A stretch of DNA of 64,000 nucleotides from a virus. The stretch covers positions 32,001-96,000 of the IMG/VR virus record IMGVR_UViG_3300045988_161114, one strand, 5' to 3'. The translations under genes were made by a program, and so were the position numbers. A model generated the notes under the pieces. It saw nothing but the letters and a program-made list of their open reading frames with translations. It searched no databases and was not told where the DNA came from. This document shows, one piece after another, positions 1-64,000 of the stretch. Position 1 is the stretch's first letter, and each line of letters opens with the position of its first letter.

Positions 1-87
1 GATTTGGGCCTTTTTATACTAAACTTATTGATGTTGAAGTAATCAGAATGCTTAATAAGCTTCTTGATGTTACAATAGCTACAAGAT

Positions 88-118
88 AGGCTGAGAGAAA
101 TCTCAGCCTTTTCTTTTT
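88..118 (+). terminator. Rho-independent terminator
   Basis: Perfect 9-bp stem AGGCTGAGA (88-96) / TCTCAGCCT (101-109) with a GAAA loop, followed by TTTTCTTTTT. Confidence 0.7.
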
Positions 119-145
119 GTATAAAAACAAAAAATTGTATATAAT
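117..145 (+). promoter_or_regulatory. Sigma-70-like promoter (TTGTAT, 17-bp spacer, TATAAT)
   Basis: TTGTAT at 117-122 and consensus TATAAT at 140-145 with a 17-bp A-rich spacer, about 30 nt upstream of the ORF starting at 178. Confidence 0.5.
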
Positions 146-177
146 TAGAACAATAATAATTTATATGAAAGTTTCTA

Positions 178-570
178 ATGAAAAAAGAGTTTTATATCGA
201 TAGTTATAATAATTTTGTATTTAAAGCTACTTTTAAAGAGTATGAAGAAATAAAAGAAGTTCATTACGATGATATTTCTGATCTTATACCTGTTAAAGGC
301 AATAGGGTAATAGGTGTTTCTATTAATAAGACAAAATTTAAAGAAGCTATTGTAGCAATGACTAAAACTAGAGATAGTGTATATCAGATGGAACTTTATG
401 CTGATTTCTCCTTTTTTAATTTTGGTGATAATCATCATTTTTTGTTATTCCGCGCAGATGATGGATTAATCGAATGCAAAGTTGTATTCAGAATAGAAGA
501 TGACTTTTATGCTATTAATATGTCTGATTACCTTCCTATCTCTGTTATAGATTTCTTAACTGAATATTGA
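178..570 (+). CDS. Hypothetical early protein (130 aa)
   Basis: Complete ORF directly downstream of the promoter-like element. No recognisable motif. Confidence 0.55.
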   Translation: MKKEFYIDSYNNFVFKATFKEYEEIKEVHYDDISDLIPVKGNRVIGVSINKTKFKEAIVAMTKTRDSVYQMELYADFSFFNFGDNHHFLLFRADDGLIECKVVFRIEDDFYAINMSDYLPISVIDFLTEY

Positions 571-721
571 TATGTATTATATTCATTTAATTTATAAATG
601 GATAAAGAGTAATTTATTCTGCATCCATGATTGGAAATATAAAGAAATGAAGACATATTGTGGTCGCTCATATAGAGAGTGCAGCAAATGTGGAAAAGTT
701 TCTAATTGATGGTAAAATTGA

Positions 722-1657
722 ATGCATTTTTTTAATAAATTAAATAATCATTTAACACGTAAGCCTGCCCTTAAAGCCAAACGATTACCAACAATGTATC
801 CTAGCGCTGCTAGTTGTCGTGATATGGACAATCCAGCAATAGTGTATGGTGCATGTATGAGACAGCAATGGTATCGATGTGCTGGATATAAAGAAAGTGA
901 TCCATCTGGTGAGTATAGCCAATATATATTTGCTGCTGGTAATCTATGGGAAGATTGGCTTACTGAACAATGTAAACAAATGGGGATTTGGGAAGCTAAC
1001 AGTGTAAAATGGTCACTACCAGAATATTATTTATCTGGTGAGGTTGATATTGTTGTTAGAGATCCTGAAACTGATGAAGTTATAATTATTGAATCTAAGA
1101 CTTATAGTAGTAATAATTATAAAGCTAAGTCTGAATTAATTGGTTTATCAGGTCGTACTCCTACTCCTAAAGTTCAAAATGTAATGCAGGCTGCATTATA
1201 TTTAATGTATTTTTCTAAACCAGAAAACGGCGGAGTTAAAAGAGTCTTGTTGACTTACTTTGATAGAAGCTGTGCTGGCCCAGAAAACAATCAAGAATTC
1301 TGGATTACTTTAAATCCAGTTGAAGAAGGTAAAACCTTTATTCATATTGATTGTAAAAATTCTAAGGGTGCATCATTTTCTTATGATATGCCCGGCATAA
1401 CTATGGAAAATCTACTTGCTCGTTATACAGAATTGATAAATTCTTTACGAGAAAGTCAAGAAGTTCCACCTCGTCCAGATTATGAACATGTATATTCTGA
1501 TGAAAAAGTCATTAGGTTATACAATGCTGGAGAGATTGCAAAAACCAATTACGAAAAATGGGAATCTAATAAAACTAAATATCCTATTGGTGATTGGCAA
1601 TGCGCTTATTGTAACTATAAAACTTTATGTAAAAAACAACAAGAAACATTAGCTTAA
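722..1657 (+). CDS. Cas4/RecB-family PD-(D/E)XK exonuclease with Fe-S cysteine pattern
   Basis: Nuclease motifs GEVDIVV (D), IIIESKT (ExK) and QNVMQAALY (QxxxY). One N-terminal Cys (SAASC) plus C-terminal CAYCNYKTLC = CX2CX5C, the Cas4/AddB-type 4Fe-4S ligand pattern. Confidence 0.75.
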   Translation: MHFFNKLNNHLTRKPALKAKRLPTMYPSAASCRDMDNPAIVYGACMRQQWYRCAGYKESDPSGEYSQYIFAAGNLWEDWLTEQCKQMGIWEANSVKWSLPEYYLSGEVDIVVRDPETDEVIIIESKTYSSNNYKAKSELIGLSGRTPTPKVQNVMQAALYLMYFSKPENGGVKRVLLTYFDRSCAGPENNQEFWITLNPVEEGKTFIHIDCKNSKGASFSYDMPGITMENLLARYTELINSLRESQEVPPRPDYEHVYSDEKVIRLYNAGEIAKTNYEKWESNKTKYPIGDWQCAYCNYKTLCKKQQETLA

Positions 1658-1670
1658 TAAAGGCAATAAA

Positions 1671-1988
1671 ATGACTCAACAAAATAATACTCAAGTCTAC
1701 ACTTTAGAACAATTGACAGCTGCTGTTAATAATCTTAGCAGCGGCATAATTAGCCATGAAGAAGGAATTGCTAATATTAGCATTCTTGTATCTTCTGTTA
1801 TGGATGTTCTAATTCAAAAAGGTGTTGTTACAGAAGAAGAACTGACTGCATCTGTTGCTAAAACTTCTGCTAAAGTTACTGAACAAATTGAATTGATGCA
1901 AAAAGAAGCTCTCGCTGATGCTGAAAAAGCTGCTGCTGTACAAACAGCATCTGCTGCTAATGATGAAGAAGTAAAAGCAGCGGAGTAA
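1671..1988 (+). CDS. Hypothetical Ala/Glu-rich helical protein (105 aa)
   Basis: Complete ORF packed between the nuclease and primase-helicase genes. No motif recognised. Confidence 0.55.
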   Translation: MTQQNNTQVYTLEQLTAAVNNLSSGIISHEEGIANISILVSSVMDVLIQKGVVTEEELTASVAKTSAKVTEQIELMQKEALADAEKAAAVQTASAANDEEVKAAE

Positions 1989-1995
1989 TATAAGA

Positions 1996-4509
1996 ATGTC
2001 TATTAAGCAACTTACCGACTTTAAGACTCAGATGGATAAGTTGCGTATGTTTCTTCCCCAATATTTGGAAGAGCATGGTCATGATGTGAAAGACGGACAT
2101 AAAATAAGATGTCTGTCTCCAGATCATGATGATCATACGCCATCTATGTCTATGTTTAATACTGAAGAGGGGTACCCTCTTCTTCGTTGTCATGGCTGTA
2201 ATACAGTTATGGATATATTTAATGTAGCAAATGTCTTAGAAGGCAGACCTATTATGGGTGCAGGCTTAATAGACAATACTGCTACATATCTTGCATATAA
2301 ATATGGTGTTGAGCTTGTATATAAAAAACTTAGCGAAGATGATATATATGAACTTAATATGTATCAAGCATATGAAGCTGCTGCAAATTATATAATTTCT
2401 CAAGAAGATTTCAATGAGCTGCAAATAGCAGAAATGAAGAAAAGAAATTTTTCTAGAGAATTTATGAAAGCTTATAAAGTTGGCATATGTAATGATGTAG
2501 ACAAGCTTAGAGAGCATCTTAAGTCTTGTGGCTATATGGCATCATTCATAGATGAGATTGACCTTGGGAATAAGCGTATATTTAATTCTAATAATATAAT
2601 TTATACGATATGTGATGACAATGGTCGACCTGTTGCTTTCCAAGCAAGGAATCTTGCTTATGATGGCAAAGTAGATGAAAGCACTGGCAACTTTATAAAT
2701 GGGCCAAAGTTTATTGGATCTACAATATCTAATATTAAGAAAAATATTTACCGTAAAAAAGAAAGACTTTATCTTTTAGATAAAGCTAAGCGTAATGAAA
2801 GTGTTATTGTAGTAGAAGGTAATTCTGATGCTTTATCACTACATAATAATGGAATTACTAATGCTGTTGGTATTTGTGGTTTAAATTTTTCTGAACATCA
2901 TTTAAATACATTGCGGCGCAATGCTATTTATGAAATTATTATGTGTCTTGATAATGATGATGCTGGGACTGAGAAAGCTAAAGCTATTCTTGATGATGTG
3001 GCATCTAAGATACATGATATAAAAATTAAATTTATATTCTTGCCTGATGAGTATGATGAAGCTGGAAATAAACTTAAAGTTGATCCTGATGAATATATTC
3101 GTAGGCATGGTAAAGAAGCTTTTAAAGCTTTACCTGTAATAGATTCATTTTCTTGGCGATTGCAAAGATTTGATTCTGATACAGATCCTGAAGTAATATC
3201 ACTAGCAGTGATTCCTATTATATGTGCTGAGCCATCTTATATACGCAGAGAGCGTATGATTAATGAGCTTGCACTATATACTGGATATAGTGATAAAGTT
3301 ATTAGGGATGAGATTGAAAAGATCGAATCTGATAAGACTCGTAAAGTTGAAACTGCCAAGAAACGTGTTCTTGAAAATCTTGTACGTAATCTTGAAGAAT
3401 CGTCTTCTGTTGATGCTGAATTAGCTCTTAATGAAGCTCTTACTGAAATTTATGAAATTAACCAGAATTTTAATGCTGGTATAATGGAAACCTCTTCCCG
3501 TATTAATAATATTTTAGCTATTAAAGAATACCAAGAAGATACTGATAGCTTTAGTCTTATTAATTGGGGCAAACCACAATTTCATTCTTTGAATGCTGCT
3601 ACTGATGGAGATACCTCTGGTAAGGTAATATTCATTGGCGGCGGGTCTAATGTTGGTAAAACTTCGTGGGAAGTTAATCTTGCATGGAGAATTGTAGAAA
3701 ACAATCCAGATTCTATGGTTGTATTCCTATCTATTGACGATAGCGCTAAAGAATTGTTGCCTCGTATTTGTTGTTTTGACGCATGTTTAAGAGCATGGGA
3801 AAATGATGATATACGCTTATTTAAGCATTTAGATATTAATAAATTCGCTAAACCAGATTTATATAAAGATAATCCAGTTCTTTATGCATCTATTAAAGAT
3901 GAAAGAGAAATTTTCTATAAGAAATTTCTATCTTATGCAAGAGAAGATAGATTTGTTCTGTATGATTCAATAGATGGTAGAAGTTTAGATTTTATCGAGA
4001 CTCTACTTCGTACATATAGAGATAAATATCCTAATAGAAGACTGTACTTCTTCTTGGATAACTTCCATTTGGTTCAATTAAATAATGGTTCTGAAGGTAG
4101 AGAGAAATATAAAACTCTATCTCATGAAATAAAGGCATTGGCAGTTAAATATAATTCTACTGTTGTTAGTACAGTTGAATATACTAAGATGCCTCTTAAT
4201 CAGAAACCTGATAATAATAATATTGCTGAATCTAACAGTCTTGTATATGATAGTAATTTGATTATGCATGGTTGGAATGAGCTTCATGGTTTAAGAGAAG
4301 AGGCTACTGCATATCATATTGATCCAGATGATCCAAAACGATATAAACGTCCTATTGTAGAATGGGCCGTTGGTAAAAATAAAATAGCTGCATTTAAAGG
4401 TAATATATATACTAAGTCATGGCCTGAAAAGGCATTCTTTGTTGAAATAAGTGAAACTGAGTATAAAACCATTGTAGCTGAAAATACTGCTTATGAAAAA
4501 GGACTATAA
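1996..4509 (+). CDS. Bifunctional DNA primase-helicase (DnaG-type primase fused to DnaB/T7 gp4-like helicase)
   Basis: CHC2-type zinc finger (CLSPDHDDHTPSM ... RCHGCN). Toprim motifs VVEGNSDAL (EGxxD) and CLDNDDAG (DxD). C-terminal Walker A GGGSNVGKTS and Walker B-like LYFFLDNFH. Confidence 0.85.
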   Translation: MSIKQLTDFKTQMDKLRMFLPQYLEEHGHDVKDGHKIRCLSPDHDDHTPSMSMFNTEEGYPLLRCHGCNTVMDIFNVANVLEGRPIMGAGLIDNTATYLAYKYGVELVYKKLSEDDIYELNMYQAYEAAANYIISQEDFNELQIAEMKKRNFSREFMKAYKVGICNDVDKLREHLKSCGYMASFIDEIDLGNKRIFNSNNIIYTICDDNGRPVAFQARNLAYDGKVDESTGNFINGPKFIGSTISNIKKNIYRKKERLYLLDKAKRNESVIVVEGNSDALSLHNNGITNAVGICGLNFSEHHLNTLRRNAIYEIIMCLDNDDAGTEKAKAILDDVASKIHDIKIKFIFLPDEYDEAGNKLKVDPDEYIRRHGKEAFKALPVIDSFSWRLQRFDSDTDPEVISLAVIPIICAEPSYIRRERMINELALYTGYSDKVIRDEIEKIESDKTRKVETAKKRVLENLVRNLEESSSVDAELALNEALTEIYEINQNFNAGIMETSSRINNILAIKEYQEDTDSFSLINWGKPQFHSLNAATDGDTSGKVIFIGGGSNVGKTSWEVNLAWRIVENNPDSMVVFLSIDDSAKELLPRICCFDACLRAWENDDIRLFKHLDINKFAKPDLYKDNPVLYASIKDEREIFYKKFLSYAREDRFVLYDSIDGRSLDFIETLLRTYRDKYPNRRLYFFLDNFHLVQLNNGSEGREKYKTLSHEIKALAVKYNSTVVSTVEYTKMPLNQKPDNNNIAESNSLVYDSNLIMHGWNELHGLREEATAYHIDPDDPKRYKRPIVEWAVGKNKIAAFKGNIYTKSWPEKAFFVEISETEYKTIVAENTAYEKGL

Positions 4510-5357
4510 TGTTTAATAATGAATTAGAGGAAGATTTAGTTGCTGGCAAAGTAGAATTTAAAGGATTTGATTTACCAAGAACTATTCCTAATTTTAATTC
4601 ATTTAATCATTTGTCAGTATCAATGTTTTGTAAGGCAATGTCAAAATATAATGATGTTGCCTTACATTATCCTGAATTTATAATAGATTTTGAAGGATTA
4701 CATAAAGAAGGTTTACCATTTAAACAATTCTGTAGTGTTATACTATTTGAAGCGTTTAATATATTTTTAAAAGATCCTAATGTTGACATATCTGAGCTTG
4801 CTTTGTATATAGACAATACGGAAAAATTAAAAATATTCAATATGAAGGAATCTGAAATAAAATATTTGTCTACTTTATATATGAGTTTTGTATCATGCAT
4901 AAAGAATTTGAAAGATGAAATTTTAAATTCCGCCGGATTTATTTCTAAAGAGAAAATATATTTTTCTTATGGAAGAAATCCTAGAGAATGTTATCAGCAA
5001 TATATAGATTTGATAACTGTTAAAGAAGAGGGCATTAATGTCTTTATTCTAACGCCACAAGTATTTGGTGCTAGGAATAATTCTAGAACAGTATCTAATC
5101 CTAGAGTTCTTCATATAATAAATCACTTTAATGACCTTGGATTAAATCTATTAAATGTTTATGAAATAACTATTCCGTTCTCTGAGGGGAATAGCGTTTC
5201 ATTGCAAAGAATCCCTATTAATAAAGTAAATGTTCAGTCTGCTATTAATTTTTGTAGGGCTGACCCTACATTTACTAGTAATCTTATTTTTTGTAGAACA
5301 TGTAAATATAATAATAGTTGCTCTATTAAAGATATGATTCCTATATACAGGGTTTAA
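4509..5357 (+). CDS. Hypothetical protein with C-terminal CX2CX5C cysteine cluster (282 aa)
   Basis: TAATG overlap with the primase-helicase stop. C-terminus CRTCKYNNSC repeats the CX2CX5C spacing seen in ORF 722-1657. No clear D..ExK catalytic motif seen. Confidence 0.55.
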   Translation: MFNNELEEDLVAGKVEFKGFDLPRTIPNFNSFNHLSVSMFCKAMSKYNDVALHYPEFIIDFEGLHKEGLPFKQFCSVILFEAFNIFLKDPNVDISELALYIDNTEKLKIFNMKESEIKYLSTLYMSFVSCIKNLKDEILNSAGFISKEKIYFSYGRNPRECYQQYIDLITVKEEGINVFILTPQVFGARNNSRTVSNPRVLHIINHFNDLGLNLLNVYEITIPFSEGNSVSLQRIPINKVNVQSAINFCRADPTFTSNLIFCRTCKYNNSCSIKDMIPIYRV

Positions 5358-5358
5358 A

Positions 5359-5577
5359 ATGAAAATATATAAAATAAGAGAAGATGCCTATCCTTTTATA
5401 TTTGGATATATAATTGGAATGGTTATTGCATTAAGTATATTTAAAATGCTTGGTGTAATAGCAGTATCATGGATCGTAGTGTTTCTTGGTCCATTAATTT
5501 TTATTGGATGCGTTTCTGCTTCAATAATTATTGTTATGATGATGTTTTGTCTTGTTGGCTACGGAAATCAAAAATGA
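5359..5577 (+). CDS. Small integral membrane protein (72 aa, 2-3 predicted TM helices)
   Basis: Almost entirely hydrophobic (FIFGYIIGMVIALSIF, VIAVSWIVVFLGPLIFIG, ASIIIVMMMFCLVG). Its stop overlaps the next start (ATGA at 5574-5577). Confidence 0.5.
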   Translation: MKIYKIREDAYPFIFGYIIGMVIALSIFKMLGVIAVSWIVVFLGPLIFIGCVSASIIIVMMMFCLVGYGNQK

Positions 5578-5885
5578 AGATAGTACATATGGCTCCATTA
5601 AGTCAAGGATGGATAGTTGAGGGAACTGGAGATACTCAACTTGTAGTATCTGTTCTTGAAGACGATAACGATGAAATTGCCTGTATTGTAGACACTACTA
5701 CTGGCAAGTATTACATCAATAGGATAATTGATAAAAATGCTATTTGGAAATTTGCTCCTCACAACTTCGACCGCGTAGAAAGTGATGATGCATTTGATGC
5801 CTATCATAAATTCTTTTTTGATAATGGTCTTGGATTGGCTATTGATGGCATGAATTACAATTTCACCAGTAAATTAAAATCATGA
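5574..5885 (+). CDS. Hypothetical protein (103 aa); start trimmed from track ORF 5469
   Basis: In-frame ATG at 5574 forms an ATGA overlap with the upstream stop. The 5469 extension would overlap the membrane ORF by about 100 nt and encodes Cys/Trp-rich, non-protein-like sequence. Confidence 0.55.
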   Translation: MKIVHMAPLSQGWIVEGTGDTQLVVSVLEDDNDEIACIVDTTTGKYYINRIIDKNAIWKFAPHNFDRVESDDAFDAYHKFFFDNGLGLAIDGMNYNFTSKLKS

Positions 5886-6352
5886 GTGCTGATAATAGGG
5901 GCTCTGAAGAACAGAGAATTATCTATAGATTTCTCAAAGAGCTATATCCTCATTATGATGTGATTTATGAGGCTACTCTTCCGAATGGAATGCGTTTTGA
6001 TTGTTTTGTAAAACAAATTGGTGTAGTCGTGGAAACTGACGGGAAACAGCATACACAATTTGTCAAGCATTTCCATGGCGATTTTAATGGCTTCCTATCC
6101 CAACAGTTAAAAGATTCCAAAAAGGATACTATTGCTGCAGAAATGGGAATAAGGCTTCTTAGGATTAACCAATGGGATTGTCCTAAAACAAAAGAAGAAC
6201 TAAAAGATATGATAGATTCTATACCTGATCCTGGTGTAGAGTATGATTATCTTGTTCTGGATAATGACAAGCCTAATAAAGCTAATGAAAAAATTAAAGA
6301 GATAAAACGCAAACGTTATTTTGAATATAAAAATAGCAGACGAAAAGAGTAG
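5882..6352 (+). CDS. DUF559/Vsr-like endonuclease-fold protein
   Basis: RFDCFVKQIGVVVETDGKQH matches the DUF559 core (D-F ... hhhE-x-DG-xx-H), followed by RLLRINQWD. Basic C-terminal tail. Confidence 0.6.
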   Translation: MSADNRGSEEQRIIYRFLKELYPHYDVIYEATLPNGMRFDCFVKQIGVVVETDGKQHTQFVKHFHGDFNGFLSQQLKDSKKDTIAAEMGIRLLRINQWDCPKTKEELKDMIDSIPDPGVEYDYLVLDNDKPNKANEKIKEIKRKRYFEYKNSRRKE

Positions 6353-6368
6353 TCTGCTTTAAATCTTT
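6335..6368 (+). terminator. Weak stem-loop overlapping the stop codon (possible terminator)
   Basis: AGCAGAC (6335-6341) / GTCTGCT (6352-6358) with a 10-nt loop, followed by TTTAAATCTTT. Short stem and interrupted T-tract. Confidence 0.3.
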
Positions 6369-6390
6369 AGGGATTTATATTTTATATTTT

Positions 6391-6462
6391 CTGTACAATC
6401 GCTTTGGGATTGTACAGACACTCAGCCAGATCTGCATGCATCAGCTGCAGCTCCAGGCTGAG
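6391..6462. repeat. Two adjacent GC-rich inverted repeats / palindrome cluster upstream of nrdB
   Basis: Hairpin 1: CTGTACAATC (6391-6400) / GATTGTACAG (6408-6417), 7-nt loop. Hairpin 2: CTCAGCC (6421-6427) / GGCTGAG (6456-6462), enclosing the palindromes TGCATGCA and AGCTGCAGCT. Confidence 0.6.
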
Positions 6463-6560
6463 CCGGGTCTATTACCTTAGTATTTATTATTGAGTTATAC
6501 GACCCATTTTATTAGGTTTTATACCTAAAGAATAATGATAATAATAAAAAAGGTTTAATA

Positions 6561-7754
6561 ATGTCTTCAAAGGTTTTTAATAGAGATGCTGTATCTGATA
6601 CACTGTTTTTGAATAAAGAAAACGGTTTATCTATTCAGCGTTTTGATGATCCTAAATATCCAGTTATCCTTAAACTATTAGATCAACAACTTGGATTCTT
6701 TTGGCGTCCTGAAGAGATTGATATGTCAAAAGATAGATCTAATTTTAGTGGATTGACTAAAGCTCAAGAACATATAGTTATATCTAATATTAAGCGTCAA
6801 ATAATGCTAGATAGTATTATGGGGCGTGCTCCTGATTTAGTATTTGGAGTTGCTACTAGCGATCCTACTCTAGAGGCATGTGTCAAATGGTGGAGTGCAT
6901 ACGAAACATTACATAGTAAGTCATATACCCATATTATTCAATCTAGTTTTTCTCAACCTAAAGAGGTTCTAGACACTGTATTGGATATTAAAGAGATTGT
7001 TACATGTTCTGATTCTATTGCTAGATATTATGATGATGCTATAGAAAAAGTTCAATTATTTTACGAAAATAAAGTTTCTAGATATGAAGCTTGTAAAGCT
7101 ATTTATTTAGCATTACATGCTGCCAATTCACTAGAGGCATTAAGATTTCATATTTCATTTGCTTGTAGTTTTGCATTTGGTAAGAATGGCGTACTTCCAG
7201 GTCTTGCACGGATTATAACTCTTATCGCTCGTGATGAAAAAGTTCATGTTGCTATAACCAACAATCTTATAAAGATAGTAAAAAATGACGATCCTGATAT
7301 TGCTCTTATTGCGAAAGATCCTGAAGTAATAAAGGCTATTAAAGAGATGTGGCGTACTGTTATTCTTGAAGAAGCAGAATGGGCTAAGTATCTATTTAAA
7401 GAAGGTGAGATATTTGGATTAAATGAAAAAATATTGTTTAAATATCTTTGCTATCTTGCCACTACAAGATTGGAATATTTTGAAATTGGCACTTTAGAAG
7501 AAGTTGCTGGTTTTGAATCTGTACATGAAAATCCTATTGTTTGGATTAATAAATGGCTAGGCAATGATATGGGTGATCAACCTGCTCCTCAAGAAGTAGA
7601 AATCACTACATATGAAAAGGGTATTGTAGATTATGGTTCCGGCGATTATCGTGAAGGCTTAACAATGATTAATCTTGGGTTGCCCGAAGATATTGAACAT
7701 GACACTCCTGGTATCACAACAGAAGAAATCAAAGGATTGTTTTATGGAAATTAA
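6561..7754 (+). CDS. nrdB: Ribonucleotide reductase class I small (beta) subunit
   Basis: Di-iron ligand motifs WSAYETLHSKSY (ExxH), EALRFH and ARDEKVHV (ExxH). Same operon as nrdA. Confidence 0.9.
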   Translation: MSSKVFNRDAVSDTLFLNKENGLSIQRFDDPKYPVILKLLDQQLGFFWRPEEIDMSKDRSNFSGLTKAQEHIVISNIKRQIMLDSIMGRAPDLVFGVATSDPTLEACVKWWSAYETLHSKSYTHIIQSSFSQPKEVLDTVLDIKEIVTCSDSIARYYDDAIEKVQLFYENKVSRYEACKAIYLALHAANSLEALRFHISFACSFAFGKNGVLPGLARIITLIARDEKVHVAITNNLIKIVKNDDPDIALIAKDPEVIKAIKEMWRTVILEEAEWAKYLFKEGEIFGLNEKILFKYLCYLATTRLEYFEIGTLEEVAGFESVHENPIVWINKWLGNDMGDQPAPQEVEITTYEKGIVDYGSGDYREGLTMINLGLPEDIEHDTPGITTEEIKGLFYGN

Positions 7755-7935
7755 TGTCTTTTATAATAGCAAATTTGATAAAAGAATTATACAGTCTAAT
7801 TCTGATAAAAATATAAAATTTTTTCGTATTAATGAATCTAAATCTAAAGAGGCTTTAGATAGATTCTTTGAAGGCGATTCATATATTGATTCTGGATGCC
7901 AAATATACGTATATGATAATAAGGCTTTAGTATGA
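7744..7935 (+). CDS. Hypothetical small protein in the nrd operon (63 aa); start trimmed from 7675
   Basis: ATG at 7744 is preceded by AAAGGA at about 7 nt. The longer track ORF would overlap the nrdB 3' end by 80 nt. Only one Cys, so not a YfaE-like ferredoxin. Confidence 0.45.
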   Translation: MEINVFYNSKFDKRIIQSNSDKNIKFFRINESKSKEALDRFFEGDSYIDSGCQIYVYDNKALV

Positions 7936-8210
7936 AAATAAAAGTTTATTCAAAAAATAATTGTCCCCACTGTAAAGAAGCTTTACATGCTTTGAAATCT
8001 TACCTTCCTGATTTTGATAAAACAGTTGAAGTTATTTATGTGGATGAAAAGCCTGAACTTAAAGATGAATTGCTAAGTATATTTGATAATCTGGGACTTC
8101 CTCGTCCTAGAACTGTTCCACAAGTATTTAAATATACTGAAGAGAAAGAATTAGTGTATCTTGGTGATAATAAAATAATCCAAGAAAAGATTGTAAATAA
8201 GACACTATGA
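7932..8210 (+). CDS. Glutaredoxin/NrdH-like redoxin (CPHC active site)
   Basis: N-terminal beta-strand then CPHC (KVYSKNNCPHCKEA), conserved TVPQVF, about 90 aa, ATGA-coupled on both sides between nrdB and nrdA. Confidence 0.75.
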   Translation: MKIKVYSKNNCPHCKEALHALKSYLPDFDKTVEVIYVDEKPELKDELLSIFDNLGLPRPRTVPQVFKYTEEKELVYLGDNKIIQEKIVNKTL

Positions 8211-10543
8211 TTGTAGTAAAACGTAATGGTTTAAGAGTAGAATATAATCCCGAAAAGATAAATAAATTTTTAGAATTTGTTTGCGATGGATTAGATGCAT
8301 CAATGTCTGATATTGCAATGAATTCTGATCTTCTTATTTATGACGGGATCACTACTGATAATATTAATAAGGCATTAAGAGACTCCGCTGAATCTTTAAT
8401 TTCTGAGAATAATCCCGACTATGCTATAGTTGCAGGTAGAATCTTGATGTCAGATCTTCGTAAGAAGGCTTATGGTGATTTTACTCCTGACAGTCTTCTT
8501 TCTATTATAAAAGAGAATACATATCTTGGTATGTATACTGAAGATCTATTGGCTAATTATACTGAAGAAGAAATTGAATATCTTGATTCTCTTATTGATC
8601 ATGATAGAGATTTCAATTTTAGTATTTCTGGCGCACTAGAATGGGAGAAGAAATATCTTGTCCAGAATCGTGCAACAGGAACTTATTTTGAAACACCGCA
8701 GATATCATATATGTGTGTTGCAATGATGTATTTCCTTAATGAAGATAAATTATATTCTAAAGAGGAAAGACTTCAATATGTTGCAAAAGCATATAAGTAT
8801 TTATCTGAAGGCGTGTGGAATATTCCAACCCCTCATTTAGCTAGACTCAGAACGCCTACAAGGGCGTTTAGTAGCTGTGTTGTTATCAAGACAGGTGATT
8901 CGATTGATTCGATTTCTGCGGTCGATATGGCGGCACGTAGATATGCTACTCTTGGTGCAGGACTAGGAATCCATACTGGTGATCTTCGCGGGAAGTTGTC
9001 GCCTATTCGTAATGGTGCTGCTATTAACACTGGGGCATTATATCATGCCCAATCAATAGAACGTGCTGCATTGTCTTGTTCTCAAGGTGGTGTTCGTAAA
9101 GGTAGTATTACATTCCATTGGCACGGATTGCATAAAGATTTCTTAGACACTGTAAGTTATAAAAACAGTGCTAGACCCGATGCAGATTCTATGAAACATA
9201 GTGATCATGCTATTTGGATTAATGGATTTATTCTTCATAAGATTCGTCAAAATGAAGATATTTATTTATTTGATCCGCCTGAAGTTCCTAAGCTCTGGAA
9301 ATTATTTTATTCTTCTAAGCTATCTGAATTTGCTAAAGAATATAATCGTTGTGTAGCTGATCCTAAAATAAATAAGGTTGCTGTTCCATCATCAAGATAT
9401 ATTGAACTTCTTGTTGCTGAACGTATTGGTACTGGTAGAGTATATATTGGATTTGCAGATACTCTTAATGAGAAGTCTACTTATGACGAAGATAAATATC
9501 CTATATTCTCTAGTAATCTATGTATGGAAATTGCATTACCTACTGCTGATTTAGAATTTAAATATGATAGCACTACAGAGAAATATGATGTAGATGGATT
9601 AATTGCATTATGTAATCTTGGTGGTATTAATTGGGGCGCGGTTAGTAACCCTAATGAATTCTATGATATTGCAGATGTAATGATGAATGCAATTGACAAT
9701 ATATTGAGTTATCAAGAACACCCATTTGGTGCTGCTAAACGACACAATAATTTATTCCGACCTATTGGTCTTGGTATAACAGGTTTCGCATATTGGCTTG
9801 CTAAAAATAATCTTACTTATAATAATAATTACGAATTGACTGATTATTGGATGCAAACATATTCACATGCTGTTATTAAAGCATCTATTGAATTAGCTAA
9901 AAAACGTGGTCCATGTGAAGGCTGGATGGATACAAAATGGGCAGAAGGTATATTGCCTTTAGATATCCGTAAACCCGCGCTAGAAAGTGTTATCCCTCAT
10001 AAGGAATATTATGATTGGGATGAAATAAGAAATGAAGTTAAAAAATATGGTGTAAGAAATGCATCTATGATTGCATTGTTCCCTGCTGAAACTTCTGCTA
10101 AAATTTCTGGATCAGGTACTACTAATGGTATTGAACCCGTTAGAGCTCTAATTCAAAGTAAGGGCGGCAAAGAAACTGTTGCTAAATTTACAGTTCCCGA
10201 ATTAATAAGATTAAAAGATAAGTATGATATAGTATGGGATTGGAAAAACAATGAAGGGTATATAAAAACAGTTGCTGTTTTGCAAAAATATACCGACCAG
10301 GCTATATCGGCCAATACTTATACTAATAGAAAGAATTTTTCAAATGACAAGGTTCCAGTTACATCCATTATTAATGAACTATACCTTGCCTATGCTTATG
10401 GTCTAAAAACTCTTTATTATAATAATAACCAAGATACAATGGATACTTCTTTGTATAATGGAGATGCTCAAACAAAGGCAGAGGTAGTAGTTGAACCTGT
10501 CGCTTCTGAGGAAGAAGAACATTGTGAGAGTTGTAGCTTATGA
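8207..10543 (+). CDS. nrdA: Ribonucleotide reductase class I large (alpha) subunit
   Basis: N-terminal ATP-cone (VVKRNGLRVEYNPEKI), active-site SNLCMEI (NxCxE), FSSCVV, the YY pair (LKTLYYNNN) and C-terminal shuttle cysteines CESC. Confidence 0.92.
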   Translation: MIVVKRNGLRVEYNPEKINKFLEFVCDGLDASMSDIAMNSDLLIYDGITTDNINKALRDSAESLISENNPDYAIVAGRILMSDLRKKAYGDFTPDSLLSIIKENTYLGMYTEDLLANYTEEEIEYLDSLIDHDRDFNFSISGALEWEKKYLVQNRATGTYFETPQISYMCVAMMYFLNEDKLYSKEERLQYVAKAYKYLSEGVWNIPTPHLARLRTPTRAFSSCVVIKTGDSIDSISAVDMAARRYATLGAGLGIHTGDLRGKLSPIRNGAAINTGALYHAQSIERAALSCSQGGVRKGSITFHWHGLHKDFLDTVSYKNSARPDADSMKHSDHAIWINGFILHKIRQNEDIYLFDPPEVPKLWKLFYSSKLSEFAKEYNRCVADPKINKVAVPSSRYIELLVAERIGTGRVYIGFADTLNEKSTYDEDKYPIFSSNLCMEIALPTADLEFKYDSTTEKYDVDGLIALCNLGGINWGAVSNPNEFYDIADVMMNAIDNILSYQEHPFGAAKRHNNLFRPIGLGITGFAYWLAKNNLTYNNNYELTDYWMQTYSHAVIKASIELAKKRGPCEGWMDTKWAEGILPLDIRKPALESVIPHKEYYDWDEIRNEVKKYGVRNASMIALFPAETSAKISGSGTTNGIEPVRALIQSKGGKETVAKFTVPELIRLKDKYDIVWDWKNNEGYIKTVAVLQKYTDQAISANTYTNRKNFSNDKVPVTSIINELYLAYAYGLKTLYYNNNQDTMDTSLYNGDAQTKAEVVVEPVASEEEEHCESCSL

Positions 10544-10767
10544 TTATAAGCATGAAAGATATTATTAATGCCTCCATAGGGCAAAGTCTTGCTGAAGTTA
10601 ACAATAGGACTTGGAGAAATGAAAGGTTTATGGAAAAGTATGGACGCATTCCGCCTGAAAATGTATATGTTGAGCCCGCTCCTGTTAAGCCTGAGCCTAA
10701 GAGTCCCGGAGATTTCATTATGCTTGGCATTAATAGGGTTCTAGATTATCTTACCCCTATAAAATAA
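10540..10767 (+). CDS. Hypothetical protein (75 aa)
   Basis: ATGA overlap with the nrdA stop. No motif. Confidence 0.5.
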   Translation: MIISMKDIINASIGQSLAEVNNRTWRNERFMEKYGRIPPENVYVEPAPVKPEPKSPGDFIMLGINRVLDYLTPIK

Positions 10768-10770
10768 AAT

Positions 10771-10959
10771 ATGTTAATTGATTTGAAATATTCACTCAAT
10801 GAAAGTGGGAGAGAAAAACTCTCTCACTTTTCTTTAAATTTTAATGATGAACAGCAAGAAGCTATTGCTGCATCTGTTGGGACTATAGACATAACAATCG
10901 ATGTAGATGATACATGGGGATTCGTAAATATAGTTGCAATTAATGGAAATGAAATATGA
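10771..10959 (+). CDS. Hypothetical acidic protein (62 aa)
   Basis: Short ORF packed between neighbours, with an ATGA overlap to the next gene. Confidence 0.45.
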   Translation: MLIDLKYSLNESGREKLSHFSLNFNDEQQEAIAASVGTIDITIDVDDTWGFVNIVAINGNEI

Positions 10960-11510
10960 AGAAAATAATCGGCTTTTGTGGTAAAGCTCATAGTGGCAAA
11001 AGTTATGCCGCAAATATAATTAAGTCAGAATATCCTAGTGCTGAAATAATATCATTTGGTGATGCAGTTAGAGATATGCTTAAAGCTATTGTTGATGTTG
11101 ATTCTATTTATGAGTCTGAAACAAAAGAAGAGATTATTCCTGAATTAGGAGTTTCCTTAAGAAAACTTATGCAGACTCTTGGAACAGAATGGGGAAGAAA
11201 CTCTGTTTCTGATTCTTTATGGGTTGACATTTTAATGATGAAAGCTAATAAATCTGAATCTGATATAATTATTGTTCCAGATGTTAGATTTAAAAATGAA
11301 TATGATGCCATTATAAATAATGGTGGCATAATTATAAATCTTAAAACTGGAGATGATTTTAAAGATATTGATCTTTCATCACATATATCAGAGTCTTTTA
11401 TTCCAGAAGATAATGATAAAACTTTCAATATTAAAAATACTTTCGATAAACGATTTGCCGGTTTTCTTAAGGTTGTTTATAAACCTTATTTAAAAGACCT
11501 TCAGGATTAA
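10956..11510 (+). CDS. Deoxynucleoside monophosphate (dNMP) kinase
   Basis: P-loop GFCGKAHSGKSYAA. LMQTLGTEWGRN and IIVPDVRFKNEYDAI resemble the phage dNMP-kinase family pattern (LQxLGTExxR; DVRFxNE). Confidence 0.65.
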   Translation: MKKIIGFCGKAHSGKSYAANIIKSEYPSAEIISFGDAVRDMLKAIVDVDSIYESETKEEIIPELGVSLRKLMQTLGTEWGRNSVSDSLWVDILMMKANKSESDIIIVPDVRFKNEYDAIINNGGIIINLKTGDDFKDIDLSSHISESFIPEDNDKTFNIKNTFDKRFAGFLKVVYKPYLKDLQD

Positions 11511-11512
11511 AT

Positions 11513-11770
11513 ATGACATTAAATAATTGTATAGAAGCTGAAGAGGGTATGGAATTTGATTCAATAGAGTCAGCTTTAATGACGTCATGTCACCTTTGTG
11601 GTACACCATTGGAGTGGTCATTATCATTAGTATGGAATGACATCCATGAATTGAATTTTATTCATGGAATTTCTCATAGTTGCGGCGCAACGTTTACTAT
11701 AGAACCAATTCTTAGTCCCGAATCTCACGATGGCTACATACTTCACATTGATGAGAGTAAAATAGAATAA
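11513..11770 (+). CDS. Hypothetical Cys/His-containing protein (85 aa)
   Basis: Complete ORF. CHLCG ... HSCG suggests possible metal binding. No family recognised. Confidence 0.5.
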   Translation: MTLNNCIEAEEGMEFDSIESALMTSCHLCGTPLEWSLSLVWNDIHELNFIHGISHSCGATFTIEPILSPESHDGYILHIDESKIE

Positions 11771-11801
11771 TATCAAAATTGAAGTAGTTCGTTTTATTTT
11801 T

Positions 11802-11954
11802 ATGGTTTCTGTTTCAAAATTTTTAGGTATCTTAACTTTTCAAGCAATGCTTATTGTCGCTAAAAGAATAATAAACTTTCTTCTTGATTTTATAACTCAA
11901 AAAGAAAAAAGATTTAATAAGCAATATAATTCTTATAGATTACAAAATGTCTAA
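11802..11954 (+). CDS. Possible small hydrophobic peptide (50 codons, below the ORF-track cutoff)
   Basis: Hand translation gives MVSVSKFLGILTFQAMLIVAKRIINFLLDFITQKEKRFNKQYNSYRLQNV. Its TAA (11952-11954) overlaps the ATG (11947) of the next gene. Confidence 0.25.
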   Translation: MVSVSKFLGILTFQAMLIVAKRIINFLLDFITQKEKRFNKQYNSYRLQNV

Positions 11955-12558
11955 AGGTAAATATTTAACTAGTAAGCTAAGATATCAAAATATTAAAAAA
12001 CTGGCCAAGTTTACTGGCTCTAAATTATCCAGAGATTATGGAATAGCTACCCTATACTCTGGAGCAAAATTAGACCATCTAGTTAAAGATGGTAATTATT
12101 TGAGAGGCACTGAATACTTATTAAAAGTATACAGTAATAAGGATTTGTGTCTCTCCTTTTTACAAAGCGATAAAAAGGATCCCGTTTTAAATCATATGTT
12201 ATCTAAAGCGGGATATTATAAAAACGAATATATAAGAAATATAATAAACGATAATTGGCTAGATATTATTAGCAGAGCCTTTTATAAGTTTATTCGCACA
12301 TCACTTGATAAATATGATATATCTTATGGAATAAAATTCTCTACCTTTTTTGGTTCATCAATACCGTACTGCTTTCAAAAAGAGGTATTGGAATTTATGC
12401 GATCTAAAAATGCTAAAGAAGAATATGATATTAATATAGACTTAAATATAGAAATAAATGATAATAAAGATATAGAATCTTTTGATAATGATATGCGTCT
12501 TAATAGAGATGGAATTGAACTTATCTCTATTGCATTAAAGAATAAGAGGACCTTGTAG
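11947..12558 (+). CDS. Sigma-70 region-2-like transcription factor (candidate phage late sigma)
   Basis: SLDKYDISYGIKFSTFFGSSIPYCFQKEV aligns with the sigma-70 region 2 core [23 protein letters not shown]. 203 aa with no obvious region 4 HTH. Confidence 0.55.
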   Translation: MSKGKYLTSKLRYQNIKKLAKFTGSKLSRDYGIATLYSGAKLDHLVKDGNYLRGTEYLLKVYSNKDLCLSFLQSDKKDPVLNHMLSKAGYYKNEYIRNIINDNWLDIISRAFYKFIRTSLDKYDISYGIKFSTFFGSSIPYCFQKEVLEFMRSKNAKEEYDINIDLNIEINDNKDIESFDNDMRLNRDGIELISIALKNKRTL

Positions 12559-12574
12559 TCCTCTTTTTTATTTT
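12545..12574 (+). terminator. Rho-independent terminator
   Basis: AGAGGAC (12545-12551) / GTCCTCT (12558-12564) with a 6-nt loop, followed by TTTTTATTTT. Overlaps the stop codon of ORF 11947-12558. Confidence 0.6.
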
Positions 12575-12584
12575 GAGGATTAAT

Positions 12585-13088
12585 ATGAAAGAGTATAGTT
12601 TAGAGCAGCTTAAATGGCTTAAAGTAGAATCATTTAAAAGTAAAAATAAAGTAAAGGAGAATATCCTTGCACTTGTTATTTCTAAAATAGAAACTGAAGG
12701 CAAACTTCATAATAATACTGATAAGGATTTTGAAGCAAAAGTTGTTTTAGAAGCTTTACAGTCTTTCTATAAAAGTTTAACTAAAACTCTTTTTGAGTTT
12801 TCTGATCGTATAAAAGATTCTGAAGAAGTTGAATCTGATAAAGCTCTAACGTTTATAAATAAAACAGAGCATGAGATTGAATTTATTTTATCTCTTCTTC
12901 CTGATCAATTATCTGATATTGAAATAACCAATATCGTTGAAAGTTTTGTTGAAGCAAATGGTCTTGATCTTAATGATAAGAAATCAATAGGGCAAATTAT
13001 GGCACATATGAATGCCAATTATAAAGACCAGTTTGATTCTAGAATTGTAATGGAAGTTATAAATTCTCTTAAAGGTAGTAAAGCTTGA
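12585..13088 (+). CDS. GatB/YqeY-domain protein; start moved to ATG 12585
   Basis: The layout matches YqeY-type proteins: N-terminal helical LKxxxxxSxKxKNK..., then LPDQLSDIEITNIVESFVEANG...KSIGQIMAHMNANYKDQFDSRIVMEVINSLK (compare YLPEQLSEEEL..IV...I...G....MGKVMG..M...KG.ADG..V...V...L). GAGGA lies 6-7 nt upstream of ATG 12585. Confidence 0.6.
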   Translation: MKEYSLEQLKWLKVESFKSKNKVKENILALVISKIETEGKLHNNTDKDFEAKVVLEALQSFYKSLTKTLFEFSDRIKDSEEVESDKALTFINKTEHEIEFILSLLPDQLSDIEITNIVESFVEANGLDLNDKKSIGQIMAHMNANYKDQFDSRIVMEVINSLKGSKA

Positions 13089-13987
13089 CTATTATAAAGC
13101 CTATGTTAGCTTCTCCTGTAGAGGAGAAGCATTTATCTAATTTAGAGTATCCTGTTATATGTAGTCCTAAAATAGATGGTGTAAGAGTTTTAGCTTTGAA
13201 TGGTGTTCTGTATAGTCGATCTATGAAGCCTATACGGAATAAAGCTCTTATAGAGAAATTCTCCAATTCTAAATATAAAAATATTAATTTTGACGGCGAG
13301 ATAACTGTTGTTGATAAAAATGATCCTAATGTATATAGGATAACTACTTCCTATGTCAATTCTTTTGATAAAGAAGAAGATGAATCTCATAAATTCGTTA
13401 TTAATGTATTTGATATTTTGAATATAGATAGTCTTGATACACCCTATATTGATAGATTGAAATCTATTCCTGATTTTGATGAACCTTTATTTTCAAAGCT
13501 TGAATATAAGCTATGTAACAATAGCAAAGAGGTATTGGAATATGAGCAGTATTGTCTTAATGCCGGATATGAAGGTATAATGGTTAGAAGCTATAATGGG
13601 AAGTATAAGTTAGGGCGATCTACATTAAAAGAGGGAATTATTCTTAAGCTGAAAAGGTTTAGTGACTATGAAGCCATTATAGTTGGCTTTGTAGAAGAAT
13701 ATAAGAATCTTAATGAAGCTAAAAAGAATGAGCTTGGTCGTACCGAAAGATCTTCTGCTAAGGATGGACTAGTTCCTAATGGTAGACTTGGTGCTTTGAT
13801 ATGTAAATTTAATGATATTGAATTTAATATTGGCTCTGGGTTTACTCATGAAGAACGTACTGAAGTATGGGACAATAGAGAATCCTATATTGGTAAACTT
13901 GTTAAATTTAAATGCTTCGAAGTTGGTGTTAAAGACGCTCCTAGATTTCCAATCTTTTTAGGATTTAGAAGTCCTGATGACTTATAA
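13085..13987 (+). CDS. ATP-dependent DNA ligase (minimal, about 300 aa)
   Basis: Motif I SPKIDGVR (KxDG adenylation lysine), motif III FDGEITV, motif IV EGIMVR, motif V ILKLKRF. A TTG start forms a TTGA overlap with the upstream stop; the alternative ATG at 13103 would remove the conserved KPMLA. Confidence 0.85.
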   Translation: MTIIKPMLASPVEEKHLSNLEYPVICSPKIDGVRVLALNGVLYSRSMKPIRNKALIEKFSNSKYKNINFDGEITVVDKNDPNVYRITTSYVNSFDKEEDESHKFVINVFDILNIDSLDTPYIDRLKSIPDFDEPLFSKLEYKLCNNSKEVLEYEQYCLNAGYEGIMVRSYNGKYKLGRSTLKEGIILKLKRFSDYEAIIVGFVEEYKNLNEAKKNELGRTERSSAKDGLVPNGRLGALICKFNDIEFNIGSGFTHEERTEVWDNRESYIGKLVKFKCFEVGVKDAPRFPIFLGFRSPDDL

Positions 13988-14111
13988 GGATTTATAAATG
14001 GATATTCAAAAACTCACTTTTATAAAAATGTCCGGTTTCATAGCATGGTTGCCGGGCATGTCACAACTATTCAAGAAAAATAATAAATAATTTAGTTTTA
14101 TAGGTATCTTT

Positions 14112-14564
14112 ATGCATTATGTACGCTCTGATATAGAAGATGGCATTAATAAATTCTTTGTATTGATATCAAAAGACGTCTTATCAGATATTGACGTTGG
14201 ACTCTCTTGTAATATAGAAAGACTATATAATAATGGTCTGCTTATAGAGAATAATGAATTTGAATTTTTCAAATTTCTTATAAAGACATTGATTAATTCT
14301 GATAGTATTGAAAGCGTTATAGACTCTGTCGGTATCACTACTGTAAAAGATTTGAGTCTATTGATGGAGTCTAAAAGGATAGAATCAGATATGCGCATTT
14401 GGGGTAAATATCTGTTAAATGAGTTTATTAAAACTTATGAAAAGTATTCCTTTTTGGTATATAAATTAAATAGCGGCACGTTATCTTTAGATGAGTGTCT
14501 TGATGCATATGAGAATTATAGCTCAGAAGATATCTATAATAAAATTATTGATTGTATTTCGTAA
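14112..14564 (+). CDS. Hypothetical protein (150 aa), last gene of the plus-strand module
   Basis: Complete ORF followed by a strong terminator. No motif recognised. Confidence 0.55.
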   Translation: MHYVRSDIEDGINKFFVLISKDVLSDIDVGLSCNIERLYNNGLLIENNEFEFFKFLIKTLINSDSIESVIDSVGITTVKDLSLLMESKRIESDMRIWGKYLLNEFIKTYEKYSFLVYKLNSGTLSLDECLDAYENYSSEDIYNKIIDCIS

Positions 14565-14572
14565 AAATAAAG

Positions 14573-14613
14573 AGCCTATAGAAATTAAGCTATAGGCTTT
14601 CTTTTTTTATTTT
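14573..14613. terminator. Bidirectional rho-independent terminator at the convergent module junction
   Basis: AGCCTATAG (14573-14581) / CTATAGGCT (14590-14598). TTCTTTTTTTATTTT lies downstream on the plus strand and an A-rich run lies upstream (a T-tract on the minus strand). Sits between convergent stops at 14564 and 14607. Confidence 0.75.
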
Positions 14614-15398
14614 GCTTTTCTTAAGGCTGTTTCAAACTTATCTGCGTAACTCGCAATAGTAAGTTGTTTGTCAGTTCCGTTTATAATTCTTCTAGCTTCA
14701 GAATAATTGGCATCAAACATACTTATATAGTCTGATAGTTTCTTACCTGTAAACCATCCGTAGGTCATACCCCAAAGCATTATTTTAGCAGCGTTTGTAG
14801 GCTCTAATGCTAATTCTGGTTTATTTACAAAATCTTGCCCAATATGCTTTTTAGCTTTTTCATAGTTATCTAACCATGTTAATTGGACATATCCTCTACC
14901 ATAGTAGAAATGATCTAAATCTGATTGGTAATAAACTTTAGTTCTTGAACCGTTTGAGTAGCATGCATTTTTACCATTGTTTAGATGCCATTTGCCGTAT
15001 ACATAGTTCTTACCCTTGCCGTATTCACCAATAGGTTGCATTGTTTTAGCGCATTCATGGTATATGGTAGCCAACATGTATGCTTGTTCTGTTATAGTAT
15101 TTTTACTTATAACATCTAAGATTGTATTAATGCCGTCTACTTGAGATTGAGTAAAAGAAGAAAATAATTTTTGTTCTTTTAAAGCATTAAAGAATACTTG
15201 TCTATTTAATTCTTTGTGTTCTTTCTCTACAATAATTGCATATACATATAGCATTGTTTTATTACCGGCAACGCCGTCTACTACTAATCCATTTTTAGAT
15301 TGTAATGCTTTTATTGCTTCAACGGTTTTTGGTCCGATTACGCCATCTATCTCTAAGCCGAGTGCATGTTGTATTAATTTGTTTTTAGTTAAACTCAT
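14607..15398 (-). CDS. Endolysin: N-terminal PG_binding_1 domain plus GH19 (chitinase-like) muramidase domain
   Basis: LEIDGVIGPKTVEAIKALQSKNGLVVDGVAGNKT is a peptidoglycan-binding repeat. YHECAKTMQPIGEYG (E-x-E pair) and YYGRGYVQLTWLDNY match the GH19 signature YYGRGPIQLSWNYNY. Confidence 0.85.
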   Translation of the reverse strand: MSLTKNKLIQHALGLEIDGVIGPKTVEAIKALQSKNGLVVDGVAGNKTMLYVYAIIVEKEHKELNRQVFFNALKEQKLFSSFTQSQVDGINTILDVISKNTITEQAYMLATIYHECAKTMQPIGEYGKGKNYVYGKWHLNNGKNACYSNGSRTKVYYQSDLDHFYYGRGYVQLTWLDNYEKAKKHIGQDFVNKPELALEPTNAAKIMLWGMTYGWFTGKKLSDYISMFDANYSEARRIINGTDKQLTIASYADKFETALRKAK

Positions 15399-15820
15399 TT
15401 TAATCTTTCATATAATGATGCTTTTTCTTCTAACAATTTTACTCTGCTTTGTAGTTCACCTAGAGTATCATGTATTTCTGTATATGTAACTCTTTTACTC
15501 AATTCTTTTGATAATCTATTCTGGACATATATAATTTCGCCAAGAATTTTGATTATCTTAGTAAGAGTTGAATTTGATAAATTTTCAACAAATGTAGTTT
15601 TGGTTACATTTTTATTTGCACCATCACCTGTTTTATAGGTAATAGTAAATTCTTTGTCTTGATTTATAGGCGGCTCTATTAGGAATAATCCAGCACTAGG
15701 ATCTAATTCATCTATCCTATGTCCAGACCTATTGATTTGTAATGAGCCAGCAACATATGATTCAGATAATGTATATAATGTATTTCCAATAGACGTTAAT
15801 GTTGCTGTTTTTGTATTCAT
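15395..15820 (-). CDS. Hypothetical soluble protein inside the lysis cassette (141 aa, C-terminal coiled coil)
   Basis: 4-nt overlaps with both the endolysin and the o-spanin genes. No TM segment. The C-terminus is heptad-like (LGELQSRVKLLEEKASLYERLK). Confidence 0.5.
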   Translation of the reverse strand: MNTKTATLTSIGNTLYTLSESYVAGSLQINRSGHRIDELDPSAGLFLIEPPINQDKEFTITYKTGDGANKNVTKTTFVENLSNSTLTKIIKILGEIIYVQNRLSKELSKRVTYTEIHDTLGELQSRVKLLEEKASLYERLK

Positions 15821-16089
15821 TTTAACTCACCGTTTATTTTGTCAATTTGGTTAATTAGTGAAGCTTTTTCAATTTTACACTGTTCAATATGGTCAATAAG
15901 TGAAGCGGCATAGTTTACTAAGTCTCTAGAAGTATTTCCTGTTAGTAATGCTCGATCTTTTTCGCATTCACCGTGTCTGATTTCTTCTGGTATTTCTATT
16001 TTTGTTTTGTTTGTTAGGTTAGGATTATATAATGATTTGCATCCTACTAGGAATACTGATAGAAGTGAAAGTAATAATATGTTTTTCAT
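15817..16089 (-). CDS. Outer-membrane spanin lipoprotein (o-spanin)
   Basis: Signal peptide with lipobox MKNILLLSLLSVFLVGC|KS. 90 aa. Immediately downstream of, and overlapping, the i-spanin-like gene. Confidence 0.7.
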   Translation of the reverse strand: MKNILLLSLLSVFLVGCKSLYNPNLTNKTKIEIPEEIRHGECEKDRALLTGNTSRDLVNYAASLIDHIEQCKIEKASLINQIDKINGELK

Positions 16090-16424
16090 TTTCTGCCCCG
16101 TTTGTTAAGTGCATCTACAACATCTTGTTTAACACAAATTTGATCGTAAAAGTCACCTCTTAAGATTTCAATCAGCTGATAGTTTTGTTTTTCAATAGTC
16201 TTTTTAAATTCTTCTTTTTGTAAAGAATTATTTTTGCTGATTTCATATCTTATGTCATTCATTGCTGCATTTAGTTTATTGTTTGAATCATCATATGCTT
16301 TTTGCGCAGCTACATAACCATCATTAAATTTTAGATCCCCATATGCTTTTATTGCGAATAGAGATACCAATATAACCAATAATAGTCCTATTGCTATGTA
16401 TCCGTATTTATTTAGTAAAGGCAT
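16086..16424 (-). CDS. Inner-membrane spanin (i-spanin)
   Basis: Single N-terminal TM (YIAIGLLLVILVSLFAIKAY) followed by a charged helical periplasmic domain. Type II topology and gene order are typical of Rz/Rz1-type separated spanins. Confidence 0.6.
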   Translation of the reverse strand: MPLLNKYGYIAIGLLLVILVSLFAIKAYGDLKFNDGYVAAQKAYDDSNNKLNAAMNDIRYEISKNNSLQKEEFKKTIEKQNYQLIEILRGDFYDQICVKQDVVDALNKRGRK

Positions 16425-16443
16425 TATATTATTCCTTGTTAGT

Positions 16444-16471
16444 GGGGCAACCCATTTTAAGTGGGCGCCCC
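16444..16471 (-). terminator. GC-rich stem-loop (possible terminator or RNA-stabilising hairpin) upstream of the lysis cassette
   Basis: GGGGC/GCCCC and CCCA/TGGG pair across a 7-nt loop. Lies in the 128-bp gap between ORF 16553-17107 and the i-spanin. No clean U-tract on the minus strand. Confidence 0.35.
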
Positions 16472-16552
16472 TTTATAAAAGATTATCTAAACTCCCCAAA
16501 TAGATATAAAACTACCTTGCCTGTTTTATACCATTAGTTTAGATTTTCTTTT

Positions 16553-17107
16553 TTATTCTTTTGGAAGTATATTTTCTTTAACAGTTTTAATATAGTTAGC
16601 AATAATGTCGTCTTCTATTTTTCCTTTAACGATCACCATGCTTTCACCAAAGTCTGCTTCTAGTCCATAACGAGATTTATGTCCAGAACCTAATAATAGA
16701 CCTTTTGTTTTAGCTAGCCCTTGAACTACTAATATATGCCATTCTCCAGCATTAACTTCTGTACCATAGCTTAATGTTTCTGGATCTTTGCTAGTTACTA
16801 CTGTGCGTGGGCTATTTTTATTAGTCCATTCATCCCATTGTGCTGTCCAGCTTGTAGCAGCAATAGAGAATTTCTTAACGCCATCCACTTCTCGTTTATA
16901 AACTGTCAAATATCCTGTACCGCTAGTTTCATTACCATCAGGAGTATCTATAACTGTGCCAAACAGTACAGTTCTTTCCGATGGAGCATCGTGAAATCTA
17001 ACTGGAATTACTGCAGTAATTTGTTCTCCGGCTTGGATATCTAAACCATCAATTCTAGGATAGTGGCCATAACCAACTGCATTAACTTTTGATTGTAAAA
17101 AATACAT
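16553..17107 (-). CDS. Virion-module protein with jelly-roll (ConA/LamG-like) features, paralogous to the N-terminus of ORF 17125-18840
   Basis: By-eye alignment: GYGHYPRIDGLDIQAGEQITAVIPVRF vs SAGLHPVIKAGLRADHGEHTVFVPFRL, and DGVKKFSIAATS vs GGKKFKITSN. Confidence 0.5.
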   Translation of the reverse strand: MYFLQSKVNAVGYGHYPRIDGLDIQAGEQITAVIPVRFHDAPSERTVLFGTVIDTPDGNETSGTGYLTVYKREVDGVKKFSIAATSWTAQWDEWTNKNSPRTVVTSKDPETLSYGTEVNAGEWHILVVQGLAKTKGLLLGSGHKSRYGLEADFGESMVIVKGKIEDDIIANYIKTVKENILPKE

Positions 17108-17124
17108 TTTTATTCCCTATATTG

Positions 17125-18840
17125 TTATTTATCTTCTTTAACTATAAGTTTATATCCAACTACTGGAGTAGATGTTGCTACTGCTCTAACTGTTAAACCT
17201 TCTCCATCAGATTTAACTGATTCTTCTGTTGCATTTTTAAGATTAAAGGTGTACATACCTTTAGCTTCTTGTCCTTTTGCAGTTTCCTCTTCGTCTTCGG
17301 TTTCGCTGTTTTCAGTATTACCGCTAGTTACTGGAGGGTTTGTTTCTGCCGTACCGCTAGGTTGCTCAGTTTCACCAGCAGGTTTGTTTCCTTCAGATTC
17401 TGCAGCTGGTTGAGCTGTGTTAGCTCCACCATTTTGTGCTTCAGATTCTTTAGGAGTGTTTTCTGCATTAGGAGTAGCTGTTTCAGATGGTGTTACAACT
17501 GGAGACTCATTATTTTCTGGTTTAGGTTTTACTTCTTCACTAGATCCACTTTCTACTGGTTTAGCCACCTCTCCTGTATTTTGTTCAGATTGTGACCCTT
17601 CTGTTGCAGGAGCAGGAATTACGGCGGCAGTAGATTCAGTTTCTGAATTGGCTGGTGCTGGTTGAGTAGCTGCTGCAGCTTCAGATTCTTTTAATTCGGT
17701 GTTGCCACTCTCCGAGTTACCTGGTTGGGTAGCCTCACTTGTTGGAGGTGTCCCTTGTGGAGATTCTGGCTGTGTTACAGCACCGTTATTCCCTGACTCT
17801 GTAGTAGCTGGGTTTTCAGTTTGTCCTGACTCACCTGATGGTTGTGGTGATGCTGGAGCTACTGGTTGTGGTTGTGTTACTGTGGGTTGCTCACTTACTT
17901 CTGGCTGATTCGCTGCGGTATCTGAACTTGTTTCTGGTGCAGGTTTTTTAACTGGTTTATCTGTTTGGGCAACATAGTTTGGTTGTCCCTTATCCTCATC
18001 ATTATCAGTTGCGTAGAATATATATCCTTCTACTGGAGGCACAGATTTAACTACACTAATCTTTAGCTCGCCTTTGCCATCAGACTGAGATGTTTGAGTT
18101 TCATTATCTGATAAGACTAAATTAAATGTGTATATGCCAAACTTAGCTCTGTCTCCCTCACCTAATTCTAATATATTATTATTAGGAATGTTAGGATTTA
18201 CATTTTTAGGCGTTTCAGGTACTGCAGGAGTTGCAGGTGCTGGATTAGCCGGTGTAGCTGCTGGTGGTTGTGCCGGTGCAGGTGTAGGCTCTACGGGGGT
18301 GGCAGGCTTAGGCTGTACTGGAACTAATTTAGCTGCTTCAATAGCTGCTAATGTTTTAGTTTTCTCTTCGCCATATTTAGTAGTCCACTTAGTATGTTCA
18401 GCGACTATTGATTCACCCTCTATTTTTCTTTCAGAGAATACTTTTATACCCTGATAGAAATCTGCAGTTACAAGTTTGGATGCACCAAGATGAACAAGTG
18501 TTCCAAGCTCTGCTGAGAATGATAATGTATAAATTTGGCCGAAGTCTAATTCTCTACCATCATATTTTTGTCCATCAATATAGATATTATATTTTTCTAC
18601 ATTGCTAGTAATCTTGAACTTTTTGCCCCCTTTTGTAGGGTCAGTTACAACTATACCGTGTGAATATCCATTACCAGATACCAATACGCCAATATTATGC
18701 TGCGTATTGATAGACTCAAGTCTGAATGGGACAAATACAGTATGTTCGCCATGATCAGCTCTAAGTCCTGCTTTTATTACTGGATGTAAGCCGGCTGAAT
18801 ATGTAGTTTCTTTTCTGCCTGATCTAACAAATTTTAACAT
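17125..18840 (-). CDS. Fibre or decoration-like protein: jelly-roll N-domain, PT linker, small beta-domain, about 230-aa acidic disordered region, second copy of the small domain
   Basis: Low-complexity P/T/E/S/Q/A stretch at aa 295-525. Duplicated motif GIYTFNLVLSDNETQTSQSDGKGELKISVVKSVPPVEGYIF / GMYTFNLKNATEESVKSDGEGLTVRAVATSTPVVGYKL. Confidence 0.6.
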   Translation of the reverse strand: MLKFVRSGRKETTYSAGLHPVIKAGLRADHGEHTVFVPFRLESINTQHNIGVLVSGNGYSHGIVVTDPTKGGKKFKITSNVEKYNIYIDGQKYDGRELDFGQIYTLSFSAELGTLVHLGASKLVTADFYQGIKVFSERKIEGESIVAEHTKWTTKYGEEKTKTLAAIEAAKLVPVQPKPATPVEPTPAPAQPPAATPANPAPATPAVPETPKNVNPNIPNNNILELGEGDRAKFGIYTFNLVLSDNETQTSQSDGKGELKISVVKSVPPVEGYIFYATDNDEDKGQPNYVAQTDKPVKKPAPETSSDTAANQPEVSEQPTVTQPQPVAPASPQPSGESGQTENPATTESGNNGAVTQPESPQGTPPTSEATQPGNSESGNTELKESEAAAATQPAPANSETESTAAVIPAPATEGSQSEQNTGEVAKPVESGSSEEVKPKPENNESPVVTPSETATPNAENTPKESEAQNGGANTAQPAAESEGNKPAGETEQPSGTAETNPPVTSGNTENSETEDEEETAKGQEAKGMYTFNLKNATEESVKSDGEGLTVRAVATSTPVVGYKLIVKEDK

Positions 18841-18854
18841 AATTTACCTTTTAT

Positions 18855-18875
18855 AGAGGGGCTGTTAACCCCTCT
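18855..18875 (-). terminator. GC-rich stem-loop between two late genes
   Basis: AGAGGGG (18855-18861) / CCCCTCT (18869-18875) with a 7-nt loop, in the 45-bp gap downstream of the 1212-aa gene. No strong U-tract. Confidence 0.35.
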
Positions 18876-18885
18876 TATTAAGTTA

Positions 18886-21800
18886 TTAAATAGCACCTAC
18901 TAATTTAAATCCATCTGGAGCATATTTAGCTTCAGCTGAATCTAATGATTCTGTACTAACCAATTCTATAGTTGATGTGCCGGTGTCTTCAACAACTTTA
19001 TTGTCGCCGACATTTGCTTTATCCATAGAGAATACTATCTCTCTAACATCCGGAAGATCTTCTGGATCTTCGATACCAGATTTAACAGACAACTGTTTCA
19101 TCTCTTCAGGAGTTCTTTGAATAAACTTATCTACTATGAAGTTTCCTCTAGCAACTAAATCTACAGCTAAATTACCAGCACCTTTGCTATATCTACTACC
19201 AATGCCAATAGATTTTCCTTTAGCATTAATATGTGTAGATATTCTAAACCATTGGTCTAACATAACCTTAGTGGCGCCATTTCTTTCTGCTGCGCCTGAT
19301 GTAATATCTTCATCAGTTGTGGTAATTACTTCTTTACCGTCTATATAAATAGTATTTTGATTTTTATTACGCATTATATAGAAGTAGTTAGCCTTTTTAC
19401 CGCCTATTGTAGGTACTAAGCCTTCAACAGATTCATTTTCATTACCAAATAAAACTACTCTTCCATAGCCATTAATACCTTTGCTACTTACCCTCATTTC
19501 TGCAGAAATTGTGGATTTTTTATTATCTGAATTTTCGCCGAAATCTATTTGAAGTAGAGCTATTTGTCCTCCAGTAACTGGGGATCCATTTATTCTTCCA
19601 ACACGTGTTACTAGTCTACCACGTTCACGATATGGGTCGATATAATACCATGTAGGATCAGTATATCTGTTTACCTGATTTGTAATTGTTACAAATGGAA
19701 CTACAGGGTATTTACCGTTTGTATCCCAAGCATACTCATCTGGCTTTTCACCTTTGAAGTTGAATATAATTCTTTCTTCGCTGGCGTCAAATGCTGGCAT
19801 TACAAGTTCTCTATCTGGACTCTTATCTGCTCGTACTGGAACTGTAACTACTTTATAGTAATTACCATTGAACATATTACCATCAATACCATATGTATCT
19901 TTATTGGTAGGAGGTTCTTTAATGTAAGAATATTTACCAGTTGCATCGTTGACCATCCAGTTGTTATCCCATTTAGAGGCTATAACACCTGTACCGCCAT
20001 CTGATGTATCCATATAGTATGTATTAGTTTCGATACCAGATCTGAATGCGCGTTTAGACGCATAAGGCATCGTTAATGTTTCTTTCATTACAGGGTCAAT
20101 AGTGTAGTAAGGTGCACTTTCTACTATATTGCCAGTGATTGTTGCATTAACAAGTGAATACAAGTTGAATGCGTATGCAAAGTTACCGTCGCGGCTATTT
20201 CTAACTCTGTTGTCAACGATTTTATCGCCGAATGCTGGACCACGATGTCTCCACGCACCCATAGTGATTGCAGAAGATCCGTTAATTGTGCTTGTTTCAA
20301 ATTCAGCACCAGTACCATTTTCTGTTATCACATGTGATACTTGAGGAGCTTTATAGTAATCAGATCCTCTATTTACACCAACTGCTCTAATACCGCCGTT
20401 TGCGTCAACTTCTGTTACCCAACCGAAGCATCCACGTGCATCATGTGAACCTGTAGATTTATAACTATTATCTATAATAATACGGTCATGCACTTTATAT
20501 CCGGTACCAGGTTTTGTAACCTTAATGTTTCTTACAGCTCGGCTTCCGTATGGCTCACCAAATGGCAATGCATATGTAAATACATTATCTTTGATTGAGA
20601 ATCCATAGTGTCCATAGTTGTAATATAGGCCAGATGGGGCATATATATTGTTGCCATGAACAATAAAATTACCGCGCAACCACCATTTGTTTAGTTTACG
20701 TCTTTCATTAGGACCAAGGTCACCATTGCTGAAATGCAGGCCCATAACTCCAACCACAAATGTGTTGTAAGAAATATCCATTACTGAGTCTGAATAAGTA
20801 TGTGTTAACAGCTCTTCTGTTACACCATCATCGCCTGTAGCTAATGATTCACCAACTACAACTGATACACCATAGTAACCTGCTGTACCTTTATTCCATC
20901 TGTAGTAGATTTTAGAGCCACAGTGAGCATCCATTACTTTACGGGCACATGTACCGAAGTCATTATGTTCGGCACGGATATCTGTCATTGGCAATGATCT
21001 AGAAACCCATAATCCATAACCAGGGTCGATGTTAACACCAGTACCAGAACGAGAATGTTGTACACTCCAATCTGGGTGTCCTACTATGCCATCACATTCC
21101 AGCCCTGATATAACAATACGGTCAACACGGTTTAATCCTATGATACCGGTATAGTTGTAGCGTCCATTACCACCAAGTAGATATTGTCGTCTTGCAACAA
21201 GGCCATTTGCCTCAGCAGTTTTAATATCTCCACGTCCAACAGATACACCGTCAATACGACCTAAACGTCCGTATACAATTGCACCACCGTGGAAACCTTC
21301 TGCTAAGAAGTTCATAATTACAGTGTCTTCATCACCGAAGATTGTAATTGCGTTACCGTTAGAACCATATTGCATTCCGCCCCATGTTCCCCATCTTTCA
21401 GCAGTAGTACCATCTTCTTGAGGGAATTCATGTTTGCCTGTTTGTTTATTTATATAACCACCAGGACTAACCCTTGAACGACAATTTAATTCTTGTGCGC
21501 TAAGTTTAGTTACAGGGTCGGCTTGTAATCCAGCATCGTTACCGTTTTCATACACACGGTTAAGAATATCTCTAGTGATAAGTTTAGTTAACGCAGGAGT
21601 TTCTTGTATATTTTCCGTTATGGCAGAGTTGTTATCAAATACTGATAAATCAATAGTATAATTAGAAGTATTGAAACCGAACTTCCAATAACCTTTTGTT
21701 GCATAGCTATTACCGTGGTTAGGATGCTCTTCTGACCATCCATCTATAGGAGGCATGAATCCTTTTTTGCCACCTTTATATCCACGTTCCTGGAACCAAC

Positions 21801-22524
21801 GAGTAGTAAATGTACCGAAATCTTTAATGAAGTGATTACCGGAATTGTAACCATCATGAGATCCAAGATAGAATGCTGATTGACCAAGTTTCTTAACGAT
21901 AAACATTGTTCCGTTAAAGTCGATATACAGTCTACGCTTGTGATGTATGTACACACATGGCTGCATTGTTCTAAGTTCTAATCCTAGATCCTCATGTCTC
22001 ATTTCGCCAGCTTCTACAAGCTGTCTTTGTAATTGTCCACGAGTATCTGGACCATCAGATTGTTCTACTCTGGAAACTTTTTTATACACGCCGTTTTCAA
22101 GGACTTTAAATGAGAACTCATCTACCATGTAGTTTTCATTTTTGTCAATCAAGAATCTAGATGTCTTACGAGTCTTGATTATAGAGCCATCAGGAATAGC
22201 ATCAAAGGCTTGTTGAAGTATTATAGAGTGGTTAGTTTCAGCATCGCGGCTTCTATTCTTTTCATAGAAACCAGAGATGATTCTTTCTTTTTCTTCGCCT
22301 TCAAACCAGTCTTCCAAATAGAAAACTTTGTCTTCATCATGAAGTGGCCACTTAAGGGCCGCTTCATTTAATAAGGTTTGTTTACGTTTCTCTGCTAACC
22401 CTCTTGATGTTTCTTCATCATAGAAAGAGCTTTGAATTGTTTTAGGCAATGTTTCTTTAAGTTTAAATTGGTCTAAGCCTATTTTAAATATAGACTTATT
22501 AACACTTGCTTCATCAAATGCCAT
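18886..22524 (-). CDS. Large tail spike or fibre protein with probable right-handed beta-helix (depolymerase-like) core and C-terminal jelly-roll domain
   Basis: 1212 aa. The central region shows repeated short beta-helix-like turns (GNFIVHGNNIY, IIIDNSY, IVDNRVRNS, ATITGNIVES). The C-terminal GGKKANYFYIMRNKNQNTIYIDGKEV resembles the downstream paralogues. Confidence 0.45.
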   Translation of the reverse strand: MAFDEASVNKSIFKIGLDQFKLKETLPKTIQSSFYDEETSRGLAEKRKQTLLNEAALKWPLHDEDKVFYLEDWFEGEEKERIISGFYEKNRSRDAETNHSIILQQAFDAIPDGSIIKTRKTSRFLIDKNENYMVDEFSFKVLENGVYKKVSRVEQSDGPDTRGQLQRQLVEAGEMRHEDLGLELRTMQPCVYIHHKRRLYIDFNGTMFIVKKLGQSAFYLGSHDGYNSGNHFIKDFGTFTTRWFQERGYKGGKKGFMPPIDGWSEEHPNHGNSYATKGYWKFGFNTSNYTIDLSVFDNNSAITENIQETPALTKLITRDILNRVYENGNDAGLQADPVTKLSAQELNCRSRVSPGGYINKQTGKHEFPQEDGTTAERWGTWGGMQYGSNGNAITIFGDEDTVIMNFLAEGFHGGAIVYGRLGRIDGVSVGRGDIKTAEANGLVARRQYLLGGNGRYNYTGIIGLNRVDRIVISGLECDGIVGHPDWSVQHSRSGTGVNIDPGYGLWVSRSLPMTDIRAEHNDFGTCARKVMDAHCGSKIYYRWNKGTAGYYGVSVVVGESLATGDDGVTEELLTHTYSDSVMDISYNTFVVGVMGLHFSNGDLGPNERRKLNKWWLRGNFIVHGNNIYAPSGLYYNYGHYGFSIKDNVFTYALPFGEPYGSRAVRNIKVTKPGTGYKVHDRIIIDNSYKSTGSHDARGCFGWVTEVDANGGIRAVGVNRGSDYYKAPQVSHVITENGTGAEFETSTINGSSAITMGAWRHRGPAFGDKIVDNRVRNSRDGNFAYAFNLYSLVNATITGNIVESAPYYTIDPVMKETLTMPYASKRAFRSGIETNTYYMDTSDGGTGVIASKWDNNWMVNDATGKYSYIKEPPTNKDTYGIDGNMFNGNYYKVVTVPVRADKSPDRELVMPAFDASEERIIFNFKGEKPDEYAWDTNGKYPVVPFVTITNQVNRYTDPTWYYIDPYRERGRLVTRVGRINGSPVTGGQIALLQIDFGENSDNKKSTISAEMRVSSKGINGYGRVVLFGNENESVEGLVPTIGGKKANYFYIMRNKNQNTIYIDGKEVITTTDEDITSGAAERNGATKVMLDQWFRISTHINAKGKSIGIGSRYSKGAGNLAVDLVARGNFIVDKFIQRTPEEMKQLSVKSGIEDPEDLPDVREIVFSMDKANVGDNKVVEDTGTSTIELVSTESLDSAEAKYAPDGFKLVGAI

Positions 22525-22536
22525 TATTTAAAATCC

Positions 22537-24123
22537 TTATTCAGTAAATACTTCTACACCAGGTTTAGGGTTTAGATCTTCGTCTAATTGTGCGTCACCA
22601 TTCGCTAAGACATAACTGGTAAGCTCACTTGGGTCAACTTTAGGTCCAGATATGTAAAGTTTTTGTCCATTATCTTTTCTGATTATGTATTTATTTGGAT
22701 TAGCTGGCTGAGCCGGAGTTGGTTCTGCTGGGGCAGGAGCTGCAGGAGTTCCACCTTGATCACCATTTCCAGGTGTTGGAGCTACTGGGCCTGGAGTGTT
22801 GCCAGGTTGTCCAGGAGTAGGTGCTGGAGCAGGGTTATCTGGCTGAACTGGCTGTGCATTAGCTTTTTCAAGTGCCTCAACTTTAAGTCTTAATGCGCTC
22901 AGAGCTTCTTCCAAGCTTGTAGCTTTAGTGGCAGCTGTACCAGCTAAGGTTTTAACCTCATTAATAGCCAACACTGTACTTCCTTTAGCTTCTGTTTCCA
23001 GAGCAGTTAAAGCACCAACTTTGTCTTCTACAGATTTAACAGATTCTTTTGCTTCAGTGGCAGATTTAGCAGCTTCATTTGCAGTGCTTGTAGTGACAGA
23101 CAAATCAGTTTCTACTTTAGTGATTTTGCCTTCATGTTCAGTAACTTTTGTTGCAGCCTGTTCGATTTTGCTTGTAGCTTCATTTACACGAGCTTCAGCT
23201 TGAGATGCTTTTGTTTCAGCAGCTGATGCTTTACTTTCAGCTTGAGTAGCCTTTGTTTCGGCCTGTTCTACCTTGCCAGTAACTGCTTCTGCTTTTTCTT
23301 GTGCGCTTGCAGCTTTTTTCTCTGCTTCTTCAATTTTGTTTGTAGCAGAATCAACTTTAGATGAAGCTTCCAATGCTTTTTGTTCAGCCTGGGTTATTTT
23401 GCTTACAGCTTCATTTGCTTTAGATTCTGCCTCGTTTGCTTTAGTAACAGCTTGTGAAGCTTTTGTTTCTGCCTCATTAGCTTTACCACTAGCTTCGGTA
23501 GCCTTAGTTTCAACTTCTGTTACTTTTCCAGCAGTCTCTGCAGCTTTAGTAGCAGTATCCGTAGCTTGTTGTGCTTTTTCGCTAGCAGATTGTGCAGCTT
23601 CCAATGCTTTGCGGGCTTTTTCTTCGGCATCAGTTGTTTTAGTATTTATGATTGTAATTGCTCCAGATACATCGCTTGCTGTTTTGGCAGCTTGTGAAGC
23701 TTGTTGTGCAGCCTGTTGTGCAGTTTGTTGAGCAGCTGATGCAGTTTCTGTTGCCTTAAGAGCTTTTGTACCGGCTTCTTCTGCGGTAGTTTTAACTCCT
23801 GAAACTATTTGATTTTTAATAGCTTCATCTGTTAATGCTGAATTTACAGCACCACTAACTGCTTGCTTAAGCATTTCTTGGTCTATGCTTGCTGCATCTA
23901 AAACTGCTGTACCATCTCTAGCGGCAATTAATGCGCCCTGTTTTGACAGAACAGTTGATCTAGGTGCGTCTGAAGTAACACGGCCATCGTCTATAGCAGC
24001 TAAGATGGCAGAGACTGTCTCTAAGCTAACTTTATCCAGATCAACTTTAGTTCCATTACGTGTAACAGAGATACCGTTTACAAAGGTAAAGCTGGTATCT
24101 TTAGAAGTTAATGTAACTTGCAT
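22537..24123 (-). CDS. Coiled-coil fibre or whisker protein (528 aa)
   Basis: About 25 near-perfect heptads (xxKxxxA, e.g. ETKATEA SGKANEA ETKASQA VTKANEA ESKANEA), then a Pro-rich linker (QPDNPAPAPTPGQPGNTPGPVAPTPG) and a small C-terminal globular domain. Confidence 0.65.
   Translation of the reverse strand: MQVTLTSKDTSFTFVNGISVTRNGTKVDLDKVSLETVSAILAAIDDGRVTSDAPRSTVLSKQGALIAARDGTAVLDAASIDQEMLKQAVSGAVNSALTDEAIKNQIVSGVKTTAEEAGTKALKATETASAAQQTAQQAAQQASQAAKTASDVSGAITIINTKTTDAEEKARKALEAAQSASEKAQQATDTATKAAETAGKVTEVETKATEASGKANEAETKASQAVTKANEAESKANEAVSKITQAEQKALEASSKVDSATNKIEEAEKKAASAQEKAEAVTGKVEQAETKATQAESKASAAETKASQAEARVNEATSKIEQAATKVTEHEGKITKVETDLSVTTSTANEAAKSATEAKESVKSVEDKVGALTALETEAKGSTVLAINEVKTLAGTAATKATSLEEALSALRLKVEALEKANAQPVQPDNPAPAPTPGQPGNTPGPVAPTPGNGDQGGTPAAPAPAEPTPAQPANPNKYIIRKDNGQKLYISGPKVDPSELTSYVLANGDAQLDEDLNPKPGVEVFTE
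23104..23631 (-). repeat. 21-nt periodic coding repeat (heptad array) within the coiled-coil fibre gene
   Basis: aa 165-340 of ORF 22537-24123 follow an Ala/Lys/Glu/Thr heptad register. The same bias produces stop-free antisense frames, which appear as spurious plus-strand ORFs. Confidence 0.6.
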
Positions 24124-24158
24124 GTTTTGTTTCCTGATTATATTTTAATCTTCTTATA

Positions 24159-25919
24159 TTAGACGACTTTAAATATTATTCTTGTTATTTCAGGTTTAGT
24201 ATATGAATCCAATGATTTCATATCTGCCCTTATCTTAACAGATTTAATAGAAGAATATCTACTACGCGCCAATACATACAGTTTTGAAACGTCGTCAGAT
24301 GTCTGCAATTGAACACCATCTTCTTTAGTGTTCAATTCAATTGTATCTGTTATTTCGTTTCCAAGTATATAGTCAAATGTATTAACAATAAGTACGAACA
24401 TATTGTTTTCGTAATCATTGTCATGTACAGTTGATTCTATATTATCTTTTTTGATAGTAAATGTTCCATTTGAATACGAAATTATTTCGACATTTGAATA
24501 ATCAAATAGCTTATTAAATTTACTTTTTGGAACATCTATTGTTAATAGGCCGCATCTTAGTAATGTATCTCCGCTAAATGGTACACCATTTATAAATACA
24601 GTATCTTTAAAATGAACCTTTTTATCTTTTGTAACTATTCCTGTTATAGATATACTATCACCATTATCTACAAATGGGTTAGACCCATTGTAGAATTTTA
24701 TAAGATTGCTTTCAAACATTCCTTTATCAATAAGATTAGTATATATGTGTTTTCCATTAGATTCTGTGAATCTTGTCATTACACCAACATTATTATCTAT
24801 AAAATCATTTATAGGAATTAAAGATCTTATTGTATAATCACTTCTAGATATAGCTCTTAATGGTTTTATTGTTTTATATATTCCACCATCAATAGAGATC
24901 ATGTAATTTATGCTTACGTTTTTATTTTCGTAATTATCACATGTATCTATTGCGATATATTCCCCGGCGGCGTTTATATCTATATCGTTACTTTGGAATA
25001 TCGTTTCCGTTTTGTATTTCTTCATAGCTATGAATATATGACTAACATCCCATATATAGTTGTATAATCCATTATTCAAAGCTGTATGCCTAGAGAAATG
25101 AACAGATATTTTTACATATCTGTCATTAGACATATTGAATGACAAATCTAATTCATCCGTCAATATTTTATCACTGTTTAGATAATTATAATAGACCCCA
25201 TCGCTACTGGTGTACACTGTATAGACATATGGCTTTTCTGTCTTTATTTGTATATTGTTAAATGAATTATATTCTGCGCGGTCAACTACAAATTCTAATG
25301 TTTTACTGCCAGATAATGAAGATGTACCAGTAACATTAAATTGCTTCATGATGTTTATTATTTCATCAGATTTCATAATTGGCGTATTATCAACACTTCT
25401 TATTAAACATTCATTGACGCCAGTTATATCAGACATTGTACATCTTATATGTTCTAATGTTATCTTAGAATTTGATATATCCTTATCATTGTCGAATTTG
25501 TCTGAACTGTTTACACCAAATATTTTACCATTTGATACTGATGCTGTTGTACTTGCAGAATTATAAGATTTATTAGTTGGAGTGTAATACACTATCTTTG
25601 TATATTTAGAGTTTGATCTATCTGCTAGTGCAGCACCTTTTGCAGATGTAGATAACTTATTTATTCTGTTACCTATATCTGTTGTATAGTTTAACATTTT
25701 TTCATAAATCTTATTTGCCTTTTCTGTCATTTCAGTAACTTTATCTTGATTATGAAATAATATTTTATGCCAATTCCAAAAAGTATCTCTAAGATTTTTA
25801 TCAGTGTAAACACCGTTACTTAATGATAACGGTGTTACATCTGATCTTTCGGTATTTATAGTAGATTCATTTATTGGCGAATATGAATCAAAAAGCCTAG
25901 ATATTTTATTTAAATCCAC
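24159..25919 (-). CDS. Virion fibre/baseplate-module protein, function unknown (586 aa)
   Basis: Long ORF in the late operon. Extremely N/I/Y/K/S/D-rich. No catalytic motif recognised. Confidence 0.55.
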   Translation of the reverse strand: MDLNKISRLFDSYSPINESTINTERSDVTPLSLSNGVYTDKNLRDTFWNWHKILFHNQDKVTEMTEKANKIYEKMLNYTTDIGNRINKLSTSAKGAALADRSNSKYTKIVYYTPTNKSYNSASTTASVSNGKIFGVNSSDKFDNDKDISNSKITLEHIRCTMSDITGVNECLIRSVDNTPIMKSDEIINIMKQFNVTGTSSLSGSKTLEFVVDRAEYNSFNNIQIKTEKPYVYTVYTSSDGVYYNYLNSDKILTDELDLSFNMSNDRYVKISVHFSRHTALNNGLYNYIWDVSHIFIAMKKYKTETIFQSNDIDINAAGEYIAIDTCDNYENKNVSINYMISIDGGIYKTIKPLRAISRSDYTIRSLIPINDFIDNNVGVMTRFTESNGKHIYTNLIDKGMFESNLIKFYNGSNPFVDNGDSISITGIVTKDKKVHFKDTVFINGVPFSGDTLLRCGLLTIDVPKSKFNKLFDYSNVEIISYSNGTFTIKKDNIESTVHDNDYENNMFVLIVNTFDYILGNEITDTIELNTKEDGVQLQTSDDVSKLYVLARSRYSSIKSVKIRADMKSLDSYTKPEITRIIFKVV

Positions 25920-25923
25920 TATA

Positions 25924-28545
25924 TTATCCTATCACTGTATTTAATGTTATATTTGATACAACAGGAGTTTTGTTAATATTAATACTTATAGAATCTTCTA
26001 GTAAAGATAATACTGCATACGTGTCAGAATCTGAAGGTTCTTTTATATTAATTGTTCTTCCAGATATATCGTATTTATCTTTAGCTATTGTTTCCATACT
26101 TTGACCTTCTATAAATACATTAGAGTATAAATATGAAACCTTTATATCTCCACTTATTATAGATTGGGAATATATAATTCCATTATTATAATCAATAGAG
26201 AAATATCCTGTTCCCGCCGAAGATATATTAGTATCTAGTATTATAGATGTATCTATCAGGTCATGGGTTTTTGCATTATCAGCCAATGTTATATATGTCT
26301 GATTGTTTTCATCTGTTAATAAATAATCCCCGGCATATATTAGTTCCGATTCAGAATACACTTGTGTTTTAAATATATCAGTATATCCCACAAAGTTTAA
26401 ATCAGAGAAGTGATCTATTAGTCTTCCTAATGAAAACTTATTTACGCCTTTGGGTATTTGAATCTCAATACTATTTCCTGTGTTGAATTCGTCTATACCA
26501 TTTATGAAATCTACTTCTTTTAAGAATGTAAATACTGATGCATTTTTGTATGAAAACTCTAGAGAACCTTTTATTATTTGTGTCTTAGAAAGTTTGGCAA
26601 CTTTTAAGCCATCATATTGATTTAATGATTCAGATGTCTTAGATAGTCTTACATCATCTGTATAGATATCTATACTATTTATAGAGAAGTCTGTATTTAT
26701 ATCAAGTTTATTTTTTACAACATAGTCTACATTTATTATTGCTGAACTATTGTGGGCAAAAATCTTGCCATCAACTATTGTAAATTCAGAGTCCTCTAAT
26801 TTAACCTCTGGATATTTTTTATTAAACTTCATGTTTACCGGTGACTTACCAGAAGATACCGGCGCTGTAAATGTAAAATAATCAAGAAGGTTAACTGGCT
26901 CTTCGGCTTTAAATGTATGAACTATTGTTCCAGATGGGCCATATAAATATAAATCCTTGCTATATGGTTTAAATGTCCATTGGAAACATGATTCAAAGAA
27001 TCCAGATGTGAGATCTAAATCTCTATAGATATTTCCATCCGTAAGTCTATATACACCAGCATGTTCATTAAATGATAGAACAACATTTTCTGAATTAGCT
27101 ACCCTTATATCTCTTCTTATAGGGTTAGAGTAAGAATAAACTTTAACTGATTCTGGTTCTATTGTATCACTAGAGATTATTTTGTATTTATTGTCTTTTT
27201 CTACTCTACATCTTCTGGGTGTATATCTTACTTTTGTTTCGCCCATATATCCCATACTATCAAAAGATCTGTACACGTATTCATTATTTCTTTTAATAGA
27301 AGATATATAATCAGTTGTGCCAGTTATATCTGAGTAAGATGTTGTTGTGATACTTCCGCCGTAATAACTATTCAATAACTTCCCTAGTATATATTTTTCT
27401 CCAAGATCAAATGGTGATACTATTACAGGATTTATTTTAGTTATACTTTGTGTATGTTTTTGCACTCTATTATCAGAATATGAATTGCTGTATTTTTTAC
27501 CAGAGAATATGATTCTTAAATATAAAACCCTTACCGGATTTTCAGTAGATATTGAATCTTTTGATATAGTATTAAAGTCTAAATGTTTAGGTTTTTCACT
27601 TATAGAGTATGGTGTACTTATATCGTACCATTTTGTAAGATCGTAACTTATTGAGAACTGAAGATTGTTAAAAGAGAATCCATCATTATTTATTTTTGCG
27701 GCTATAGATGCTTTTAGGATCTCATATCCAGAATTGAATGGGCCGAATATAATTTCGCCAGAATCAGCAACAGTGGTTATACCAATAGACAAATTAGATA
27801 TACCTATTGCAAACCTATTTCTCTTGCCGTCGGAAATATATCCGTTATCCTGAACTATGGTTATTCTTATAGTTTTTATGAATGACTCATCTATTTGGAT
27901 ACTTCTCAATGTATTATTAAGAACTGTAAACGGAACTCTCTTAAAAGATTTTCCATCTGTTGATACGTCTATAGATACTATCTCTGGAAGACTGACTCCG
28001 AAATTAACATCTTTAAATGAAATCAAATTTACTGGAGATAATTTAGACAGTTTTATGGTATACACTGCTGATACAGGAAGATTAAATCTCTCAACTTCAA
28101 ATTGAGTGTCTGATACTATTGAATCCTTGTTATAAAATCTTGAATTTTCGTAGTCAGAAGAATTTCCATATACGCCAGATGTATTTACATCTATTGATTC
28201 AATTGTGTATTTATTAGAGATCTTTGGTTTCAAATAAACAGAGTTGTTCTTAATAACGACATTTTCTGATGAATACACAACACTAGATGAGATATCATAT
28301 TGTGTATTACTATTGCCGGATATTGTAGCCATAGACAATGACATATCTACAGCCTCGGCCATCTTATCTCTTAATGCGGCAATATATTTGGCAAACTCCC
28401 CAACATTACTAGTCATCTTATTATTGAGTTTATTTATATCTGATATCAGAGTGTTTCCATCCTCTTGGACTTTATTAATTAAGCCAGACTGCCAGTTAGG
28501 ATGATTGCCAACATACTTTTCAGATGTATTTAAAAAATTGTTCAT
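25924..28545 (-). CDS. Virion fibre/baseplate-module protein, function unknown (873 aa)
   Basis: Long ORF, 4-nt overlap with the upstream gene, AT-rich composition. No motif recognised. Confidence 0.55.
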   Translation of the reverse strand: MNNFLNTSEKYVGNHPNWQSGLINKVQEDGNTLISDINKLNNKMTSNVGEFAKYIAALRDKMAEAVDMSLSMATISGNSNTQYDISSSVVYSSENVVIKNNSVYLKPKISNKYTIESIDVNTSGVYGNSSDYENSRFYNKDSIVSDTQFEVERFNLPVSAVYTIKLSKLSPVNLISFKDVNFGVSLPEIVSIDVSTDGKSFKRVPFTVLNNTLRSIQIDESFIKTIRITIVQDNGYISDGKRNRFAIGISNLSIGITTVADSGEIIFGPFNSGYEILKASIAAKINNDGFSFNNLQFSISYDLTKWYDISTPYSISEKPKHLDFNTISKDSISTENPVRVLYLRIIFSGKKYSNSYSDNRVQKHTQSITKINPVIVSPFDLGEKYILGKLLNSYYGGSITTTSYSDITGTTDYISSIKRNNEYVYRSFDSMGYMGETKVRYTPRRCRVEKDNKYKIISSDTIEPESVKVYSYSNPIRRDIRVANSENVVLSFNEHAGVYRLTDGNIYRDLDLTSGFFESCFQWTFKPYSKDLYLYGPSGTIVHTFKAEEPVNLLDYFTFTAPVSSGKSPVNMKFNKKYPEVKLEDSEFTIVDGKIFAHNSSAIINVDYVVKNKLDINTDFSINSIDIYTDDVRLSKTSESLNQYDGLKVAKLSKTQIIKGSLEFSYKNASVFTFLKEVDFINGIDEFNTGNSIEIQIPKGVNKFSLGRLIDHFSDLNFVGYTDIFKTQVYSESELIYAGDYLLTDENNQTYITLADNAKTHDLIDTSIILDTNISSAGTGYFSIDYNNGIIYSQSIISGDIKVSYLYSNVFIEGQSMETIAKDKYDISGRTINIKEPSDSDTYAVLSLLEDSISININKTPVVSNITLNTVIG

Positions 28546-29324
28546 CTAGATACAACTCCTATATATTTTATTATAGGATAAGATGATAATGTATCAAGAA
28601 CTGTAGCTGTTATTGAGCACTCAATTTTATATGTATCTTTGTTTAGTATAAAGATACTATTGTTTCCATTTATTGCTATATTCTCTGATATATTCTTCTT
28701 ATCTGAGCTGTCAATATATTTTGGGTGGCATATATAAAACGTTTCTTCATCAAACGTTTTTATATTTGTAGACTTAGAATATTTACTTACTACGCCATCC
28801 TTGAAGAATCTTATTTTATCAAATTCTATATTGCCATCTTTTTTATATAAAAATTCTTTTGAATCACCAATACCTATATTAATTGATTCATTAAATAGCG
28901 TTCTTCCGTCAGAAGATATTCCTCTTATACTTATATCGGCTGATACTATTACACCATTATTGTTATCTATTTTTATTATAGGGGCTATATACCCTTTGCA
29001 CAATATTTCAACAGGTTTAGTTTTTAATACTCCGGCATAGTTACTTCTTATTCTTGAAATGTCTATATCTATATAATCAGATATTTCTGTATCATTTGAG
29101 AAGTTGCTGTGCTCGAATACTATTTCTATTGCAATAGAGTCTTTATGTAAACTGTTTATATTAACTATGTCGTCTATATAGAACGGGTTTGTTATTATAG
29201 GACTAACTGTACCGGCGCTATTTATAGATGATATAGATTTAATAAAGATATTAGATATTTTTGGTTTAAGTATTATCTTATTAAAGAATAATGACTCAGA
29301 AGAAAATGTTTTCTTTATTTCCAT
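28542..29324 (-). CDS. Virion-module protein, function unknown (260 aa)
   Basis: Overlap-coupled ORF in the late operon. Confidence 0.5.
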   Translation of the reverse strand: MEIKKTFSSESLFFNKIILKPKISNIFIKSISSINSAGTVSPIITNPFYIDDIVNINSLHKDSIAIEIVFEHSNFSNDTEISDYIDIDISRIRSNYAGVLKTKPVEILCKGYIAPIIKIDNNNGVIVSADISIRGISSDGRTLFNESINIGIGDSKEFLYKKDGNIEFDKIRFFKDGVVSKYSKSTNIKTFDEETFYICHPKYIDSSDKKNISENIAINGNNSIFILNKDTYKIECSITATVLDTLSSYPIIKYIGVVSR

Positions 29325-29716
29325 TATAATAATTCTTTCTCATCATAGCTGCTAAGTACATACCCCTTATCTGATAATGAATATATTACAGAATTAGGAT
29401 TTGATGTATCTATCTCAAATAACGAGTAGTATCCGCTATCTTCTGTAGATAAATTTAACAGTTGTATAAACATATTATTTGACTCTGCTAAATCTATCTT
29501 TTTTATATATCCAGAATACCATTCTTCTAGTTGGGTATCTATTCTATCCAGTGATTCTTTTAGAAATTCTACAGATGGATTTGCCTGTAGTGATACTCTT
29601 AGTAGGCTTCTATTTATGAAATCAATGCCAAGTCTATTAATATTGCCGCCAAGAAGAGATAGGTTTAATATATCATTGACATAATTAAACTGCTGATTTT
29701 CAATAAACTTTCTCAT
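29324..29716 (-). CDS. Virion-module protein, function unknown (130 aa)
   Basis: Overlap-coupled ORF in the late operon. Confidence 0.5.
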   Translation of the reverse strand: MRKFIENQQFNYVNDILNLSLLGGNINRLGIDFINRSLLRVSLQANPSVEFLKESLDRIDTQLEEWYSGYIKKIDLAESNNMFIQLLNLSTEDSGYYSLFEIDTSNPNSVIYSLSDKGYVLSSYDEKELL

Positions 29717-31437
29717 ACCTTATGCACCATAGTTGGAATTGAATCATTATAAACTACACTTAGCCTATAGTCAGGTTTTATATCTTCTTTATTTATTATG
29801 AAGTATACCTTATCATCAAATAATTTCTTTACACTATTGATTTTAGAATATGTTTTCCCATCTATATGGACCATTTCGTATTTCATTGGATCTTTATTTA
29901 TAAATACAGGATTTTTAAAATCTAGATCTTTTTGTAGATCCTCACCAACATATTCAACATCGCCTATATACTTATCTGCTGAATAATCTAACTGAAATAT
30001 TATTTTTGTATCAGTATTTAAATATAGAGATAGTGACCCTTCTGTAGACATGCCAACATTCAGTTCTGATACTCCAGAATTAAAATATGATTCTTTTTCT
30101 TTTCCAATCGATATTCTACAGTATGCTAGATTAGGAATATATACCTCTCTAAGCCCGTGTCCACCAGAAACAGGGAGTGATGGCCTTTTATTTAAAACAT
30201 ATTTAAGTTTTGATATATCTTTCATATCTATTTTAGATATCTCTATAAAGTCATCAGGGATCTTCTCTCCGTTGTAAACATTTCCGCTATTTTCAGGTTT
30301 TCCAGAAATGTTCCATTTTAATGGAGCTTTATCTTTTAGATTTACTGCATAGGGTTTATTATCTATCTTACTATTAGAATATATAATAAAACCAAAAGAA
30401 TCATAAGCATAATATTTAACCCCTTCTTTTGTTAGACCAACAGAAATATATTCTGAAGAATCAATAATATATCTAGGTATTCTTATATTATTGGATATAA
30501 AATCATAATAATTATATGTAACATAAACAGAGTCATAAGATATTTGTGCTATCTCATCTTTAAATCTATGCAATTTGATAGATCCGTATTTAGGCTCTAT
30601 TTCATAATTTTTAAGAGATTCACCTAAAATGTCTTTTACAGATGAACCATTTTTCATAAAGGATATTTTAATTCCGGATTTTGATAATCCAGAATGTTTT
30701 AGCAATATCTCATTATTAGAATATTTAGCGATTTCATTATTTACTTTTACAAGATTTAGTCCATGCCGTATTGTCGAATAGTCGATGCCATTCCTATGCA
30801 TAATGAAACTGTTAATGTAAATACTTAACATATCTGTATTATATATTGAATATTCAGATACGTTAAAAATTGGAGTGTCTAATACTTTATAAGATGTATT
30901 TGTATTCGACCATGTTACTTTATAGTGATCTTTATCAAATACAGATTTAAATACTTTTCCATCAATAGAGGATATTGATTCATAATTCTTATACGCACAA
31001 TTTATATATACTGGATATGTAGTATCCGAATACTCCAATATTAGTGAGCCGTTCTTATAATAAGAAACATGAACACTATCATCATTGGTATATAAAAAAT
31101 TAGAATCAGATATTGGTTTTTCGCCGTTAACTAATATACGGTCGTAGTCTTTAAATCGTATTGGAGTTTTTCTATACAGTGGTGTTCCGTTATCATATAC
31201 ATCTGTAATTAATATATTTTCAGAATTTGATCGTACAGCTACACCTTTTATATTTTTTGATACAAATTTTATAAATCTGTTCTCATTATCTTTAGATGTA
31301 TTTCTTATATTGAATAATGAATTATTTAAAGGTTTTGTATCTACTGCATAAATAGTGTTCAATGTATTATCTGATTGAACCAAATGAGGGGCCTTTTCGA
31401 CCCCTCCTATTTTTATGTTATATGTGATAGTATTCAT
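29713..31437 (-). CDS. Virion fibre/baseplate-module protein (574 aa), probable paralogue of ORF 35511-37256
   Basis: Similar length and matching local strings: ITYNIKIGG vs IQYNISIRG, ISKIDMKD vs INKIELKD, LAYCRISIGKEKESYFNSGVSELNV vs LAHICFTKKVESEQSTSGSVSLQI. Confidence 0.5.
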   Translation of the reverse strand: MNTITYNIKIGGVEKAPHLVQSDNTLNTIYAVDTKPLNNSLFNIRNTSKDNENRFIKFVSKNIKGVAVRSNSENILITDVYDNGTPLYRKTPIRFKDYDRILVNGEKPISDSNFLYTNDDSVHVSYYKNGSLILEYSDTTYPVYINCAYKNYESISSIDGKVFKSVFDKDHYKVTWSNTNTSYKVLDTPIFNVSEYSIYNTDMLSIYINSFIMHRNGIDYSTIRHGLNLVKVNNEIAKYSNNEILLKHSGLSKSGIKISFMKNGSSVKDILGESLKNYEIEPKYGSIKLHRFKDEIAQISYDSVYVTYNYYDFISNNIRIPRYIIDSSEYISVGLTKEGVKYYAYDSFGFIIYSNSKIDNKPYAVNLKDKAPLKWNISGKPENSGNVYNGEKIPDDFIEISKIDMKDISKLKYVLNKRPSLPVSGGHGLREVYIPNLAYCRISIGKEKESYFNSGVSELNVGMSTEGSLSLYLNTDTKIIFQLDYSADKYIGDVEYVGEDLQKDLDFKNPVFINKDPMKYEMVHIDGKTYSKINSVKKLFDDKVYFIINKEDIKPDYRLSVVYNDSIPTMVHKV

Positions 31438-31446
31438 GTCGTTTTA

Positions 31447-34400
31447 TTATGGGGCATATCTAGCTCTAGCAGCACGGATGTTCATCACTGCAGAGTTCTC
31501 ATCAAATCTATTATTTGATCCTGGAACTTCAATTACCTGCATATCGCCTACATATAATGTACCTAAACAGAATATATCACTAGCGTTAACTTGTGAATCT
31601 TCTACATAGATATTATCCATTACTGTATAACGTTTATTGGATAAGCTTACGGCTTTTGTTGCTGCTGTTGAATTTCTTGATGATACCGAACCTATTACTT
31701 TAGTAGCTCCACCGCTTAATTTATCTATTACAGCTGTTTTAGATGTTATAAGTGATGTTGGTCCATTAAGTGTTACAGAGTTACCCTCTATTGTTACACC
31801 TGATGTTTGAGTACCAGATATAATAGAGCCTTTTATTGTTGCGTTGCCCGCAATTGTTATATCGTTATTGAATATACTTGATGCTGCAAATTGGTTACTT
31901 CCTGAGTTATCAGATTGGTTGATAAACTTAGTTACGTTAACTGTACCAAGTGTAGCTACTGATGTAGATAGTGTTGTTATGTCGCCGTTATAAGAAATAG
32001 TGCCGTAGTAATTTACGTCATTATTAAATATAGATTTACCATCAACGACAAGAGCCTCTAACTTAGCTTGTCTTCCAACTGATATACCGCCTCTAAATTC
32101 AGCTTGTGCATCAGTTCTAACAACGTTTGCTGTTAATACACCTTGAACAGTTGTATTACCAGATGCTGTAAGAGCACCATCTATTGTGATAGATGAGTTG
32201 ATATGTGTTTCACCAGATATATTTAAAACATCTGTTATATCAACTTCTCCAGAGAAGATTGTTTTATTATTATTAAATTGAGCGTTACTGCTCACAGTTA
32301 ATATTTTACCATCTTCACCTAGAGCTATGCCACCCCTGATTATTGCTCCATCGTTAACTTCTAATGAGCCACCAATCTTAGATATACCAGTTACATTAAG
32401 GTCTGAACCAACATATATTTGTTCAGATGTAGATATAGTCTTAGCAGATAAGCTAGCAGATGCAACTACTGGGCCTGCAACATCTATACTACCTTTAATG
32501 TTTGCATTAGATTGTAAATCCAATGTTCCAGTTACGTTAAGGTCGGATTTAAATGTAGCATCATCATTTACGTCAACTGCGCCAACAAATGATGTCTTGC
32601 CGTTATTGAATATTGCATTACCATTAACAGTAAGCTTATCGGCTTCTTTAGATCCTATTACTGCTTGACCATTAAATATAGCTTTTTCTTCTACAGTTAA
32701 TGTTTTACTTATAGACACAGAACCCTGTGCATCAAGGTCTAATGTATTCAGTTTCGAAGAGAATCTACCTATATTGGCAACTATATCTTTTGTTGTCTCA
32801 ATGTTTCCAGTAGAAGATATCAATCCTGATGAAGCTAATCCACCTCTAGCATCTATTGCTTCTGTTGTTTTAAGTGATGCAGCAGATATTTTCTCTATTG
32901 TAGCATTAGCTGAGTTTATTGAACCTGTAACCCTTACATCACTAGCAGCAGTTATTACGCCTTCAAATGCTGATACACCAGCAACTTTAAGTGAATCAGA
33001 TAAGTCAACTGGGCCGGATAGTATAGACCTAGATTTAATAAAAAGTTCATTACCTTTTATACTATTACTGCTATTGATTGTACCATTTACATTTAGGTTA
33101 GAGTTTATACCTACATTTTCTGTAAATGAAACGTCACCAGTGAATCTAGAAGTGCCTTTAATATCCAGTGTGCCAAATGTACCTTTGCCAGATACATTTA
33201 TATTTTCTGAACTTATATCTCCAGCAACAGATGTATTGCCAGTAACACCAAGATTCTCATCTATAGTAATGCTACCAAATGCCTTTATATCACCTGTTGT
33301 AACAGTGCTATATGTCATAGACTGACAGTCTATTGCGCCACTTCTAGCATCAACAAATACTACGCCGTTTTTAGATTCTACAACCATCCATCCTGGAGGA
33401 CATTCTGTATCGCTACCAGTAACGTATACTGCGCCAACATCTCCAAAGTTTACACCTCTTCTCTCTTTTAGAGATGATACACTTACTGTAGCTGATTTAA
33501 AGTTACCTACAGATGCATGTATATTAGACTTCGGCCATGATGTTAAGTTGTCTACCCTTGTTGAACCTGCTGGGGTTGAGTCACCGAATCCATATGATAT
33601 ACCGCCTTCAACTTGAGGAACTGTACTATCTTTCAGGAAATATATATCACCTTTACCGGCCTCTATATATGTGTCATGGTCAGTAGGTGTAGATGCACCA
33701 CCATTCTTAGCAGAGGTGTACATATTCATATATGGATTATATGTAGCATTCTTATTTTGAATACCTGTATTTTTACCACTGCCGTTAAATACTACTGGCT
33801 TTTTAGATGTTACAACTATTGCATCATCTTTTTCTGTTAATGTTGCACCCTCTTGTGTTCCGAATAATATCTTTCCTTCACCTTTGATATTAATCGTTTT
33901 AGGAGTCATGTTCTCAACATTAATGTTGGATAGGTCAACATCTGAGCCAAATGTTATTTTATTTCCAGAATCTGATGATACATTTACATTACCATCTGAA
34001 TTTGCAAATTTAACACCGCCGATTGTTAATGTAGAACTAGGGCCTGTTATACCTATATTGCCAGATGCAACTATTGTATCTATATCCAATGCCTTAGCAA
34101 TTATTTTGCTAAGTCCGCCTTCTGAGTTTACAAATTTAGCTACACCATTTTTAGATTCTATATTCAATGTGTTTGGTAATGAATTCTTATCACCAGTTGA
34201 ATATATTTTATTCCCATCTATTTCTAATGCTGTTGCATATGAATTATCTGGATTATTTGGATTAGCATGTGTTTCTATTTTTAATCCGTTTTCAGAACCA
34301 TATAATTTTAAGCCTTTAAATGCGAAATCATACAGTAATGAAACCGCATCAGATACGCTTCCGAAGTAAATCTTTCTAGAATTGCTAACAGTATTGTTAT

Positions 34401-35502
34401 ACAAGTTGTGCGGGTCAGATGAACCAATTAATACATCACCTATTATGGCGTTATTAAAGTTGCCATCATTGTTTTGAATATAACCCTCTCTATTGAAGTA
34501 TTGAGGATGATCATCACCTTGTATATTAGATATACCGTATCGTCTATCTGTTGGATTATATCTGCTTGCCCTCAATCCTGATAGTGAACTATGTAATACT
34601 TGTGACCCAAGCTCCTCGCCATTATGAGAATGGTTAAAAGCAAATCTAAACAATAGAGCTAATGAGTCTGCTACTGTCCAGTTATTTACCGATAGAACAA
34701 ATGTGTCTGAAACGTCTACACTTATTGATGTTTCGAATCTATATTTGTTCGGCGCCATTAGATATACATTAGCGTCATCAAGCTTTTGATATTCACCATT
34801 AAATAGCTTCCATACAGATACTTCTTCTTTAGGTGCTAATATTGCACCAGTTGATGAGATAAATTTTGTAAATTTATCTTTCAGTACAAAATCTACATTC
34901 TTCTGATAAGTTGTCTTATCATATGTATTTGATGATGCTACTGTTACCTCATAAACCTTATCAGATACTTTTGTTACAGATGGTTTAGATATTTTATTCT
35001 CTGCAAGCAAAGACGGAGATGGTATACAGTTTGGTGTAAATCCTGCTCCATATTCTGCCCCTGGATATGTACCTTTATAACTTACTGTAAATGATCCGGT
35101 AGGATTTTTAAGGAATAGTAGTTTTCTTCCTATTACAGAGTATTGGTTATCTTCTTTAAGGTCATTTACCTCTACTTTTATATATGTCTTATTATCAGAT
35201 GTTCTTATTGTAAGATCACCTACAGGAATTAAAGTAAGGTAGAAGTCATTTATACCGACAGAACTAAATGAATCTGTATAATCTGAGAACACTACGCCAA
35301 TAGGGGTATTAGGAGAGACCTTTGAGAAGTCACCTATAGATTCTGATATAGATGTTTTATATGAATTTTCTATACCAGTTCCATAGCCATTTACATCACC
35401 GATTGTGTTTTTAATATTTTCAACATTAAGTGATACCTCATTTATAGCCTCTATAGCATGTTGAGGAGTAAGAGCACCACTATCTAAATGTAAATTTGCC
35501 AT
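31447..35502 (-). CDS. Long tail fibre with extended beta-helical/solenoid repeat region (1351 aa)
   Basis: N-terminal third contains HSHNGEELG ... GDDHPQYFNREGY (a fibre-type HxH/DDHPQY motif). aa ~750-1250 are degenerate 15-20-aa repeats (V/I-x-G-x-hydrophobic-x-hydrophobic; e.g. LNVNGTINSSNSIKG, LNVTGTLDLQSNANIKGSIDVAG). Confidence 0.65.
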   Translation of the reverse strand: MANLHLDSGALTPQHAIEAINEVSLNVENIKNTIGDVNGYGTGIENSYKTSISESIGDFSKVSPNTPIGVVFSDYTDSFSSVGINDFYLTLIPVGDLTIRTSDNKTYIKVEVNDLKEDNQYSVIGRKLLFLKNPTGSFTVSYKGTYPGAEYGAGFTPNCIPSPSLLAENKISKPSVTKVSDKVYEVTVASSNTYDKTTYQKNVDFVLKDKFTKFISSTGAILAPKEEVSVWKLFNGEYQKLDDANVYLMAPNKYRFETSISVDVSDTFVLSVNNWTVADSLALLFRFAFNHSHNGEELGSQVLHSSLSGLRASRYNPTDRRYGISNIQGDDHPQYFNREGYIQNNDGNFNNAIIGDVLIGSSDPHNLYNNTVSNSRKIYFGSVSDAVSLLYDFAFKGLKLYGSENGLKIETHANPNNPDNSYATALEIDGNKIYSTGDKNSLPNTLNIESKNGVAKFVNSEGGLSKIIAKALDIDTIVASGNIGITGPSSTLTIGGVKFANSDGNVNVSSDSGNKITFGSDVDLSNINVENMTPKTINIKGEGKILFGTQEGATLTEKDDAIVVTSKKPVVFNGSGKNTGIQNKNATYNPYMNMYTSAKNGGASTPTDHDTYIEAGKGDIYFLKDSTVPQVEGGISYGFGDSTPAGSTRVDNLTSWPKSNIHASVGNFKSATVSVSSLKERRGVNFGDVGAVYVTGSDTECPPGWMVVESKNGVVFVDARSGAIDCQSMTYSTVTTGDIKAFGSITIDENLGVTGNTSVAGDISSENINVSGKGTFGTLDIKGTSRFTGDVSFTENVGINSNLNVNGTINSSNSIKGNELFIKSRSILSGPVDLSDSLKVAGVSAFEGVITAASDVRVTGSINSANATIEKISAASLKTTEAIDARGGLASSGLISSTGNIETTKDIVANIGRFSSKLNTLDLDAQGSVSISKTLTVEEKAIFNGQAVIGSKEADKLTVNGNAIFNNGKTSFVGAVDVNDDATFKSDLNVTGTLDLQSNANIKGSIDVAGPVVASASLSAKTISTSEQIYVGSDLNVTGISKIGGSLEVNDGAIIRGGIALGEDGKILTVSSNAQFNNNKTIFSGEVDITDVLNISGETHINSSITIDGALTASGNTTVQGVLTANVVRTDAQAEFRGGISVGRQAKLEALVVDGKSIFNNDVNYYGTISYNGDITTLSTSVATLGTVNVTKFINQSDNSGSNQFAASSIFNNDITIAGNATIKGSIISGTQTSGVTIEGNSVTLNGPTSLITSKTAVIDKLSGGATKVIGSVSSRNSTAATKAVSLSNKRYTVMDNIYVEDSQVNASDIFCLGTLYVGDMQVIEVPGSNNRFDENSAVMNIRAARARYAP

Positions 35503-35510
35503 TGCTTTTC

Positions 35511-37256
35511 CTAGCTATTCTTTATTACAGCGGACATGCCTTTTATGGCATTGTCGCTAAATAAAATATTTGTTTTTACTGTCCCTAATGGGATTTCATT
35601 CTTATTATAGTTTACACCATATACATTTAGGTTAACTTCTCTAGAGTAAAGAGCGTACAGTCCTATTAATTTATCTCCATATTCCGACACAACAGATGAC
35701 AATACGTCTTCATTTATCTTCTTGTCTCTTATGTATATAGTTTTAGAATTAGGTATTACAGATGTATACGAAACATTTATGCCAGTTTGTATATCTCTAT
35801 ACTTAGGAATCTCTATTAAATCTGGTGCATAAAATTTAAACTCAACATCTTTGTCGTCTTCTGTTTTAATAGTTATTCCGGATTCAGATGCACATGATGG
35901 TAGATGTATAAATTTATGAACCTTTTCTTTTTGTATCTGTAATGACACACTGCCAGATGTTGATTGTTCTGACTCTACCTTTTTGGTAAAGCATATATGA
36001 GCTAATCTTAAGTCATCATTGTATTTATTTTTAAATACTCCATAAACACTAGATAGTCCGCCAGTTTTATACCCTGGAAATTCATATTTGCCATCTTTAA
36101 GTTCAATTTTATTTATCAGTAAGCCTATATCATTAGGCAGCGATGCATACAAAATCTGTTCACTATTTGATGTATAAAACTTAGGATTCTTTGCAGATAT
36201 CCCATTTATATTTATCTCTGTATCTGACGATATAGAGTATCCTATATACTCTTCAGGTATAGATAATTTTAATTCCGAGTAAGAAGATCCGTTATCATCA
36301 AATGATATATCATCTATTGTTTTGGGAATTATAAATGCCTGATTATCATATTCTGAAAGAGATAAAAGATTTATCTCATTAGTAGGAGTTATAGAGTCCT
36401 TAAAGTTTATATTAACCCCAGTTTCGATTTTAATTTCTGGAAGTATGCCATATATAATATTAAGATTATCATATGATCCGTTTATATATATTATACCGTT
36501 TTTATTATCAACGGATTCTATTGTAATAAGCGTTAGCGAATCATCAAATACTGAAACACTAGGATATATTGGAAAGTATTTTGTATGTAGTATAGTTTTG
36601 CCAGCAATCTTTTTGGTATATGGCTTTTCTGAATAAGCGAGTATATTGCCAGATGTTACATTATCCTTATATAAGGACGACATATTTGTGGCGGCAGAGT
36701 CAAGCTCTTCCTGTGTATATAACCCTTTGCCAGTACCTATAAGTTTTGGTGATATAGGCTTATCCATCTTTATAGACATCTTAAAATTATTATCCGGAAC
36801 AGAATAAGAATTTGTTATGTAGCTATATACTCCATCCATTGGGATATCGCTATTGTCTATATATGTGTACGGACCGCTTTTACCTCTTTTATATATTTTA
36901 TATATGCCAGATTTATCTTTATCTCTAGAATTTATAAATACACTGTAGTCAAAAATTATATTGCCAAATTCAAAAACTATTTCGCTATCTTTAATTTCAG
37001 GAAAGAATGAGATACCTGTTGTGTTAGGTATAACAGTTTTATCTGAAATCCAATACCCTCTATATATTCTATTCTCATCTATTGATTTATCCCATCCGAA
37101 TTTAGTATGCTCTGGAGATTGAGATAAATCTTCTGCCAACTTGAGATATCTTGAGTATGGAATTTCAGAAAAGCCAATATCCATTTCTGGCTGTTTTATA
37201 TAAGAGTTAGTCCCCCTTATGGATATATTATATTGTATAGTTGGCATTTGGTTCAC
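35511..37256 (-). CDS. Virion fibre/baseplate-module protein (581 aa), probable paralogue of ORF 29713-31437
   Basis: See the paralogue evidence under ORF 29713-31437. Lies immediately upstream, in the direction of transcription, of the long fibre gene. Confidence 0.5.
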   Translation of the reverse strand: MNQMPTIQYNISIRGTNSYIKQPEMDIGFSEIPYSRYLKLAEDLSQSPEHTKFGWDKSIDENRIYRGYWISDKTVIPNTTGISFFPEIKDSEIVFEFGNIIFDYSVFINSRDKDKSGIYKIYKRGKSGPYTYIDNSDIPMDGVYSYITNSYSVPDNNFKMSIKMDKPISPKLIGTGKGLYTQEELDSAATNMSSLYKDNVTSGNILAYSEKPYTKKIAGKTILHTKYFPIYPSVSVFDDSLTLITIESVDNKNGIIYINGSYDNLNIIYGILPEIKIETGVNINFKDSITPTNEINLLSLSEYDNQAFIIPKTIDDISFDDNGSSYSELKLSIPEEYIGYSISSDTEININGISAKNPKFYTSNSEQILYASLPNDIGLLINKIELKDGKYEFPGYKTGGLSSVYGVFKNKYNDDLRLAHICFTKKVESEQSTSGSVSLQIQKEKVHKFIHLPSCASESGITIKTEDDKDVEFKFYAPDLIEIPKYRDIQTGINVSYTSVIPNSKTIYIRDKKINEDVLSSVVSEYGDKLIGLYALYSREVNLNVYGVNYNKNEIPLGTVKTNILFSDNAIKGMSAVIKNS

Positions 37257-37854
37257 CTTTTACCATTCTATTCCAGTCTATAACAGACTGTTTTACCTGA
37301 GGGATACTATATATTGATTCTATATCTCTTATTATATTGGTATCTGACATATTCAAAATAAAGTTTTTAGCATGATGCCGAAAGCTTATACTTTCTACAT
37401 TCTTTGATGAATCAGTTATAATTTTACCATTTATAATAGTTTGTTTTTCTATAGGCTCTATTTTTACATCATCTTTATAAGAATATGGAATCATTGATAT
37501 AAGATTTTTAGACTTATTAAGATATATATCAAAAGGAGACCTATCTATTACTGATGTAACAATATCCACATTGGAAGAATTTATTAACATTATTGCAGGT
37601 ATATGTTCCATACCCTTATATACTTTTACATCAACACTTTTCTCTTTTAGATATTTGTATACATCACCTATCTTTTTGTTTGATAACTGAAGACTTTCTC
37701 CGTCTACAATAATCTCCCCATCATATACAGAGATATAGCCTGCAAAGTTTTCTACTAACAATGCAGGATATTTTTCTCCTATATTATCGCTATAAGAAGT
37801 ATATCTTTCGCTTCTTTTAAATGGGTTTATATCATATTCCCTAAGTTTAATCAT
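37228..37854 (-). CDS. Virion-module protein, function unknown (208 aa)
   Basis: ORF overlapping its neighbours by 29 nt and 4 nt. Confidence 0.5.
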   Translation of the reverse strand: MIKLREYDINPFKRSERYTSYSDNIGEKYPALLVENFAGYISVYDGEIIVDGESLQLSNKKIGDVYKYLKEKSVDVKVYKGMEHIPAIMLINSSNVDIVTSVIDRSPFDIYLNKSKNLISMIPYSYKDDVKIEPIEKQTIINGKIITDSSKNVESISFRHHAKNFILNMSDTNIIRDIESIYSIPQVKQSVIDWNRMVKGEPNANYTI

Positions 37855-39281
37855 GTTAACTCTATACTCTTATAATCTGAATCTAAAACTATCTCATTTT
37901 CATCATACTGCATCCATATATGTCTGATTGGCTTAGCAGAGTAGAATTTATTATCTATCTCGAAATACAATTCTCTATTGAATACAAATATATCTGTTAC
38001 GCCGCCCATAAGCATCATATTATTTGATTCATCTTGGTATGCTGCAGCATAAAATATTTTATTGTCTAATGTAGTTACGGAAAATATATAAGGCATCGTA
38101 TTTGTACATGGAACAGAGAGATTAATTATGTCAGCTGATGATACAGAACTTATCCATGTATTTTCATCATTAGATAATTGCCCAAATTTATTTAAATAAA
38201 ATACATCATCGCCATTATATAATGTTATTTTTATTTTATCGCTTCTGTACCTCTTTGCTATGTCATGAGCAAAGATTCTGCACCTAACATTGTATCCTAT
38301 CTTGCTTTCTTCCTCTTCAACAAATATAAATGGATTGTTATTCAGGCTGCCATTTGTATTTATTAGATCGTACATAGGATAAGGCTTGTATGTATTAATC
38401 CATCCTGCCTCATCTAATGATATTATGTCTGATGAGTTAGTTAAGTAAATAGATTTTAGATTTGATTCTGTATCAAATCTTATTTCTTCACTTCTTACTA
38501 TACCGGATTGATCATATACAACTATTGATGATCCATCATATTCTAAATGTGGAGATATAAAGTCTCCGTATTTATTTGTTATTCTTTTTGGAGGGATTAT
38601 TTCTGAATCAATAGAGTGATGCTTTGAAAGATTTAGCTTATCAGATATTGTAATATAATTTGGTGTTTCTATTTTATAAATATATTTGTATTTATAAAAT
38701 GTTTCAGATGATGACTCTTTATTTACCCTTAATGTTTCTATTATTGTTTCGCCATTTGAATCTGAACCCATTATTACAACATTGAATACTGATTGATTTT
38801 GTTCAGCTGGTGATATGTATAATGTACAGTCTGTTGACAATTTCCTATCAAAGACTTTTGTTCCGGGGAACATTGATTCATTAAAAGAATTTTTATTTAG
38901 TGATAGAGGAGTCTCTGTGAGCTCAAATCCTGTTATAGGAAATTGAGTAAAGAAGTTTGATGTAAATGATCCAGCATAGTCTATATCTCTTTTGCCTATT
39001 AGCTCAACTCTGCCGTCCAAATGTTTTATTCTGTGCGTTTCAGTTTTTATTGACTTATATTTGCCAAATGATGGGAGTCTATAAATTTTATTATAGCACT
39101 CCAAATCATTATTTCTGTACCTCTGTAAAACAAGATTACAAACTTTATCTATATTTGAATTTACTATATCAGAAAATGGTAATAGAAATTTAGATATATT
39201 AGAAAAGTTATTATTAAATGGGGCAGACCATTGAGCAAAGTATTTAGTCAATATATTAATTGAGTTATTTTGCTTGATCAT
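37851..39281 (-). CDS. Baseplate wedge-associated protein (gpI/gp7-position), function inferred from position only (476 aa)
   Basis: Immediately downstream of the J-like gene in W-J-I order. Confidence 0.4.
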   Translation of the reverse strand: MIKQNNSINILTKYFAQWSAPFNNNFSNISKFLLPFSDIVNSNIDKVCNLVLQRYRNNDLECYNKIYRLPSFGKYKSIKTETHRIKHLDGRVELIGKRDIDYAGSFTSNFFTQFPITGFELTETPLSLNKNSFNESMFPGTKVFDRKLSTDCTLYISPAEQNQSVFNVVIMGSDSNGETIIETLRVNKESSSETFYKYKYIYKIETPNYITISDKLNLSKHHSIDSEIIPPKRITNKYGDFISPHLEYDGSSIVVYDQSGIVRSEEIRFDTESNLKSIYLTNSSDIISLDEAGWINTYKPYPMYDLINTNGSLNNNPFIFVEEEESKIGYNVRCRIFAHDIAKRYRSDKIKITLYNGDDVFYLNKFGQLSNDENTWISSVSSADIINLSVPCTNTMPYIFSVTTLDNKIFYAAAYQDESNNMMLMGGVTDIFVFNRELYFEIDNKFYSAKPIRHIWMQYDENEIVLDSDYKSIELT

Positions 39282-39282
39282 A

Positions 39283-40437
39283 TTATTCCGATTCTTCTAA
39301 TCCTATAGATGTAGATTGACTTAATGCACATATTGCTGTATCTGGAACTGCAAAATCGCCAGTAGATATATCGGCTATTGTCCCGTATACATCAGAGCGG
39401 ATTATTATATGTTCTATTTGTATATCTAATCCGTAAGTATTTAATTCTTTTACTAACTCTTCGAAATTAATATTGCCAGTTATAAGTGGAGTATATACAG
39501 AATTAAAAGATTCATTTATAGCTGACATAGCCATACTTGATGTTGTATTTTTATATTTAAAGTATACATCAAGAAGTAGAACCTCTGGCATCAATACGTC
39601 AAATGATTGTTCTGATGATGAAAGGTAATCCAACTCAGATAATATTTTAGACTTTATAAATGAGTAATTTTCATCTACAAAGTTTTTAAGATAATTATCT
39701 GTTGTAACGTAAATGTAAGTTTTACTATCATTAGGCTTTCTAACTATCTTGCTCGATCTAACAGTAGGGATTCCTGAAAGTATTCCTCTTATAGAATAAT
39801 CTGATGATCCATGTACACGCATTTTTGCGTATACAGTTCTTCTTCTTAGACTATCGTCTGATTCTTCTGATAGGTTTGTATAGATGCTACTGCTTATAGA
39901 TATAGAAACACCTATAGTTATAGGATTTGATTCATCAGAAATATCTATCTTTGTTCCATTTTTTATATCAGTTGAATCAGATGTAGTTATACGAACTGGA
40001 AGAGGAATAGACGTTTCGTTATGTGATACATAAACATTTTCTGTTACCTCTATTGATGTACCAATACCGAATAAAAATACTTTGCCGGCCTCTATTATTA
40101 TTTTGCCGTCCATGTATTTAGGGAACTGTGATCCATCATTCATTACTAGATTAACTATGGCATCATCTTTTGATATATACACATCAGAGTATATATTTCT
40201 TACAACCCCAAATTCATATGCATTCTTGGTTAGTAGGTCGCCAGATGCATATTGCGTATGTGTAGAATTAATTGCGGCATTAGAGTATGCAACAAGGTTT
40301 ACAGCTGTATCTGTTATCGCGTCTGTAATATGTCTTACTACAGTAGACTTTGAGGTATTGTTTATACCAGTATTCTCACTAATTCGCGCAGATATTTCCT
40401 GAGTCATTAACTCTTTATTAGTTAATTGATCATACAT
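39283..40437 (-). CDS. Baseplate J/gp6-like wedge protein
   Basis: 384 aa, directly downstream of and overlapping the gp25/W-like gene. The size and position match the conserved V-W-J order of contractile-tail baseplates. No rigorous motif check was possible. Confidence 0.5.
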   Translation of the reverse strand: MYDQLTNKELMTQEISARISENTGINNTSKSTVVRHITDAITDTAVNLVAYSNAAINSTHTQYASGDLLTKNAYEFGVVRNIYSDVYISKDDAIVNLVMNDGSQFPKYMDGKIIIEAGKVFLFGIGTSIEVTENVYVSHNETSIPLPVRITTSDSTDIKNGTKIDISDESNPITIGVSISISSSIYTNLSEESDDSLRRRTVYAKMRVHGSSDYSIRGILSGIPTVRSSKIVRKPNDSKTYIYVTTDNYLKNFVDENYSFIKSKILSELDYLSSSEQSFDVLMPEVLLLDVYFKYKNTTSSMAMSAINESFNSVYTPLITGNINFEELVKELNTYGLDIQIEHIIIRSDVYGTIADISTGDFAVPDTAICALSQSTSIGLEESE

Positions 40438-40849
40438 AAGAAACTCCGGTTATAGGTGAAAATACTATATTCACCTCTGATTGTTTATTTCTTGTAAATT
40501 GATAGTCTGTACCTACTGCAATTTTGAATAGTATCCTTTGTCCATCTAGTACATAATTTATTTGAAAGTTATCTCCAGAAAAGAATTTGTCTTCTGTAAA
40601 CGAATTCTTTATACTGGTAACTATTTCTTTAGCCAATGAATCGGTTACTGCTCTTCCTATAAATTTATGGAGATTGGCTCCATAAATATTGTATAGGTAC
40701 ATATCGGATGTTCCTGACATTAGTCTATGTCTAGCATTTGTTAGTGCTATCATATTTTGGTTTGACGATGTGTATATATCTCCATTGGATATGATTATAT
40801 CACCATAGTCATCCGTTATTATATCTCTACCTATCTCTTCTATTAGCAT
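40430..40849 (-). CDS. Baseplate wedge protein, gp25/GpW-like
   Basis: 139 aa. The pattern GDI..S...NMIALTNARHRLMSGTSDMYLYNIYGANLHKFIGR...SLAKEIVTSIKNSF resembles the GPW/gp25 family core (...Q.i...L.T..GE.....yG..l..llg). Confidence 0.55.
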   Translation of the reverse strand: MLIEEIGRDIITDDYGDIIISNGDIYTSSNQNMIALTNARHRLMSGTSDMYLYNIYGANLHKFIGRAVTDSLAKEIVTSIKNSFTEDKFFSGDNFQINYVLDGQRILFKIAVGTDYQFTRNKQSEVNIVFSPITGVSYV

Positions 40850-41169
40850 TAGAATAGTCCTGTAACCGTACTTAAAACTACACCATTTATAGCTGATTGT
40901 ATTCCTACATTTTTTGTTGGAACAGTTATTTCAAATGTTGGGACAGGTGTAATCATTGTAGATGGAATGCCTGACACTGCAACAGGGTTAAATTTATAGA
41001 ATCCTCCGAACACTACGGACGTGGGCGGAGATGATACTGACATTGGACCGTTTACAAATACACCATAATCTTTATGTGTAGATATAGACATACTGCCAGA
41101 CGATATAGATGTTACATCTTCTCTTAGGTCTATTAATGTCGTACTGTCTGGAGATGGTCTTATTAGCAT
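40849..41169 (-). CDS. Small baseplate-module protein, function unknown (106 aa)
   Basis: Start and stop abut the neighbouring baseplate genes. Ser/Thr/Pro/Val-rich. Confidence 0.45.
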   Translation of the reverse strand: MLIRPSPDSTTLIDLREDVTSISSGSMSISTHKDYGVFVNGPMSVSSPPTSVVFGGFYKFNPVAVSGIPSTMITPVPTFEITVPTKNVGIQSAINGVVLSTVTGLF

Positions 41170-41837
41170 TATGTTTTACCCGTAAAAACAGTAGTTGGCA
41201 TATAACATTCTTTTGTTCTTATTGTTTTATAACTATCAGTTCTTACAACACTTGGATCGACTTTCTGTTCAAAGTCTATTATATCTTCCATATGCGATGG
41301 TGTAGCTATGAACATATTTTGAGATTCTCCATATGTTCCTACAAACCCTTTATGGAATGTTGTGTCATATACTTCATTGGATAGTTTATTGAAATTTTCA
41401 AGTATACCGCGATTCTTTAGTTTGTCTTTTAATCTAGAATCGAATATCTTGTCTTTGTTTGAAAGTCTGTAATCAAACATGGCGCGTCTAGATATAATTC
41501 TAGCATCAGAATTCGCCATTAATATACAGCCAGTTGGAAATCCTTCTTTAGTGAAGAATACTTGAACTCTTGCCCCTATTAAGAACTTGGGGTCTGATAT
41601 TTGTGTAGCATAGGTCATATTTATTGGAATTAGAAGCTCTGCCATAGTGGCAGTATGTTCTGGTGCACCTTTTGGAATTCCAACAAGATATTGTCCACAC
41701 TGAACAGGATTCCCCATCATATCTGATAGGGTTTCCCCAACTAATCTAACAACAACAAATATTTGAGAACCTTGGAGAGATACTGTTTGTATCTCCCCAA
41801 TCTCTGAGTATGCCATTGAAGCTAATGTATTACTCAT
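41169..41837 (-). CDS. Baseplate spike/assembly protein V-like (OB-fold)
   Basis: N-terminal GEIQTVSLQGSQIFVVVRL ... IGARVQVFFTKEGFPTGCILMA resembles the gpV/VgrG OB-fold pattern (vGd.V.V.F..gd...p.ilg). Lies between the hub-like gene and the W-like gene. Confidence 0.45.
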   Translation of the reverse strand: MSNTLASMAYSEIGEIQTVSLQGSQIFVVVRLVGETLSDMMGNPVQCGQYLVGIPKGAPEHTATMAELLIPINMTYATQISDPKFLIGARVQVFFTKEGFPTGCILMANSDARIISRRAMFDYRLSNKDKIFDSRLKDKLKNRGILENFNKLSNEVYDTTFHKGFVGTYGESQNMFIATPSHMEDIIDFEQKVDPSVVRTDSYKTIRTKECYMPTTVFTGKT

Positions 41838-41838
41838 A

Positions 41839-44800
41839 TTAGTCAGTCGCTATCGAATATAGTATTCTAGCCTTTGTTGAGGCTTTTGTGTCTTTTGTAG
41901 CTCCCCACACTTTAGCTAAGCTTTCCCATGTGGTTTTAAGATTTTTAACCTGCAATTCTATAGGACTCAATTCATCATTCCATCCTAATAGTCCTGCTGT
42001 ATATTCTTGTCCATATACAGTCAAAGGCATCTTCATCAGCGCTCTGTGCCTCATGGTTATTCTTTCTTTGTTTGCTTCCCAAACATTTTTAAGAATACCC
42101 CATACTGCTATAACAACTGCTGCTACTACGATAGTTGCTGCTGCTGTTGCTATAAGTCCACCAGTACCAATACTGGCAGCAAGTCCAACAGTTCTGACAC
42201 CATTTATAACAGTTGCTATTGTTCTGCCTGCTGTAGCTACTCTTGCCCAGATTCCGCCTAGTGCGCCTTTCATTGAGGACAGTCCTCTAACTATAAAGCT
42301 AACCTTGCTGAATCTTGCCCAGCCTGATGCTACATGTCCTACTATAGGACCCCATAATGCAGTAGACACATAAGATGCCGCTGTTTTAAGTAACATTGCG
42401 GATGCTGCTGCAGCTGCTAATGATCCTGCTGTTGCCCATCCTACGTCCCAGAATCCTATTTTGGTTGGAGCTATGGATAATTTGCTATACATCTCTCCAG
42501 TAGGTGATGAGTTAACAGATACTAAAGCATATTCTCTTTGACCTTGTGCAAGCATCGAATAGAACATACCCAGCTTTATGTATAGTGATGAATATAAATG
42601 TGTTGCAGGTTCAACAAACATTCCTGGTGTAATTATTGTAATATATCCGTCGTCTTCAGTCAAGATATGTTGGACTTCCCTACACTTCATTACGCCGCTC
42701 ATTTGTCTTAATGAGTCAGAAATGTATGCATAATCACCTGGTGCTACATCTGGATTACCCGATATGATTACACTGCCTGTATACATCTTCTCAAGTTCTT
42801 CAAGGAGATATCCCTGGCCAGTTTTTATTGCCATGCCTTCTGTATTTAATGTACTATCAGTTAAATACGATGATTTAGTAAATGCAGGCATTAATCCGCC
42901 ATTAGATTTCATATCGAACATTTTGTTTTTACCAGTGCCAAAGTCACTTGGCTCTGTACCATATTCGACATTGGCTTGTGTTATCACATCCTGATTCAAT
43001 CTAAGCTGATTACTAATTATATTAGTTGCACTACTAAACATATGGAAGTTTGTAGCAGGAACCCATGCAGTAGAATCTATTGTTTTAGATCCCATTACTG
43101 AGCTTACTACATCAGCCACTTGTCCAGGATTGTCTTTTAGAACCTCAAATTTAGCTGTTGTTTCTCTTTGTCGTTTCTTTATGCCATCTGTGCTATTTAC
43201 CGGAATACCTAAGCTACCTTTTACATTTTTGGCATTTGCGGCTTCTTCTACTTCTTGAGCATGTTGGCTATCTTTATCTAACAGTCCTCCATTGATATTC
43301 TCAAATACCTCTGACGCAACAGAATGTGCAGTTTCATATCCTACCATAAGCTGTTCTTTAATACCTGTAAATATGGTGCATCTTGCACCTATATTTTTTA
43401 TAAGAGCCACTGATGATGGGAATAATCTTCTACCTGTTGTTATCACATCCCATACTGTTTTATTCAATACCGGGAAATTGACAAAGTAGTCGTTAAGAGA
43501 GAATGGGAATAGGTCATTCCATTCTGTAACAAAGAATCTGTCAACCATGTCAACATTCATCAGCCAGAAGTTTTCTAGATGATCTGTCGGACCTTTAAAA
43601 TCATAGAAGAAGAACTCACCTGAAGATGAATTCCATAAAGAATTTGATAACGAGAATCCGCTTTGACCAGATACACCCTGAGCAGCTGTACCAGATGAAT
43701 TTGTATCTACATCTTCACCAAGTATTTTAGGGTTGGCGCCAAAGTGCTGTAGTCTTGCGTTCTTAACTATTCTTGCAACTGCTGCTGATATGTACCTACC
43801 AGATGTATCACTAGCAAAAGTAGTAAATGGCAATACATCGCCGGCGAATATTAATTCGTTTTGTAGTTCTCTTCCATAACCCTCTGCAACTACTCTTACA
43901 ACATCTCCACCATCCGTTTCGGTTATAAGTCCGTTAAATACTACAGGAAGATCATCAATCTTATTGCCGTATCCCATTCTTATTTGAACTTTGTTACCGG
44001 CTTTAAGCCTTATTTGGTCCATTGCTACAACATTGGCGAAATCACTTCCTAAAGATGTTAAATCTAATTTAGTGTTGCCAAGTTTGTCTGCGGTATTGTA
44101 TCCAGTAGTAGGGTCTGTTGATGTATTCAAAGAGTTAAGAACTTCAAAGTATGCAACTGCAACAGGATTATCCTGATTGGCCATTTCTACACGAATATTT
44201 CGTACAGTTGATATTTCATAATATACCGCTTCAACACTTGTATTTATTAATTTAAATAAAGTGTTTTCATTATTGCCGTGTACTAGATATACCTTATATG
44301 TAGGGATAAGTTTTTCTAATCCCCATGTGTAATCTTTTACCATATTAGATATTCTAGCTTTACCTTGTAGATTAGGGTCCCAAGGTGTAGGGTCGGTATT
44401 AAATTCAACTGCTTCATTATTACGTTGTACTGCTACATTATCGTAATAGTTTGACGTATATCCAGCAGCGTCTCTGCTAAAAATACCAACACCGGCATTA
44501 CCTTTTGACACAGCGGCTGAGAGTGACATTGCAACTCTACCGTATTTTTGCCTAGATGTATTATTGCCATCTCTACTATCCTTACCTTGTAATGCTTTCC
44601 ATCCTGCACTATGTCCACCGTTGTGAGACATAGCTACTGCTAACACCTTATCTTGGAACGATAGTTTACTCCAACCAGGTTTAGCTGATAGATAATCTAT
44701 GTTTTTCTGAGTGTATAGCACAAATGCTTGATCTTGTAATTCTCTACTAGATATAAATGCTTTATATCCTCCAGGAATTGTCCAATATGAATCATTGTAT

Positions 44801-47800
44801 AGTGAAGATCTATTTCTTGGTGCTGTTTTTCTTATCCAGCCTATATCCATAAGTCCTTCTAGACCTATCTGATACATTCCTAGATATGATTCATTGCCAG
44901 ATGGATTTAGTCTTCCCCTTGACTCTATTGCTGCTATTGATCCTGCATAGCTTCTTAGAAGTGTACTATTTATAAGTGATGTACCTTTTTGACTTGTAAA
45001 GCCAGCACTAGATGCTGCTGCTATACCTTTCAGATCTCCACCGCCAAGACTGTAATCATTGAAGTCTGTAAATGGTTGATATCCGTTTGCAACAACAGAT
45101 TGCATAGCTGTAGATTCTTTTGGTAAAGCTATTCCGTCTTTTGCTTTAGGTTTCTCAAGTGTTCCTGGAGTTATACCCATACCTATTGCAGATTGACCAT
45201 TTGTTCCAGCTATTGCTGAACCAAGGTCTTCCCACCAGCTTTTCTTTTTACCTGATTCAGGAAGATTACTGCTAGGAGCACCTAACCCATTTATTGATCT
45301 ATGGAATGCTGCAGGGTCTACTGGTGTACCGTTTACATTTACTTGATAATGTAAATGTGGGCCTGTAGAATGACCAGTGCTACCACAGAATCCTATTAGC
45401 TGTCCAGCTATGACAGGTTGTCCTGGTTTAACTGCGAATGCGCTTAAGTGCATATACCATGTTGTTATACCACCAGCATGTTGAATGTAAACAGAATTAC
45501 CACCCCTTCCGCGATTAGATGCAACTGTTACTTTGCCAGTAGCTGCTGCATATATTGGAGTTCCAGTTGGACCTGCTAAGTCTATTCCGTGATGAAATCC
45601 TCCGCGTCTCATACCGAAAGGAGAAGATATTCGAACATGCTTCATTATTGATGACAAATCTTTTAGCCACAATCCTGATCCTGAACGAACACCCAGTTGG
45701 GCACCCTTAAGTGTACTTGATGTAAATTGTCCATTCACGCTATCTACACTGCCAGCAGAAACTGTACCATCTGGATTTATTGTTCCTGATGACGCAACGG
45801 CATTAACTTTTGTAAAGTTTCTTGTTCTGTCTGTACTGCTTCCCGGGCCATTAACCATCGCATTGGTATCTTCAAGTATTTCATCTATAAGTGGAGATGA
45901 TTGTTCCCACTTGGCCATTATCTTATCGCCATCAAATATTTGTTGGTCATATACAAATGGCAGGGCAGGTAAATCTTTCCATGAACTATATTCATCTGTT
46001 GAAGGAATGTCATGAAATATTTCTTTATATTTCATATCTGGGATTGCTTCACCAGAAAATGATGTACTGCTTCTATGAGTTTTATAATAACTCTTTTCTT
46101 TTTCCAAATCTTTTGATAAGGCATCAATAGTGTATTTATTGAAAGAGCTTCCAAGTGCACTTTTATATGCAGATGTAACTGCCTGTTCAAAATTTCTTAA
46201 ACGCTCTCTTAGAACTCTTTCCTCAGATGGAGTAGCTGAATGACTTTTTATAGCTTTAATATATTCTTTTATGAACATTGTAGATTTCTCTGTGTCTGTC
46301 ATATTAGAATATTTTTTACTTCTTAGCATAGGTTCTAAGAATAAGCCTACATCTGCGGTAGGGTCTTCCGCTTTCTTAACAGAAGAGTCTATATAAACTT
46401 TATATTCTTCAATAGCTTTAACTATTGGCTTGTTTATCTTATCAAGTACGTCTTTTAGTGCTGATGTATTTGCACCCTTTTTGTACTCTACGCTTGCCAT
46501 AGCAAGCAGATCTCTTATAGTCTCTGCTTGCGCTATTATGTCGTTGTAAGCTTCTTTGTTAGAGGCTTTTACAAATTTACTATTCTCAAGGAAGTCTGTT
46601 GAATCAGATTCTATAAACGAATAGTTATTTGTAATAACATTATTCATATTCCCAGTTGTAGAAGACTGAGATGAATCTATTATTACATATTTAACACCCA
46701 TTGCATTAACAATAGGGTTCTCTATTGCAATTACATCTAATCCTTTTAATGCTGGATATGTAACTCTTATATTTTTTGTAAATTCATCTACGCGGTCAAT
46801 AGCCATAGTAGCTGATGCCGCATCCATACCTTCTTCATGATTAGTTATAGTAGATATATTTATCTCTGTAGGAGAATGTCCTAAATATTGACAATAGGGA
46901 TAACTAAAATCCTGTATTGTTTGGTTTGCAAATCTATTTCTTCTTCTTATATTAATAGATTGTATTGCTATATTATCCTTATTTTTAGAAGAATTAGTGC
47001 CACCGATTAGTTCTCTTTTCCATCCTACATTTATTCTACCAGTCTCATCAAATCTAACTTCTTCATCTGATTTAACTTCTGATATGTTAGCATTGGTTTG
47101 TTGGCCATCTTTAGCATCTGTACCAGATAAGTCAACCTTTTTCAGAATTCTAAATGTTCTTGCCTCTTCCCAACATAAGTCATGAAGCTCTCTATGCAAT
47201 TTAATTGCGTCTGTAAAAACAATAGGGTATCCAAGATACAAATCGAAATCACGATTGTATCCCTGATTTATTATTTGTGTTTTATATTGATTTACATCTG
47301 ACCTGTAGAAGTCTACAAGTTTTTTCATTAAATTAGAATCACCAGGATTCAATTCATATTCAGTTTTGTATCTTTTAGAGCTTTTAGATTTTTTAGAGAT
47401 AGATTTAGAATTTGTTTTTGACTCAGCTTGCTGATTGAAAGATATGAATTTTATTGTTTTTGCTAGTGGCTTCCAGTTTATAGTTTGTAATCTTAATGAA
47501 ACAAAAGCCATACCTTGCATATTGTCTGATGCACCTAATTCAATTTCATATTCATGCAGTGCGTACATGAAGTATCCGTCACCAATACTTAATCCTAGCA
47601 TACTTAAGTCTGATGTACCCATAGCTTCACACCTTATGAACATATATGGGAATGACCTACATATAGATATAAGGTCACACATTTCTTCGACACTATCACT
47701 TTTAGACAAATCGAATGCGAAAGTCGCCAAATGTAGCGACTCCGCAAATCGAGATTTAGATGTCAATACAGATGTGTCCCTTAAGAACTCGTTTTGTGTT

Positions 47801-47880
47801 GTATAAAATTTATTAACTTTATCAACAGAAACTGGTTCTATATCCAATATTCCATTTATTGAAAAGGTAAATCTTGACAT
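41839..47880 (-). CDS. Giant multidomain tail protein (2013 aa): M23 peptidase + lysozyme/transglycosylase-like domain + hub (gpD/gp27-like) region + C-terminal TM cluster
   Basis: M23 motifs FHHGIDLAGPTGTPIYAA (HxxxD) and GHSTGPHLHYQV (HxH) at about 45300-45660. AAIESRG...SYLGMYQIG (catalytic-Glu-type lysozyme-like motif) at about 44560-44960. IRLKAGNKVQIRMGYGNKIDDLPVVFNGLITETDGGDVVRVVAEGYGREL is hub-like. Gly/Ala-rich hydrophobic helices at about 41990-42480. Confidence 0.7.
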   Translation of the reverse strand: MSRFTFSINGILDIEPVSVDKVNKFYTTQNEFLRDTSVLTSKSRFAESLHLATFAFDLSKSDSVEEMCDLISICRSFPYMFIRCEAMGTSDLSMLGLSIGDGYFMYALHEYEIELGASDNMQGMAFVSLRLQTINWKPLAKTIKFISFNQQAESKTNSKSISKKSKSSKRYKTEYELNPGDSNLMKKLVDFYRSDVNQYKTQIINQGYNRDFDLYLGYPIVFTDAIKLHRELHDLCWEEARTFRILKKVDLSGTDAKDGQQTNANISEVKSDEEVRFDETGRINVGWKRELIGGTNSSKNKDNIAIQSINIRRRNRFANQTIQDFSYPYCQYLGHSPTEINISTITNHEEGMDAASATMAIDRVDEFTKNIRVTYPALKGLDVIAIENPIVNAMGVKYVIIDSSQSSTTGNMNNVITNNYSFIESDSTDFLENSKFVKASNKEAYNDIIAQAETIRDLLAMASVEYKKGANTSALKDVLDKINKPIVKAIEEYKVYIDSSVKKAEDPTADVGLFLEPMLRSKKYSNMTDTEKSTMFIKEYIKAIKSHSATPSEERVLRERLRNFEQAVTSAYKSALGSSFNKYTIDALSKDLEKEKSYYKTHRSSTSFSGEAIPDMKYKEIFHDIPSTDEYSSWKDLPALPFVYDQQIFDGDKIMAKWEQSSPLIDEILEDTNAMVNGPGSSTDRTRNFTKVNAVASSGTINPDGTVSAGSVDSVNGQFTSSTLKGAQLGVRSGSGLWLKDLSSIMKHVRISSPFGMRRGGFHHGIDLAGPTGTPIYAAATGKVTVASNRGRGGNSVYIQHAGGITTWYMHLSAFAVKPGQPVIAGQLIGFCGSTGHSTGPHLHYQVNVNGTPVDPAAFHRSINGLGAPSSNLPESGKKKSWWEDLGSAIAGTNGQSAIGMGITPGTLEKPKAKDGIALPKESTAMQSVVANGYQPFTDFNDYSLGGGDLKGIAAASSAGFTSQKGTSLINSTLLRSYAGSIAAIESRGRLNPSGNESYLGMYQIGLEGLMDIGWIRKTAPRNRSSLYNDSYWTIPGGYKAFISSRELQDQAFVLYTQKNIDYLSAKPGWSKLSFQDKVLAVAMSHNGGHSAGWKALQGKDSRDGNNTSRQKYGRVAMSLSAAVSKGNAGVGIFSRDAAGYTSNYYDNVAVQRNNEAVEFNTDPTPWDPNLQGKARISNMVKDYTWGLEKLIPTYKVYLVHGNNENTLFKLINTSVEAVYYEISTVRNIRVEMANQDNPVAVAYFEVLNSLNTSTDPTTGYNTADKLGNTKLDLTSLGSDFANVVAMDQIRLKAGNKVQIRMGYGNKIDDLPVVFNGLITETDGGDVVRVVAEGYGRELQNELIFAGDVLPFTTFASDTSGRYISAAVARIVKNARLQHFGANPKILGEDVDTNSSGTAAQGVSGQSGFSLSNSLWNSSSGEFFFYDFKGPTDHLENFWLMNVDMVDRFFVTEWNDLFPFSLNDYFVNFPVLNKTVWDVITTGRRLFPSSVALIKNIGARCTIFTGIKEQLMVGYETAHSVASEVFENINGGLLDKDSQHAQEVEEAANAKNVKGSLGIPVNSTDGIKKRQRETTAKFEVLKDNPGQVADVVSSVMGSKTIDSTAWVPATNFHMFSSATNIISNQLRLNQDVITQANVEYGTEPSDFGTGKNKMFDMKSNGGLMPAFTKSSYLTDSTLNTEGMAIKTGQGYLLEELEKMYTGSVIISGNPDVAPGDYAYISDSLRQMSGVMKCREVQHILTEDDGYITIITPGMFVEPATHLYSSLYIKLGMFYSMLAQGQREYALVSVNSSPTGEMYSKLSIAPTKIGFWDVGWATAGSLAAAAASAMLLKTAASYVSTALWGPIVGHVASGWARFSKVSFIVRGLSSMKGALGGIWARVATAGRTIATVINGVRTVGLAASIGTGGLIATAAATIVVAAVVIAVWGILKNVWEANKERITMRHRALMKMPLTVYGQEYTAGLLGWNDELSPIELQVKNLKTTWESLAKVWGATKDTKASTKARILYSIATD

Positions 47881-47889
47881 TTGTTATTC

Positions 47890-50800
47890 CTAATAATTTT
47901 GATTCTGGAACCTTATTGTACTTCTTGATGCAGAATCTCCTTGAAGCATACTTCTTAATGACTGCTTCAATCTGTCGTTACTTCTATTATCTATTTGATA
48001 TCCGGCAACTGATACAGATTGTGCTTGTGCGCCATCTGTTATGTATGCAGAATTATTTTCTATTACTGGTAATGTTGGATTTGTTCTAGCAGTAGGAGAA
48101 TTATACATAGGAGATGTTGTGGTTGGAGATTCGGCCCCAACAGTTAAACCTACTATACCTAAACCAAGTCCGCCTAAGAGTATTGATTTCTTATTAGCTT
48201 TTATAGTTGAAATAATTTGATTTCCTATATCAGTAGCAGTATCAATAGTAGCATTAGTTGCCGCTTTTGACAATACTTCTTCACTAAGATTAACCTCTCT
48301 AGCTGTTGATTTTGGTATTCTTGGTATAGCAGCTTCAATCTTATCTGCTTCTTTCCCAGAGTATTTTGAACCAACCATGTTAGGACTATTTATAGTTATA
48401 TCTGCGCCATGTGTTGAAACAGCATCACCTATAAATTTACCTATATCTACAAATTCATCAGCACCAGTAAATATTTCAGGGATAACATTTTTAACCCATT
48501 CTCCTATTTCGTCATATGAGGCAAATCTGCTTTTACCTGCAGACTCTCTCATAGATGCAATAGTTTCAAGAAGTGAGTTTGCATTTGAACCAGATCGTAC
48601 AGTTTTAAGTACGTTCTCTTGCATGGCACCAGCTACAGCCTGTGCCATAAGTGCCCTTTTATTTATAGATTCTTCTATAAGTTTTCTAGACGGATCGCTT
48701 ACACCTAATGCCTTTACGGCATCTGACAAATCTGATCCTCTTTTTCTTTCTATTGCTTGAGATAGAAGTTGTTGAAATTCCGTTATCTCTGCGGCACTAA
48801 ACTTACGTTGTTGAGATTTAACCTGCTTCAAGATATTCTCTTGAAACTGATCTTCTGCTACAGTTTTTGCTCCAGACTTTAATGGGTTCACTACACCATA
48901 TTGTTCCATCTCGGCCATTTTGGTATTAAATGTTTTTAAGAAATTCTTTTCATTTACAAATATATTATTTTGTAACGACATCAAATCTCTTAACTCTTTA
49001 TTAACCTTGTTATTATTAAGATCGTCTGCTCTGAATACGTGAATCTTGTCATCATCAAGGTCGCCGGATGCTGATGCCAATTGGTTTTCACCCATAGCAA
49101 TTACTGTGCCTTTTTGTTTTATGGATGGATCAACAAAGAACGTTACAGCTTGTGCGCTAAGTGAGCTAGATGCAGGAGTACGTATTGCCAACCCTAGACT
49201 ATCTTTAATAGCATATGGTGTTTTTGATTTACGATTAAGTTTGAAACCAAGCGACCTTGCAGTCTCTTCATTTATGAATACCGCATTACGTCCAGCTTTT
49301 TCTTCCTGTGCTCGTATTATCTCTGCGGCCCCTGTTAATGATACAGCAGTAGCAGTTACACCATTTCTTGCAGTTCTTCTTGTAGCAGCTTTTGCAATGG
49401 TTGTATTAGTAGATTTTAATTTAGATTTAAGCTCTTCAAGATCTGTTAAATAAGATTGTTTCGCTATATCTATATATCTACTATTTTCACCATCTCTCAT
49501 AGCCCTCTGATATTCCATCATTGAAACCAAAACATTACGCTTCAACTTGTCTGTTTCCGCCATGATGTCAGAACCATGAATATCTTTAATACCGCTATTA
49601 TCGCTGTTCAGTAGGTTTATAGATAATGACCTTAAACCTATTTTCTTAGATGACATACCTTCTGGAACTATGAGTTTTACAGATGCAACACCATCATTAT
49701 TGATCATATCTTTAAGATGTTTTGCTGCAAACTCTTCCCTATCTTTTGCTTCAAATAAGGCTCTTATAGATTTAGGATCATCGCCGAATATAGAATCAAT
49801 AGACTGCCCATCAACTATGTTTTGTAGTTTTCTTGACCTTAGTTCGTATCTTGAATCTTCATTAGCTTCCCCTATTAATTCTAATGAATCTATTGATACA
49901 CCTGCTGCCTTTAATTGGTCTGCTGCCATCCAGTCCATAGTTGCTTTTGATGTATTTGCACCAGTAAGTTCCCTAGTACCTTCTTGTAGCACACCGAAAG
50001 AACTTAGTCCTAATGCTGTCATGTTCTTTTTTCGCATTGTTTCATATATATTGGCAAAATCATCTTGTAGTGATTTAAACATATCTTCTGGACTTATTCG
50101 TCCATTCGAATAGTCGATCATTCTTGATGAAGACTGCTCTATGTATTTTGCTAGGCCTTTTTCTATATTATTCGGATCAATATGAATATCTCCGCCAGCA
50201 AGATTCAGTGTTATAGGAGAATTGGCCTGTGAGCCAACTTTACTTATCATATCTATCATTGTTGCCATTGCTGTCTGAGATGATTTACCATCAGACATTG
50301 CATTATTGGCAAATGCGGCACCAATAATTTTAGATTGATTAACGTCACTAATCTTACCTGACGCATCTATTTCTTTTTTGATTCTGACAAATTCTCTACC
50401 GGCAGGACTTATTCTCCCATCTGAATCCAGTTCTGTATTGTCAACTATTCTGTTGACTATATTTTTAAGGCTAACCTGGTCTGGGCTATATCTATATTTT
50501 CTGATAGCTCTATCTATTTCTGTTATATCAGAACCTATTTTAGTATCAGAACTTCTAACCATCCATTGAGATGTGAAATTGATACCAGAGTTTCTTTCTA
50601 GATATTCCCTTATCTTTGTGGCATTTTTGTCATCGGAGTTTGCTACAAGACTTAAAAGTCTTTTAAAGTATTTTTTGGTCCCCTCTCCATAGCTTTGAAG
50701 TTCCTCATCTGATGCCATTAGACCAGTTACAAGTGCATGGAAATTTGCCTTGCCTATTTTAGCCATTTTATTTATAGAGAATTTTAGGCCATTGGTTTTA

Positions 50801-52884
50801 TCAGCAGACACTAATCCTAATTCAGACATAGCATATCCATACATAGCATTTTTGTATGAATGCTTATCTAGAATTATTGCATTCGATTTCAAGTCTCCAA
50901 ACAATTTGACAATATTATCATCATTATTTGATAGAGAAGATGTTCCTGCTCCAATTAACTTGTATTTACCGCCTGAATTTACAGCACCAGATAGCTCTAC
51001 AGTTTCAAAATGTCTTGGTGCTCTAATCTCTTCTCCATTAGAGAATCCTATAAGCTCTCCACCTTTGAATGATACTGGGCCTTCATTAGTGCCATTTATA
51101 AGAGATTGTATTTTTTCAGTAGCATCACTAGCAGCTATAAAGTCTTTGCCGCCAAGTGTTACTGTAGTGGCTTTCTTAACAGTGTAATCTGACTCTTGTA
51201 TTATTGATTGACCATCGCCTATAGCTGTGCCTGTAACCCAGCTTCCTAAGCTATAGTTATAATCATATCCTACAGCATTAAATCCTATATTTTTAACGCC
51301 ATTAAATGATGACGTATCTACTCCATTTTTAGATAGTTCCATAACAGCTTTGCTTAGATTATCTTCTCCTCCTGATGTAGAAATATTACCACGTGAAGCA
51401 TATGTTGCATCACGGTCAGGAGATGATACTATACCAGTATATACAGAGTTATTATTGTCACCCATGAATACCTTTGCCTGATCAGAATGTCGTATATTGT
51501 TGAATCCAGGATTTAGACCGTTTCTAAGTCTATCAAGCTCTATGTTTTCTACAATATTTTTATACTCTTCGGCGTTGATATTCTTTATACCTCTTATTTC
51601 TCCAGTCCTATCGTCCCTATAAAATTGCTCACTTATATTTGTAAGTTTATTTTTTATAGGCATATCAGATATATTGACAAGATCTGTTTTAGGTCCTACA
51701 TATTCTATTCTGTCAGAGAATTTTTTAGATACTTCATTAAGAGGTTTATTAGTATTGAGGTGCTCAAACAGCATTGACTCTACAGGAGTAAATGCTTGTG
51801 ATTTTACTTCTTGTGCAGATGTAGAAAATGGTCCACTAGTATTAGTGTATATATTCCCTTTTACTTTTGTGCCATCACCAAGCAATTGAAATTGATTATA
51901 AGATTCGGCAGAGTATATATTGCCGCCTTTTGATACAAATTTGGAGCCATCTTTACTGTACTCTTCCATATGCAGAGAGCCAGTAACACCATCTTTAGTG
52001 ATACTTATTTTACTATCTTCAAAGCTTATCTTGCTGTTTTCTGTATTATTGCCTATATTAGATGCTATTCTAAATGCATCTATTTCTGGATAATTCAGCT
52101 CTTTTACGAGATACTCTTTTATTGCACTGGTCTTCTGTTCAGATGTAGCACTAATATTTAAATCTAATGATTTACCTCTATTAAAGTTTGTTTCTGGAAC
52201 ACTAGACAAATTTAACTTCTGTAAGTTTGAAGTAGGGATAAGTAATCCTGTTTCTGCGTCTACTACACCTGTTATTGCATTAGGCATCGATGAACTTAGC
52301 AGCGCAGATAATATGTTTTTATCTTTTACGTGGGCCGGAAGCGACTGTTTTATTTGCTCAAGATTCTTATTGTTAAGCCATGAATCAAATATATTATTAA
52401 ATAGGTCTTCGCCTAAAACAGATGATATATCTTGTCCATATATCATAGAGAAGTTTCTTTTAACAGCCTCTTTATATGATTGCATACCCTTCTGGGTTAA
52501 TTTATGCATTTCAGACAACGCCACTTGAGCTTCTCTGCTGCTAGTATTGTTACCAAATCTACCTATATTTAAAGATGCATAAGCTTGTGAACTTAGATTC
52601 ATATGCATCTCTTTTGCATTTCTAGCAAACTTCTCAGTAAACCTGTTTGCTGCCCTTCTGGATAATCCTCTGTATCCAGAAAGGTCAGCTTTATTAAATG
52701 CTATATCGTCAGCTATTTCTCTTTTCGCTCTAGAGATTCTTTTAGATATTTGAAGAGAATTGCCAACATAAGCACCTATGCCCATACCTAATGCTGCTGC
52801 TATAGGATGGTCTTCTGGGTCTTGAGACATTGCGCCTAATATTGCTCCGCCTATCATAAGTTTAGGTTGTTTAATTGGATCCAT
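47890..52884 (-). CDS. Giant tail-internal/virion protein (1664 aa); candidate tape measure or ejected protein
   Basis: Uninterrupted 5-kb ORF. Gly/Ala-rich hydrophobic segments at both ends (MIGGAILGAM..AAALGMGIGAYVG; ILLGGLGLGIVGLTVGA). Otherwise polar and helical-looking. No catalytic motif recognised. Confidence 0.4.
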   Translation of the reverse strand: MDPIKQPKLMIGGAILGAMSQDPEDHPIAAALGMGIGAYVGNSLQISKRISRAKREIADDIAFNKADLSGYRGLSRRAANRFTEKFARNAKEMHMNLSSQAYASLNIGRFGNNTSSREAQVALSEMHKLTQKGMQSYKEAVKRNFSMIYGQDISSVLGEDLFNNIFDSWLNNKNLEQIKQSLPAHVKDKNILSALLSSSMPNAITGVVDAETGLLIPTSNLQKLNLSSVPETNFNRGKSLDLNISATSEQKTSAIKEYLVKELNYPEIDAFRIASNIGNNTENSKISFEDSKISITKDGVTGSLHMEEYSKDGSKFVSKGGNIYSAESYNQFQLLGDGTKVKGNIYTNTSGPFSTSAQEVKSQAFTPVESMLFEHLNTNKPLNEVSKKFSDRIEYVGPKTDLVNISDMPIKNKLTNISEQFYRDDRTGEIRGIKNINAEEYKNIVENIELDRLRNGLNPGFNNIRHSDQAKVFMGDNNNSVYTGIVSSPDRDATYASRGNISTSGGEDNLSKAVMELSKNGVDTSSFNGVKNIGFNAVGYDYNYSLGSWVTGTAIGDGQSIIQESDYTVKKATTVTLGGKDFIAASDATEKIQSLINGTNEGPVSFKGGELIGFSNGEEIRAPRHFETVELSGAVNSGGKYKLIGAGTSSLSNNDDNIVKLFGDLKSNAIILDKHSYKNAMYGYAMSELGLVSADKTNGLKFSINKMAKIGKANFHALVTGLMASDEELQSYGEGTKKYFKRLLSLVANSDDKNATKIREYLERNSGINFTSQWMVRSSDTKIGSDITEIDRAIRKYRYSPDQVSLKNIVNRIVDNTELDSDGRISPAGREFVRIKKEIDASGKISDVNQSKIIGAAFANNAMSDGKSSQTAMATMIDMISKVGSQANSPITLNLAGGDIHIDPNNIEKGLAKYIEQSSSRMIDYSNGRISPEDMFKSLQDDFANIYETMRKKNMTALGLSSFGVLQEGTRELTGANTSKATMDWMAADQLKAAGVSIDSLELIGEANEDSRYELRSRKLQNIVDGQSIDSIFGDDPKSIRALFEAKDREEFAAKHLKDMINNDGVASVKLIVPEGMSSKKIGLRSLSINLLNSDNSGIKDIHGSDIMAETDKLKRNVLVSMMEYQRAMRDGENSRYIDIAKQSYLTDLEELKSKLKSTNTTIAKAATRRTARNGVTATAVSLTGAAEIIRAQEEKAGRNAVFINEETARSLGFKLNRKSKTPYAIKDSLGLAIRTPASSSLSAQAVTFFVDPSIKQKGTVIAMGENQLASASGDLDDDKIHVFRADDLNNNKVNKELRDLMSLQNNIFVNEKNFLKTFNTKMAEMEQYGVVNPLKSGAKTVAEDQFQENILKQVKSQQRKFSAAEITEFQQLLSQAIERKRGSDLSDAVKALGVSDPSRKLIEESINKRALMAQAVAGAMQENVLKTVRSGSNANSLLETIASMRESAGKSRFASYDEIGEWVKNVIPEIFTGADEFVDIGKFIGDAVSTHGADITINSPNMVGSKYSGKEADKIEAAIPRIPKSTAREVNLSEEVLSKAATNATIDTATDIGNQIISTIKANKKSILLGGLGLGIVGLTVGAESPTTTSPMYNSPTARTNPTLPVIENNSAYITDGAQAQSVSVAGYQIDNRSNDRLKQSLRSMLQGDSASRSTIRFQNQNY

Positions 52885-52889
52885 TTTTA

Positions 52890-55800
52890 TTACCTATTAT
52901 ATATAGTCATATCGAAATCACCATGACCACTATTGCTTATATTGACATTTACTGCTCTTACGCCATTACGATATAGTTCATCTTTTATCATATTCACAGC
53001 ATCAAACCTTTGTTGGGCCTTAGTTCTTCTAATAGATTTAAGCTGAGTTGTAACCTGATCTTCTGCAAGTATTGCTGATTGTCTTTTTAGATCGTCTTGG
53101 TCATCTTCGTAATAACCAAATTCTATGGCATTCTCACCACCTATATTTAATGTTCTAAGTTTTATATCTTTGACATTTAATCTAGGGTCCCATCCTGCAA
53201 ACTTCTCATCAGGCATTCCTGTTGCATCGACTATTAATTGCTCTGCTCTTCTTTCTTGTAGGTATTCTCTAAATGATATACCTATGTCGGCATCGCCACT
53301 TCTTTTATATGCACCATAAACTTGTGAGTTATTTTGTATAAGTTGCTGCTCTTCATCTTGTAGATATTCTGAGACATCTCCGCCGGATTCAATTACATCT
53401 TTACGGCTCCACAACATCTTGTACATTTCTGATACATTGTTTCCATCAACAATAGCAGCAATACGTTGTCTATCAGAGTCCTTTGCATTTACAAATGATG
53501 TAAAATACTGTTTCTCTTCGCTGGATAATCCCATATATGCAGAACTTACATCTTTTTCGGTATCAAGTCCTGATGCCAATGCACCGTATGTAGTCTTGTA
53601 AGCTTTTGCCTTTGCCTGATTCGCTATAAATAAATTGCCTTTAACATTTTCTCTATAAACTTTCATTTGTTTATAGTATTCCAATGCTTCAAAGTAATTA
53701 TCTATATTACGTTTTTCTTGTGTATGCTCTGGTATATATGATTTATCAAATGATTTATAGCTTTCCTCAAAGAATGGTCTTATGAAATGTTTAAATGGTT
53801 CATTCCATAATGCTGTATCAGAAGCTATTAACTGAGTTTTCTCGTAATCTTCTATAGCTGTTCTTTGGTGTAGTAACTTACCGGCAGGTCTGAAGAATGT
53901 TAATCTCTCTGTCGGTAGTTCTGCATTATGAGTTATTGTTTCCCATAACTTACCAAGAACCTCTCCACCAACAGATACATTATCAAAATCTTCATCAGTC
54001 TTATACTCTGCAAATGTTTTCTTTTGCGCTCTTCTTTGTAACTGATCCCAAGTATTCTCGAATATTCTTTTCTCGGACTCTGTCATTTCACCAGAGTTAT
54101 ATCTAGACTCCATTAACTCTTTTGCATTGTAGAATTCACTTGAGCCGTATGCTACATCTGATAGAACTTTAAATTTATGTATATCAGGATATTCTTCTAA
54201 ACTCAATCCTGCAACTTCTGGATTGTAATGTTCATATCCTGCACCTGGCATTCTATCATAGCCAAGTTCTACATTTGCGTAGTAGTTACCTTTTGAGAAA
54301 TCTGTGTAATATTCTCCTCTGGGAAGCCAAGATGGAGCAACACTGTTATGTAAAGGATTTGCTCTATCATACAATACACTAGATGACATTGGAACTATAC
54401 GACGCAGTATATCCGCTGCGCCAAATAAACCACCAAGGTTTTGTTCAGTAAATTCTCTTGCAAAGTTTGTTGATTCACCTGACCTTGCTAACTGGTTCTT
54501 TTGAGAAAAATCGCCTACAGCAAAATCACTTAGCACACCAGATACTGCCCATCCTTTAAGACCTATAAAGTCTGATGCAGAGTTATAGATATATTGTGCT
54601 GATTCTGCATATGGAGAGTATGTAAGGTTCTTACGCCCAGTAATCATTTTGTCATTTATCAATGACTGTTCTACATTTGAATAGTTTACTGGAACTTCAA
54701 AACTTGGTTTTCTTGTTATATCTCCAAAATTATATGCAAATGCATATGAGTTCTCATCACTAACATAGTAGTCCTGTGGTACTGACTGAAGATTTTCCAT
54801 CAGCTGAGCCATGTTAGGATTTATTCTATCTGGTTTAATTATTTGACCTATTGTACGTTCAAATATTTTACCGGCCCAACCACCTACTGATACGTCCATA
54901 CCCCATATTGGATATGGCATATCATCTTGGTGCATTTCTTCAAATCTATATGGATTTTGTAAATAATCTATTGGATTAAGGAATGGATTTAGGTCTTCTT
55001 TGGTGTCTCCATCGCCATAAAGAATTTTATCTTTATTGCCTGCAATTAATCTTTGATACCAGTTCTTAGTGAAGTATTTTACACCGCCACCCTCTATATC
55101 CGTAGACCCAGAGAACCATAATGCATTTGATCTTTGTTCAACATCTTCACCGTATAGATATCTGTCTTTTAACGAATCTGATGATTCACCAGCTAAAGCA
55201 CCAGGAAGAAATGGTAATGCTAATGCTAGTCCAGCTAGTGCACCTCTCATTGCCCATTTTTTAGTATTAGCTATTCTGCCTAATGATGATCCTATCGGCG
55301 TATTACTTACAAGCTTAGATACGCTAGAGTTTATAACATCACCCTCTGCATGAGCAACCCTTTGTCCAGCTTTATATCCATCATCTGACAACACAGATGG
55401 AACTACACGTTTACTGTAAGCTACAGTACCGGCAAGCATTGCTCCTGCTAATGGGAATCCAGCTAGTCTTAGTAACGATGTTGAACCAGGGGCTACATAT
55501 TCTTGTTGAGTTGTATACTCTTCAAACCTATCAGATACTGTTTCTGCATATGCTATTCTAGCATTTACTGCTGTTGTTGCTACACCTTCTAATATACCCT
55601 GGTCATATCCGCTTCCACTTGTACCGATTACTTTAGCCATATTATCCAGTGTATAATATGCTGCACCAAGTATACCAAGTTTTACTGCACCATGTTTAAC
55701 ATATCCAACTGCCAAGTCTGATATTTTCATATCAGCATTTGCATGTCTATTTATTCTTCCATATTTATTTATAAATCTAAATATACCATTATTTTCATTA

Positions 55801-56711
55801 AACAGTGTTCCGCCAAGTTCTTGAACGAATCCTAATGGCTCGTTGACCATATTGAAGCCTTGAGCTATACCTTGTCCTATTACAGATTTAATCCATCCCT
55901 TATTTATATTAGCGTCTTTTGCATCTGCAATTATTGTAAATGGAGCTTCTGTATCAAGAATATTTTTAGACAATTCAAATATTTCTTTTCTAGAAGAAAA
56001 GCTCATATCCTGCTGATGTATAATATGTCTTCTTAGTATTTTATTATACATTGAACTTTGAGCATGGCCATTTGTATGACCTGTCCATTCTGATGTAACA
56101 AGTCTTGCATTGCTTATTACTTCTTCATCACTAGAAGAAAATAATTTACCATCTCTGTATAACAGCCCGGTAGATATGTCCGCCGATGTTATACCTCTGT
56201 TGCCATATTTATGTGCTAATTCTTCAAAATATTTCTTTTGATGTTTTAATAGTTCAGGAGTGAAGAAATGCTCACCATTTTGAGTTGCAAATGGCTGCAT
56301 TATATGAGAAGTCTGGAATGTTCTTAAAATAGAAAAAGGGGAGAGTTCCTCAAACGCCCTAGCAGTGTTCATTGCTAAGTTTGTTAAGGTGACTCTCCCG
56401 CCGTATGATCGGATAGCATCATCTGCTGTTCCATTAATTGATTCAGATAAATAACTTAGAGTTATGTAATCTCTAATTTTATTTTGTGCGCTTTGCCTTT
56501 TTAGTATCTCTTTTACCGTAAATAATGCACCTGCTGATAATCCATACTTTGTTATAGAGCCTATTATTTCTTTTGTAGCCTGTATCTCTTCATATGTATT
56601 TACATCATCTGATGTATACATATTATATGGGGATTTAACATCCCCTGGTTGTATTCCCTTATCAAATACTTTTTGGCCAAAAATATTTGCAGCTAGATTT
56701 TGTACTGACAT
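52890..56711 (-). CDS. Giant tail-internal/virion protein (1273 aa); candidate tape measure
   Basis: First gene after the chaperone-like pair, which is the canonical tape-measure position. Internal hydrophobic Gly/Ala segments (LLRLAGFPLAGAMLAGTVAY, ALAGLALALPFLPGALAG). Aromatic-rich. Confidence 0.4.
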   Translation of the reverse strand: MSVQNLAANIFGQKVFDKGIQPGDVKSPYNMYTSDDVNTYEEIQATKEIIGSITKYGLSAGALFTVKEILKRQSAQNKIRDYITLSYLSESINGTADDAIRSYGGRVTLTNLAMNTARAFEELSPFSILRTFQTSHIMQPFATQNGEHFFTPELLKHQKKYFEELAHKYGNRGITSADISTGLLYRDGKLFSSSDEEVISNARLVTSEWTGHTNGHAQSSMYNKILRRHIIHQQDMSFSSRKEIFELSKNILDTEAPFTIIADAKDANINKGWIKSVIGQGIAQGFNMVNEPLGFVQELGGTLFNENNGIFRFINKYGRINRHANADMKISDLAVGYVKHGAVKLGILGAAYYTLDNMAKVIGTSGSGYDQGILEGVATTAVNARIAYAETVSDRFEEYTTQQEYVAPGSTSLLRLAGFPLAGAMLAGTVAYSKRVVPSVLSDDGYKAGQRVAHAEGDVINSSVSKLVSNTPIGSSLGRIANTKKWAMRGALAGLALALPFLPGALAGESSDSLKDRYLYGEDVEQRSNALWFSGSTDIEGGGVKYFTKNWYQRLIAGNKDKILYGDGDTKEDLNPFLNPIDYLQNPYRFEEMHQDDMPYPIWGMDVSVGGWAGKIFERTIGQIIKPDRINPNMAQLMENLQSVPQDYYVSDENSYAFAYNFGDITRKPSFEVPVNYSNVEQSLINDKMITGRKNLTYSPYAESAQYIYNSASDFIGLKGWAVSGVLSDFAVGDFSQKNQLARSGESTNFAREFTEQNLGGLFGAADILRRIVPMSSSVLYDRANPLHNSVAPSWLPRGEYYTDFSKGNYYANVELGYDRMPGAGYEHYNPEVAGLSLEEYPDIHKFKVLSDVAYGSSEFYNAKELMESRYNSGEMTESEKRIFENTWDQLQRRAQKKTFAEYKTDEDFDNVSVGGEVLGKLWETITHNAELPTERLTFFRPAGKLLHQRTAIEDYEKTQLIASDTALWNEPFKHFIRPFFEESYKSFDKSYIPEHTQEKRNIDNYFEALEYYKQMKVYRENVKGNLFIANQAKAKAYKTTYGALASGLDTEKDVSSAYMGLSSEEKQYFTSFVNAKDSDRQRIAAIVDGNNVSEMYKMLWSRKDVIESGGDVSEYLQDEEQQLIQNNSQVYGAYKRSGDADIGISFREYLQERRAEQLIVDATGMPDEKFAGWDPRLNVKDIKLRTLNIGGENAIEFGYYEDDQDDLKRQSAILAEDQVTTQLKSIRRTKAQQRFDAVNMIKDELYRNGVRAVNVNISNSGHGDFDMTIYNR

Positions 56712-56713
56712 GA

Positions 56714-57244
56714 TTACACCGGAGGAACATTATTCTGTGGTTCTTCTATATTTATTTCTTTTATATGCTCTGGATATGTTGCATGACATATAGCATATAA
56801 TTCAAATAATTTATTTACTGGAAGTTCTACAACTTCTAAGTATGGAGTGTGCATATATCTAGAAACTATTGCAGCCATTTGGTCTAGTAGAGTTACCGAC
56901 TCCCTGTCTCTTTCAAATGCCTTTTGTGGATCTTGTGCATATTCTAATGACTTAGATAATATTACACTAGATACAGTTGTTATGAATCCTGCAGGTGCCT
57001 CATCGAAGTTTACATCTCCTACTATTCCTGGAATGGAGATATAGCATTCTCTGAATATATCTTCGTATAGCTCTTCTCTTACATAGCCTTTTTCTAGATC
57101 CATTCTCAGTATTCTCTGTATCTCTACAGAATTAAGTAGTCTAGCTATTACTATAAGATTTCTATAAATATATCCGCCCAATTCTATATCAGTATCATTA
57201 AATGGAATTATTATACTTCCAGATTTGACACCTATTGCATTCAT
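56714..57244 (-). CDS. Tail assembly chaperone-like protein (176 aa)
   Basis: Position between the tube paralogues and the giant ORFs. Assignment is by position only. Confidence 0.35.
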   Translation of the reverse strand: MNAIGVKSGSIIIPFNDTDIELGGYIYRNLIVIARLLNSVEIQRILRMDLEKGYVREELYEDIFRECYISIPGIVGDVNFDEAPAGFITTVSSVILSKSLEYAQDPQKAFERDRESVTLLDQMAAIVSRYMHTPYLEVVELPVNKLFELYAICHATYPEHIKEINIEEPQNNVPPV

Positions 57245-57245
57245 A

Positions 57246-57740
57246 TTAAATTACCTTTATTTGACTTAAAGCTAATGATTCAGGTACAAATGAAGATTTG
57301 TACATTATCTGCTCTTTTAATGATGATACAACACCAGCACTTGATGTTGCCATAAATTTTTCATCTGGCTTAGGGTACAACAGACATTTCTTAACTATTG
57401 CCTCTTCGCCACGAAGTGCTTCGTTTAAGAATCCGCTTTTCATAAGCTGTTTATATTCTTGTCGTCTTAATGTACGCCATAAATATAAATCTGATTCATT
57501 TAGAATAGTTGATATATGAATTACGCCATATTGTGCTTTCCAGTTTTCGATATCTGCTTCTGTTGGAGCATTTTCAAGATTAGCTAATGTCTTAACTATT
57601 AAAGACATTTCCGACTCTTCTTGTACCTCTTTGTCTTTTTCTTCTTCTAGACGTTGAGATATTTCTATTGCCTCTTCAACAGTAAGGTCATCTTCTGGTA
57701 GCGTGCTTAATCCTTTTACTTCTTCTACTGTTAATGCCAT
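57246..57740 (-). CDS. Acidic tail assembly chaperone-like protein (164 aa)
   Basis: Highly acidic N-terminal half (EEAIEISQRLEEEKDKEVQEESE). Position upstream of the candidate tape measure. Confidence 0.4.
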   Translation of the reverse strand: MALTVEEVKGLSTLPEDDLTVEEAIEISQRLEEEKDKEVQEESEMSLIVKTLANLENAPTEADIENWKAQYGVIHISTILNESDLYLWRTLRRQEYKQLMKSGFLNEALRGEEAIVKKCLLYPKPDEKFMATSSAGVVSSLKEQIMYKSSFVPESLALSQIKVI

Positions 57741-57741
57741 T

Positions 57742-58566
57742 TTATCCTCTTACTTCTTTTGCTATGAATCTGTAGCCATCAACTAATTGACCATCGCTAC
57801 CTATATCGACACTGGTTTCAAACCCTATTATTCTTATTTCTTGTATATCAACATATTGTCTTACGCCAGACATAGTTGGGTCACCATTATTATAAGAAAT
57901 TGTGATATTAAAAGTGTCAAGGTCGGCCCAGTCTAATACCGACTTATTGGAAACTTTACCAATTTCCATTGCCGTCTCTTTCTCTTTGTATACTCTTAAT
58001 TCTTCTGATGTAAGCTGCATTTGTTCATATGGTGTAAGTCTTCTGAACTCAGAGGTTTTATTTATATTGTCTAATACTCTTGGCAAATAGTCTTTATTGC
58101 ACTTGTTTATTGATATAAAACCAGTTACCATATTGTTTCCTCTTGATAGGAAACTATATCTAGAATTACCTATAGTATATATTGGTACACTAGATAGTGA
58201 CTCATTTATGCCTATGCCGGAAACCTTATCAAGCCATATATCTTCTATGTATATCATACAATCGCTTGACGAGTAATATTTATTATATAGTCCATTTACA
58301 AATCCATGTCCCTGCAAAGGCCTTTTGCCTTTTACATTAACTTCTTTTAATTGAACATAGTCTATAGGATTTGCTCTTGAACCTTTGTTTGCATTATTAG
58401 ACGCATTTACGGCTCTTGCTGTAGCCTTTGGACTGGCTCCACTACTTGTTTCACCAGTCCCTGAATTTACGGTAGTTAATGATACACTTCCATCTCTATT
58501 TTCAGACGCATAAACTGTATCTACAGTTCCATCATCTCTGTCTACGACTGCTGTTATTGTACTCAT
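57742..58566 (-). CDS. Tail-tube-fold paralogue (tube initiator- or terminator-like), 274 aa
   Basis: Shares tube-family strings with ORF 59995-60669: VPIYTIGNSRYSFLSRGNNMVTGFISI vs APVFTMGSPDAKAIARGKRYVSGACIF, and C-terminal DGYRFIAKEV vs KQMSFIAKRV. Confidence 0.55.
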   Translation of the reverse strand: MSTITAVVDRDDGTVDTVYASENRDGSVSLTTVNSGTGETSSGASPKATARAVNASNNANKGSRANPIDYVQLKEVNVKGKRPLQGHGFVNGLYNKYYSSSDCMIYIEDIWLDKVSGIGINESLSSVPIYTIGNSRYSFLSRGNNMVTGFISINKCNKDYLPRVLDNINKTSEFRRLTPYEQMQLTSEELRVYKEKETAMEIGKVSNKSVLDWADLDTFNITISYNNGDPTMSGVRQYVDIQEIRIIGFETSVDIGSDGQLVDGYRFIAKEVRG

Positions 58567-58569
58567 TTA

Positions 58570-59967
58570 CTATCCTGATTTCTTATTTGTCTTACGCCAT
58601 ACAGAAGGCATAACAACTGTATTGCCAGTTCCCCATAGCCCTCTTTTTTCTCTTTTTGCGGCTAATGCAGCTTCATTAAGCTTGGCTCTTTTATCTTCTG
58701 ATTCGCCAATCTGTTTAACACCAGCATCCATATAATGCGCTGTTCCAGCTGATACTGCTGCTAATACATAATTATAATTATACACTAGAGTACGGCCATA
58801 AACATCTGTGCCTGCAATTTTTACTACGCCATCTTTTACATCTTGATCCCATTTGCCAGACTTAACATACTCCTTCATAAAGTCTGAAGCCTTATACCCA
58901 TACTCTTGTGGCTTAAGATCTCTATGCTCAGTCTCTGGTGTATCTATACCTAAAAGACGTATAGTGAATTTACCTTTATAATCGCTTCCTGTTGATGTTT
59001 TTACGCCACCATTCCATACTAAGGTGTCGCCGTCGTCTACTTCAAACTTATCGCCTTTATCTAGTGCAGTAAGTGATGACGAGTCTATATCCTGTGATTT
59101 TGGATATACATATTTTTTAGTGCCACCATTTGTATATGGATCGCTTTTATATATTCTATACTCGTAAGGAAGGGATTCCAAATTGTAATTAGGATCCTCT
59201 CCTAATCCTGCTAATTGAGATAATGTTGATATAACCTTTTGCTCATCTGGTGTAATTTGTCCATCAAGATTAGCCTGGTTTTTATATTTTTCAAGTGCGT
59301 TTTTAAACCACTCTTGATCTGGATTTGTATTAGATTTATCTGATTTATATTTTGTATTAGATTTGTCTGATAGCTCAGATGCTTTCTTTCCTGTGCTACC
59401 AGTAGTTATATTGTACTTTGTAGAATTCAAACTTTCAAGAGTCTGTCTAGCATCGCGTGCTACAAATGATATTGTATTTTCAACAATAAGGTCTTGTATA
59501 GAATGTACTTGACCGGAATTAATTAGTGTCGCGCCATATATTATTTCAGATACGGAGAAGTTGCCGTATTCAGAACTTAATACTATTATTATATCGAATG
59601 GCAATATATCATCCATCATAAGATGGTGATATGTTTTAGAGTTTTCATATTTTAATGCGTATATAGAATCTATATCTTTATTCAATCCTATATCTTTTGA
59701 TACTTCATTTAAGAATGCCCTTAAATCATCATTTAGGAACATTGCTTTTATAATAGAGCCCGCTACATATCTTTTGCCAATAGCAAACCCGTCGATATTG
59801 GTGTTCCCTAAATTATAGACAGGTACTTTATCCCTGTATGTCTGATATGAGAGAGATATCAAACTTCCCATATATAGTGCGCCGTATCCAGGGAAGTTAA
59901 AAATAATGTGGGTGGCATCGCCACCCACTGAATGATACTCTCCCTTTCGTATATTGTCATATGACAT
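58570..59967 (-). CDS. Tail-tube paralogue fused to a C-terminal staphylococcal nuclease (SNase/thermonuclease) domain
   Basis: N-terminus: GEYHSVGG, KVPVYNLG, AIGKRYVAGSII, LPFDIIIVLSSEYG and ISFVARDA all parallel the tube ORF. C-terminus: DDGDTLVW, FTIRLLGIDTPETEHR and DVYGRTLVYNY match S. aureus nuclease IDGDTVKL, FRLLLVDTPETKHP and DKYGRGLAYIY. Confidence 0.8.
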   Translation of the reverse strand: MSYDNIRKGEYHSVGGDATHIIFNFPGYGALYMGSLISLSYQTYRDKVPVYNLGNTNIDGFAIGKRYVAGSIIKAMFLNDDLRAFLNEVSKDIGLNKDIDSIYALKYENSKTYHHLMMDDILPFDIIIVLSSEYGNFSVSEIIYGATLINSGQVHSIQDLIVENTISFVARDARQTLESLNSTKYNITTGSTGKKASELSDKSNTKYKSDKSNTNPDQEWFKNALEKYKNQANLDGQITPDEQKVISTLSQLAGLGEDPNYNLESLPYEYRIYKSDPYTNGGTKKYVYPKSQDIDSSSLTALDKGDKFEVDDGDTLVWNGGVKTSTGSDYKGKFTIRLLGIDTPETEHRDLKPQEYGYKASDFMKEYVKSGKWDQDVKDGVVKIAGTDVYGRTLVYNYNYVLAAVSAGTAHYMDAGVKQIGESEDKRAKLNEAALAAKREKRGLWGTGNTVVMPSVWRKTNKKSG

Positions 59968-59994
59968 ATGTGGCTCCGAAAGGATTAGTAGTTA

Positions 59995-60669
59995 TTATTT
60001 GCTATTGTAGCTGTCAATTGCCATCCAGTTAGAAACACGTTTAGCAATGAATGACATTTGTTTTTCTAGAACAAGGTCATCAACAGACACACCACCAGCT
60101 TCACTCATAAGCTCTACACCGTAGATAACCATCTTAGATGTATGACCGTATTCATTTGTAGCAACAAGGCTGATATCAAATGCCAATACTTGGTCAGCAA
60201 GGTTAGCTTTTGTTTTTGTACGCAATGCGTTATTGATGCTTGTATTAGAAGTGAGATTATTTGCAGTGAAGTTGTAGTCAGCAGCAACTGTACCGCCTGA
60301 TCTAGTTGCAGCAGAAGCAGCAGTAGATGCATAACCATCTTGATATTTACCGCCATTGATTTGGCTATAAATACCGCCACGTTGATAGTTAGCAGACTCG
60401 TGTTTGCTCAGATAAACAGTTGTATTATCTTGTTCATCCATAGCTTCAAGCAGAGAGTCACGGTCGAATACAGTGAAGATACAAGCTCCAGAAACATAAC
60501 GTTTACCACGTGCAATTGCTTTGGCGTCAGGAGAGCCCATTGTAAATACAGGAGCCTTTTCTCTGTCTACACGGTAAGAAACCATTGACATTTCGCCGAA
60601 TACTTTGCTACCGAATACAGGTGTGATATCTACACCACCAAAGCTGTGGTATTCCTTAAATTCTGACAT
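59995..60669 (-). CDS. Tail tube protein
   Basis: 224 aa, immediately downstream of the sheath gene. Founder of the three-member paralogue set. The sheath-tube order is conserved in contractile tails. Confidence 0.7.
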   Translation of the reverse strand: MSEFKEYHSFGGVDITPVFGSKVFGEMSMVSYRVDREKAPVFTMGSPDAKAIARGKRYVSGACIFTVFDRDSLLEAMDEQDNTTVYLSKHESANYQRGGIYSQINGGKYQDGYASTAASAATRSGGTVAADYNFTANNLTSNTSINNALRTKTKANLADQVLAFDISLVATNEYGHTSKMVIYGVELMSEAGGVSVDDLVLEKQMSFIAKRVSNWMAIDSYNSK

Positions 60670-60688
60670 AATTTTATCCTGATTGTTA

Positions 60689-60710
60689 AGGAGAGGTGTT
60701 ACCCTCTCCT
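60689..60710 (-). terminator. Stem-loop between sheath and tube genes (attenuator or RNA-stability hairpin)
   Basis: AGGAGAGG (60689-60696) / CCTCTCCT (60703-60710), perfect 8-bp stem with a 6-nt loop, in the 49-bp sheath-tube gap. Weak U-tract. Confidence 0.4.
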
Positions 60711-60718
60711 ATTCTTTA

Positions 60719-62965
60719 TTAAAGATCTAAAGCTAATTTAACTGCTACGTTAACTTCACGAAGCTCAAAGGCTGGAACGATTGTTAACGCTACGTTTAAA
60801 GTACCTTTTCCGTTGATAACAGTAGGCTGGTTAACAACGTGAGAATATTTAACTACTGCATCAGCAGCAACTGCTTGGTCAAGTACAGACTCAATAGCTG
60901 TATCCAGAGCAACTTTAGTTGCTTCTGTTAGACCTTTACCAATGTAAGGAATACATACGTTACGGATACCAGTAATAACAGAGTTAATGATGATCGATGT
61001 AGAAACGTAATCATAGTCAGAGTTGATGTTGGTAGCCAATTCACCAGACACTACACGAACTACGTTATTTTTGGTTTGGAATGTAACATATCCGGCGCCA
61101 GACAGTTGGTTTAGCTTGGTTTTCTTCATTTCAAATGGCAAGCTTAGTCTTGGCAGAGGAGCATTGGTAGTAGAGTTACCAGCGTTAATTGTGGTCAGAA
61201 GACCAGCATAGATTGCAGCAGCATTTGTGATTCTTGTAGAAGTACCAGTAGATGAGCTAGCTGGAGTGATTACAAGTTGTGGAACAACAGACAGGTATTT
61301 ACCAATATCAATGTTTGCACCATTGCTGTCTACTTGAACAACACCATCTACGAAACCAGAAGAGGTTTTGTAATAACCTTGTGCCTGGTCAGCACGTTCA
61401 ACCATATGGCGAACACCTAACAGACCAGTACCGTTAGTGATAATGTTACCAGCAGCATCATAGGTAGGAGCAGAACCAACCCATTTGTTTACTGCGAATG
61501 TAGAGGTTGTTTGAGGAACAGATGTGCCGATTGTTACAAGGGTAAATTGTTCGTTTTCAGAGATGTTGTATGCAAATTCTGCAAGCAGGTGTGCAAAGTC
61601 AGCTTCATGATAACGTCTGTAAACGATAGGTTGTCCGTTACCGTTTATGTCAGCTTCTGTAGAGTTCAGAGTAGTGCCGCTACCTTTACGATATACAACT
61701 TTAGATGTAGACCATTCAAATTTGTACTCACCATCTTCTTCTGATACATATACATATTCCAGTCTGTCTTTAGCGGTAGAACCAGATGCAATGTTTGGAG
61801 CATCTACGATAGCGTAGTCTGTAACAACAGACATAGCATTTACTGTTTCAAGGTCTTTCAGACCAGCATATAGAATCTCGTAGTATTCTTTCCAAGTACA
61901 GTTCAGGCTGTCTTTACCTTCTTTAAATGTCCCAGGAACTGAAGAACCAGTTTTAGCAATGGTGTAATCAACAGCGATTGCTTCTTGATCGCCTGGGGCA
62001 GTTTGAAGTGTAAGAGCTTTGCTCAGGTTGTCATCGCTTGCTTCTACAGTAGCTTCTGATGTTTTATCTACACCGGCAACTACAACACGGTCGATTGTAA
62101 CTTGGCTGTTAGCATGAGTGCCAGCAAGAACAAATTTAGTTTTAGCGCCGTCGCCACTGAATACAGCTGCACCGGCCTCATTGCCAGTAGCAATGTAATC
62201 ATAAGTAATATTTACTTTGGCACGTGCATCTTGTGCAGAATTGAATTTAATTTTCCAGTAGTTATTCAGAGCGTCTTTGCTCAGGGTATAGTCAGAGCCA
62301 GATGCTTTTTCTGCGTCATTGACTTTAACAACTACGTTTGTAACGTTGTCAGTTTTTGTTGTACCAACAAGTCTAAATTCTGTATTAACACCGTTACTGA
62401 TGTGGTTTGATTCACCTTTTTTGGTTACAGGAATAATATTAGACATCAGGACTGGTTCTGTAGGAGTACCGATTACAACACCAGTAGTTTCATCAAAACC
62501 AGTAACTGTTACTTGGTTAAGGTCAACCTCAGAACCAGGAACGTTAGAGTAAACGATGTTTTTACCTTTAAATACGATTAGGCATGATTTACCGTCATTG
62601 CTAGGACGAGGACCGCAGTAGATACGGAAGCTATCACCAGCTGCAACAGATTCTTCAACTGTAGCAAGTTGTGAACCTTCACCCCAAAGTCCATTTAATG
62701 ATGCTGGAGATCCACCAATACGGTATAGTGATACTTCTGTTGCACCACCTAGACGAGCTTCAGACATCTTTCTGATCAGAGGAGATTCTGGGCCAAATGT
62801 ATTAGCAGCTTTGTTGGTATCACCAACATTATATATTCTTCCAGAGGTACCCATTTCAGCACGACCGATAATTAAGACGCGGTTAGCATCAGATGTAGAG
62901 TCTACTCTTAAATTACCGTCTAAAAGCTCCAGATTTACGCCTGGCAGATTTTCATATGTAGCCAT
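60719..62965 (-). CDS. Contractile tail sheath protein
   Basis: 748 aa. The N-terminal ATYENLPGVNLELLDG resembles the sheath N-terminal P-G-V motif. Followed by the tube gene. Higher GC and biased codon use suggest high expression. Confidence 0.8.
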   Translation of the reverse strand: MATYENLPGVNLELLDGNLRVDSTSDANRVLIIGRAEMGTSGRIYNVGDTNKAANTFGPESPLIRKMSEARLGGATEVSLYRIGGSPASLNGLWGEGSQLATVEESVAAGDSFRIYCGPRPSNDGKSCLIVFKGKNIVYSNVPGSEVDLNQVTVTGFDETTGVVIGTPTEPVLMSNIIPVTKKGESNHISNGVNTEFRLVGTTKTDNVTNVVVKVNDAEKASGSDYTLSKDALNNYWKIKFNSAQDARAKVNITYDYIATGNEAGAAVFSGDGAKTKFVLAGTHANSQVTIDRVVVAGVDKTSEATVEASDDNLSKALTLQTAPGDQEAIAVDYTIAKTGSSVPGTFKEGKDSLNCTWKEYYEILYAGLKDLETVNAMSVVTDYAIVDAPNIASGSTAKDRLEYVYVSEEDGEYKFEWSTSKVVYRKGSGTTLNSTEADINGNGQPIVYRRYHEADFAHLLAEFAYNISENEQFTLVTIGTSVPQTTSTFAVNKWVGSAPTYDAAGNIITNGTGLLGVRHMVERADQAQGYYKTSSGFVDGVVQVDSNGANIDIGKYLSVVPQLVITPASSSTGTSTRITNAAAIYAGLLTTINAGNSTTNAPLPRLSLPFEMKKTKLNQLSGAGYVTFQTKNNVVRVVSGELATNINSDYDYVSTSIIINSVITGIRNVCIPYIGKGLTEATKVALDTAIESVLDQAVAADAVVKYSHVVNQPTVINGKGTLNVALTIVPAFELREVNVAVKLALDL

Positions 62966-62980
62966 AAATATTATGCTCCA

Positions 62981-63739
62981 TTAATTTTTATTTATTCTTT
63001 GTTGTAGTTCTTCGAGCTCTTCGTTTAATAAAGAGTCAACTATTTGCAATGAAGTATCAATAGATACTATATTTCCACGTCGTTTATATCCAGGTTCCTC
63101 AGTTATTACTTTGTAAACCAAGGGTATTCCGAATAATCTTTTTGAACCAAAATCCGATGATAGTATTGTTTGACTTCTACCTTCATAATACAAGCCGCCA
63201 ACATGCATTCTTAACAAATGATAATTATCAACAAAAAAGTTTTCTAATGATGTTGCAAGTCTTCTTGCATCATCTGCTTTTTCTGACCATACTGTAAACT
63301 TTAATATATTTTCATATATAAATTCTTTAAACTCATATGTATCGCCATCTGACATTTTCTTTTCAAATAATGTCCTTGCTTTATTCCATTTAGTGGAGTT
63401 TGTTGATACAGCAGTTGCTTTTAATGTAGCTGGAGCGCGTCCCCATATTTCAAATGTTACATTATTATGAGTATTTGTTACATCACCGTAATCTGGATAA
63501 ATTTCTGTAAATGAAAATTTATTCCTATCTTTTGGACCAATCCCCTTTTGGGGATCTTCTAAAATCATCTCATTATTTCTTAGTAAAGAATACAGGAATA
63601 CTATGAATTTGTCAATCGTCAATTTCCTATAATTCTTTAAAACTTCGTCTGGGCTAGTAACAACAAAACTGTTATCAACAGACATTTTATGAAGACGATC
63701 TAGTGCGTAATCGTTATCGTTATTTATTCGCATTGTCAT
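62981..63739 (-). CDS. Virion protein upstream of the sheath gene (tail completion/terminator-position), 252 aa
   Basis: Assignment by position only. No motif recognised. Confidence 0.35.
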   Translation of the reverse strand: MTMRINNDNDYALDRLHKMSVDNSFVVTSPDEVLKNYRKLTIDKFIVFLYSLLRNNEMILEDPQKGIGPKDRNKFSFTEIYPDYGDVTNTHNNVTFEIWGRAPATLKATAVSTNSTKWNKARTLFEKKMSDGDTYEFKEFIYENILKFTVWSEKADDARRLATSLENFFVDNYHLLRMHVGGLYYEGRSQTILSSDFGSKRLFGIPLVYKVITEEPGYKRRGNIVSIDTSLQIVDSLLNEELEELQQRINKN

Positions 63740-63993
63740 ACTTCTGATAGCCCCAAAACTGTAAAATCTTCTCTATCAAAGTCGAAACCATATCTATATA
63801 CGGATGTTATATAATACACCTTTTTCGGCCTTATTGGAAGTATTACTTTTCCGCTGTCATCTACCTCTGGGCGATATATAATATCTCTATCAGAAAAGTC
63901 CAACGAGTATGATGTAGCCATTAACCATTCGGAGTTATTAAGCCTACCAGCTTTACCACCATAAGACTTGTATGAGTTTTCTCCTGGCATCAA
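63736..63993 (-). CDS. Small virion-module protein (85 aa)
   Basis: ORF with a 4-nt overlap to the downstream gene. Its start lies 7 nt from the window edge, so the true start could be outside the window. Confidence 0.35.
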   Translation of the reverse strand: MMPGENSYKSYGGKAGRLNNSEWLMATSYSLDFSDRDIIYRPEVDDSGKVILPIRPKKVYYITSVYRYGFDFDREDFTVLGLSEV

Positions 63994-64000
63994 TGTATTT

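Follow-up and report, generated by a model that had tools for sequence, protein, structure and literature searches.

Bacillus phage 0305phi8-36 encodes gp147, a gp27/gpD homolog by HMM-HMM comparison that Hardies et al. (2007, PMC2147016) described as a 'hyperplastic homologue of the T4 gp27 hub'; the protein joins transglycosylase, NlpC/P60 and M23 domains to a gp27-like hub. The hub gp110 of Staphylococcus phage 812 is built of gp27-type domains I-IV (baseplate structures 9EUF and 9EUG) and carries both a CHAP 'cleaver', a peptidoglycan hydrolase whose activity was seen in a zymogram, and a basic helical 'clamp' domain for which membrane binding has been proposed (PMC13433997). In Acinetobacter phage vB_AbaM_ME3, gp037 (YP_009595869) is a 2329-aa protein annotated 'baseplate hub protein / peptidase'. 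The T4 gp27-gp5 cell-puncturing complex does the same job, pairing a ring-shaped hub at the tip of the tube with a tethered muralytic domain, but the lysozyme resides on the separate spike protein gp5, and gp27 has no enzyme, N-terminal extension or hydrophobic tail. phiKZ gp181 and T5 Pb2 are also large virion proteins with a muralytic domain; neither is a hub protein.

Here we analyse a gene for a 2013-aa protein in a 64,000-nucleotide window of viral DNA. It very probably encodes the central baseplate hub protein, with wall hydrolases built in, of an uncultured AT-rich jumbo myovirus.

Gene, neighbourhood and relatives

The ORF is a single uninterrupted frame, as an earlier note on this DNA had claimed, and all four motif groups listed there were located in it. 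At a GC content of 34%, its length is beyond chance and the gene is real. An SD-like AGGA lies 8 nt ahead of the ATG, and only 1 nt separates the stop codon from the start of the next gene, indicating tight coupling. Independent contigs, the longest of 353 kb, encode copies of the protein that are 99% and 92% identical, and homologs P0001-P0017 were found. The features of the locus are as follows.

41839-47880, minus strand: whole gene, 2013-aa probable baseplate hub protein with predicted built-in cell-wall hydrolases (ORF list, SD-like AGGA, homologs)
47890-52884, minus strand: context, upstream gene for a 1664-aa protein in the tape-measure position (synteny)
45811-47880, minus strand: N-terminal module, residues 1-690 (conserved in full-length homologs)
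45286-45642, minus strand: peptidase M23 domain (LytM/lysostaphin-type), residues about 747-865 (Pfam, PDB, family alignment)
44971-45285, minus strand: variable low-complexity linker between the enzyme domains, residues 866-970 (unalignable among homologs)
44491-44970, minus strand: lysozyme-like (GH23-type) domain, candidate muramidase or lytic transglycosylase, residues about 971-1130, putative catalytic Glu986
42571-44400, minus strand: predicted hub core (gp27/gpD/VgrG-like), residues about 1161-1770 (collinear homologs, PHROG, Foldseek)
43873-43986, minus strand: most conserved hub block, residues 1299-1336, QIRMGYG...FNG...AEGYG (alignment of 20 sequences)
42076-42465, minus strand: basic Ala/Gly/Val-rich region, residues 1806-1935 (composition and charge map)
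42091-42189, minus strand: single membrane-grade hydrophobic segment, 33 uncharged residues 1898-1930, core 1909-1927 (hydrophobicity scales)
41842-42054, minus strand: conserved C-terminal element, residues 1943-2013, MRHRALMKMPLTVYGQEYTAGLLGWND hairpin and two helices (alignment)
39283-41837, minus strand: context, downstream baseplate genes for 222-aa (spike position), 106-aa, 139-aa (gp25-like) and 384-aa (gp6/gpJ-like) proteins

The gene order in this region is sheath, chaperone-like genes, 1273-aa, 1664-aa, 2013-aa, 222-aa, 106-aa, gp25-like and gp6-like, which places the 2013-aa gene between the tape-measure gene and those for the spike, gp25-like and gp6-like proteins, the position expected of a hub gene. 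The downstream baseplate genes match PHROG 25235 and PHROG 6 ('baseplate wedge'), and their order equals that of Mu gp44-47 and of 0305phi8-36 gp147-151. The tail module matches ME3 gp032-gp046 gene by gene, the 106-aa and 139-aa proteins being matches to ME3 gp039 and gp040, and 0305phi8-36 gp145-151 shows the same tail gene order. The 1664-aa protein is syntenic with ME3 gp036 (a weak match, E=1e-4) and with 0305phi8-36 gp146, a 'hypothetical tape measure'.

This arrangement bears on whether the 2013-aa protein could itself be a tape measure protein with lytic domains, housed inside the tube and ejected, of the T5 Pb2 or mycobacteriophage type. Many of its PHROG matches fall in 'tail length tape measure' families, most tblastn matches are to tape measure proteins of actinophages and staphylococcal phages, and a hydrophobic C-terminal segment is present. 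However, these tape-measure matches are confined to residues about 700-870, which is the M23 domain, the tape-measure position is held by the separate 1664-aa gene, and outside the enzyme domains the protein resembles hub proteins in both homology and fold. We regard this possibility as extremely remote.

Comparison with ME3 gp037 showed a collinear arrangement of N-terminal module, M23 domain, both halves of the hub core, hydrophobic segment and C-terminal hairpin, with four segments matched in the same order, among them the N-terminal part (6-465 vs 21-549, E=1.8e-14) and the hub core (E=1.7e-28 for 1165-1536 and 1.1e-31 for 1608-1994). The two proteins differ in that identity is just 22-32%, and gp037 has a staphylococcal-nuclease domain ahead of M23, has no lysozyme-like domain and carries a C-terminal hydrophobic segment below membrane grade. 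0305phi8-36 gp147 matches over the M23 domain and two hub blocks (1220-1342, E=7e-12; 1690-1874, E=7e-9), but its domains are ordered differently, with SLT at the N-terminus and NlpC/P60 and M23 at the C-terminus, and it has no hydrophobic C-terminal tail; sharing of the N-terminal module was not detectable in gp147 (best E=0.1-1). Phage 812 gp110, of about 700-800 aa and from a phage of a Gram-positive host, has a CHAP enzyme as opposed to M23 plus a GH23-like domain, and no sequence similarity to it was detected. ME3 is the closest cultured relative of the source phage and, judged by sequence, the 2013-aa protein falls in the family of enlarged ('hyperplastic') hubs that includes gp147 and ME3 gp037.

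The earlier note had pointed to phiKZ gp181 and T5 Pb2 and held the combination of parts to be unprecedented. That claim does not stand: hub-hydrolase fusions were published in 2007 (gp147), and phage 812 adds a proposed membrane-binding domain. gp147, ME3 gp037 and phage 812 gp110 are nearer precedents than phiKZ gp181 or T5 Pb2, and phiKZ is absent among the tblastn matches listed. Since the design of hub plus wall hydrolase is known from 0305phi8-36, ME3 and 812, the 2013-aa protein is not a new device.

The two predicted enzyme domains

Pfam PF01551 matches residues 762-856 with E=1.9e-33 (114.9 bits, gathering cut-off 28.7), and M23 chains in the PDB match down to E=1.4e-27. The motifs HHGIDLAG (763-770) and HSTGPHLHYQV (837-847) supply the zinc ligands H763/D767 (HxxxD) and H842/H844 (HxH), and the catalytic His, H811, lies between them. 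All five residues are invariant across 14 homologs and align with those of the solved M23 enzyme 3slu. The complete M23 signature that had been proposed is thus borne out by the profile match and the full residue set; at the sequence level the identity of the domain is certain, its active site looks intact and endopeptidase activity is predicted.

The second domain begins about 115-125 aa past the M23 domain, somewhat closer than the ~150 aa first estimated for the lysozyme/lytic-transglycosylase-like motif, which does belong to a real domain. Its three motifs are AAIESRG (983-989), SYLGMYQIG (998-1006) and MSHNGG (1084-1089). The domain has 337 relatives at E<=1e-3; E986-S987 is invariant across 30 sequences, G1001, Q1004 and G1006 are invariant too, and Y1003, H1086 and G1089 are kept in at least 90%. 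The conserved G-x-Y-Q-x-G and H-x-x-G correspond to the GxxQ-type and AYNxG-type motifs. Residues 881-1160 gave no match in Pfam (including SLT, PF01464), NCBIfam or PHROG, and relatives of the domain gave sub-threshold matches only, to an Rpf-like Transglycosylase domain and an aggregation-promoting-factor C-terminal domain. Alignment with hhalign to the SLT cassettes of homologs placed the three motifs in register (E=0.002), and a relative of the domain matches proteins of T4-like rhizobiophages that carry the annotation 'baseplate hub + tail lysozyme'.

An AF2 model of the domain (pLDDT 83, pTM 0.79) puts Glu986 where the first helix (22-37 in model numbering) ends. All of the best 50 Foldseek PDB matches belong to the lysozyme superfamily, nearly all being GH23-type lytic transglycosylases or g-type lysozymes; they include MltE, Slt, MltF, MltC, MltD, g-type and i-type lysozymes and pesticin, at probability <=0.97, TM 0.42-0.49 and weak E-values of 0.1-1.6. 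A missing catalytic Glu or another fold would have spoken against the assignment, yet the Glu is invariant and the best 50 matches of the model are lysozyme-like folds only. The second domain is therefore predicted to adopt a lysozyme-like GH23-type fold and is a putative enzyme, either a hydrolase or a lytic transglycosylase.

Among relatives, the slot after M23 holds differing lysozyme-type cassettes. One relative (L005/L006) has the equivalent content split into ORFs of 911 and 1082 aa, 2 nt apart, with the split between the M23 and lysozyme-type domains; P0027-P0029 start at the lysozyme-type domain; and P0030/31 are enzyme-free and retain the N-module and hub core, which indicates that the conserved function is structural. 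Swapped cassettes, split gene and enzyme-free relatives fit a conserved assembly core with exchangeable lysins. The split gene, the proteins starting at the lysozyme-type domain and the variable, low-complexity linker also raise the possibility that the fused ORF acts as two proteins or two independent modules, one comprising the N-module and M23 and the other the lysozyme-like domain, hub and C-terminus, for example through proteolytic cleavage in the 866-970 linker. Considering that at least 17 clusters retain the fused form, we think this improbable; such a division would in any case be compatible with the hub explanation and would not replace it.

The predicted hub core and the N-terminal module

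The hub core, which contains a variable insert at about 1537-1607, is matched by PHROG 8809 (E=2e-66) and PHROG 20474 (E=1e-39). Its most conserved block includes the previously flagged motif QIRMGYGNK...AEGYG (1299-1336), in which I1300, R1301, G1303, Y1304, L1311, F1315, N1316 and G1317 are invariant in 20 sequences, including ones only 21% identical; a low-confidence AF2 model shows three beta strands here. By eye, residues 1299-1336 resemble P2 gpD 64-106 and Mu gp44 49-88, a likeness that is not significant.

For residues 1161-2013, AF2 gave a poor model (pLDDT 46, pTM 0.24) that does not allow tandem beta-barrel domains to be counted. Foldseek searches with it nevertheless returned tail-tip, hub or tube proteins as 15 of the 17 best PDB matches, at probability <=0.99, E-values from 7e-4 to 0.9 and 150-200 aligned columns. 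The matches include Mu baseplate chain 9ki1_G (probability 0.95), gpD-like 3d37, a pyocin hub, diffocin, PVC, AlgoCIS and Streptomyces CIS spikes, VgrG, T4 gp27 (2z6b_D) and the phage 812 chains 9euf_E and 9eug_E, named only as baseplate chains, at ranks 2-3; other chain ids among them are 6u5h_A, 8v3w_H, 9qgm_8A and 8gra_G. Since these E-values are weak, the fold evidence lies in which proteins matched and not in the scores. In BFVD, the top match is the ME3 hub gp037 (E=6.7e-22), and SPO1 gp12.1 and a '43 kDa tail protein' were also found. The predicted fold of the hub core is consistent with gp27/gpD/VgrG-type hubs, as far as a low-confidence model can indicate.

The earlier note had suggested a likeness to gpD, gp27 and Mu gp44 and had named profile searches as a check. 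That check gave no support: the region has no match to Pfam profiles (Phage_GPD or similar), its profile has none among PDB sequences by hmmsearch, and a comparison with P2 gpD and Mu gp44 in hhalign gave a probability below 1%, although the hhalign templates are single sequences and sensitivity is therefore low. Support for hub identity comes from gene order, from the bridging homologs in ME3 and 0305phi8-36, from published work and from fold matches, the last obtained with a poor model.

This lack of sequence-profile confirmation would suit a giant lysin carried in the virion and ejected, comparable to phiKZ gp181 or T7 gp16, with the hub likeness incidental and the true hub encoded elsewhere. 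Size and the M23 and lysozyme-like content are similar, and the PDB M23 matches include podovirus 'Gp16' and 'Internal protein' chains. However, the module contains no other hub candidate gene, the gene lies exactly between the tape-measure and spike positions, the enzyme-free P0030/31 keep N-module and hub core, and the Foldseek matches of the hub region are hubs, making such a lysin very unlikely.

Residues 1-690 form a module with two conserved blocks, one at about 1-150 and the other at about 280-445; the stretch after them is helical and less conserved. Every full-length homolog keeps the module, and weak conservation extends to ME3 gp037 and P0030/31. The first ~700 aa had been left without assignment, and searches of Pfam, PHROG, NCBIfam, PDB and the phage database with residues 1-690 gave the same outcome; the sole lead is a sub-threshold Phage_P2_GpU match (E=7e-4) in homolog P0030, aligned with the second block. 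These 690 residues are a lineage-specific structural module, probably serving as an inner-baseplate attachment element.

The C-terminal region and a model for envelope penetration

Residues 1806-1935 are 21% A, 13% G and 12% V, are predicted to be helical at low confidence (AF2 model) and, between 1813 and 1934, contain 8 K/R and no acidic residue. 'Several Gly/Ala-rich hydrophobic helices', previously placed in the last ~160 aa, is a fair description of this stretch, which lies 80-210 aa from the C-terminus and so stops short of the protein end. A transmembrane cluster had also been claimed, which was overstated. Taking a cluster to be two or more segments, each of at least 19 residues and of membrane-grade hydrophobicity on the Kyte-Doolittle and Hessa scales, we found one segment only: 1909-1927 (Kyte-Doolittle 2.58, summed Hessa -1.79 kcal/mol) is the sole membrane-grade 19-residue window of the protein and the only one with a negative Hessa sum, the runner-up, 1813-1831, being marginal (1.47 and +2.8 kcal/mol). 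Close homologs keep the hydrophobicity, but not the sequence, of a segment about 105 residues before the C-terminus. Beyond the segment, the C-terminal element has R1944, H1945, R1946, P1952, E1959, Y1960, T1961, A1962, G1966, W1967 and N1968 invariant, and ME3 gp037 holds a recognisable counterpart of its hairpin (QPLLFFPLIAHGKPYVAGMMG).

The equivalent segments in ME3, P0028-30 and gp147 score +2.4 to +3.7 kcal/mol and are not membrane-grade, so the helix could be a buried structural one, in a trimer core or as a plug against the spike or the tape measure, that never enters a membrane. The single membrane-grade segment, the highly conserved adjacent hairpin, typical of a protein-protein interface, and the shielding that any TM helix needs in a soluble virion are in keeping with burial. 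On the other side, conservation of hydrophobicity but not sequence in the close clade is typical of lipid-facing helices, the flanks of the segment are basic-only, and precedents exist in the membrane pore proposed for T4 gp27/gp29 and in the clamp domain of phage 812. We give burial a little under an even chance.

Of the envelope-penetration device envisaged in the earlier note, the hub with predicted M23 and GH23-like enzymes is retained, and membrane insertion stays more speculative. By analogy with T4 gp27-gp5 and phage 812 gp110, the two enzyme domains would reach the peptidoglycan on flexible linkers once the sheath has contracted and the spike is gone. There, M23 would cut peptide cross-links and the GH23-like domain glycan strands, opening a local hole in the peptidoglycan. 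More speculatively, the basic Ala/Gly-rich C-terminal region and its hydrophobic helix may contact or insert into the cytoplasmic membrane and, together with the tape measure, help to form or anchor a DNA conduit there.

Genomic setting of the probable hub gene

The target gene encodes 2013 aa on the minus strand, its ATG is preceded by AGGA 8 nt upstream, and the downstream gene begins one base past its stop codon. Since the window has a GC content of 34%, chance does not account for a 6-kb open frame; copies with 99% and 92% identity also lie on independent contigs from metagenomes, up to 353 kb long. All of the motifs quoted in the earlier note were found in the translation (residues 763-770, 837-847, 983-989, 998-1006, 1084-1089 and 1299-1336). 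The gene belongs to a myovirus tail and baseplate module on the minus strand, which extends from ~29 kb to 64 kb of the window.

Genes of the tail and baseplate module, in module order
First in order, minus strand: tail sheath (PHROG 16991, E=5e-69)
After the sheath, minus strand: small chaperone-like genes (gene order)
After the chaperone-like genes and before the target, minus strand: proteins of 1273 aa and 1664 aa (gene order)
41839..47880, minus strand: target, 2013 aa (ORF list)
After the target, minus strand: 222-aa and 106-aa proteins (gene order)
After the 106-aa protein, minus strand: 139-aa protein, gp25-like (PHROG 25235)
After the 139-aa protein, minus strand: 384-aa protein, baseplate wedge (PHROG 6)

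The sole cultured relative is the Acinetobacter jumbo phage vB_AbaM_ME3 (sheath identity 38.7%), whose genes gp032-gp046 pair one by one with genes of the window; the target corresponds to gp037, annotated 'baseplate hub protein / peptidase'. The gene order is shared by Bacillus phage 0305phi8-36, in which a hypothetical tape measure (gp146) is followed by the hub (gp147, annotated 'baseplate hub protein; contains proteoglycan degrading domains') and a gpV-like protein (gp148), and it is the same in Mu gp42-gp47. No nucleotide relatives of the target gene were found by megablast among 50,697 phage records. A search of 185,579 genomes of bacteria and archaea recovered no relative of the hub core and so does not point to any host. 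Wastewater is among the metagenomic sources of contigs related to this uncultured phage.

Several neighbouring genes merit comment. The 1664-aa protein (47890-52884, minus strand) occupies the tape-measure position, and it is by position alone that we read it as the tape measure; its similarity to ME3 gp036 is very weak (E=1e-4), and its one family match is a sub-threshold match to the lambda tape-measure C-terminus. Directly downstream of the sheath gene, adjacent minus-strand ORFs of 224 aa (59995-60669) and 465 aa (58570-59967) each align with the same N-terminal portion of PHROG 9206. In the 465-aa ORF, residues 148-192 align with the C-terminus of ME3 gp031 ('major structural protein') and residues 309-394 are endonuclease-like (PHROG 452); the two ORFs are paralogues in tandem, or else a homing endonuclease has interrupted a tube-like gene. 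Finally, in the relative whose hub gene is split (L005/L006), the ortholog (L005/L006 1-2182) of the 1273-aa virion protein of the window (52890-56711) is ~1680 aa long and carries an intein (Intein_splicing plus a faint LAGLIDADG match) that is absent from the window copy.

Two predicted enzymatic domains and cassette exchange among relatives

The first enzymatic domain named in the earlier note, an M23 metallopeptidase, was readily recovered. Pfam Peptidase_M23 matches residues 762-856 with E=1.9e-33 (score 115 bits, cut-off 28.7), and solved M23 enzymes match the target down to E=1.4e-27. Because H763 and D767 (HxxxD), H811, and H842 and H844 (HxH) do not vary in the family alignment, the domain is not of the degenerate EnvC/NlpD type, and its active site is predicted to be intact. 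Matches of the target to tape-measure PHROGs, as well as ~1,600 tblastn matches, arise from this domain alone.

The second domain was more elusive. Single-sequence searches with residues 881-1160 found no match in Pfam, PHROGs, NCBIfam, the PDB or the phage collection (tblastn included). An exhaustive HMMER search with residues 951-1140, by contrast, gathered 337 relatives at E<=1e-3, the best of them 42% identical, over an aligned span of ~976-1120. In these family alignments, E986-S987, G1001, Q1004 and G1006 are invariant and Y1003, H1086 and G1089 are kept in >=90% of the sequences, giving the family an invariant E-S, an invariant G-x-x-Q-x-G and a near-invariant H-x-x-G motif. Some relatives have sub-threshold matches, lying over the Glu-Ser pair, to an Rpf-like transglycosylase domain and to the C-terminal domain of aggregation-promoting factors, and the domain of one homolog (P0033) matches T4-like rhizobiophage proteins annotated 'baseplate hub + tail lysozyme'. 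Against PDB sequences, the family profile returned a single chance match to a caspase.

An AlphaFold2 model built from 30 sequences (mean pLDDT 83, core >90, pTM 0.79) places the Glu-Ser pair at the end of the first helix. In a Foldseek search of the PDB, every one of the 50 matches listed is a lysozyme-superfamily protein, in nearly all cases of the GH23 type (MltE, Slt, MltF, MltC, MltD and g-type lysozymes), with i-type lysozymes and pesticin also present; probabilities reach 0.97, but E-values are 0.1-1.6 and TM-scores 0.42-0.49. When aligned by hhalign with the Pfam-positive SLT cassettes of homologs, the three motifs fall in register (E=0.002). From the alignments and the predicted fold, we conclude that residues 971-1130 are probably a divergent GH23-type muramidase or lytic transglycosylase with a putative catalytic Glu in place. 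The earlier suggestion of a lysozyme-like domain, which would have fallen with the loss of that Glu or with another fold, is thus upheld. The family to which this domain (window 44491-44970) belongs has at least 337 members, either stand-alone proteins of 150-300 aa or parts of proteins of 600-3000 aa, and lacks a Pfam or NCBIfam model.

The slot between M23 and the hub (window 44401-45300) is occupied by at least four lysozyme-type cassettes among homologs (P0003-P0017) that are otherwise 44-50% identical.

Cassettes found in the slot
SLT (PF01464): P0004 and P0017
Phage_lysozyme2-like, sub-threshold: P0003
'GESGGxY...GKYQ' type, without a Pfam model: P0005 and P0015
Query type: target

In two further relatives (P0030 and P0031) the enzyme domains are absent altogether. 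In L005/L006 (7263-13249) the hub gene is divided into two ORFs lying 2 nt apart, one of 911 aa carrying the N-terminal module and M23 and one of 1082 aa carrying SLT, hub and C-terminus, while the surrounding gene order is otherwise identical. Hardies et al. described exchangeable lysin domains on a conserved assembly core (PMC2147016), and the cassette swaps, the empty slot and the split gene are this pattern.

The hub-like region and the N-terminal module

The earlier note had likened one region of the protein to the gpD/gp27/Mu gp44 hub. Sequence profiles of residues 1161-1800 detected no link to gpD, gp44, gp27, Pfam or the PDB. Likewise, for the hub and N-terminal regions, hhalign against single sequences of P2 gpD, gpU, gpV, gpW and gpX and of Mu gp43-46 found nothing, nor did comparison of both profiles with PDB sequences. 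The block flagged at residues 1299-1336 is the best-conserved part of the family, with 8 positions invariant even at 21% identity; its likeness to gpD 64-106 and gp44 49-88 is visible by eye and not significant, as is that of residues 1730-1752 to the C-terminal 'V-x-H/L-x-L-x-x-x-G-x-x-T' strand pair of gpD and gp44.

ME3 gp037 is collinear with the target over residues 1165-1536 (E=1.7e-28) and 1608-1994 (E=1.1e-31), and 0305phi8-36 gp147 matches residues 1220-1342 (E=7e-12) and 1690-1874 (E=7e-9). By HMM-HMM comparison, gp147 was itself identified as a divergent homolog of T4 gp27 and P2 gpD, by a match to folding domains 1 and 3 (PMC2147016).

Since profile searches with the hub and N-terminal regions gained just 9 new proteins, the hub alignment was shallow and the AlphaFold2 model of residues 1161-2013 poor (pLDDT 46). 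With this poor model, 15 of the best 17 Foldseek matches in the PDB were nonetheless tail-tip, hub, central-spike or tube proteins; the best 17 include the HFTV1 tail, phi812 baseplate chains, the Chi tail tip, the Mu baseplate (9ki1_G), the gpD-like 3d37, diffocin and the spikes of PVC, AlgoCIS, Anabaena and Streptomyces CIS, and the pyocin R2 hub, VgrG and T4 gp27 appear lower in the list. A search of BFVD returned the ME3 hub (E=6.7e-22), other 'baseplate hub' proteins, SPO1 gp12.1 and a '43 kDa tail protein'.

Taken together, gene position, homology to ME3 gp037 and gp147, the published assignment of gp147 and the fold search make the identification of the target as a baseplate hub well supported overall. 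The proposed hub role thus stands, on position, bridging homology and matches of a predicted fold, whereas membership of the gp27/gpD family was not detected by profile. Gene position, together with structural homology outside the enzymatic domains, led us to reject two readings of the target, as a tape measure and as the plain 'endolysin' of its PHROG label.

The N-terminal 690 residues are conserved across the family as two blocks (~1-150 and 280-445) followed by a helical region, and are weakly common to ME3 gp037 and the enzyme-free P0030 and P0031. No match to this module was found in any library or structure search; by tblastn, the window sequence had no matches and the ME3 sequence matched itself only. 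A sub-threshold match to Phage_P2_GpU in one of eight members (P0030), at the position of the second block, provides a lead. The relatives gathered for P2 gpU, all ~99% identical copies, gave no usable profile. Compared with the ORFs of the 0305phi8-36, P2 and Mu regions, the module profile matched gp147 only, non-significantly (E=0.1-1) though collinearly.

The C-terminus and the proposed role of the hub in infection

An Ala/Gly/Val-rich stretch covers residues 1806-1935. The only membrane-grade 19-residue window in the whole protein is 1909-1927 (Kyte-Doolittle 2.58; position-independent Hessa sum -1.79 kcal/mol), which falls within a 33-residue uncharged stretch; the second-best, 1813-1831, scores 1.47 and +2.8. 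Residues 1813-1934 contain eight Lys/Arg but lack Asp/Glu. Members of the close clade keep the position of the hydrophobic segment (~105 residues from the C-terminus) and its hydrophobicity but not its sequence; scores of +2.4 to +3.7 were obtained for the equivalent segments of P0028-30 and ME3, and also for the window of gp147 that is most hydrophobic. Next to the segment, on its C-terminal side, comes a hairpin that is strongly conserved (RHR..P..VYGQEYTAGL.GWN) and can be recognised in ME3 too. Of the transmembrane cluster suggested earlier, one membrane-grade window remains but not several, and the cluster reduces to a single plausible transmembrane or buried helix within a basic amphipathic region.

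We show here a protein at the hub position in which the M23 active site is intact, a GH23-like fold retains a conserved Glu, and the linkers are flexible and variable. In the phage 812 hub, a CHAP 'cleaver' is active in zymograms and a basic helical 'clamp' has been proposed as a membrane binder (PMC13433997). By analogy with T4 gp27-gp5 and the 812 hub, a trimer of the target would close the tip of the tube and, once the tail has contracted and the spike has been released, the endopeptidase and muramidase on their tethers would open the peptidoglycan locally. More speculatively, the basic hydrophobic C-terminus may engage the cytoplasmic membrane together with the tape measure. A stronger proposal, which we regard as improbable, is that in this lineage the hub, and not only the tape measure, gives the membrane-crossing element, with the basic Ala/Gly-rich residues 1806-1935 and their transmembrane-grade helix stored in the hub or tube, freed after wall digestion and inserted into the cytoplasmic membrane as a trimeric conduit or anchor; it also takes the conserved N-terminal module as an undescribed baseplate fold, able to occur on its own in a protein that carries M23.

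The closest known proteins are ME3 gp037, with a staphylococcal nuclease domain plus M23, and 0305phi8-36 gp147, with an N-terminal SLT and C-terminal NlpC/P60 and M23 domains; Staphylococcus phage 812 gp110 is close in concept. phiKZ gp181 and T5 Pb2 resemble the target only in the broad concept of a lysin carried by the virion. The earlier view of the combination as unprecedented does not hold, hubs with an endopeptidase and a glycan-cleaving domain having been in the literature since 2007. Modestly new are the lysozyme-like cassette family without a curated model, the transmembrane-grade helix in a hub and the unassigned 690-residue module.

The target extends the picture drawn from 0305phi8-36 gp147 and phage 812 gp110 and leaves current understanding unchanged. 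The uncovered lysozyme-like family deserves a curated model and could supply virion-associated lysins, and the conserved hydrophobic helix in the hub offers a testable lead on how contractile-tailed phages cross the cytoplasmic membrane. The protein is a well-dissected case of jumbo myoviruses building wall-digesting enzymes directly into the tail-tip hub, in which, within one lineage, the enzyme slot has been swapped among at least four cassettes, left empty or split off as a separate gene.

Follow-up and report, generated by a model that had tools for sequence, protein, structure and literature searches.

A predicted tail-delivered RNA polymerase at the tape-measure position in a large contractile-tailed phage

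The window analyzed here is a 64,000-nucleotide stretch of IMG/VR record IMGVR_UViG_3300045988_161114 (positions 32,001 to 96,000), and its tail genes include three very large minus-strand ORFs. These encode G1 (1273 aa), G2 (1664 aa) and a baseplate hub protein (2013 aa), all with ATG starts and together amounting to 4950 codons, exactly as counted in a preliminary description of this DNA. The spacing between the three ORFs is just 5 to 9 bases. In transcription order, G1 is preceded by genes for the sheath, the tube protein, a tube paralogue and two small proteins, and the sheath gene (60719..62965) is the start of the tail module:

60719..62965, minus strand: tail sheath, 748 aa (phrog_16991 'tail sheath', E 4.8e-69, full length)
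59995..60669, minus strand: tail tube protein, 224 aa (phrog_9206, E 2e-44)
58570..59967, minus strand: tube paralogue with a staphylococcal nuclease domain, 465 aa (phrog_9206 at aa 33-177; SNase PF00565 at aa 335-445, E 5e-14)
57246..57740, minus strand: tail chaperone-like protein, 164 aa (41% identity, E 9e-30, to ME3 gp033)
56714..57244, minus strand: small protein, 176 aa, the second in the chaperone position (ME3 gp034 agrees in position and size)
52890..56711, minus strand: G1, 1273 aa (0305phi8-36 gp145 / ME3 gp035 family)
47890..52884, minus strand: G2, 1664 aa (occupant of the tape-measure slot)
41839..47880, minus strand: baseplate hub giant, 2013 aa (M23 domain; aligns collinearly with 0305phi8-36 gp147, 'baseplate hub protein')
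45313-45597, minus strand: hub Peptidase_M23 domain, aa 762-856 (Pfam, E 1.9e-33)

The phrog_9206 family is labeled 'major head protein', and the 0305phi8-36 record calls the homologue gp140 tail tube. The annotation of ME3 gp033 as 'putative tail chaperonin' was made by similarity to 0305phi8-36 gp143. Equivalents of the 176-aa gene are also found in the metagenomic contigs L004-L006 and L009, and its product has no family match in PHROG or Pfam. The hub protein has a hydrophobic C-terminal tail with peaks at aa 1813-1831 and 1908-1926, while its N-terminal ~700 residues were assigned no function by PHROG and Pfam searches. G1 adjoins the chaperone genes and G2 lies one gene further, as in 0305phi8-36. 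With a sheath of phrog_16991 and a chaperone-like gene upstream in transcription order, the earlier placement of the giants in the tape-measure position of a contractile-tailed phage stands, and the best explanation of the locus is a tail-lumen and ejection module, belonging to a large phage with a contractile tail from the ME3 / 0305phi8-36 lineage.

The G1-G2-hub trio recurs with similar lengths in eight other genomes, namely Acinetobacter phage vB_AbaM_ME3 (ME3; gp035, gp036 and gp037), Bacillus phage 0305phi8-36 and six contigs from metagenomes (107-230 kb). Full-length proteins of 1664 aa (87-97% identity) and 1274 aa (91%) are present in independent assemblies. Because of these independent full-length homologues and the recurrent trio, the ORF lengths are considered genuine, and the concern that the frames might be artefactually long is ruled out. 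A G1 homologue and a slot protein are arranged in this way in all nine genomes examined, with homology to G2 in seven; G2 has syntenic counterparts in ME3 gp036 and the slot proteins of L004-L007 and L009. The arrangement of two giant genes noted previously is real and conserved in nine genomes, but it is not new, having been known from 0305phi8-36 (PMC2147016). In that phage the gene order is the same (chaperones gp143/144, gp145, gp146, gp147; Hardies et al. 2007, PMC2147016), the chaperonins being separated by a single gene from the assigned tape measure gp146 with the virion protein gp145 between. Like the hub protein of the window, gp147 is oversized, gp27-like and equipped with wall-degrading domains. 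Unlike G2, gp146 is 2537 aa long, owes its tape-measure assignment to its length and lacks an RxP..DxDxD motif. The best BLASTP match between gp146 and G2 has an E of 0.036, and full-length, N-terminal and C-terminal G2 HMMs all miss gp146; with no sequence homology detected, the relation between the two is positional only.

By its sequence, G1 belongs to the conserved gp145 family of virion proteins. It shares 31.7% identity with ME3 gp035 across 91% of its length, the G1-family HMM matches gp145 at E 1.4e-105 (family positions 500-1286), and G1 and gp145 align in collinear BLASTP segments and occupy the same genomic position. The gp145 record bears the note 'identified as virion protein by mass spectrometry'. 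The family has no Pfam entry and no PHROG match. Its conservation is strong: about 60 columns are invariant, and the length without inserts is 1228-1311 aa. Two hydrophobic segments stand out in G1:

55419..55475, minus strand: hydrophobic segment 1, aa 413-431, LLRLAGFPLAGAMLAGTVA (Kyte-Doolittle 19-residue mean 1.52)
55188..55244, minus strand: hydrophobic segment 2, aa 490-508, GALAGLALALPFLPGALAG (hydropathy 1.66)

Segment 1 is kept in the family as LAGFPLAGAM; in segment 2, ALPFLPGAL is nearly invariant, and the core shared with gp145 begins here (HMM position 500). The AlphaFold model of G1 is compact and alpha-helical (pLDDT 77.4, pTM 0.71), and this predicted fold is unlike any solved structure, Foldseek having returned no solved relative from the PDB (best E 0.85). 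In BFVD, the model matches A7KUR9 (E 3.8e-5), which we take to be a 0305phi8-36 protein, while tape-measure entries match it only at an E of at least 0.19 and a probability of at most 0.06. A tape-measure role for G1 is disfavored, since its compact model, near-fixed length and high conservation are unlike a ruler. Of the tape-measure likeness once attributed to both giants, the part that holds concerns G2, which sits in the slot and diverges fast; G1, directly after the chaperones, is not rod-like.

G2 evolves very differently. Only 13 matches were found among 1.84 billion representative proteins, and the 17 G2-family sequences of our alignment A3 share 15-30% identity (~24% mean). The family again has no Pfam entry and no PHROG match, and the proposal that both giants might prove to be ordinary families, such as a split tape measure, does not apply. 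The features of G2 are as follows, from N- to C-terminus:

52750..52857, minus strand: N-terminal glycine-zipper-like hydrophobic segment, aa 10-45 (consensus GAxxGAxTQDPxDxPIAGxxGxGIGA)
48595..51387, minus strand: polymerase-like core, ~aa 500-1430 (AlphaFold model and Foldseek)
51211-51216, minus strand: D557-G558 (invariant)
50887..50907, minus strand: KLFGDLK (K660...K666), candidate basic pair of a beta-like barrel (invariant in 17/17 sequences of A3, also in the regional alignment A7)
49009..49221, minus strand: predicted beta'-type double-psi barrel, aa 1222-1292 (invariant R, P, D, D, D; profile A6)
49174-49182, minus strand: R1235-T-P1237 (invariant R and P)
49048-49062, minus strand: D1275-L-D-D-D1279 (invariant D1275, D1277, D1279)
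48127..48183, minus strand: C-terminal transmembrane-type segment, aa 1568-1586 (hydropathy 1.62)

The stretch of one G2 orthologue homologous to the N-terminal segment matches Pfam PF05433 'Glycine zipper 2TM' (E 9e-5). The C-terminal segment is kept as NKxxLxxGxAGLAA and is followed by a conserved ~80-aa tail. Gly/Ala-rich hydrophobic segments are thus present in both giants, as first described (G1 aa 413-431 and 490-508; G2 aa 1568-1586, and also aa 10-45), but they coincide with tape-measure-type divergence in G2 only, G1 being strongly conserved.

Neither giant had been credited with an enzymatic motif, which is wrong for G2: its sequence and model indicate that it carries the catalytic signature, an invariant RxP...DxDxD, and the predicted fold of a cell-type, two-barrel RNA polymerase. 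K660, K666, R1235, P1237, D1275, D1277 and D1279 are invariant in 17/17 G2 orthologues. A slot protein with RxP..DxDxD adjoins the G1 homologue in the window, ME3, L004, L005, L006, L007 and L009, whereas the slot proteins of 0305phi8-36 and L008 lack the motif. When profile A6 (92 columns covering the G2 barrel) was searched against 177,635 PDB sequences, three matches were returned at E<=10, all of them QDE-1 polymerases (E 0.0052-0.0092). The alignment runs from RxP to the catalytic DYDGD of QDE-1, with similarity limited to ~57 residues, and is reproduced by the full-length G2 profile. In addition, hhalign places the G2 GDLDDD onto the catalytic DFDGD of Thermus phage P23-45 gp96, over 21 columns and at a probability of 0.9%.

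Structure prediction points the same way. The template-free AlphaFold model of G2 (aa 440-1470, pLDDT 70.9; flanks 1-439 and 1471-1664 lie outside it) is mixed alpha/beta, not a helical rod. The best 50 Foldseek matches of this model in the PDB are all RNA polymerases, either catalytic chains of the beta' type (those of the non-virion RNAP from phage AR9, bacterial beta' and Pol II Rpb1) or QDE-1; by a rough estimate, RNA polymerases make up well under 1% of PDB chains. The AR9 match (E 1.5e-3, probability 1.00) is to a chain that is a fragment of a split beta'. E-values range from about 1.5e-3 to 5.5e-2, none being <=1e-3, and with low TM-scores (0.10-0.15) what G2 has in common with known polymerases is confined to the core. 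Within the modeled barrel, the order of elements (strand, RxP, strand, strand, helix, GDLDDD, strand) agrees with what we take to be that of the beta' barrel. K660/K666 and D557-G558 fall in a beta-rich region of the model ~600 residues upstream of the DxDxD barrel; a profile of the K660/K666 region found no polymerase in the PDB and no similarity to the other barrel of G2, and it is from the invariant residues only that we infer a candidate beta-like second barrel. Two long helices (aa 1343-1393 and 1398-1428) come after the DxDxD barrel, where a bridge helix and trigger loop would be expected; in them T1368 is invariant and E1423 and K1427 nearly so, with no residue-level match to known bridge helices. 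Overall, sequence and model show a polymerase-like core of ~1000 residues in a single chain, flanked by a glycine zipper and a transmembrane segment. Whether the template preferred by G2 is DNA or RNA cannot be read from its sequence.

These observations bear on two simpler accounts of G2. It could be an ordinary tape measure whose DxDxD motif and polymerase-like model reflect coincidence or a modeling artefact: G2 holds the slot that in 0305phi8-36 belongs to the 'hypothetical tape measure', its sparse matches imply divergence as fast as that of tape measures, its hydrophobic segments lie at the termini, and its Foldseek E-values are only modest. We consider this highly unlikely, as 17 sequences averaging ~24% identity all keep an R, a P and three Asp at fixed spacing, the barrel profile singles out QDE-1 polymerases from the entire PDB set, the best 50 structural matches are all RNA polymerases, and the core is modeled as mixed alpha/beta rather than as a helical rod. 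Alternatively, the core may be degenerate and catalytically dead, with a structural role in the tail, which would suit the sharing of a core fold only, the low TM-scores, a second barrel without database support, and the slot proteins of 0305phi8-36 and L008 that manage without DxDxD. A dead domain, however, would not hold three Asp, RxP and two Lys invariant at 15-30% identity, making this account quite improbable.

An active polymerase in this position would have several parallels. In P23-45, the tape measure protein gp96 contains a virion two-barrel RNA polymerase at aa 327-1124 (Chaban et al. 2024, PMC10770324). Like G2, gp96 is a giant slot protein of a long-tailed phage, with a DxDxD-bearing two-barrel polymerase inside it and membrane segments. 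It differs in being 5002 aa long, with an N-terminal polymerase and ~3800 aa of tape measure and M23 behind it, whereas G2 has 1664 aa and a central polymerase, M23 being in the separate hub protein. P23-45 is moreover a siphovirus with an 84-kb genome, while the present phage has a contractile tail, contigs related to it reach 120-230 kb and G1 precedes G2. No similarity between G2 and gp96 was found past DxDxD (hhalign; an HMM search gave no meaningful match), which places G2 outside the gp96 family, though by analogy the function may be alike. The gp66 protein of crAss-like phage phi14:2, a two-barrel RNA polymerase made of one chain and packaged in the virion (Drobysheva et al., bioRxiv 10.1101/2020.03.07.982082), is likewise giant, has a DxDxD-type site and went unrecognized as a polymerase by sequence searches. 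On either side of the gp66 gene lies another large gene, and the virion contains the products of both neighbors too (bioRxiv 10.1101/2020.03.07.982082), an arrangement that parallels the G1-G2-hub trio; phi14:2 differs as a podovirus without tape measure or sheath. No sequence similarity between G2 and gp66 was detected, and gp66 (6VR4) is absent from the best 50 Foldseek matches. Neurospora QDE-1, the sole family found by sequence, aligns with the G2 barrel from R-x-P to GDxDGD and likewise consists of one chain that seems to lack the large inserts of cellular beta and beta', but is a cellular RNA-silencing enzyme. Its clade unites diverse single-subunit RNA polymerases of phages and plasmids, such as YonO, with the eukaryotic RNAi polymerases. 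In ME3, gp036 keeps all catalytic residues and is annotated as 'hypothetical protein'; ME3 is the only cultured phage with a G2-family protein in a 50,697-record collection.

A YonO-like role offers a further reading, in which G2 is a real two-barrel polymerase that is not packaged and G1 is the true tape measure. G1 does lie directly after the chaperone genes, the canonical tape-measure position, and non-virion polymerases of the YonO type are found in phages, 0305phi8-36 among them, where a separate gene for one was reported (PMC7824862). This reading is unlikely, though it deserves some weight. The G2 gene is one of a series of late tail genes that almost abut, with gaps of 5-9 bases, and for a polymerase made only late the simplest reading is that it is packaged for the next infection. 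The glycine zipper and transmembrane segment would be needless in a cytoplasmic polymerase, and G1 has the three non-ruler traits described above.

G2 is therefore predicted to be a tail-delivered virion RNA polymerase, which we regard as the probable reading, and a large contractile-tailed phage would probably inject its own transcription enzyme through its tail. We found no report of such an enzyme in the ME3 / 0305phi8-36 lineage. G2 would be made late with the tail proteins and built into the tail as tape measures are. Once the hub M23 peptidase had opened the cell wall, sheath contraction would expel G2 through the tube, its hydrophobic ends would insert in the envelope, and its polymerase core would transcribe the first-entering DNA. 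A folded polymerase of ~110 kDa cannot fit folded in the tube lumen, which counts against delivery. The virion proteomics available by homology is that of 0305phi8-36 gp145, for G1, as gp146 there shows no detectable homology to G2. The delivery logic has been shown experimentally for P23-45 gp96 (PMC10770324) and proposed for crAss-like gp66 and N4 vRNAP; the latter is expelled together with two other ejection proteins (PMC13434306). G1 might similarly be co-ejected, partnering the polymerase as conduit or anchor instead of acting as a ruler, and the earlier idea that one giant is not a ruler but, for example, ejected cargo fits the evidence.

As to tail length, the module holds no tape-measure candidate besides G2, and if any protein in it sets length, G2 is the likelier, as a whole or via its non-polymerase flanks. 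That neither G1 nor G2 acts as a classical tape measure has only the slimmest chance of being right: the modeled regions of both are unlike a classical extended tape measure and the hub has ~700 N-terminal residues without assigned function, but no long-tailed phage is known to us that lacks a tape measure. The unassigned small proteins between sheath and hub are ORFs of only 274 and 176 aa, too short for the task; at ~1.5 A per residue, both fall far short of a large myovirus tail. If G2 is indeed delivered through the tail as a polymerase, the phage would not need the host enzyme to start its program, and the act of transcription might in addition help to pull the DNA in.

The three giant genes of the locus, encoding G1 (1273 aa), G2 (1664 aa, in the tape-measure slot) and the hub (2013 aa), are separated by gaps of 5-9 bases and accompany other tail genes as follows.

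52890-56711, minus strand: G1, ORF with ATG start
47890-52884, minus strand: G2, ORF with ATG start
41839-47880, minus strand: hub, ORF with ATG start
Upstream of G1 in transcription order, minus strand: tail sheath (phrog_16991, E 4.8e-69)
Upstream of G1, past the sheath in transcription order: tube protein
58570-59967, minus strand: tube paralogue fused to a staphylococcal nuclease (SNase)
Upstream of G1 in transcription order: 274-aa protein
Upstream of G1 in transcription order: two small proteins (164 aa and 176 aa)

The Gly/Ala-rich hydrophobic segments that the preliminary description had reported in G1 and G2 are present, and the ORFs are not artefacts of sequencing: near-identical proteins of full length are encoded in independent assemblies, and other genomes have the same trio. 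The 164-aa protein is 41% identical to a 'putative tail chaperonin' of Acinetobacter phage vB_AbaM_ME3 (ME3). A reading of the two small proteins as an overlapping-domain pair in the style of gp143/gp144 was rejected, as no mutual similarity was found.

The region has no megablast match among 50,697 phage records. At the protein level, G1 is 31.7% identical to ME3 gp035 (genome 234.9 kb) across 91% of its length and locally matches gp145 of Bacillus phage 0305phi8-36 (genome 218.9 kb). Both phages have the common order of chaperonins, a giant protein, a second giant protein and a giant hub, and the same order is found in six metagenomic contigs of 107-230 kb with G1 homologues, which makes the arrangement a trait of the lineage. 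For 0305phi8-36 it was already described by Hardies et al. 2007 (PMC2147016), and the record of this phage marks both gp145 and gp146 as detected in virions by mass spectrometry.

The window contains no tRNA genes, and no common promoter-like motif is obvious by eye in its few intergenic regions. These few gaps hold GC-rich stem-loops (14565-14606, 16425-16552, 18841-18885 and 60670-60718), one of them at the junction of the minus-strand structural genes with the plus-strand genes for replication (primase-helicase, ribonucleotide reductase, ligase) and another between the sheath and tube genes. G+C reaches 0.37-0.41 at 16000-24000 (fibre-like genes) and 42000-46000 (hub) and is 0.28-0.33 over most of the window. 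A 528-aa protein (22537-24123, minus strand) matches alanine-zipper and tropomyosin-like coiled-coil families; encoded among the distal tail genes, it probably forms part of a fibre or whisker.

G2 is a highly divergent protein. It has no match by tblastn in the same phage collection and none in PHROGs or Pfam; across 28 G1 and 17 G2 family members, these two libraries matched only inteins, SNase inserts and a glycine zipper. Word-indexed homologue searches, with the single sequence and with an alignment, returned three near-identical proteins only; an exhaustive HMMER scan with residues 465-1664 found 13 proteins among 1.84 billion cluster representatives, none of them annotated. The sole member from a cultured phage in the collection is ME3 gp036, annotated as hypothetical and ~20% identical to G2 over 469 residues (E 3e-6). 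In an alignment of 17 orthologues, chosen by synteny and from the HMMER scan (mean identity 24%), K660, K666, R1235, P1237, D1275, D1277, D1279 and T1368 are invariant. An R-x-P motif with (G)DxDxD ~40 residues further on characterises the double-psi barrel that binds metal in RNA polymerases of the cellular type (PMC10770324, PMC7824862).

Profile searches and structure prediction together show a putative two-barrel polymerase core with intact catalytic residues inside this giant tape-measure-slot protein. Firstly, a 92-column profile of the G2 barrel, searched against 177,635 distinct PDB sequences, gave three matches at E<=10, all of them QDE-1 two-barrel polymerases (E 0.0052-0.0092), aligned from R-S-P through the catalytic DYDGD; the full-length G2 profile gives the same QDE-1 alignment with a non-significant E-value. 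Secondly, the best 50 Foldseek matches in the PDB to a template-free AlphaFold model of residues 440-1470 (pLDDT 70.9, pTM 0.47) are all catalytic chains of RNA polymerases, namely the non-virion RNAP of phage AR9 (E 1.5e-3, probability 1.00), ~45 bacterial beta' subunits, Pol II Rpb1 and QDE-1. The TM-scores are low (0.10-0.15), so only the core is held in common; the literature on these polymerase families likewise describes little in common outside the DxDxD region. Finally, a candidate second, beta-type barrel is suggested by a strand-rich region with an invariant KLFGDLK and D557-G558; searching the PDB with a profile of this region, and comparing it with the catalytic barrel by hhalign, returned nothing. 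The predicted core is flanked by an N-terminal glycine zipper and by a C-terminal transmembrane segment with a conserved tail. A slot protein with this core adjoins a G1 homologue in seven genomes, the window included.

Descent from known slot proteins was considered and rejected in two cases. Hhalign places GDLDDD of G2 on the catalytic DFDGD of gp96 from phage P23-45 with negligible probability, and the DxDxD motif alone aligns. Homology to gp146 of 0305phi8-36 was rejected at the sequence level: gp146 (17973-25586 of its record) and the slot protein of metagenomic contig L008 (16573-22038) lack both the RxP..DxDxD signature and detectable similarity to G2, and consequently the evidence that places the slot protein in virions does not carry over to G2 by homology. 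The G1 homologues beside these two proteins are clear. Within the lineage, the protein in the slot has apparently been exchanged for another or has changed too far to be recognised; 0305phi8-36 is reported to carry a separate YonO-like polymerase (PMC7824862).

G1 belongs to a family with ~60 invariant columns across 16 sequences with identities down to 24%, a degree of conservation that is unusual for a tail-lumen protein. Its length is near-constant at 1228-1311 aa except where inteins or an SNase insert interrupt it. The family HMM matches gp145 with E 1.4e-105, and the common core comprises the C-terminal ~790 aa, from the second hydrophobic segment on. G1 itself matches no family in Pfam or PHROGs and shows no recognisable catalytic motif. 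The AlphaFold model (28-sequence alignment; pLDDT 77.4, pTM 0.71) is mostly helical and compact, with no rod, so that a tape-measure role fits the position of G1 but failed the structural test. Foldseek found no relative of the model in the PDB (best E 0.85) and only family members in BFVD, with tape measures appearing just at E>=0.19; identification as a polymerase partner or a known ejection protein was rejected on these results. A duplicated or split tape measure, which would make G1 and G2 paralogues, was rejected as well, since the two show no similarity (best E 1.0). G1 is a widespread, conserved virion protein with a predicted fold that has no solved relative, and we flag it as such. 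Inteins with LAGLIDADG endonucleases interrupt its homologues P0008, P0011, P0026, P0036-P0039, P0041 and P0042 at three different conserved sites (G1 residues ~533, ~762 and ~1172); inteins are unusual for a virion protein of this sort, and their placement suggests that the sites matter functionally.

The hub carries an M23 peptidase domain (E 1.9e-33) and is collinear with gp147, the gp27-like hub of 0305phi8-36. This domain lies N-terminal of the gp27-like core in the window hub and at the C-terminus in gp147. The window hub has a strongly hydrophobic tail at its end (residues 1813-1831 and 1908-1926, the latter with a hydropathy of 2.58), and residues ~960-1100 appear transglycosylase-like by eye, without Pfam confirmation. 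The SNase domain, carried in the window by the tube paralogue, is found in relatives within G1 homologues (proteins P0028-P0031 among its carriers) or the hub (contigs L004 and L005), and at 6666-8054 of contig L006. This distribution gives the impression of a nuclease domain that roves among tail-lumen and hub proteins.

In the mechanism we consider most likely, G2 would be assembled into the tail and driven out upon contraction, and the ejected protein would transcribe the incoming DNA. We infer these steps from the place of G2 in a tightly packed cluster of late tail genes, from its membrane-type termini, from the fact that no other gene between sheath and hub is a tape-measure candidate, and from precedent. 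In crAss-like phage phi14:2, the products of both genes flanking the vRNAP gene are also packaged (bioRxiv 10.1101/2020.03.07.982082), and the vRNAP of N4 leaves with two other ejection proteins to make an ejectosome (PMC13434306). G1 may act as a partner that forms or anchors the conduit, which is the least secure step. As for tail length, which the preliminary description held that only one of the two could set, the stronger candidate is G2 or its flanks, because G2 varies in length (1490-2037 aa in the family) whereas G1 is constant and compact.

Systems of this kind, with a two-barrel polymerase in the virion linked to the tape measure, are already known from P23-45. G2 differs from P23-45 gp96 in belonging to contractile-tailed large phages, in its other architecture, in the lack of detectable homology and in its conserved giant partner. 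A jumbo-phage survey that includes ME3 counted such phages as having no polymerase of their own (PMC7824862); the supplements of the P23-45 paper (PMC10770324) do not mention ME3, 0305phi8-36 or Acinetobacter, and our literature search found no paper naming ME3-like slot proteins a polymerase. Because ME3 is cultured, the polymerase idea can be tested directly on gp036.

A phage that carries its own RNA polymerase into the cell can begin infection without the host enzyme, and each of the few known cases (N4, phiKZ-like, crAss-like, P23-45) altered the view of its infection cycle. If correct, the present reading would add the first contractile-tailed lineage with a polymerase in the tape-measure slot and give a function to the 'hypothetical protein' gp036 of a cultured Acinetobacter baumannii phage. 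It also sharpens a question that P23-45 had posed, namely how a narrow tail tube can hold a large enzyme and let it out. More speculatively, and with considerable doubt on our part, G1, G2 and the hub might constitute an 'ejectosome' that large contractile-tailed phages carry in the tail and that is active in transcription, with the slot protein as polymerase and the new-fold G1 as a membrane conduit or a coupler of DNA entry to transcription, either invented independently or anciently related to the P23-45, crAss and N4 solutions. Were this true, tail- or virion-delivered two-barrel polymerases would be far commoner than annotation implies.

Follow-up and report, generated by a model that had tools for sequence, protein, structure and literature searches.

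A tail-tube paralog joined by a flexible tether to an intact staphylococcal-type nuclease in a large human-gut phage

The window analyzed here is a stretch of 64,000 nt (positions 32,001 to 96,000 of the virus record IMGVR_UViG_3300045988_161114). Its tail genes include an open reading frame (ORF) for a 465-aa protein in which a tail-tube paralog is fused, via a flexible tether, to an intact staphylococcal-type nuclease (SNase) domain. The tail genes and the parts of this ORF are as follows:

60719..62965, minus strand: tail sheath, 748 aa (phrog_16991 tail sheath, E 4.8e-69)
59995..60669, minus strand: main tail tube protein, 224 aa (phrog_9206, E 2e-44), directly after the sheath gene and at the position of 0305phi8-36 gp140 'tail tube'
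58570..59967, minus strand: whole ORF, 465 aa, with tube-fold domain, tether and SNase domain (from the ORF list)
59440..59940, minus strand: tail-tube-fold domain, aa 10-176 (BLASTP, phrog_9206, AF2, Foldseek)
59320..59439, minus strand: low-complexity K/S/N/T-rich tether, aa 177-216, predicted to be disordered (AF2 pLDDT 27-37)
59324..59370, minus strand: duplication with a 27-nt period, two copies of a 20-nt unit with one mismatch, encoding SDKSNT-KYK-SDKSNT (read from the sequence)
59053..59319, minus strand: variable, partly helical spacer, aa 217-305 (AF2 helices)
58618..59052, minus strand: SNase (thermonuclease) domain, aa 306-450 (Pfam, phmmer, Foldseek, invariant residues)
58573..58617, minus strand: basic C-terminal tail, aa 451-465, with P454 and R458 (P-x-x-W-R) invariant in the family alignment
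57742..58566, minus strand: third, divergent tube-family paralog, 274 aa (phrog_33096, E 7.6e-4), in the slot of 0305phi8-36 gp142
56714..57740, minus strand: two small genes, 164 and 176 aa, where 0305phi8-36 has its tail chaperonins gp143/gp144 (by synteny)
52890..56711, minus strand: 1273-aa protein at the tape-measure position (by synteny alone)

The order of sheath, tube, paralog, third paralog (gp142), two chaperones and tape measure is common to this locus and 0305phi8-36. The 164-aa protein matches phrog_29362 and, unlike the domain-sharing gp143 and gp144 of 0305phi8-36, shows no similarity to its 176-aa neighbor; for the 1273-aa protein, our searches returned no family match. A candidate for the hub is the 2013-aa ORF or one of its neighbors. 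The 274-aa protein had been taken for a further tube paralog in an earlier, sequence-only reading of this DNA. Direct comparison with the tube family is weak (BLASTP E 0.02; hhalign probability 59%, E 9.6e-5), and the paralogy holds through intermediates instead, because phrog_33096 is also matched by 0305phi8-36 gp142 (E 1.8e-14) and by the 'tail tube protein' gp028 of KLEB27-3, and gp028 in turn matches the tube family phrog_9206 (E 7.4e-16).

The ATG of the 465-aa ORF has a GGAG 8 nt upstream. An assembly or frameshift artifact was rejected as the source of the fusion because an identical 465-aa protein is present on nine metagenome contigs (including one human-gut contig of 184,711 bp, ERZ914781 k127_25176), because the fusion is kept in 69 full-length homolog clusters at 90% identity, some of them comprising hundreds of member sequences, and because the gene order around a distant homolog on a 172.8-kb contig (P0069) matches that of the query locus. 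Contigs with the fusion reach ~170-190 kb, with one of 344 kb, and some come from human-gut metagenomes. Whole-protein identity in the 70-sequence fusion family goes down to 34%. The tube-SNase family is not rare.

The N-terminal domain of the 465-aa protein belongs to the phage tail tube/Hcp/gpV tube-fold superfamily. By BLASTP, aa 10-171 align with aa 6-210 of the adjacent 224-aa tube protein (E 4e-18, 29% identity), which has a ~55-aa insertion that is absent from the 465-aa paralog. Five blocks had been proposed to be common to the two proteins (EYHSxGG, PV(F/Y)xxG, GKRYVxG, FDIxxV..EYG and SF(I/V)A(K/R)); all are present and lie within this alignment. The protein also matches phrog_9206 (E 9.6e-20), and its tube domain, which has 1577 representative homologs, many of them tube-sized (180-260 aa), is the most conserved part of the fusion family (mean pairwise identity 0.755). 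When the full-length protein was modeled in AF2 with 22 close homologs, the N-terminal domain had a pLDDT of 30-55; an alignment with 46 diverse tube proteins raised it to 81.9 (pTM 0.74). In Foldseek, the resulting model matched the tubes of phage 812, HFTV1, AFP, PVC, phiCD508 and lambda (E 2e-7 to 1e-5, probability 1.0) and those of SPP1 and T4 (probability 1.0), with baseplate tube chains of AFP and PVC among the matches; the best viral structure match was A7KUR5 (502 aa, E 1.7e-14). Structure search alone succeeded here: sequence-level searches of the PDB with the N-terminal domain, the main tube protein and a 43-sequence tube profile returned nothing meaningful. A confident model and matches to solved tubes thus bear out the proposal that the N-terminal half adopts a tube fold. 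Matches to the tube domain in a plasmid collection were all from Firmicutes, and a GTDB genome scan for relatives that might serve as a host clue found none.

Both phrog_9206 and RefSeq label this tube family 'major head protein'. The tube assignment corrects that label, which is spreading through databases.

Tether and spacer together (aa 176-305) have a mean family identity of 0.436 and vary from 104 to 140 aa across the family, with indels. Within the tether, a K-A-S-x-L motif is conserved, A196 and S197 being present in at least 90% of the family alignment. AF2 places helices in the spacer at aa 217-232, 240-252, 268-271 and 296-299, with a pLDDT of roughly 64-81 over aa 221-270 that falls below 50 at aa 272-290. 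Because the spacer is the least conserved region and carries indels, a free tether fits better than a fixed 'handle.' The 27-nt duplication reported in the linker is real but small, with the 20-nt unit TCAGA(C/T)AAATCTAATACAAA occurring twice; Tandem Repeats Finder run on the ORF (score 30) did not call it, and it was confirmed by eye.

The C-terminal domain carries the SNase signatures where the sequence-only reading had placed them: DGDT at 59023-59034, RLLGIDTPE at 58933-58959 and YGR at 58792-58800. Profile and structure searches agree on the fold. PF00565 matches aa 335-445 (E 5e-14; 53.1 bits against a gathering cut-off of 21) over model positions 1-105 of 107, S. aureus nuclease chains in the PDB match aa 330-449 by phmmer (E 2e-8), and Foldseek returned more than 50 SNase entries at E ~3e-6 with a target TM of 0.61-0.66. 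The AF2 model of the domain, with a pLDDT mostly of 81-95, is an OB-type β-barrel with helices that can be superposed on S. aureus nuclease.

SNases, which in the presence of Ca2+ hydrolyze DNA and RNA to 3'-phosphates, bind the metal through Asp21, Asp40 and the backbone carbonyl of Thr41, and their catalytic residues are Arg35, Glu43 and Arg87. On proper alignment, the Ca-binding and catalytic residues of the phage domain are intact, as the earlier reading required: D312, D314, T315, R337, D342, E345 and R392 (D19, D21, T22, R35, D40, E43 and R87 in S. aureus nuclease numbering) are invariant in all 70 family sequences, while the position of Y85 is Tyr in 69 of the 70 and that of T41 is Thr or Ala. 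This pattern suggests that the domain is a catalytically competent nuclease. We weighed the alternative that the SNase fold has become a noncatalytic OB-fold that binds a baseplate partner or a surface polymer, comparable to the LysM-like domains of PVC initiators. C-terminal modules of tube initiators can indeed be purely structural, and most relatives carry binding domains, not enzymes. However, the metal-ligand and catalytic positions have stayed invariant while 40% of the domain varies, and the one relaxed ligand position, T41, is limited to Thr or Ala and contributes a backbone carbonyl, as expected of a functional active site. We consider a noncatalytic module highly improbable.

The phage domain shares its fold and the full Ca-ligand and catalytic set with S. 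aureus nuclease A, the YncB/thermonuclease family, SPbeta YokF and cyanophage endonucleases. Those thermonucleases are free secreted or soluble enzymes that are at most ~38% identical to it, whereas the phage domain is tethered to a structural protein and has a family-specific SGKWDxDV segment in addition to the P-x-x-W-R tail. Its nearest relatives outside the fusion family are thermonucleases of 130-280 aa. The window holds no second SNase copy or donor gene, and a search for further tail proteins with an SNase domain returned small stand-alone thermonucleases alone. One faecal contig match from the SNase search (L008), with overlapping long ORFs on both strands, looked unrelated and was set aside.

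In 0305phi8-36, the best match of the 465-aa protein is ORF141 (gp141; 502 aa), a seed of phrog_9206 annotated as 'tail tube paralog; identified as virion protein by mass spectrometry'; KLEB27-3 has three genes named 'tail tube protein', of which the second (gp027) matches best. The second tube genes of 0305phi8-36 (gp141), KLEB27-3, WH1, Edson, Acinetobacter ME3 and pBTHD789-2 are homologous to it in the N-terminal domain (tblastn E 1e-13 to 5e-20), and in 0305phi8-36, KLEB27-3 and the Bti plasmid pBTHD789-2 the gene occupies the identical slot, with the main tube gene on one side and the third paralog on the other. The gp141-type relatives are 28-35% identical to the 465-aa protein and all lack the SNase domain. 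Like the 465-aa protein, gp141 has a long C-terminal extension, which has no Pfam match, whereas no extension follows the tube domain in KLEB27-3 gp027 or in the pBTHD789-2 protein. From this orthology we infer that the 465-aa protein is probably a virion component as well.

These comparisons bear on the reading in which the protein acts mainly as a soluble late enzyme, its tube-like domain merely oligomerizing or assembling in traces, and the free protein digests the DNA of lysed cells that traps progeny. Phages often carry SNase as a gene of its own (183 records, with cyanophages and SPbeta yokF among them), and Ca2+ gating would allow such an enzyme to be switched on only after lysis. Against this, mass spectrometry places the ortholog gp141 in virions; the tube domain is better conserved than any other part of the protein and keeps the motifs shared with the polymerizing tube; and 69 clusters have retained the fusion, whereas an unfused gene would do for a soluble role. 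We therefore give a mainly soluble role little credence.

The second tube-paralog slot carries swappable C-terminal modules: none, PG-binding, lysozyme or nuclease. PG_binding_1 is found in 30 of the 81 long representatives whose N-terminus is a tube domain, and others have SH3_3, Ig-like domains or lysozyme; in the same gene slot, one contig (P0070) encodes PG_binding_1 and another (P0128) a gp5-like tail lysozyme (phrog_13211). The C-terminus of the second paralog is thus a natural payload insertion point for engineered phages and contractile injection systems. The PG_binding and LysM-like modules of relatives are no proof that the cargo faces the cell wall, because such initiator modules are structural glue in PVC.

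Where in the tail would such a subunit sit? The sequence-only reading had left this as a tube initiator, terminator or distal subunit; comparative evidence and the solved three-paralog tubes narrow it toward the initiator, that is, the baseplate end. The three tube paralogs of T4, phiKZ, Goslar and PVC are a main tube and two basal rings. T4 gp54/gp48, Pvc7/Pvc5 (Afp7/Afp5), phiKZ gp88/gp182, Goslar gp62/gp203 and 812 gp113 combine, like the 465-aa protein, a tube fold with a C-terminal appendage, which in these solved rings points outward. The C-terminal LysM-like domain of Pvc7-type initiators extends outward as far as the wedge and sheath initiator, and gp113 of phage 812 is a β-barrel with a C-terminal handle that rides the tube tip through the wall with the hub. 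The 465-aa protein parallels Pvc7 and gp113 in being a tube-fold paralog that is distinct from the main tube and bears a C-terminal appendage. It differs in that the appendages of the known initiator rings are docking elements, either LysM-like or helical, rather than enzymes, and no sequence-level homology to solved initiator rings was detected. Gene position differs as well. In most well-studied myoviruses, the initiator gene follows the tape measure and adjoins the hub, whereas here it adjoins the tube gene, upstream of the tape-measure position and apart from the genes for hub and baseplate. Because the paralogs are located between tube and chaperones, the initiator assignment is one of analogy; the gene order may simply differ in the 0305phi8-36 lineage, since this slot is conserved across it.

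Decoration of the whole tube was rejected, as a sheath gene is present. The tube domain of the 465-aa protein resembles lambda gpV in that a C-terminal domain would be displayed outside the tube, and its model also matches the siphophage tubes 7t4f_A, 8k36_A and 8iyk_D in Foldseek. In siphophage tubes, however, every subunit of a sheath-less tail is decorated, and with a nonenzymatic Ig domain, whereas here the sheath encloses the tube along its length, and therefore only an end ring can carry cargo.

The end ring could also lie at the head-proximal (neck or terminator) side, with the tethered nuclease hanging from the collar. The fold alone cannot separate basal from apical rings, the Foldseek matches include the neck or cap chains 8q01, 6rap and 9qgn, and a tether this long and flexible could emerge from either end. 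Yet the terminators known for tubes and sheaths differ in fold and have their genes upstream of the sheath gene, the extra paralogs are at the baseplate end in every solved three-paralog tube, and the gp5-like tail lysozyme found in the same slot makes sense solely at a cell-facing end. A head-proximal ring seems improbable to us.

We favor, with roughly even confidence, a model in which the 465-aa protein is a one-ring subunit of the tube-initiator class at the baseplate end, with an outward tether and an active, Ca2+-gated nuclease that targets envelope or extracellular nucleic acid. In this model, a contractile phage tail would contain the protein as a minor structural subunit: (i) the tube-fold domain would form one hexameric ring, as initiator or adaptor, like T4 gp54/gp48, Pvc5/Pvc7 or 812 gp113, the 274-aa paralog would supply the neighboring ring and the 224-aa protein the remaining tube; (ii) the chain would emerge C-terminally from the ring, at the tube's outer surface, and continue through the ~130-aa variable, partly disordered tether to the nuclease, so that about six tethered nucleases would surround the DNA conduit without entering it, within the baseplate core or right beneath it; and (iii) on sheath contraction, the tube tip would take the nucleases along into the host envelope. 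Enzymes of the S. aureus nuclease A type need millimolar Ca2+ and are typically extracellular, cytoplasmic Ca2+ being far lower. The SNase domain would therefore be silent in the producing cell and active outside, and its most likely target would be extracellular or surface-associated DNA or RNA at the site of adsorption and penetration; unassembled copies freed at lysis could act too. We infer ring position, copy number, Ca2+ gating and substrate, with Ca2+ dependence and substrate extrapolated from S. aureus nuclease. Among the points against the model, the baseplate would have to accommodate six appendages of 290 residues each or let them thread outward, and the spacer, which would need to dock there, is the poorly conserved part of the protein.

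Another possibility is an injected effector: the nuclease would reach the cytoplasm with the tube tip and degrade the host chromosome, plasmids or competing phage DNA. The closest parallel is Hcp-ET from type VI secretion systems (T6SS), in which Hcp-ET1 has an HNH-DNase and Hcp-ET3/4 have pyocin S3/colicin DNases; like the 465-aa protein, these are tube-fold subunits of a contractile machine with a C-terminal nuclease, and they are delivered by contraction. The tip of the phage 812 tube, with initiator and hub, is pushed through the wall and reaches the cytoplasm, and the invariant catalytic residues of our family would also suit an effector. On the other hand, the low Ca2+ of the cytoplasm is unfavorable to an SNase, the enzyme would be exposed to the genome that the phage itself is injecting, no gene for an inhibitor or an immunity-like protein stands out (what follows is the 274-aa paralog), and the authors of the 812 work leave open whether the core proteins stay on the tip at membrane penetration. 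We judge this reading decidedly unlikely. Hcp-ET are bacterial T6SS proteins with cognate immunity genes and HNH- or colicin-type nucleases that act in the prey cytoplasm, whereas the 465-aa protein has a phage tail context, an SNase fold, no immunity gene and, by analogy with S. aureus nuclease, probably a Ca2+-dependent extracellular activity. The tube model shows weak fold similarity to Hcp 8gra_B (Foldseek E 5.8e-5), Pfam finds no Hcp domain (PF05638) in the 465-aa protein, and the gene sits in a phage tail module with a tube paralog downstream. It is thus an analog of Hcp-ET, not a member.

The fusion had been put forward as one without a described example. In the literature searched, we found no description of a tube-SNase fusion or of a virion nuclease in the tube or baseplate core, so this part of the claim stands; partial precedents exist in the Hcp-ET DNases and in an SNase of a hub protein. 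Hardies et al. (2007) reported an SNase-like domain on the hub protein of BtI1, a relative of 0305phi8-36, and called its purpose 'obscure.' A 2457-aa giant tail protein of pBTHD789-2, encoded just upstream of SLT/amidase and M23 genes, has DGDT...VETPET...KYGR, a weak SNase-like match (Pfam E 0.15, below the cut-off) in which D40 is replaced by Glu. Thus the BtI1 hub protein, and probably the pBTHD789-2 protein, have an SNase-type module on a tail-tip protein in the same lineage; there the carrier is a giant hub-region protein with the module N-terminal, whereas here it is a tube paralog with the module C-terminal.

Phage tails carry cell-wall hydrolases; the present fusion suggests that the injection tube of this virus bears at its tip an enzyme that cuts DNA/RNA. 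We regard it as unlikely that the basal ring uses contraction to bring six active nucleases into the envelope or cytoplasm of the host for the destruction of access-blocking surface or matrix eDNA, of host or plasmid DNA, or of competing-phage DNA. If true, such delivery would be the first phage counterpart of the T6SS Hcp-ET DNase effectors, and the second tube-paralog slot would be a general site for swappable cargo (SNase, lysozyme, PG-binding). For the large phages in the Firmicutes-associated 0305phi8-36 lineage, a nucleic-acid step at penetration has so far gone unconsidered. If the enzyme is active on particles, these phages would meet a nucleic-acid barrier or target as they penetrate, be it eDNA of the matrix or cell surface or DNA inside the cell.

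The fusion of a tail-tube domain to a staphylococcal-nuclease (SNase) domain is real and conserved. It is encoded, with GGAG 8 nt 5' of the ATG, by a 465-aa ORF in the contractile-tail module of the window. In transcription order the module reads:

748-aa sheath protein (phrog_16991, E 4.8e-69), first
59995-60669, minus strand: 224-aa main tube protein, between the sheath and the fusion
58570-59967, minus strand: 465-aa fusion protein (from the ORF list)
274-, 164- and 176-aa proteins
1273-, 1664- and 2013-aa proteins
41839-47880, minus strand: the 2013-aa protein, with Peptidase_M23 at aa 762-856; it also hits giant tail and lysin PHROGs

The 2013-aa protein is likely a hub or tail-lysin protein; the 1664-aa and 1273-aa proteins matched no family. 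A further tail-module protein of 1351 aa (31447-35502, minus strand), with a bactofilin-like beta-helix stretch at aa 733-812, is presumably a fibre or spike. Within the 49-nt sheath-tube intergenic gap (60670-60718) lies a stem-loop, GGAGAGG-GTAACA-CCTCTCC, which may act in RNA stability or processing; a terminator is less likely, since a T-run is absent. Coding switches strand near 14.5 kb (1-14500 plus, 14600-64000 minus), the plus-strand block encoding a primase-helicase, both RNR subunits, an ATP-dependent ligase and a PD-(D/E)XK nuclease. GC is ~0.40 at 20-24, 42-46 and 60-62 kb versus ~0.30 elsewhere.

The sequence-only reading had proposed an SNase domain at the C terminus of the fusion, and each signature motif that it named was located:

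59023-59034, minus strand: DGDT
58933-58959, minus strand: RLLGIDTPE
58792-58800, minus strand: YGR

The fold was likewise recovered. Residues 335-445 score 53.1 bits with Pfam SNase PF00565, whose gathering score is 21, and among PDB entries the C-terminal domain hits chains of S. aureus nuclease (E 2e-8). In the full-length AF2 model the domain has a pLDDT of mostly 81-95, and Foldseek superposed more than 50 SNase entries on it (E ~3e-6, TM ~0.63). A non-catalytic role for the domain is an alternative; in the 70-sequence family alignment the equivalents of SNase D19, D21, T22, R35, D40, E43 and R87 are invariant, and substitutions of the Ca-binding and catalytic residues were thus found in none of the 70 sequences (D21, R35, D40, E43, R87). 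The Y85 equivalent is Y in 69 of the 70, and that of T41, which in SNase binds Ca2+ through its backbone carbonyl, is T or A. In one homologue (P0067), ~22 aa that include two cysteines are inserted directly after IDTPET, in the loop adjoining the active site (columns ~418-440 of family alignment A1). No second SNase was found within the window.

The N-terminal half had been called a paralogue of the neighbouring tube protein, and all of the motifs quoted as shared by the two are present. BLASTP aligns aa 10-171 of the fusion with aa 6-210 of the 224-aa protein (E 4e-18, 29% identity), the sole large gap being a ~55-aa insertion in the latter. This insertion (aa ~85-150) is Ala/Ser/Thr/Asn/Gly-rich, and the fusion has short helices there instead. 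No sequence-level PDB relative of the tube domain was found, profile search included. Its AF2 model, built with 46 diverse homologues (pLDDT 81.9, pTM 0.74), adopts a tube fold: Foldseek returned solved tail-tube proteins at probability 1.0 and E 2e-7 to 1e-4 (phage 812, HFTV1, AFP, PVC, phiCD508, lambda gpV, SPP1 and T4 gp19-class chains). In a viral model library the top match was A7KUR5 (502 aa, E 1.7e-14), followed by the Acinetobacter ME3 'major structural protein' and phage G gp179/gp180.

Between the two domains, aa 177-216 are K/S/N/T-rich and predicted disordered (AF2 pLDDT about 30), and aa 217-305 form a partly helical spacer (pLDDT ~64-81 at aa 221-270, <50 at aa 272-290). The 27-nt tandem duplication described here earlier exists as a repeat with a 27-nt period (59324-59370), but its unit is 20 nt, in two copies with one mismatch, and Tandem Repeats Finder did not score it on the ORF. 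Just 3' of it, at a TTTAAAAA run (about 59300-59320), a 227-aa variant (P0071, 97% identical) loses the frame directly after NPDQEW and becomes a tube-only protein; the truncation could be a sequencing error or natural. A K-A-S-x-L motif is kept within the hypervariable tether (59380-59394, aa 192-196; A196 and S197 at at least 90% in A1) and may be a docking strand or processing site. Across the 70 sequences the tube domain is the best conserved part (mean pairwise identity 0.755), ahead of the SNase domain (0.602) and the tether (0.436), whose length ranges from 104 to 140 aa. Such a profile is expected for two functional domains and a freely drifting spacer.

Nine metagenome contigs encode an identical protein; the longest of those listed is a human-gut contig of 184,711 bp. 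In a word-indexed search over 5.8 billion proteins, 69 clusters spanned most of the fusion at 34-98% identity, 67 of them at 96-100% coverage (438-502 aa), plus one 340-aa fragment. Nearly all carry the PF00565 flag, and their contigs mostly reach up to 170-190 kb. Three GenBank entries for the fusion are labelled solely 'MAG TPA: nuclease-like protein [Caudoviricetes sp.]'. When the tube domain was searched exhaustively with HMMER over 1.84 billion representatives, 1577 relatives were found; among the best 150 the SNase is confined to the clade of the fusion, which for this reason looks like a single acquisition. The closest SNase relatives beyond the clade are stand-alone thermonucleases (130-280 aa, ≤38% identity), and in GenBank phages every SNase gene stands alone, as an 'endonuclease' gene. 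In the plasmid collection, every tube-domain relative comes from Firmicutes (Bacillus 19, Clostridium 2, Paenibacillus 2, Cytobacillus 1), GenBank phage relatives have Bacillus, Moorella and Acinetobacter hosts, and a GTDB scan found no relatives.

In Bacillus phage 0305phi8-36 the best match of the fusion is not the tube gene ORF140 but ORF141, whose record reads 'tail tube paralog' and states that mass spectrometry identified it in virions. The phage shares the gene order of the window (sheath, tube ORF140, ORF141 of 502 aa, ORF142, chaperonins ORF143/144, ORF145), and so does the neighbourhood of P0069, a distant SNase-bearing homologue. The chaperonin-slot proteins gp143 and gp144 share a domain, whereas the two small proteins in that slot of the window (56714-57740, minus strand) have no detectable mutual similarity. 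In KLEB27-3 three short genes annotated 'tail tube protein' stand in a row, and the best match of the fusion is the middle one; in the Bti phage-plasmid pBTHD789-2 the second paralogue, in the slot of the fusion, is 187 aa. phrog_9206 is essentially gp141, and phrog_33096 is matched by gp142, KLEB27-3 gp028 and the 274-aa protein of the window; gp028 also matches the tube family (E 7e-16). Judged by these links, the lineage pairs a main tube protein with two paralogues, and each of the three is a virion protein in 0305phi8-36. RefSeq and PHROGs call the tube and paralogue of this phage 'major head protein' (L002 5110-7452, NC_009760 ORF140/ORF141; phrog_9206), which the record's own notes (tail tube, tail tube paralog) contradict; the wrong label spreads to all homologues, the Moorella phage MTATph1 match included.

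Lengths of 400-920 aa are common among representatives whose N terminus is a tube domain. When 81 of these were scanned against Pfam, 30 had PG_binding_1 and one a phage lysozyme; SH3_3, Ig-like, cadherin-like and carboxypeptidase-regulatory-like domains were found less often than PG_binding_1. The PG_binding_1 example P0070 and the lysozyme example P0128 occupy the same slot as the fusion, and the C terminus of P0128 hits PHROGs labelled 'baseplate hub subunit and tail lysozyme'; the C-terminal extension of gp141 matched no Pfam family. Given such varied domains in one slot, the SNase is one among several modules appended to the C terminus of the second tube paralogue. An intein occurs in one long representative, and the tape-measure-position protein (1618 aa) of a distant relative (L004 11213-16069) has the intein splicing domain PF14890.

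Since the sheath encloses the tube, a 290-residue appendage would be possible on an end ring only. In PVC the tube runs from the initiator Pvc7 through one Pvc5 ring to Pvc1, corresponding to T4 gp48, gp54 and gp19, and Pvc7 and the AFP and AlgoCIS initiators carry a C-terminal LysM-like domain reaching outward to the wedge and sheath initiator. Tube-like proteins also form two basal rings in phiKZ (gp88/gp182) and in Goslar (gp62/gp203), and the phage 812 initiator gp113 has a beta-barrel and a C-terminal helical handle along the hub. By analogy with these structures, the tube domain would form an end ring at the baseplate end. A position at the neck of the tail is the alternative; the baseplate end is favoured because the same position can hold a gp5-like lysozyme or a module of peptidoglycan-binding type. 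Two points weaken placement as a baseplate initiator: initiator genes of most model phages lie beside the hub and not beside the tube gene, unlike the gene of the fusion, and the spacer varies too much for a conserved docking handle. We conclude that the fusion probably sits in the end ring at the baseplate end.

S. aureus nuclease is an extracellular enzyme that requires millimolar Ca2+. With the same Ca ligands, the nuclease of the fusion should be gated by Ca2+: switched off inside the producing cell, in which the phage genome replicates, and active outside. Tethered on the ring exterior, it would make no contact with DNA passing through the lumen. On the strength of this predicted gating and tethering, we favour extracellular or surface-associated nucleic acid as the target, at the point where the phage adsorbs and penetrates. 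Unassembled copies would possibly act after lysis, and a mainly soluble role is an alternative.

No description of a tube-SNase fusion or of a virion-associated SNase was found in the literature searched. The closest functional analogue, not a relative, is T6SS Hcp-ET, in which tube-fold proteins are fused to DNase toxins; delivery of the nuclease to the cytoplasm as an Hcp-ET-like effector is an alternative to the extracellular action that we favour. An SNase-related domain, of 'obscure' utility, was described by Hardies et al. 2007 at the N terminus of the BtI1 protein homologous to the hub protein of 0305phi8-36. This homologue is probably the 2457-aa tail protein of pBTHD789-2 (235 kb; L010 7199-14572, minus strand), whose gene lies directly upstream of SLT/amidase and M23 genes. 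Near its N terminus, at aa ~150-275, it reads DGDT...IRYNGVETPET...KYGR, with D40 replaced by E, and its SNase-like match is weak (Pfam E 0.15; 17.5 bits with the fusion-family HMM). With the BtI1 hub SNase and Hcp-ET as precedents, we class the fusion as a modular enzymatic decoration, of predicted function, on a tail-tip or tube-initiator protein.
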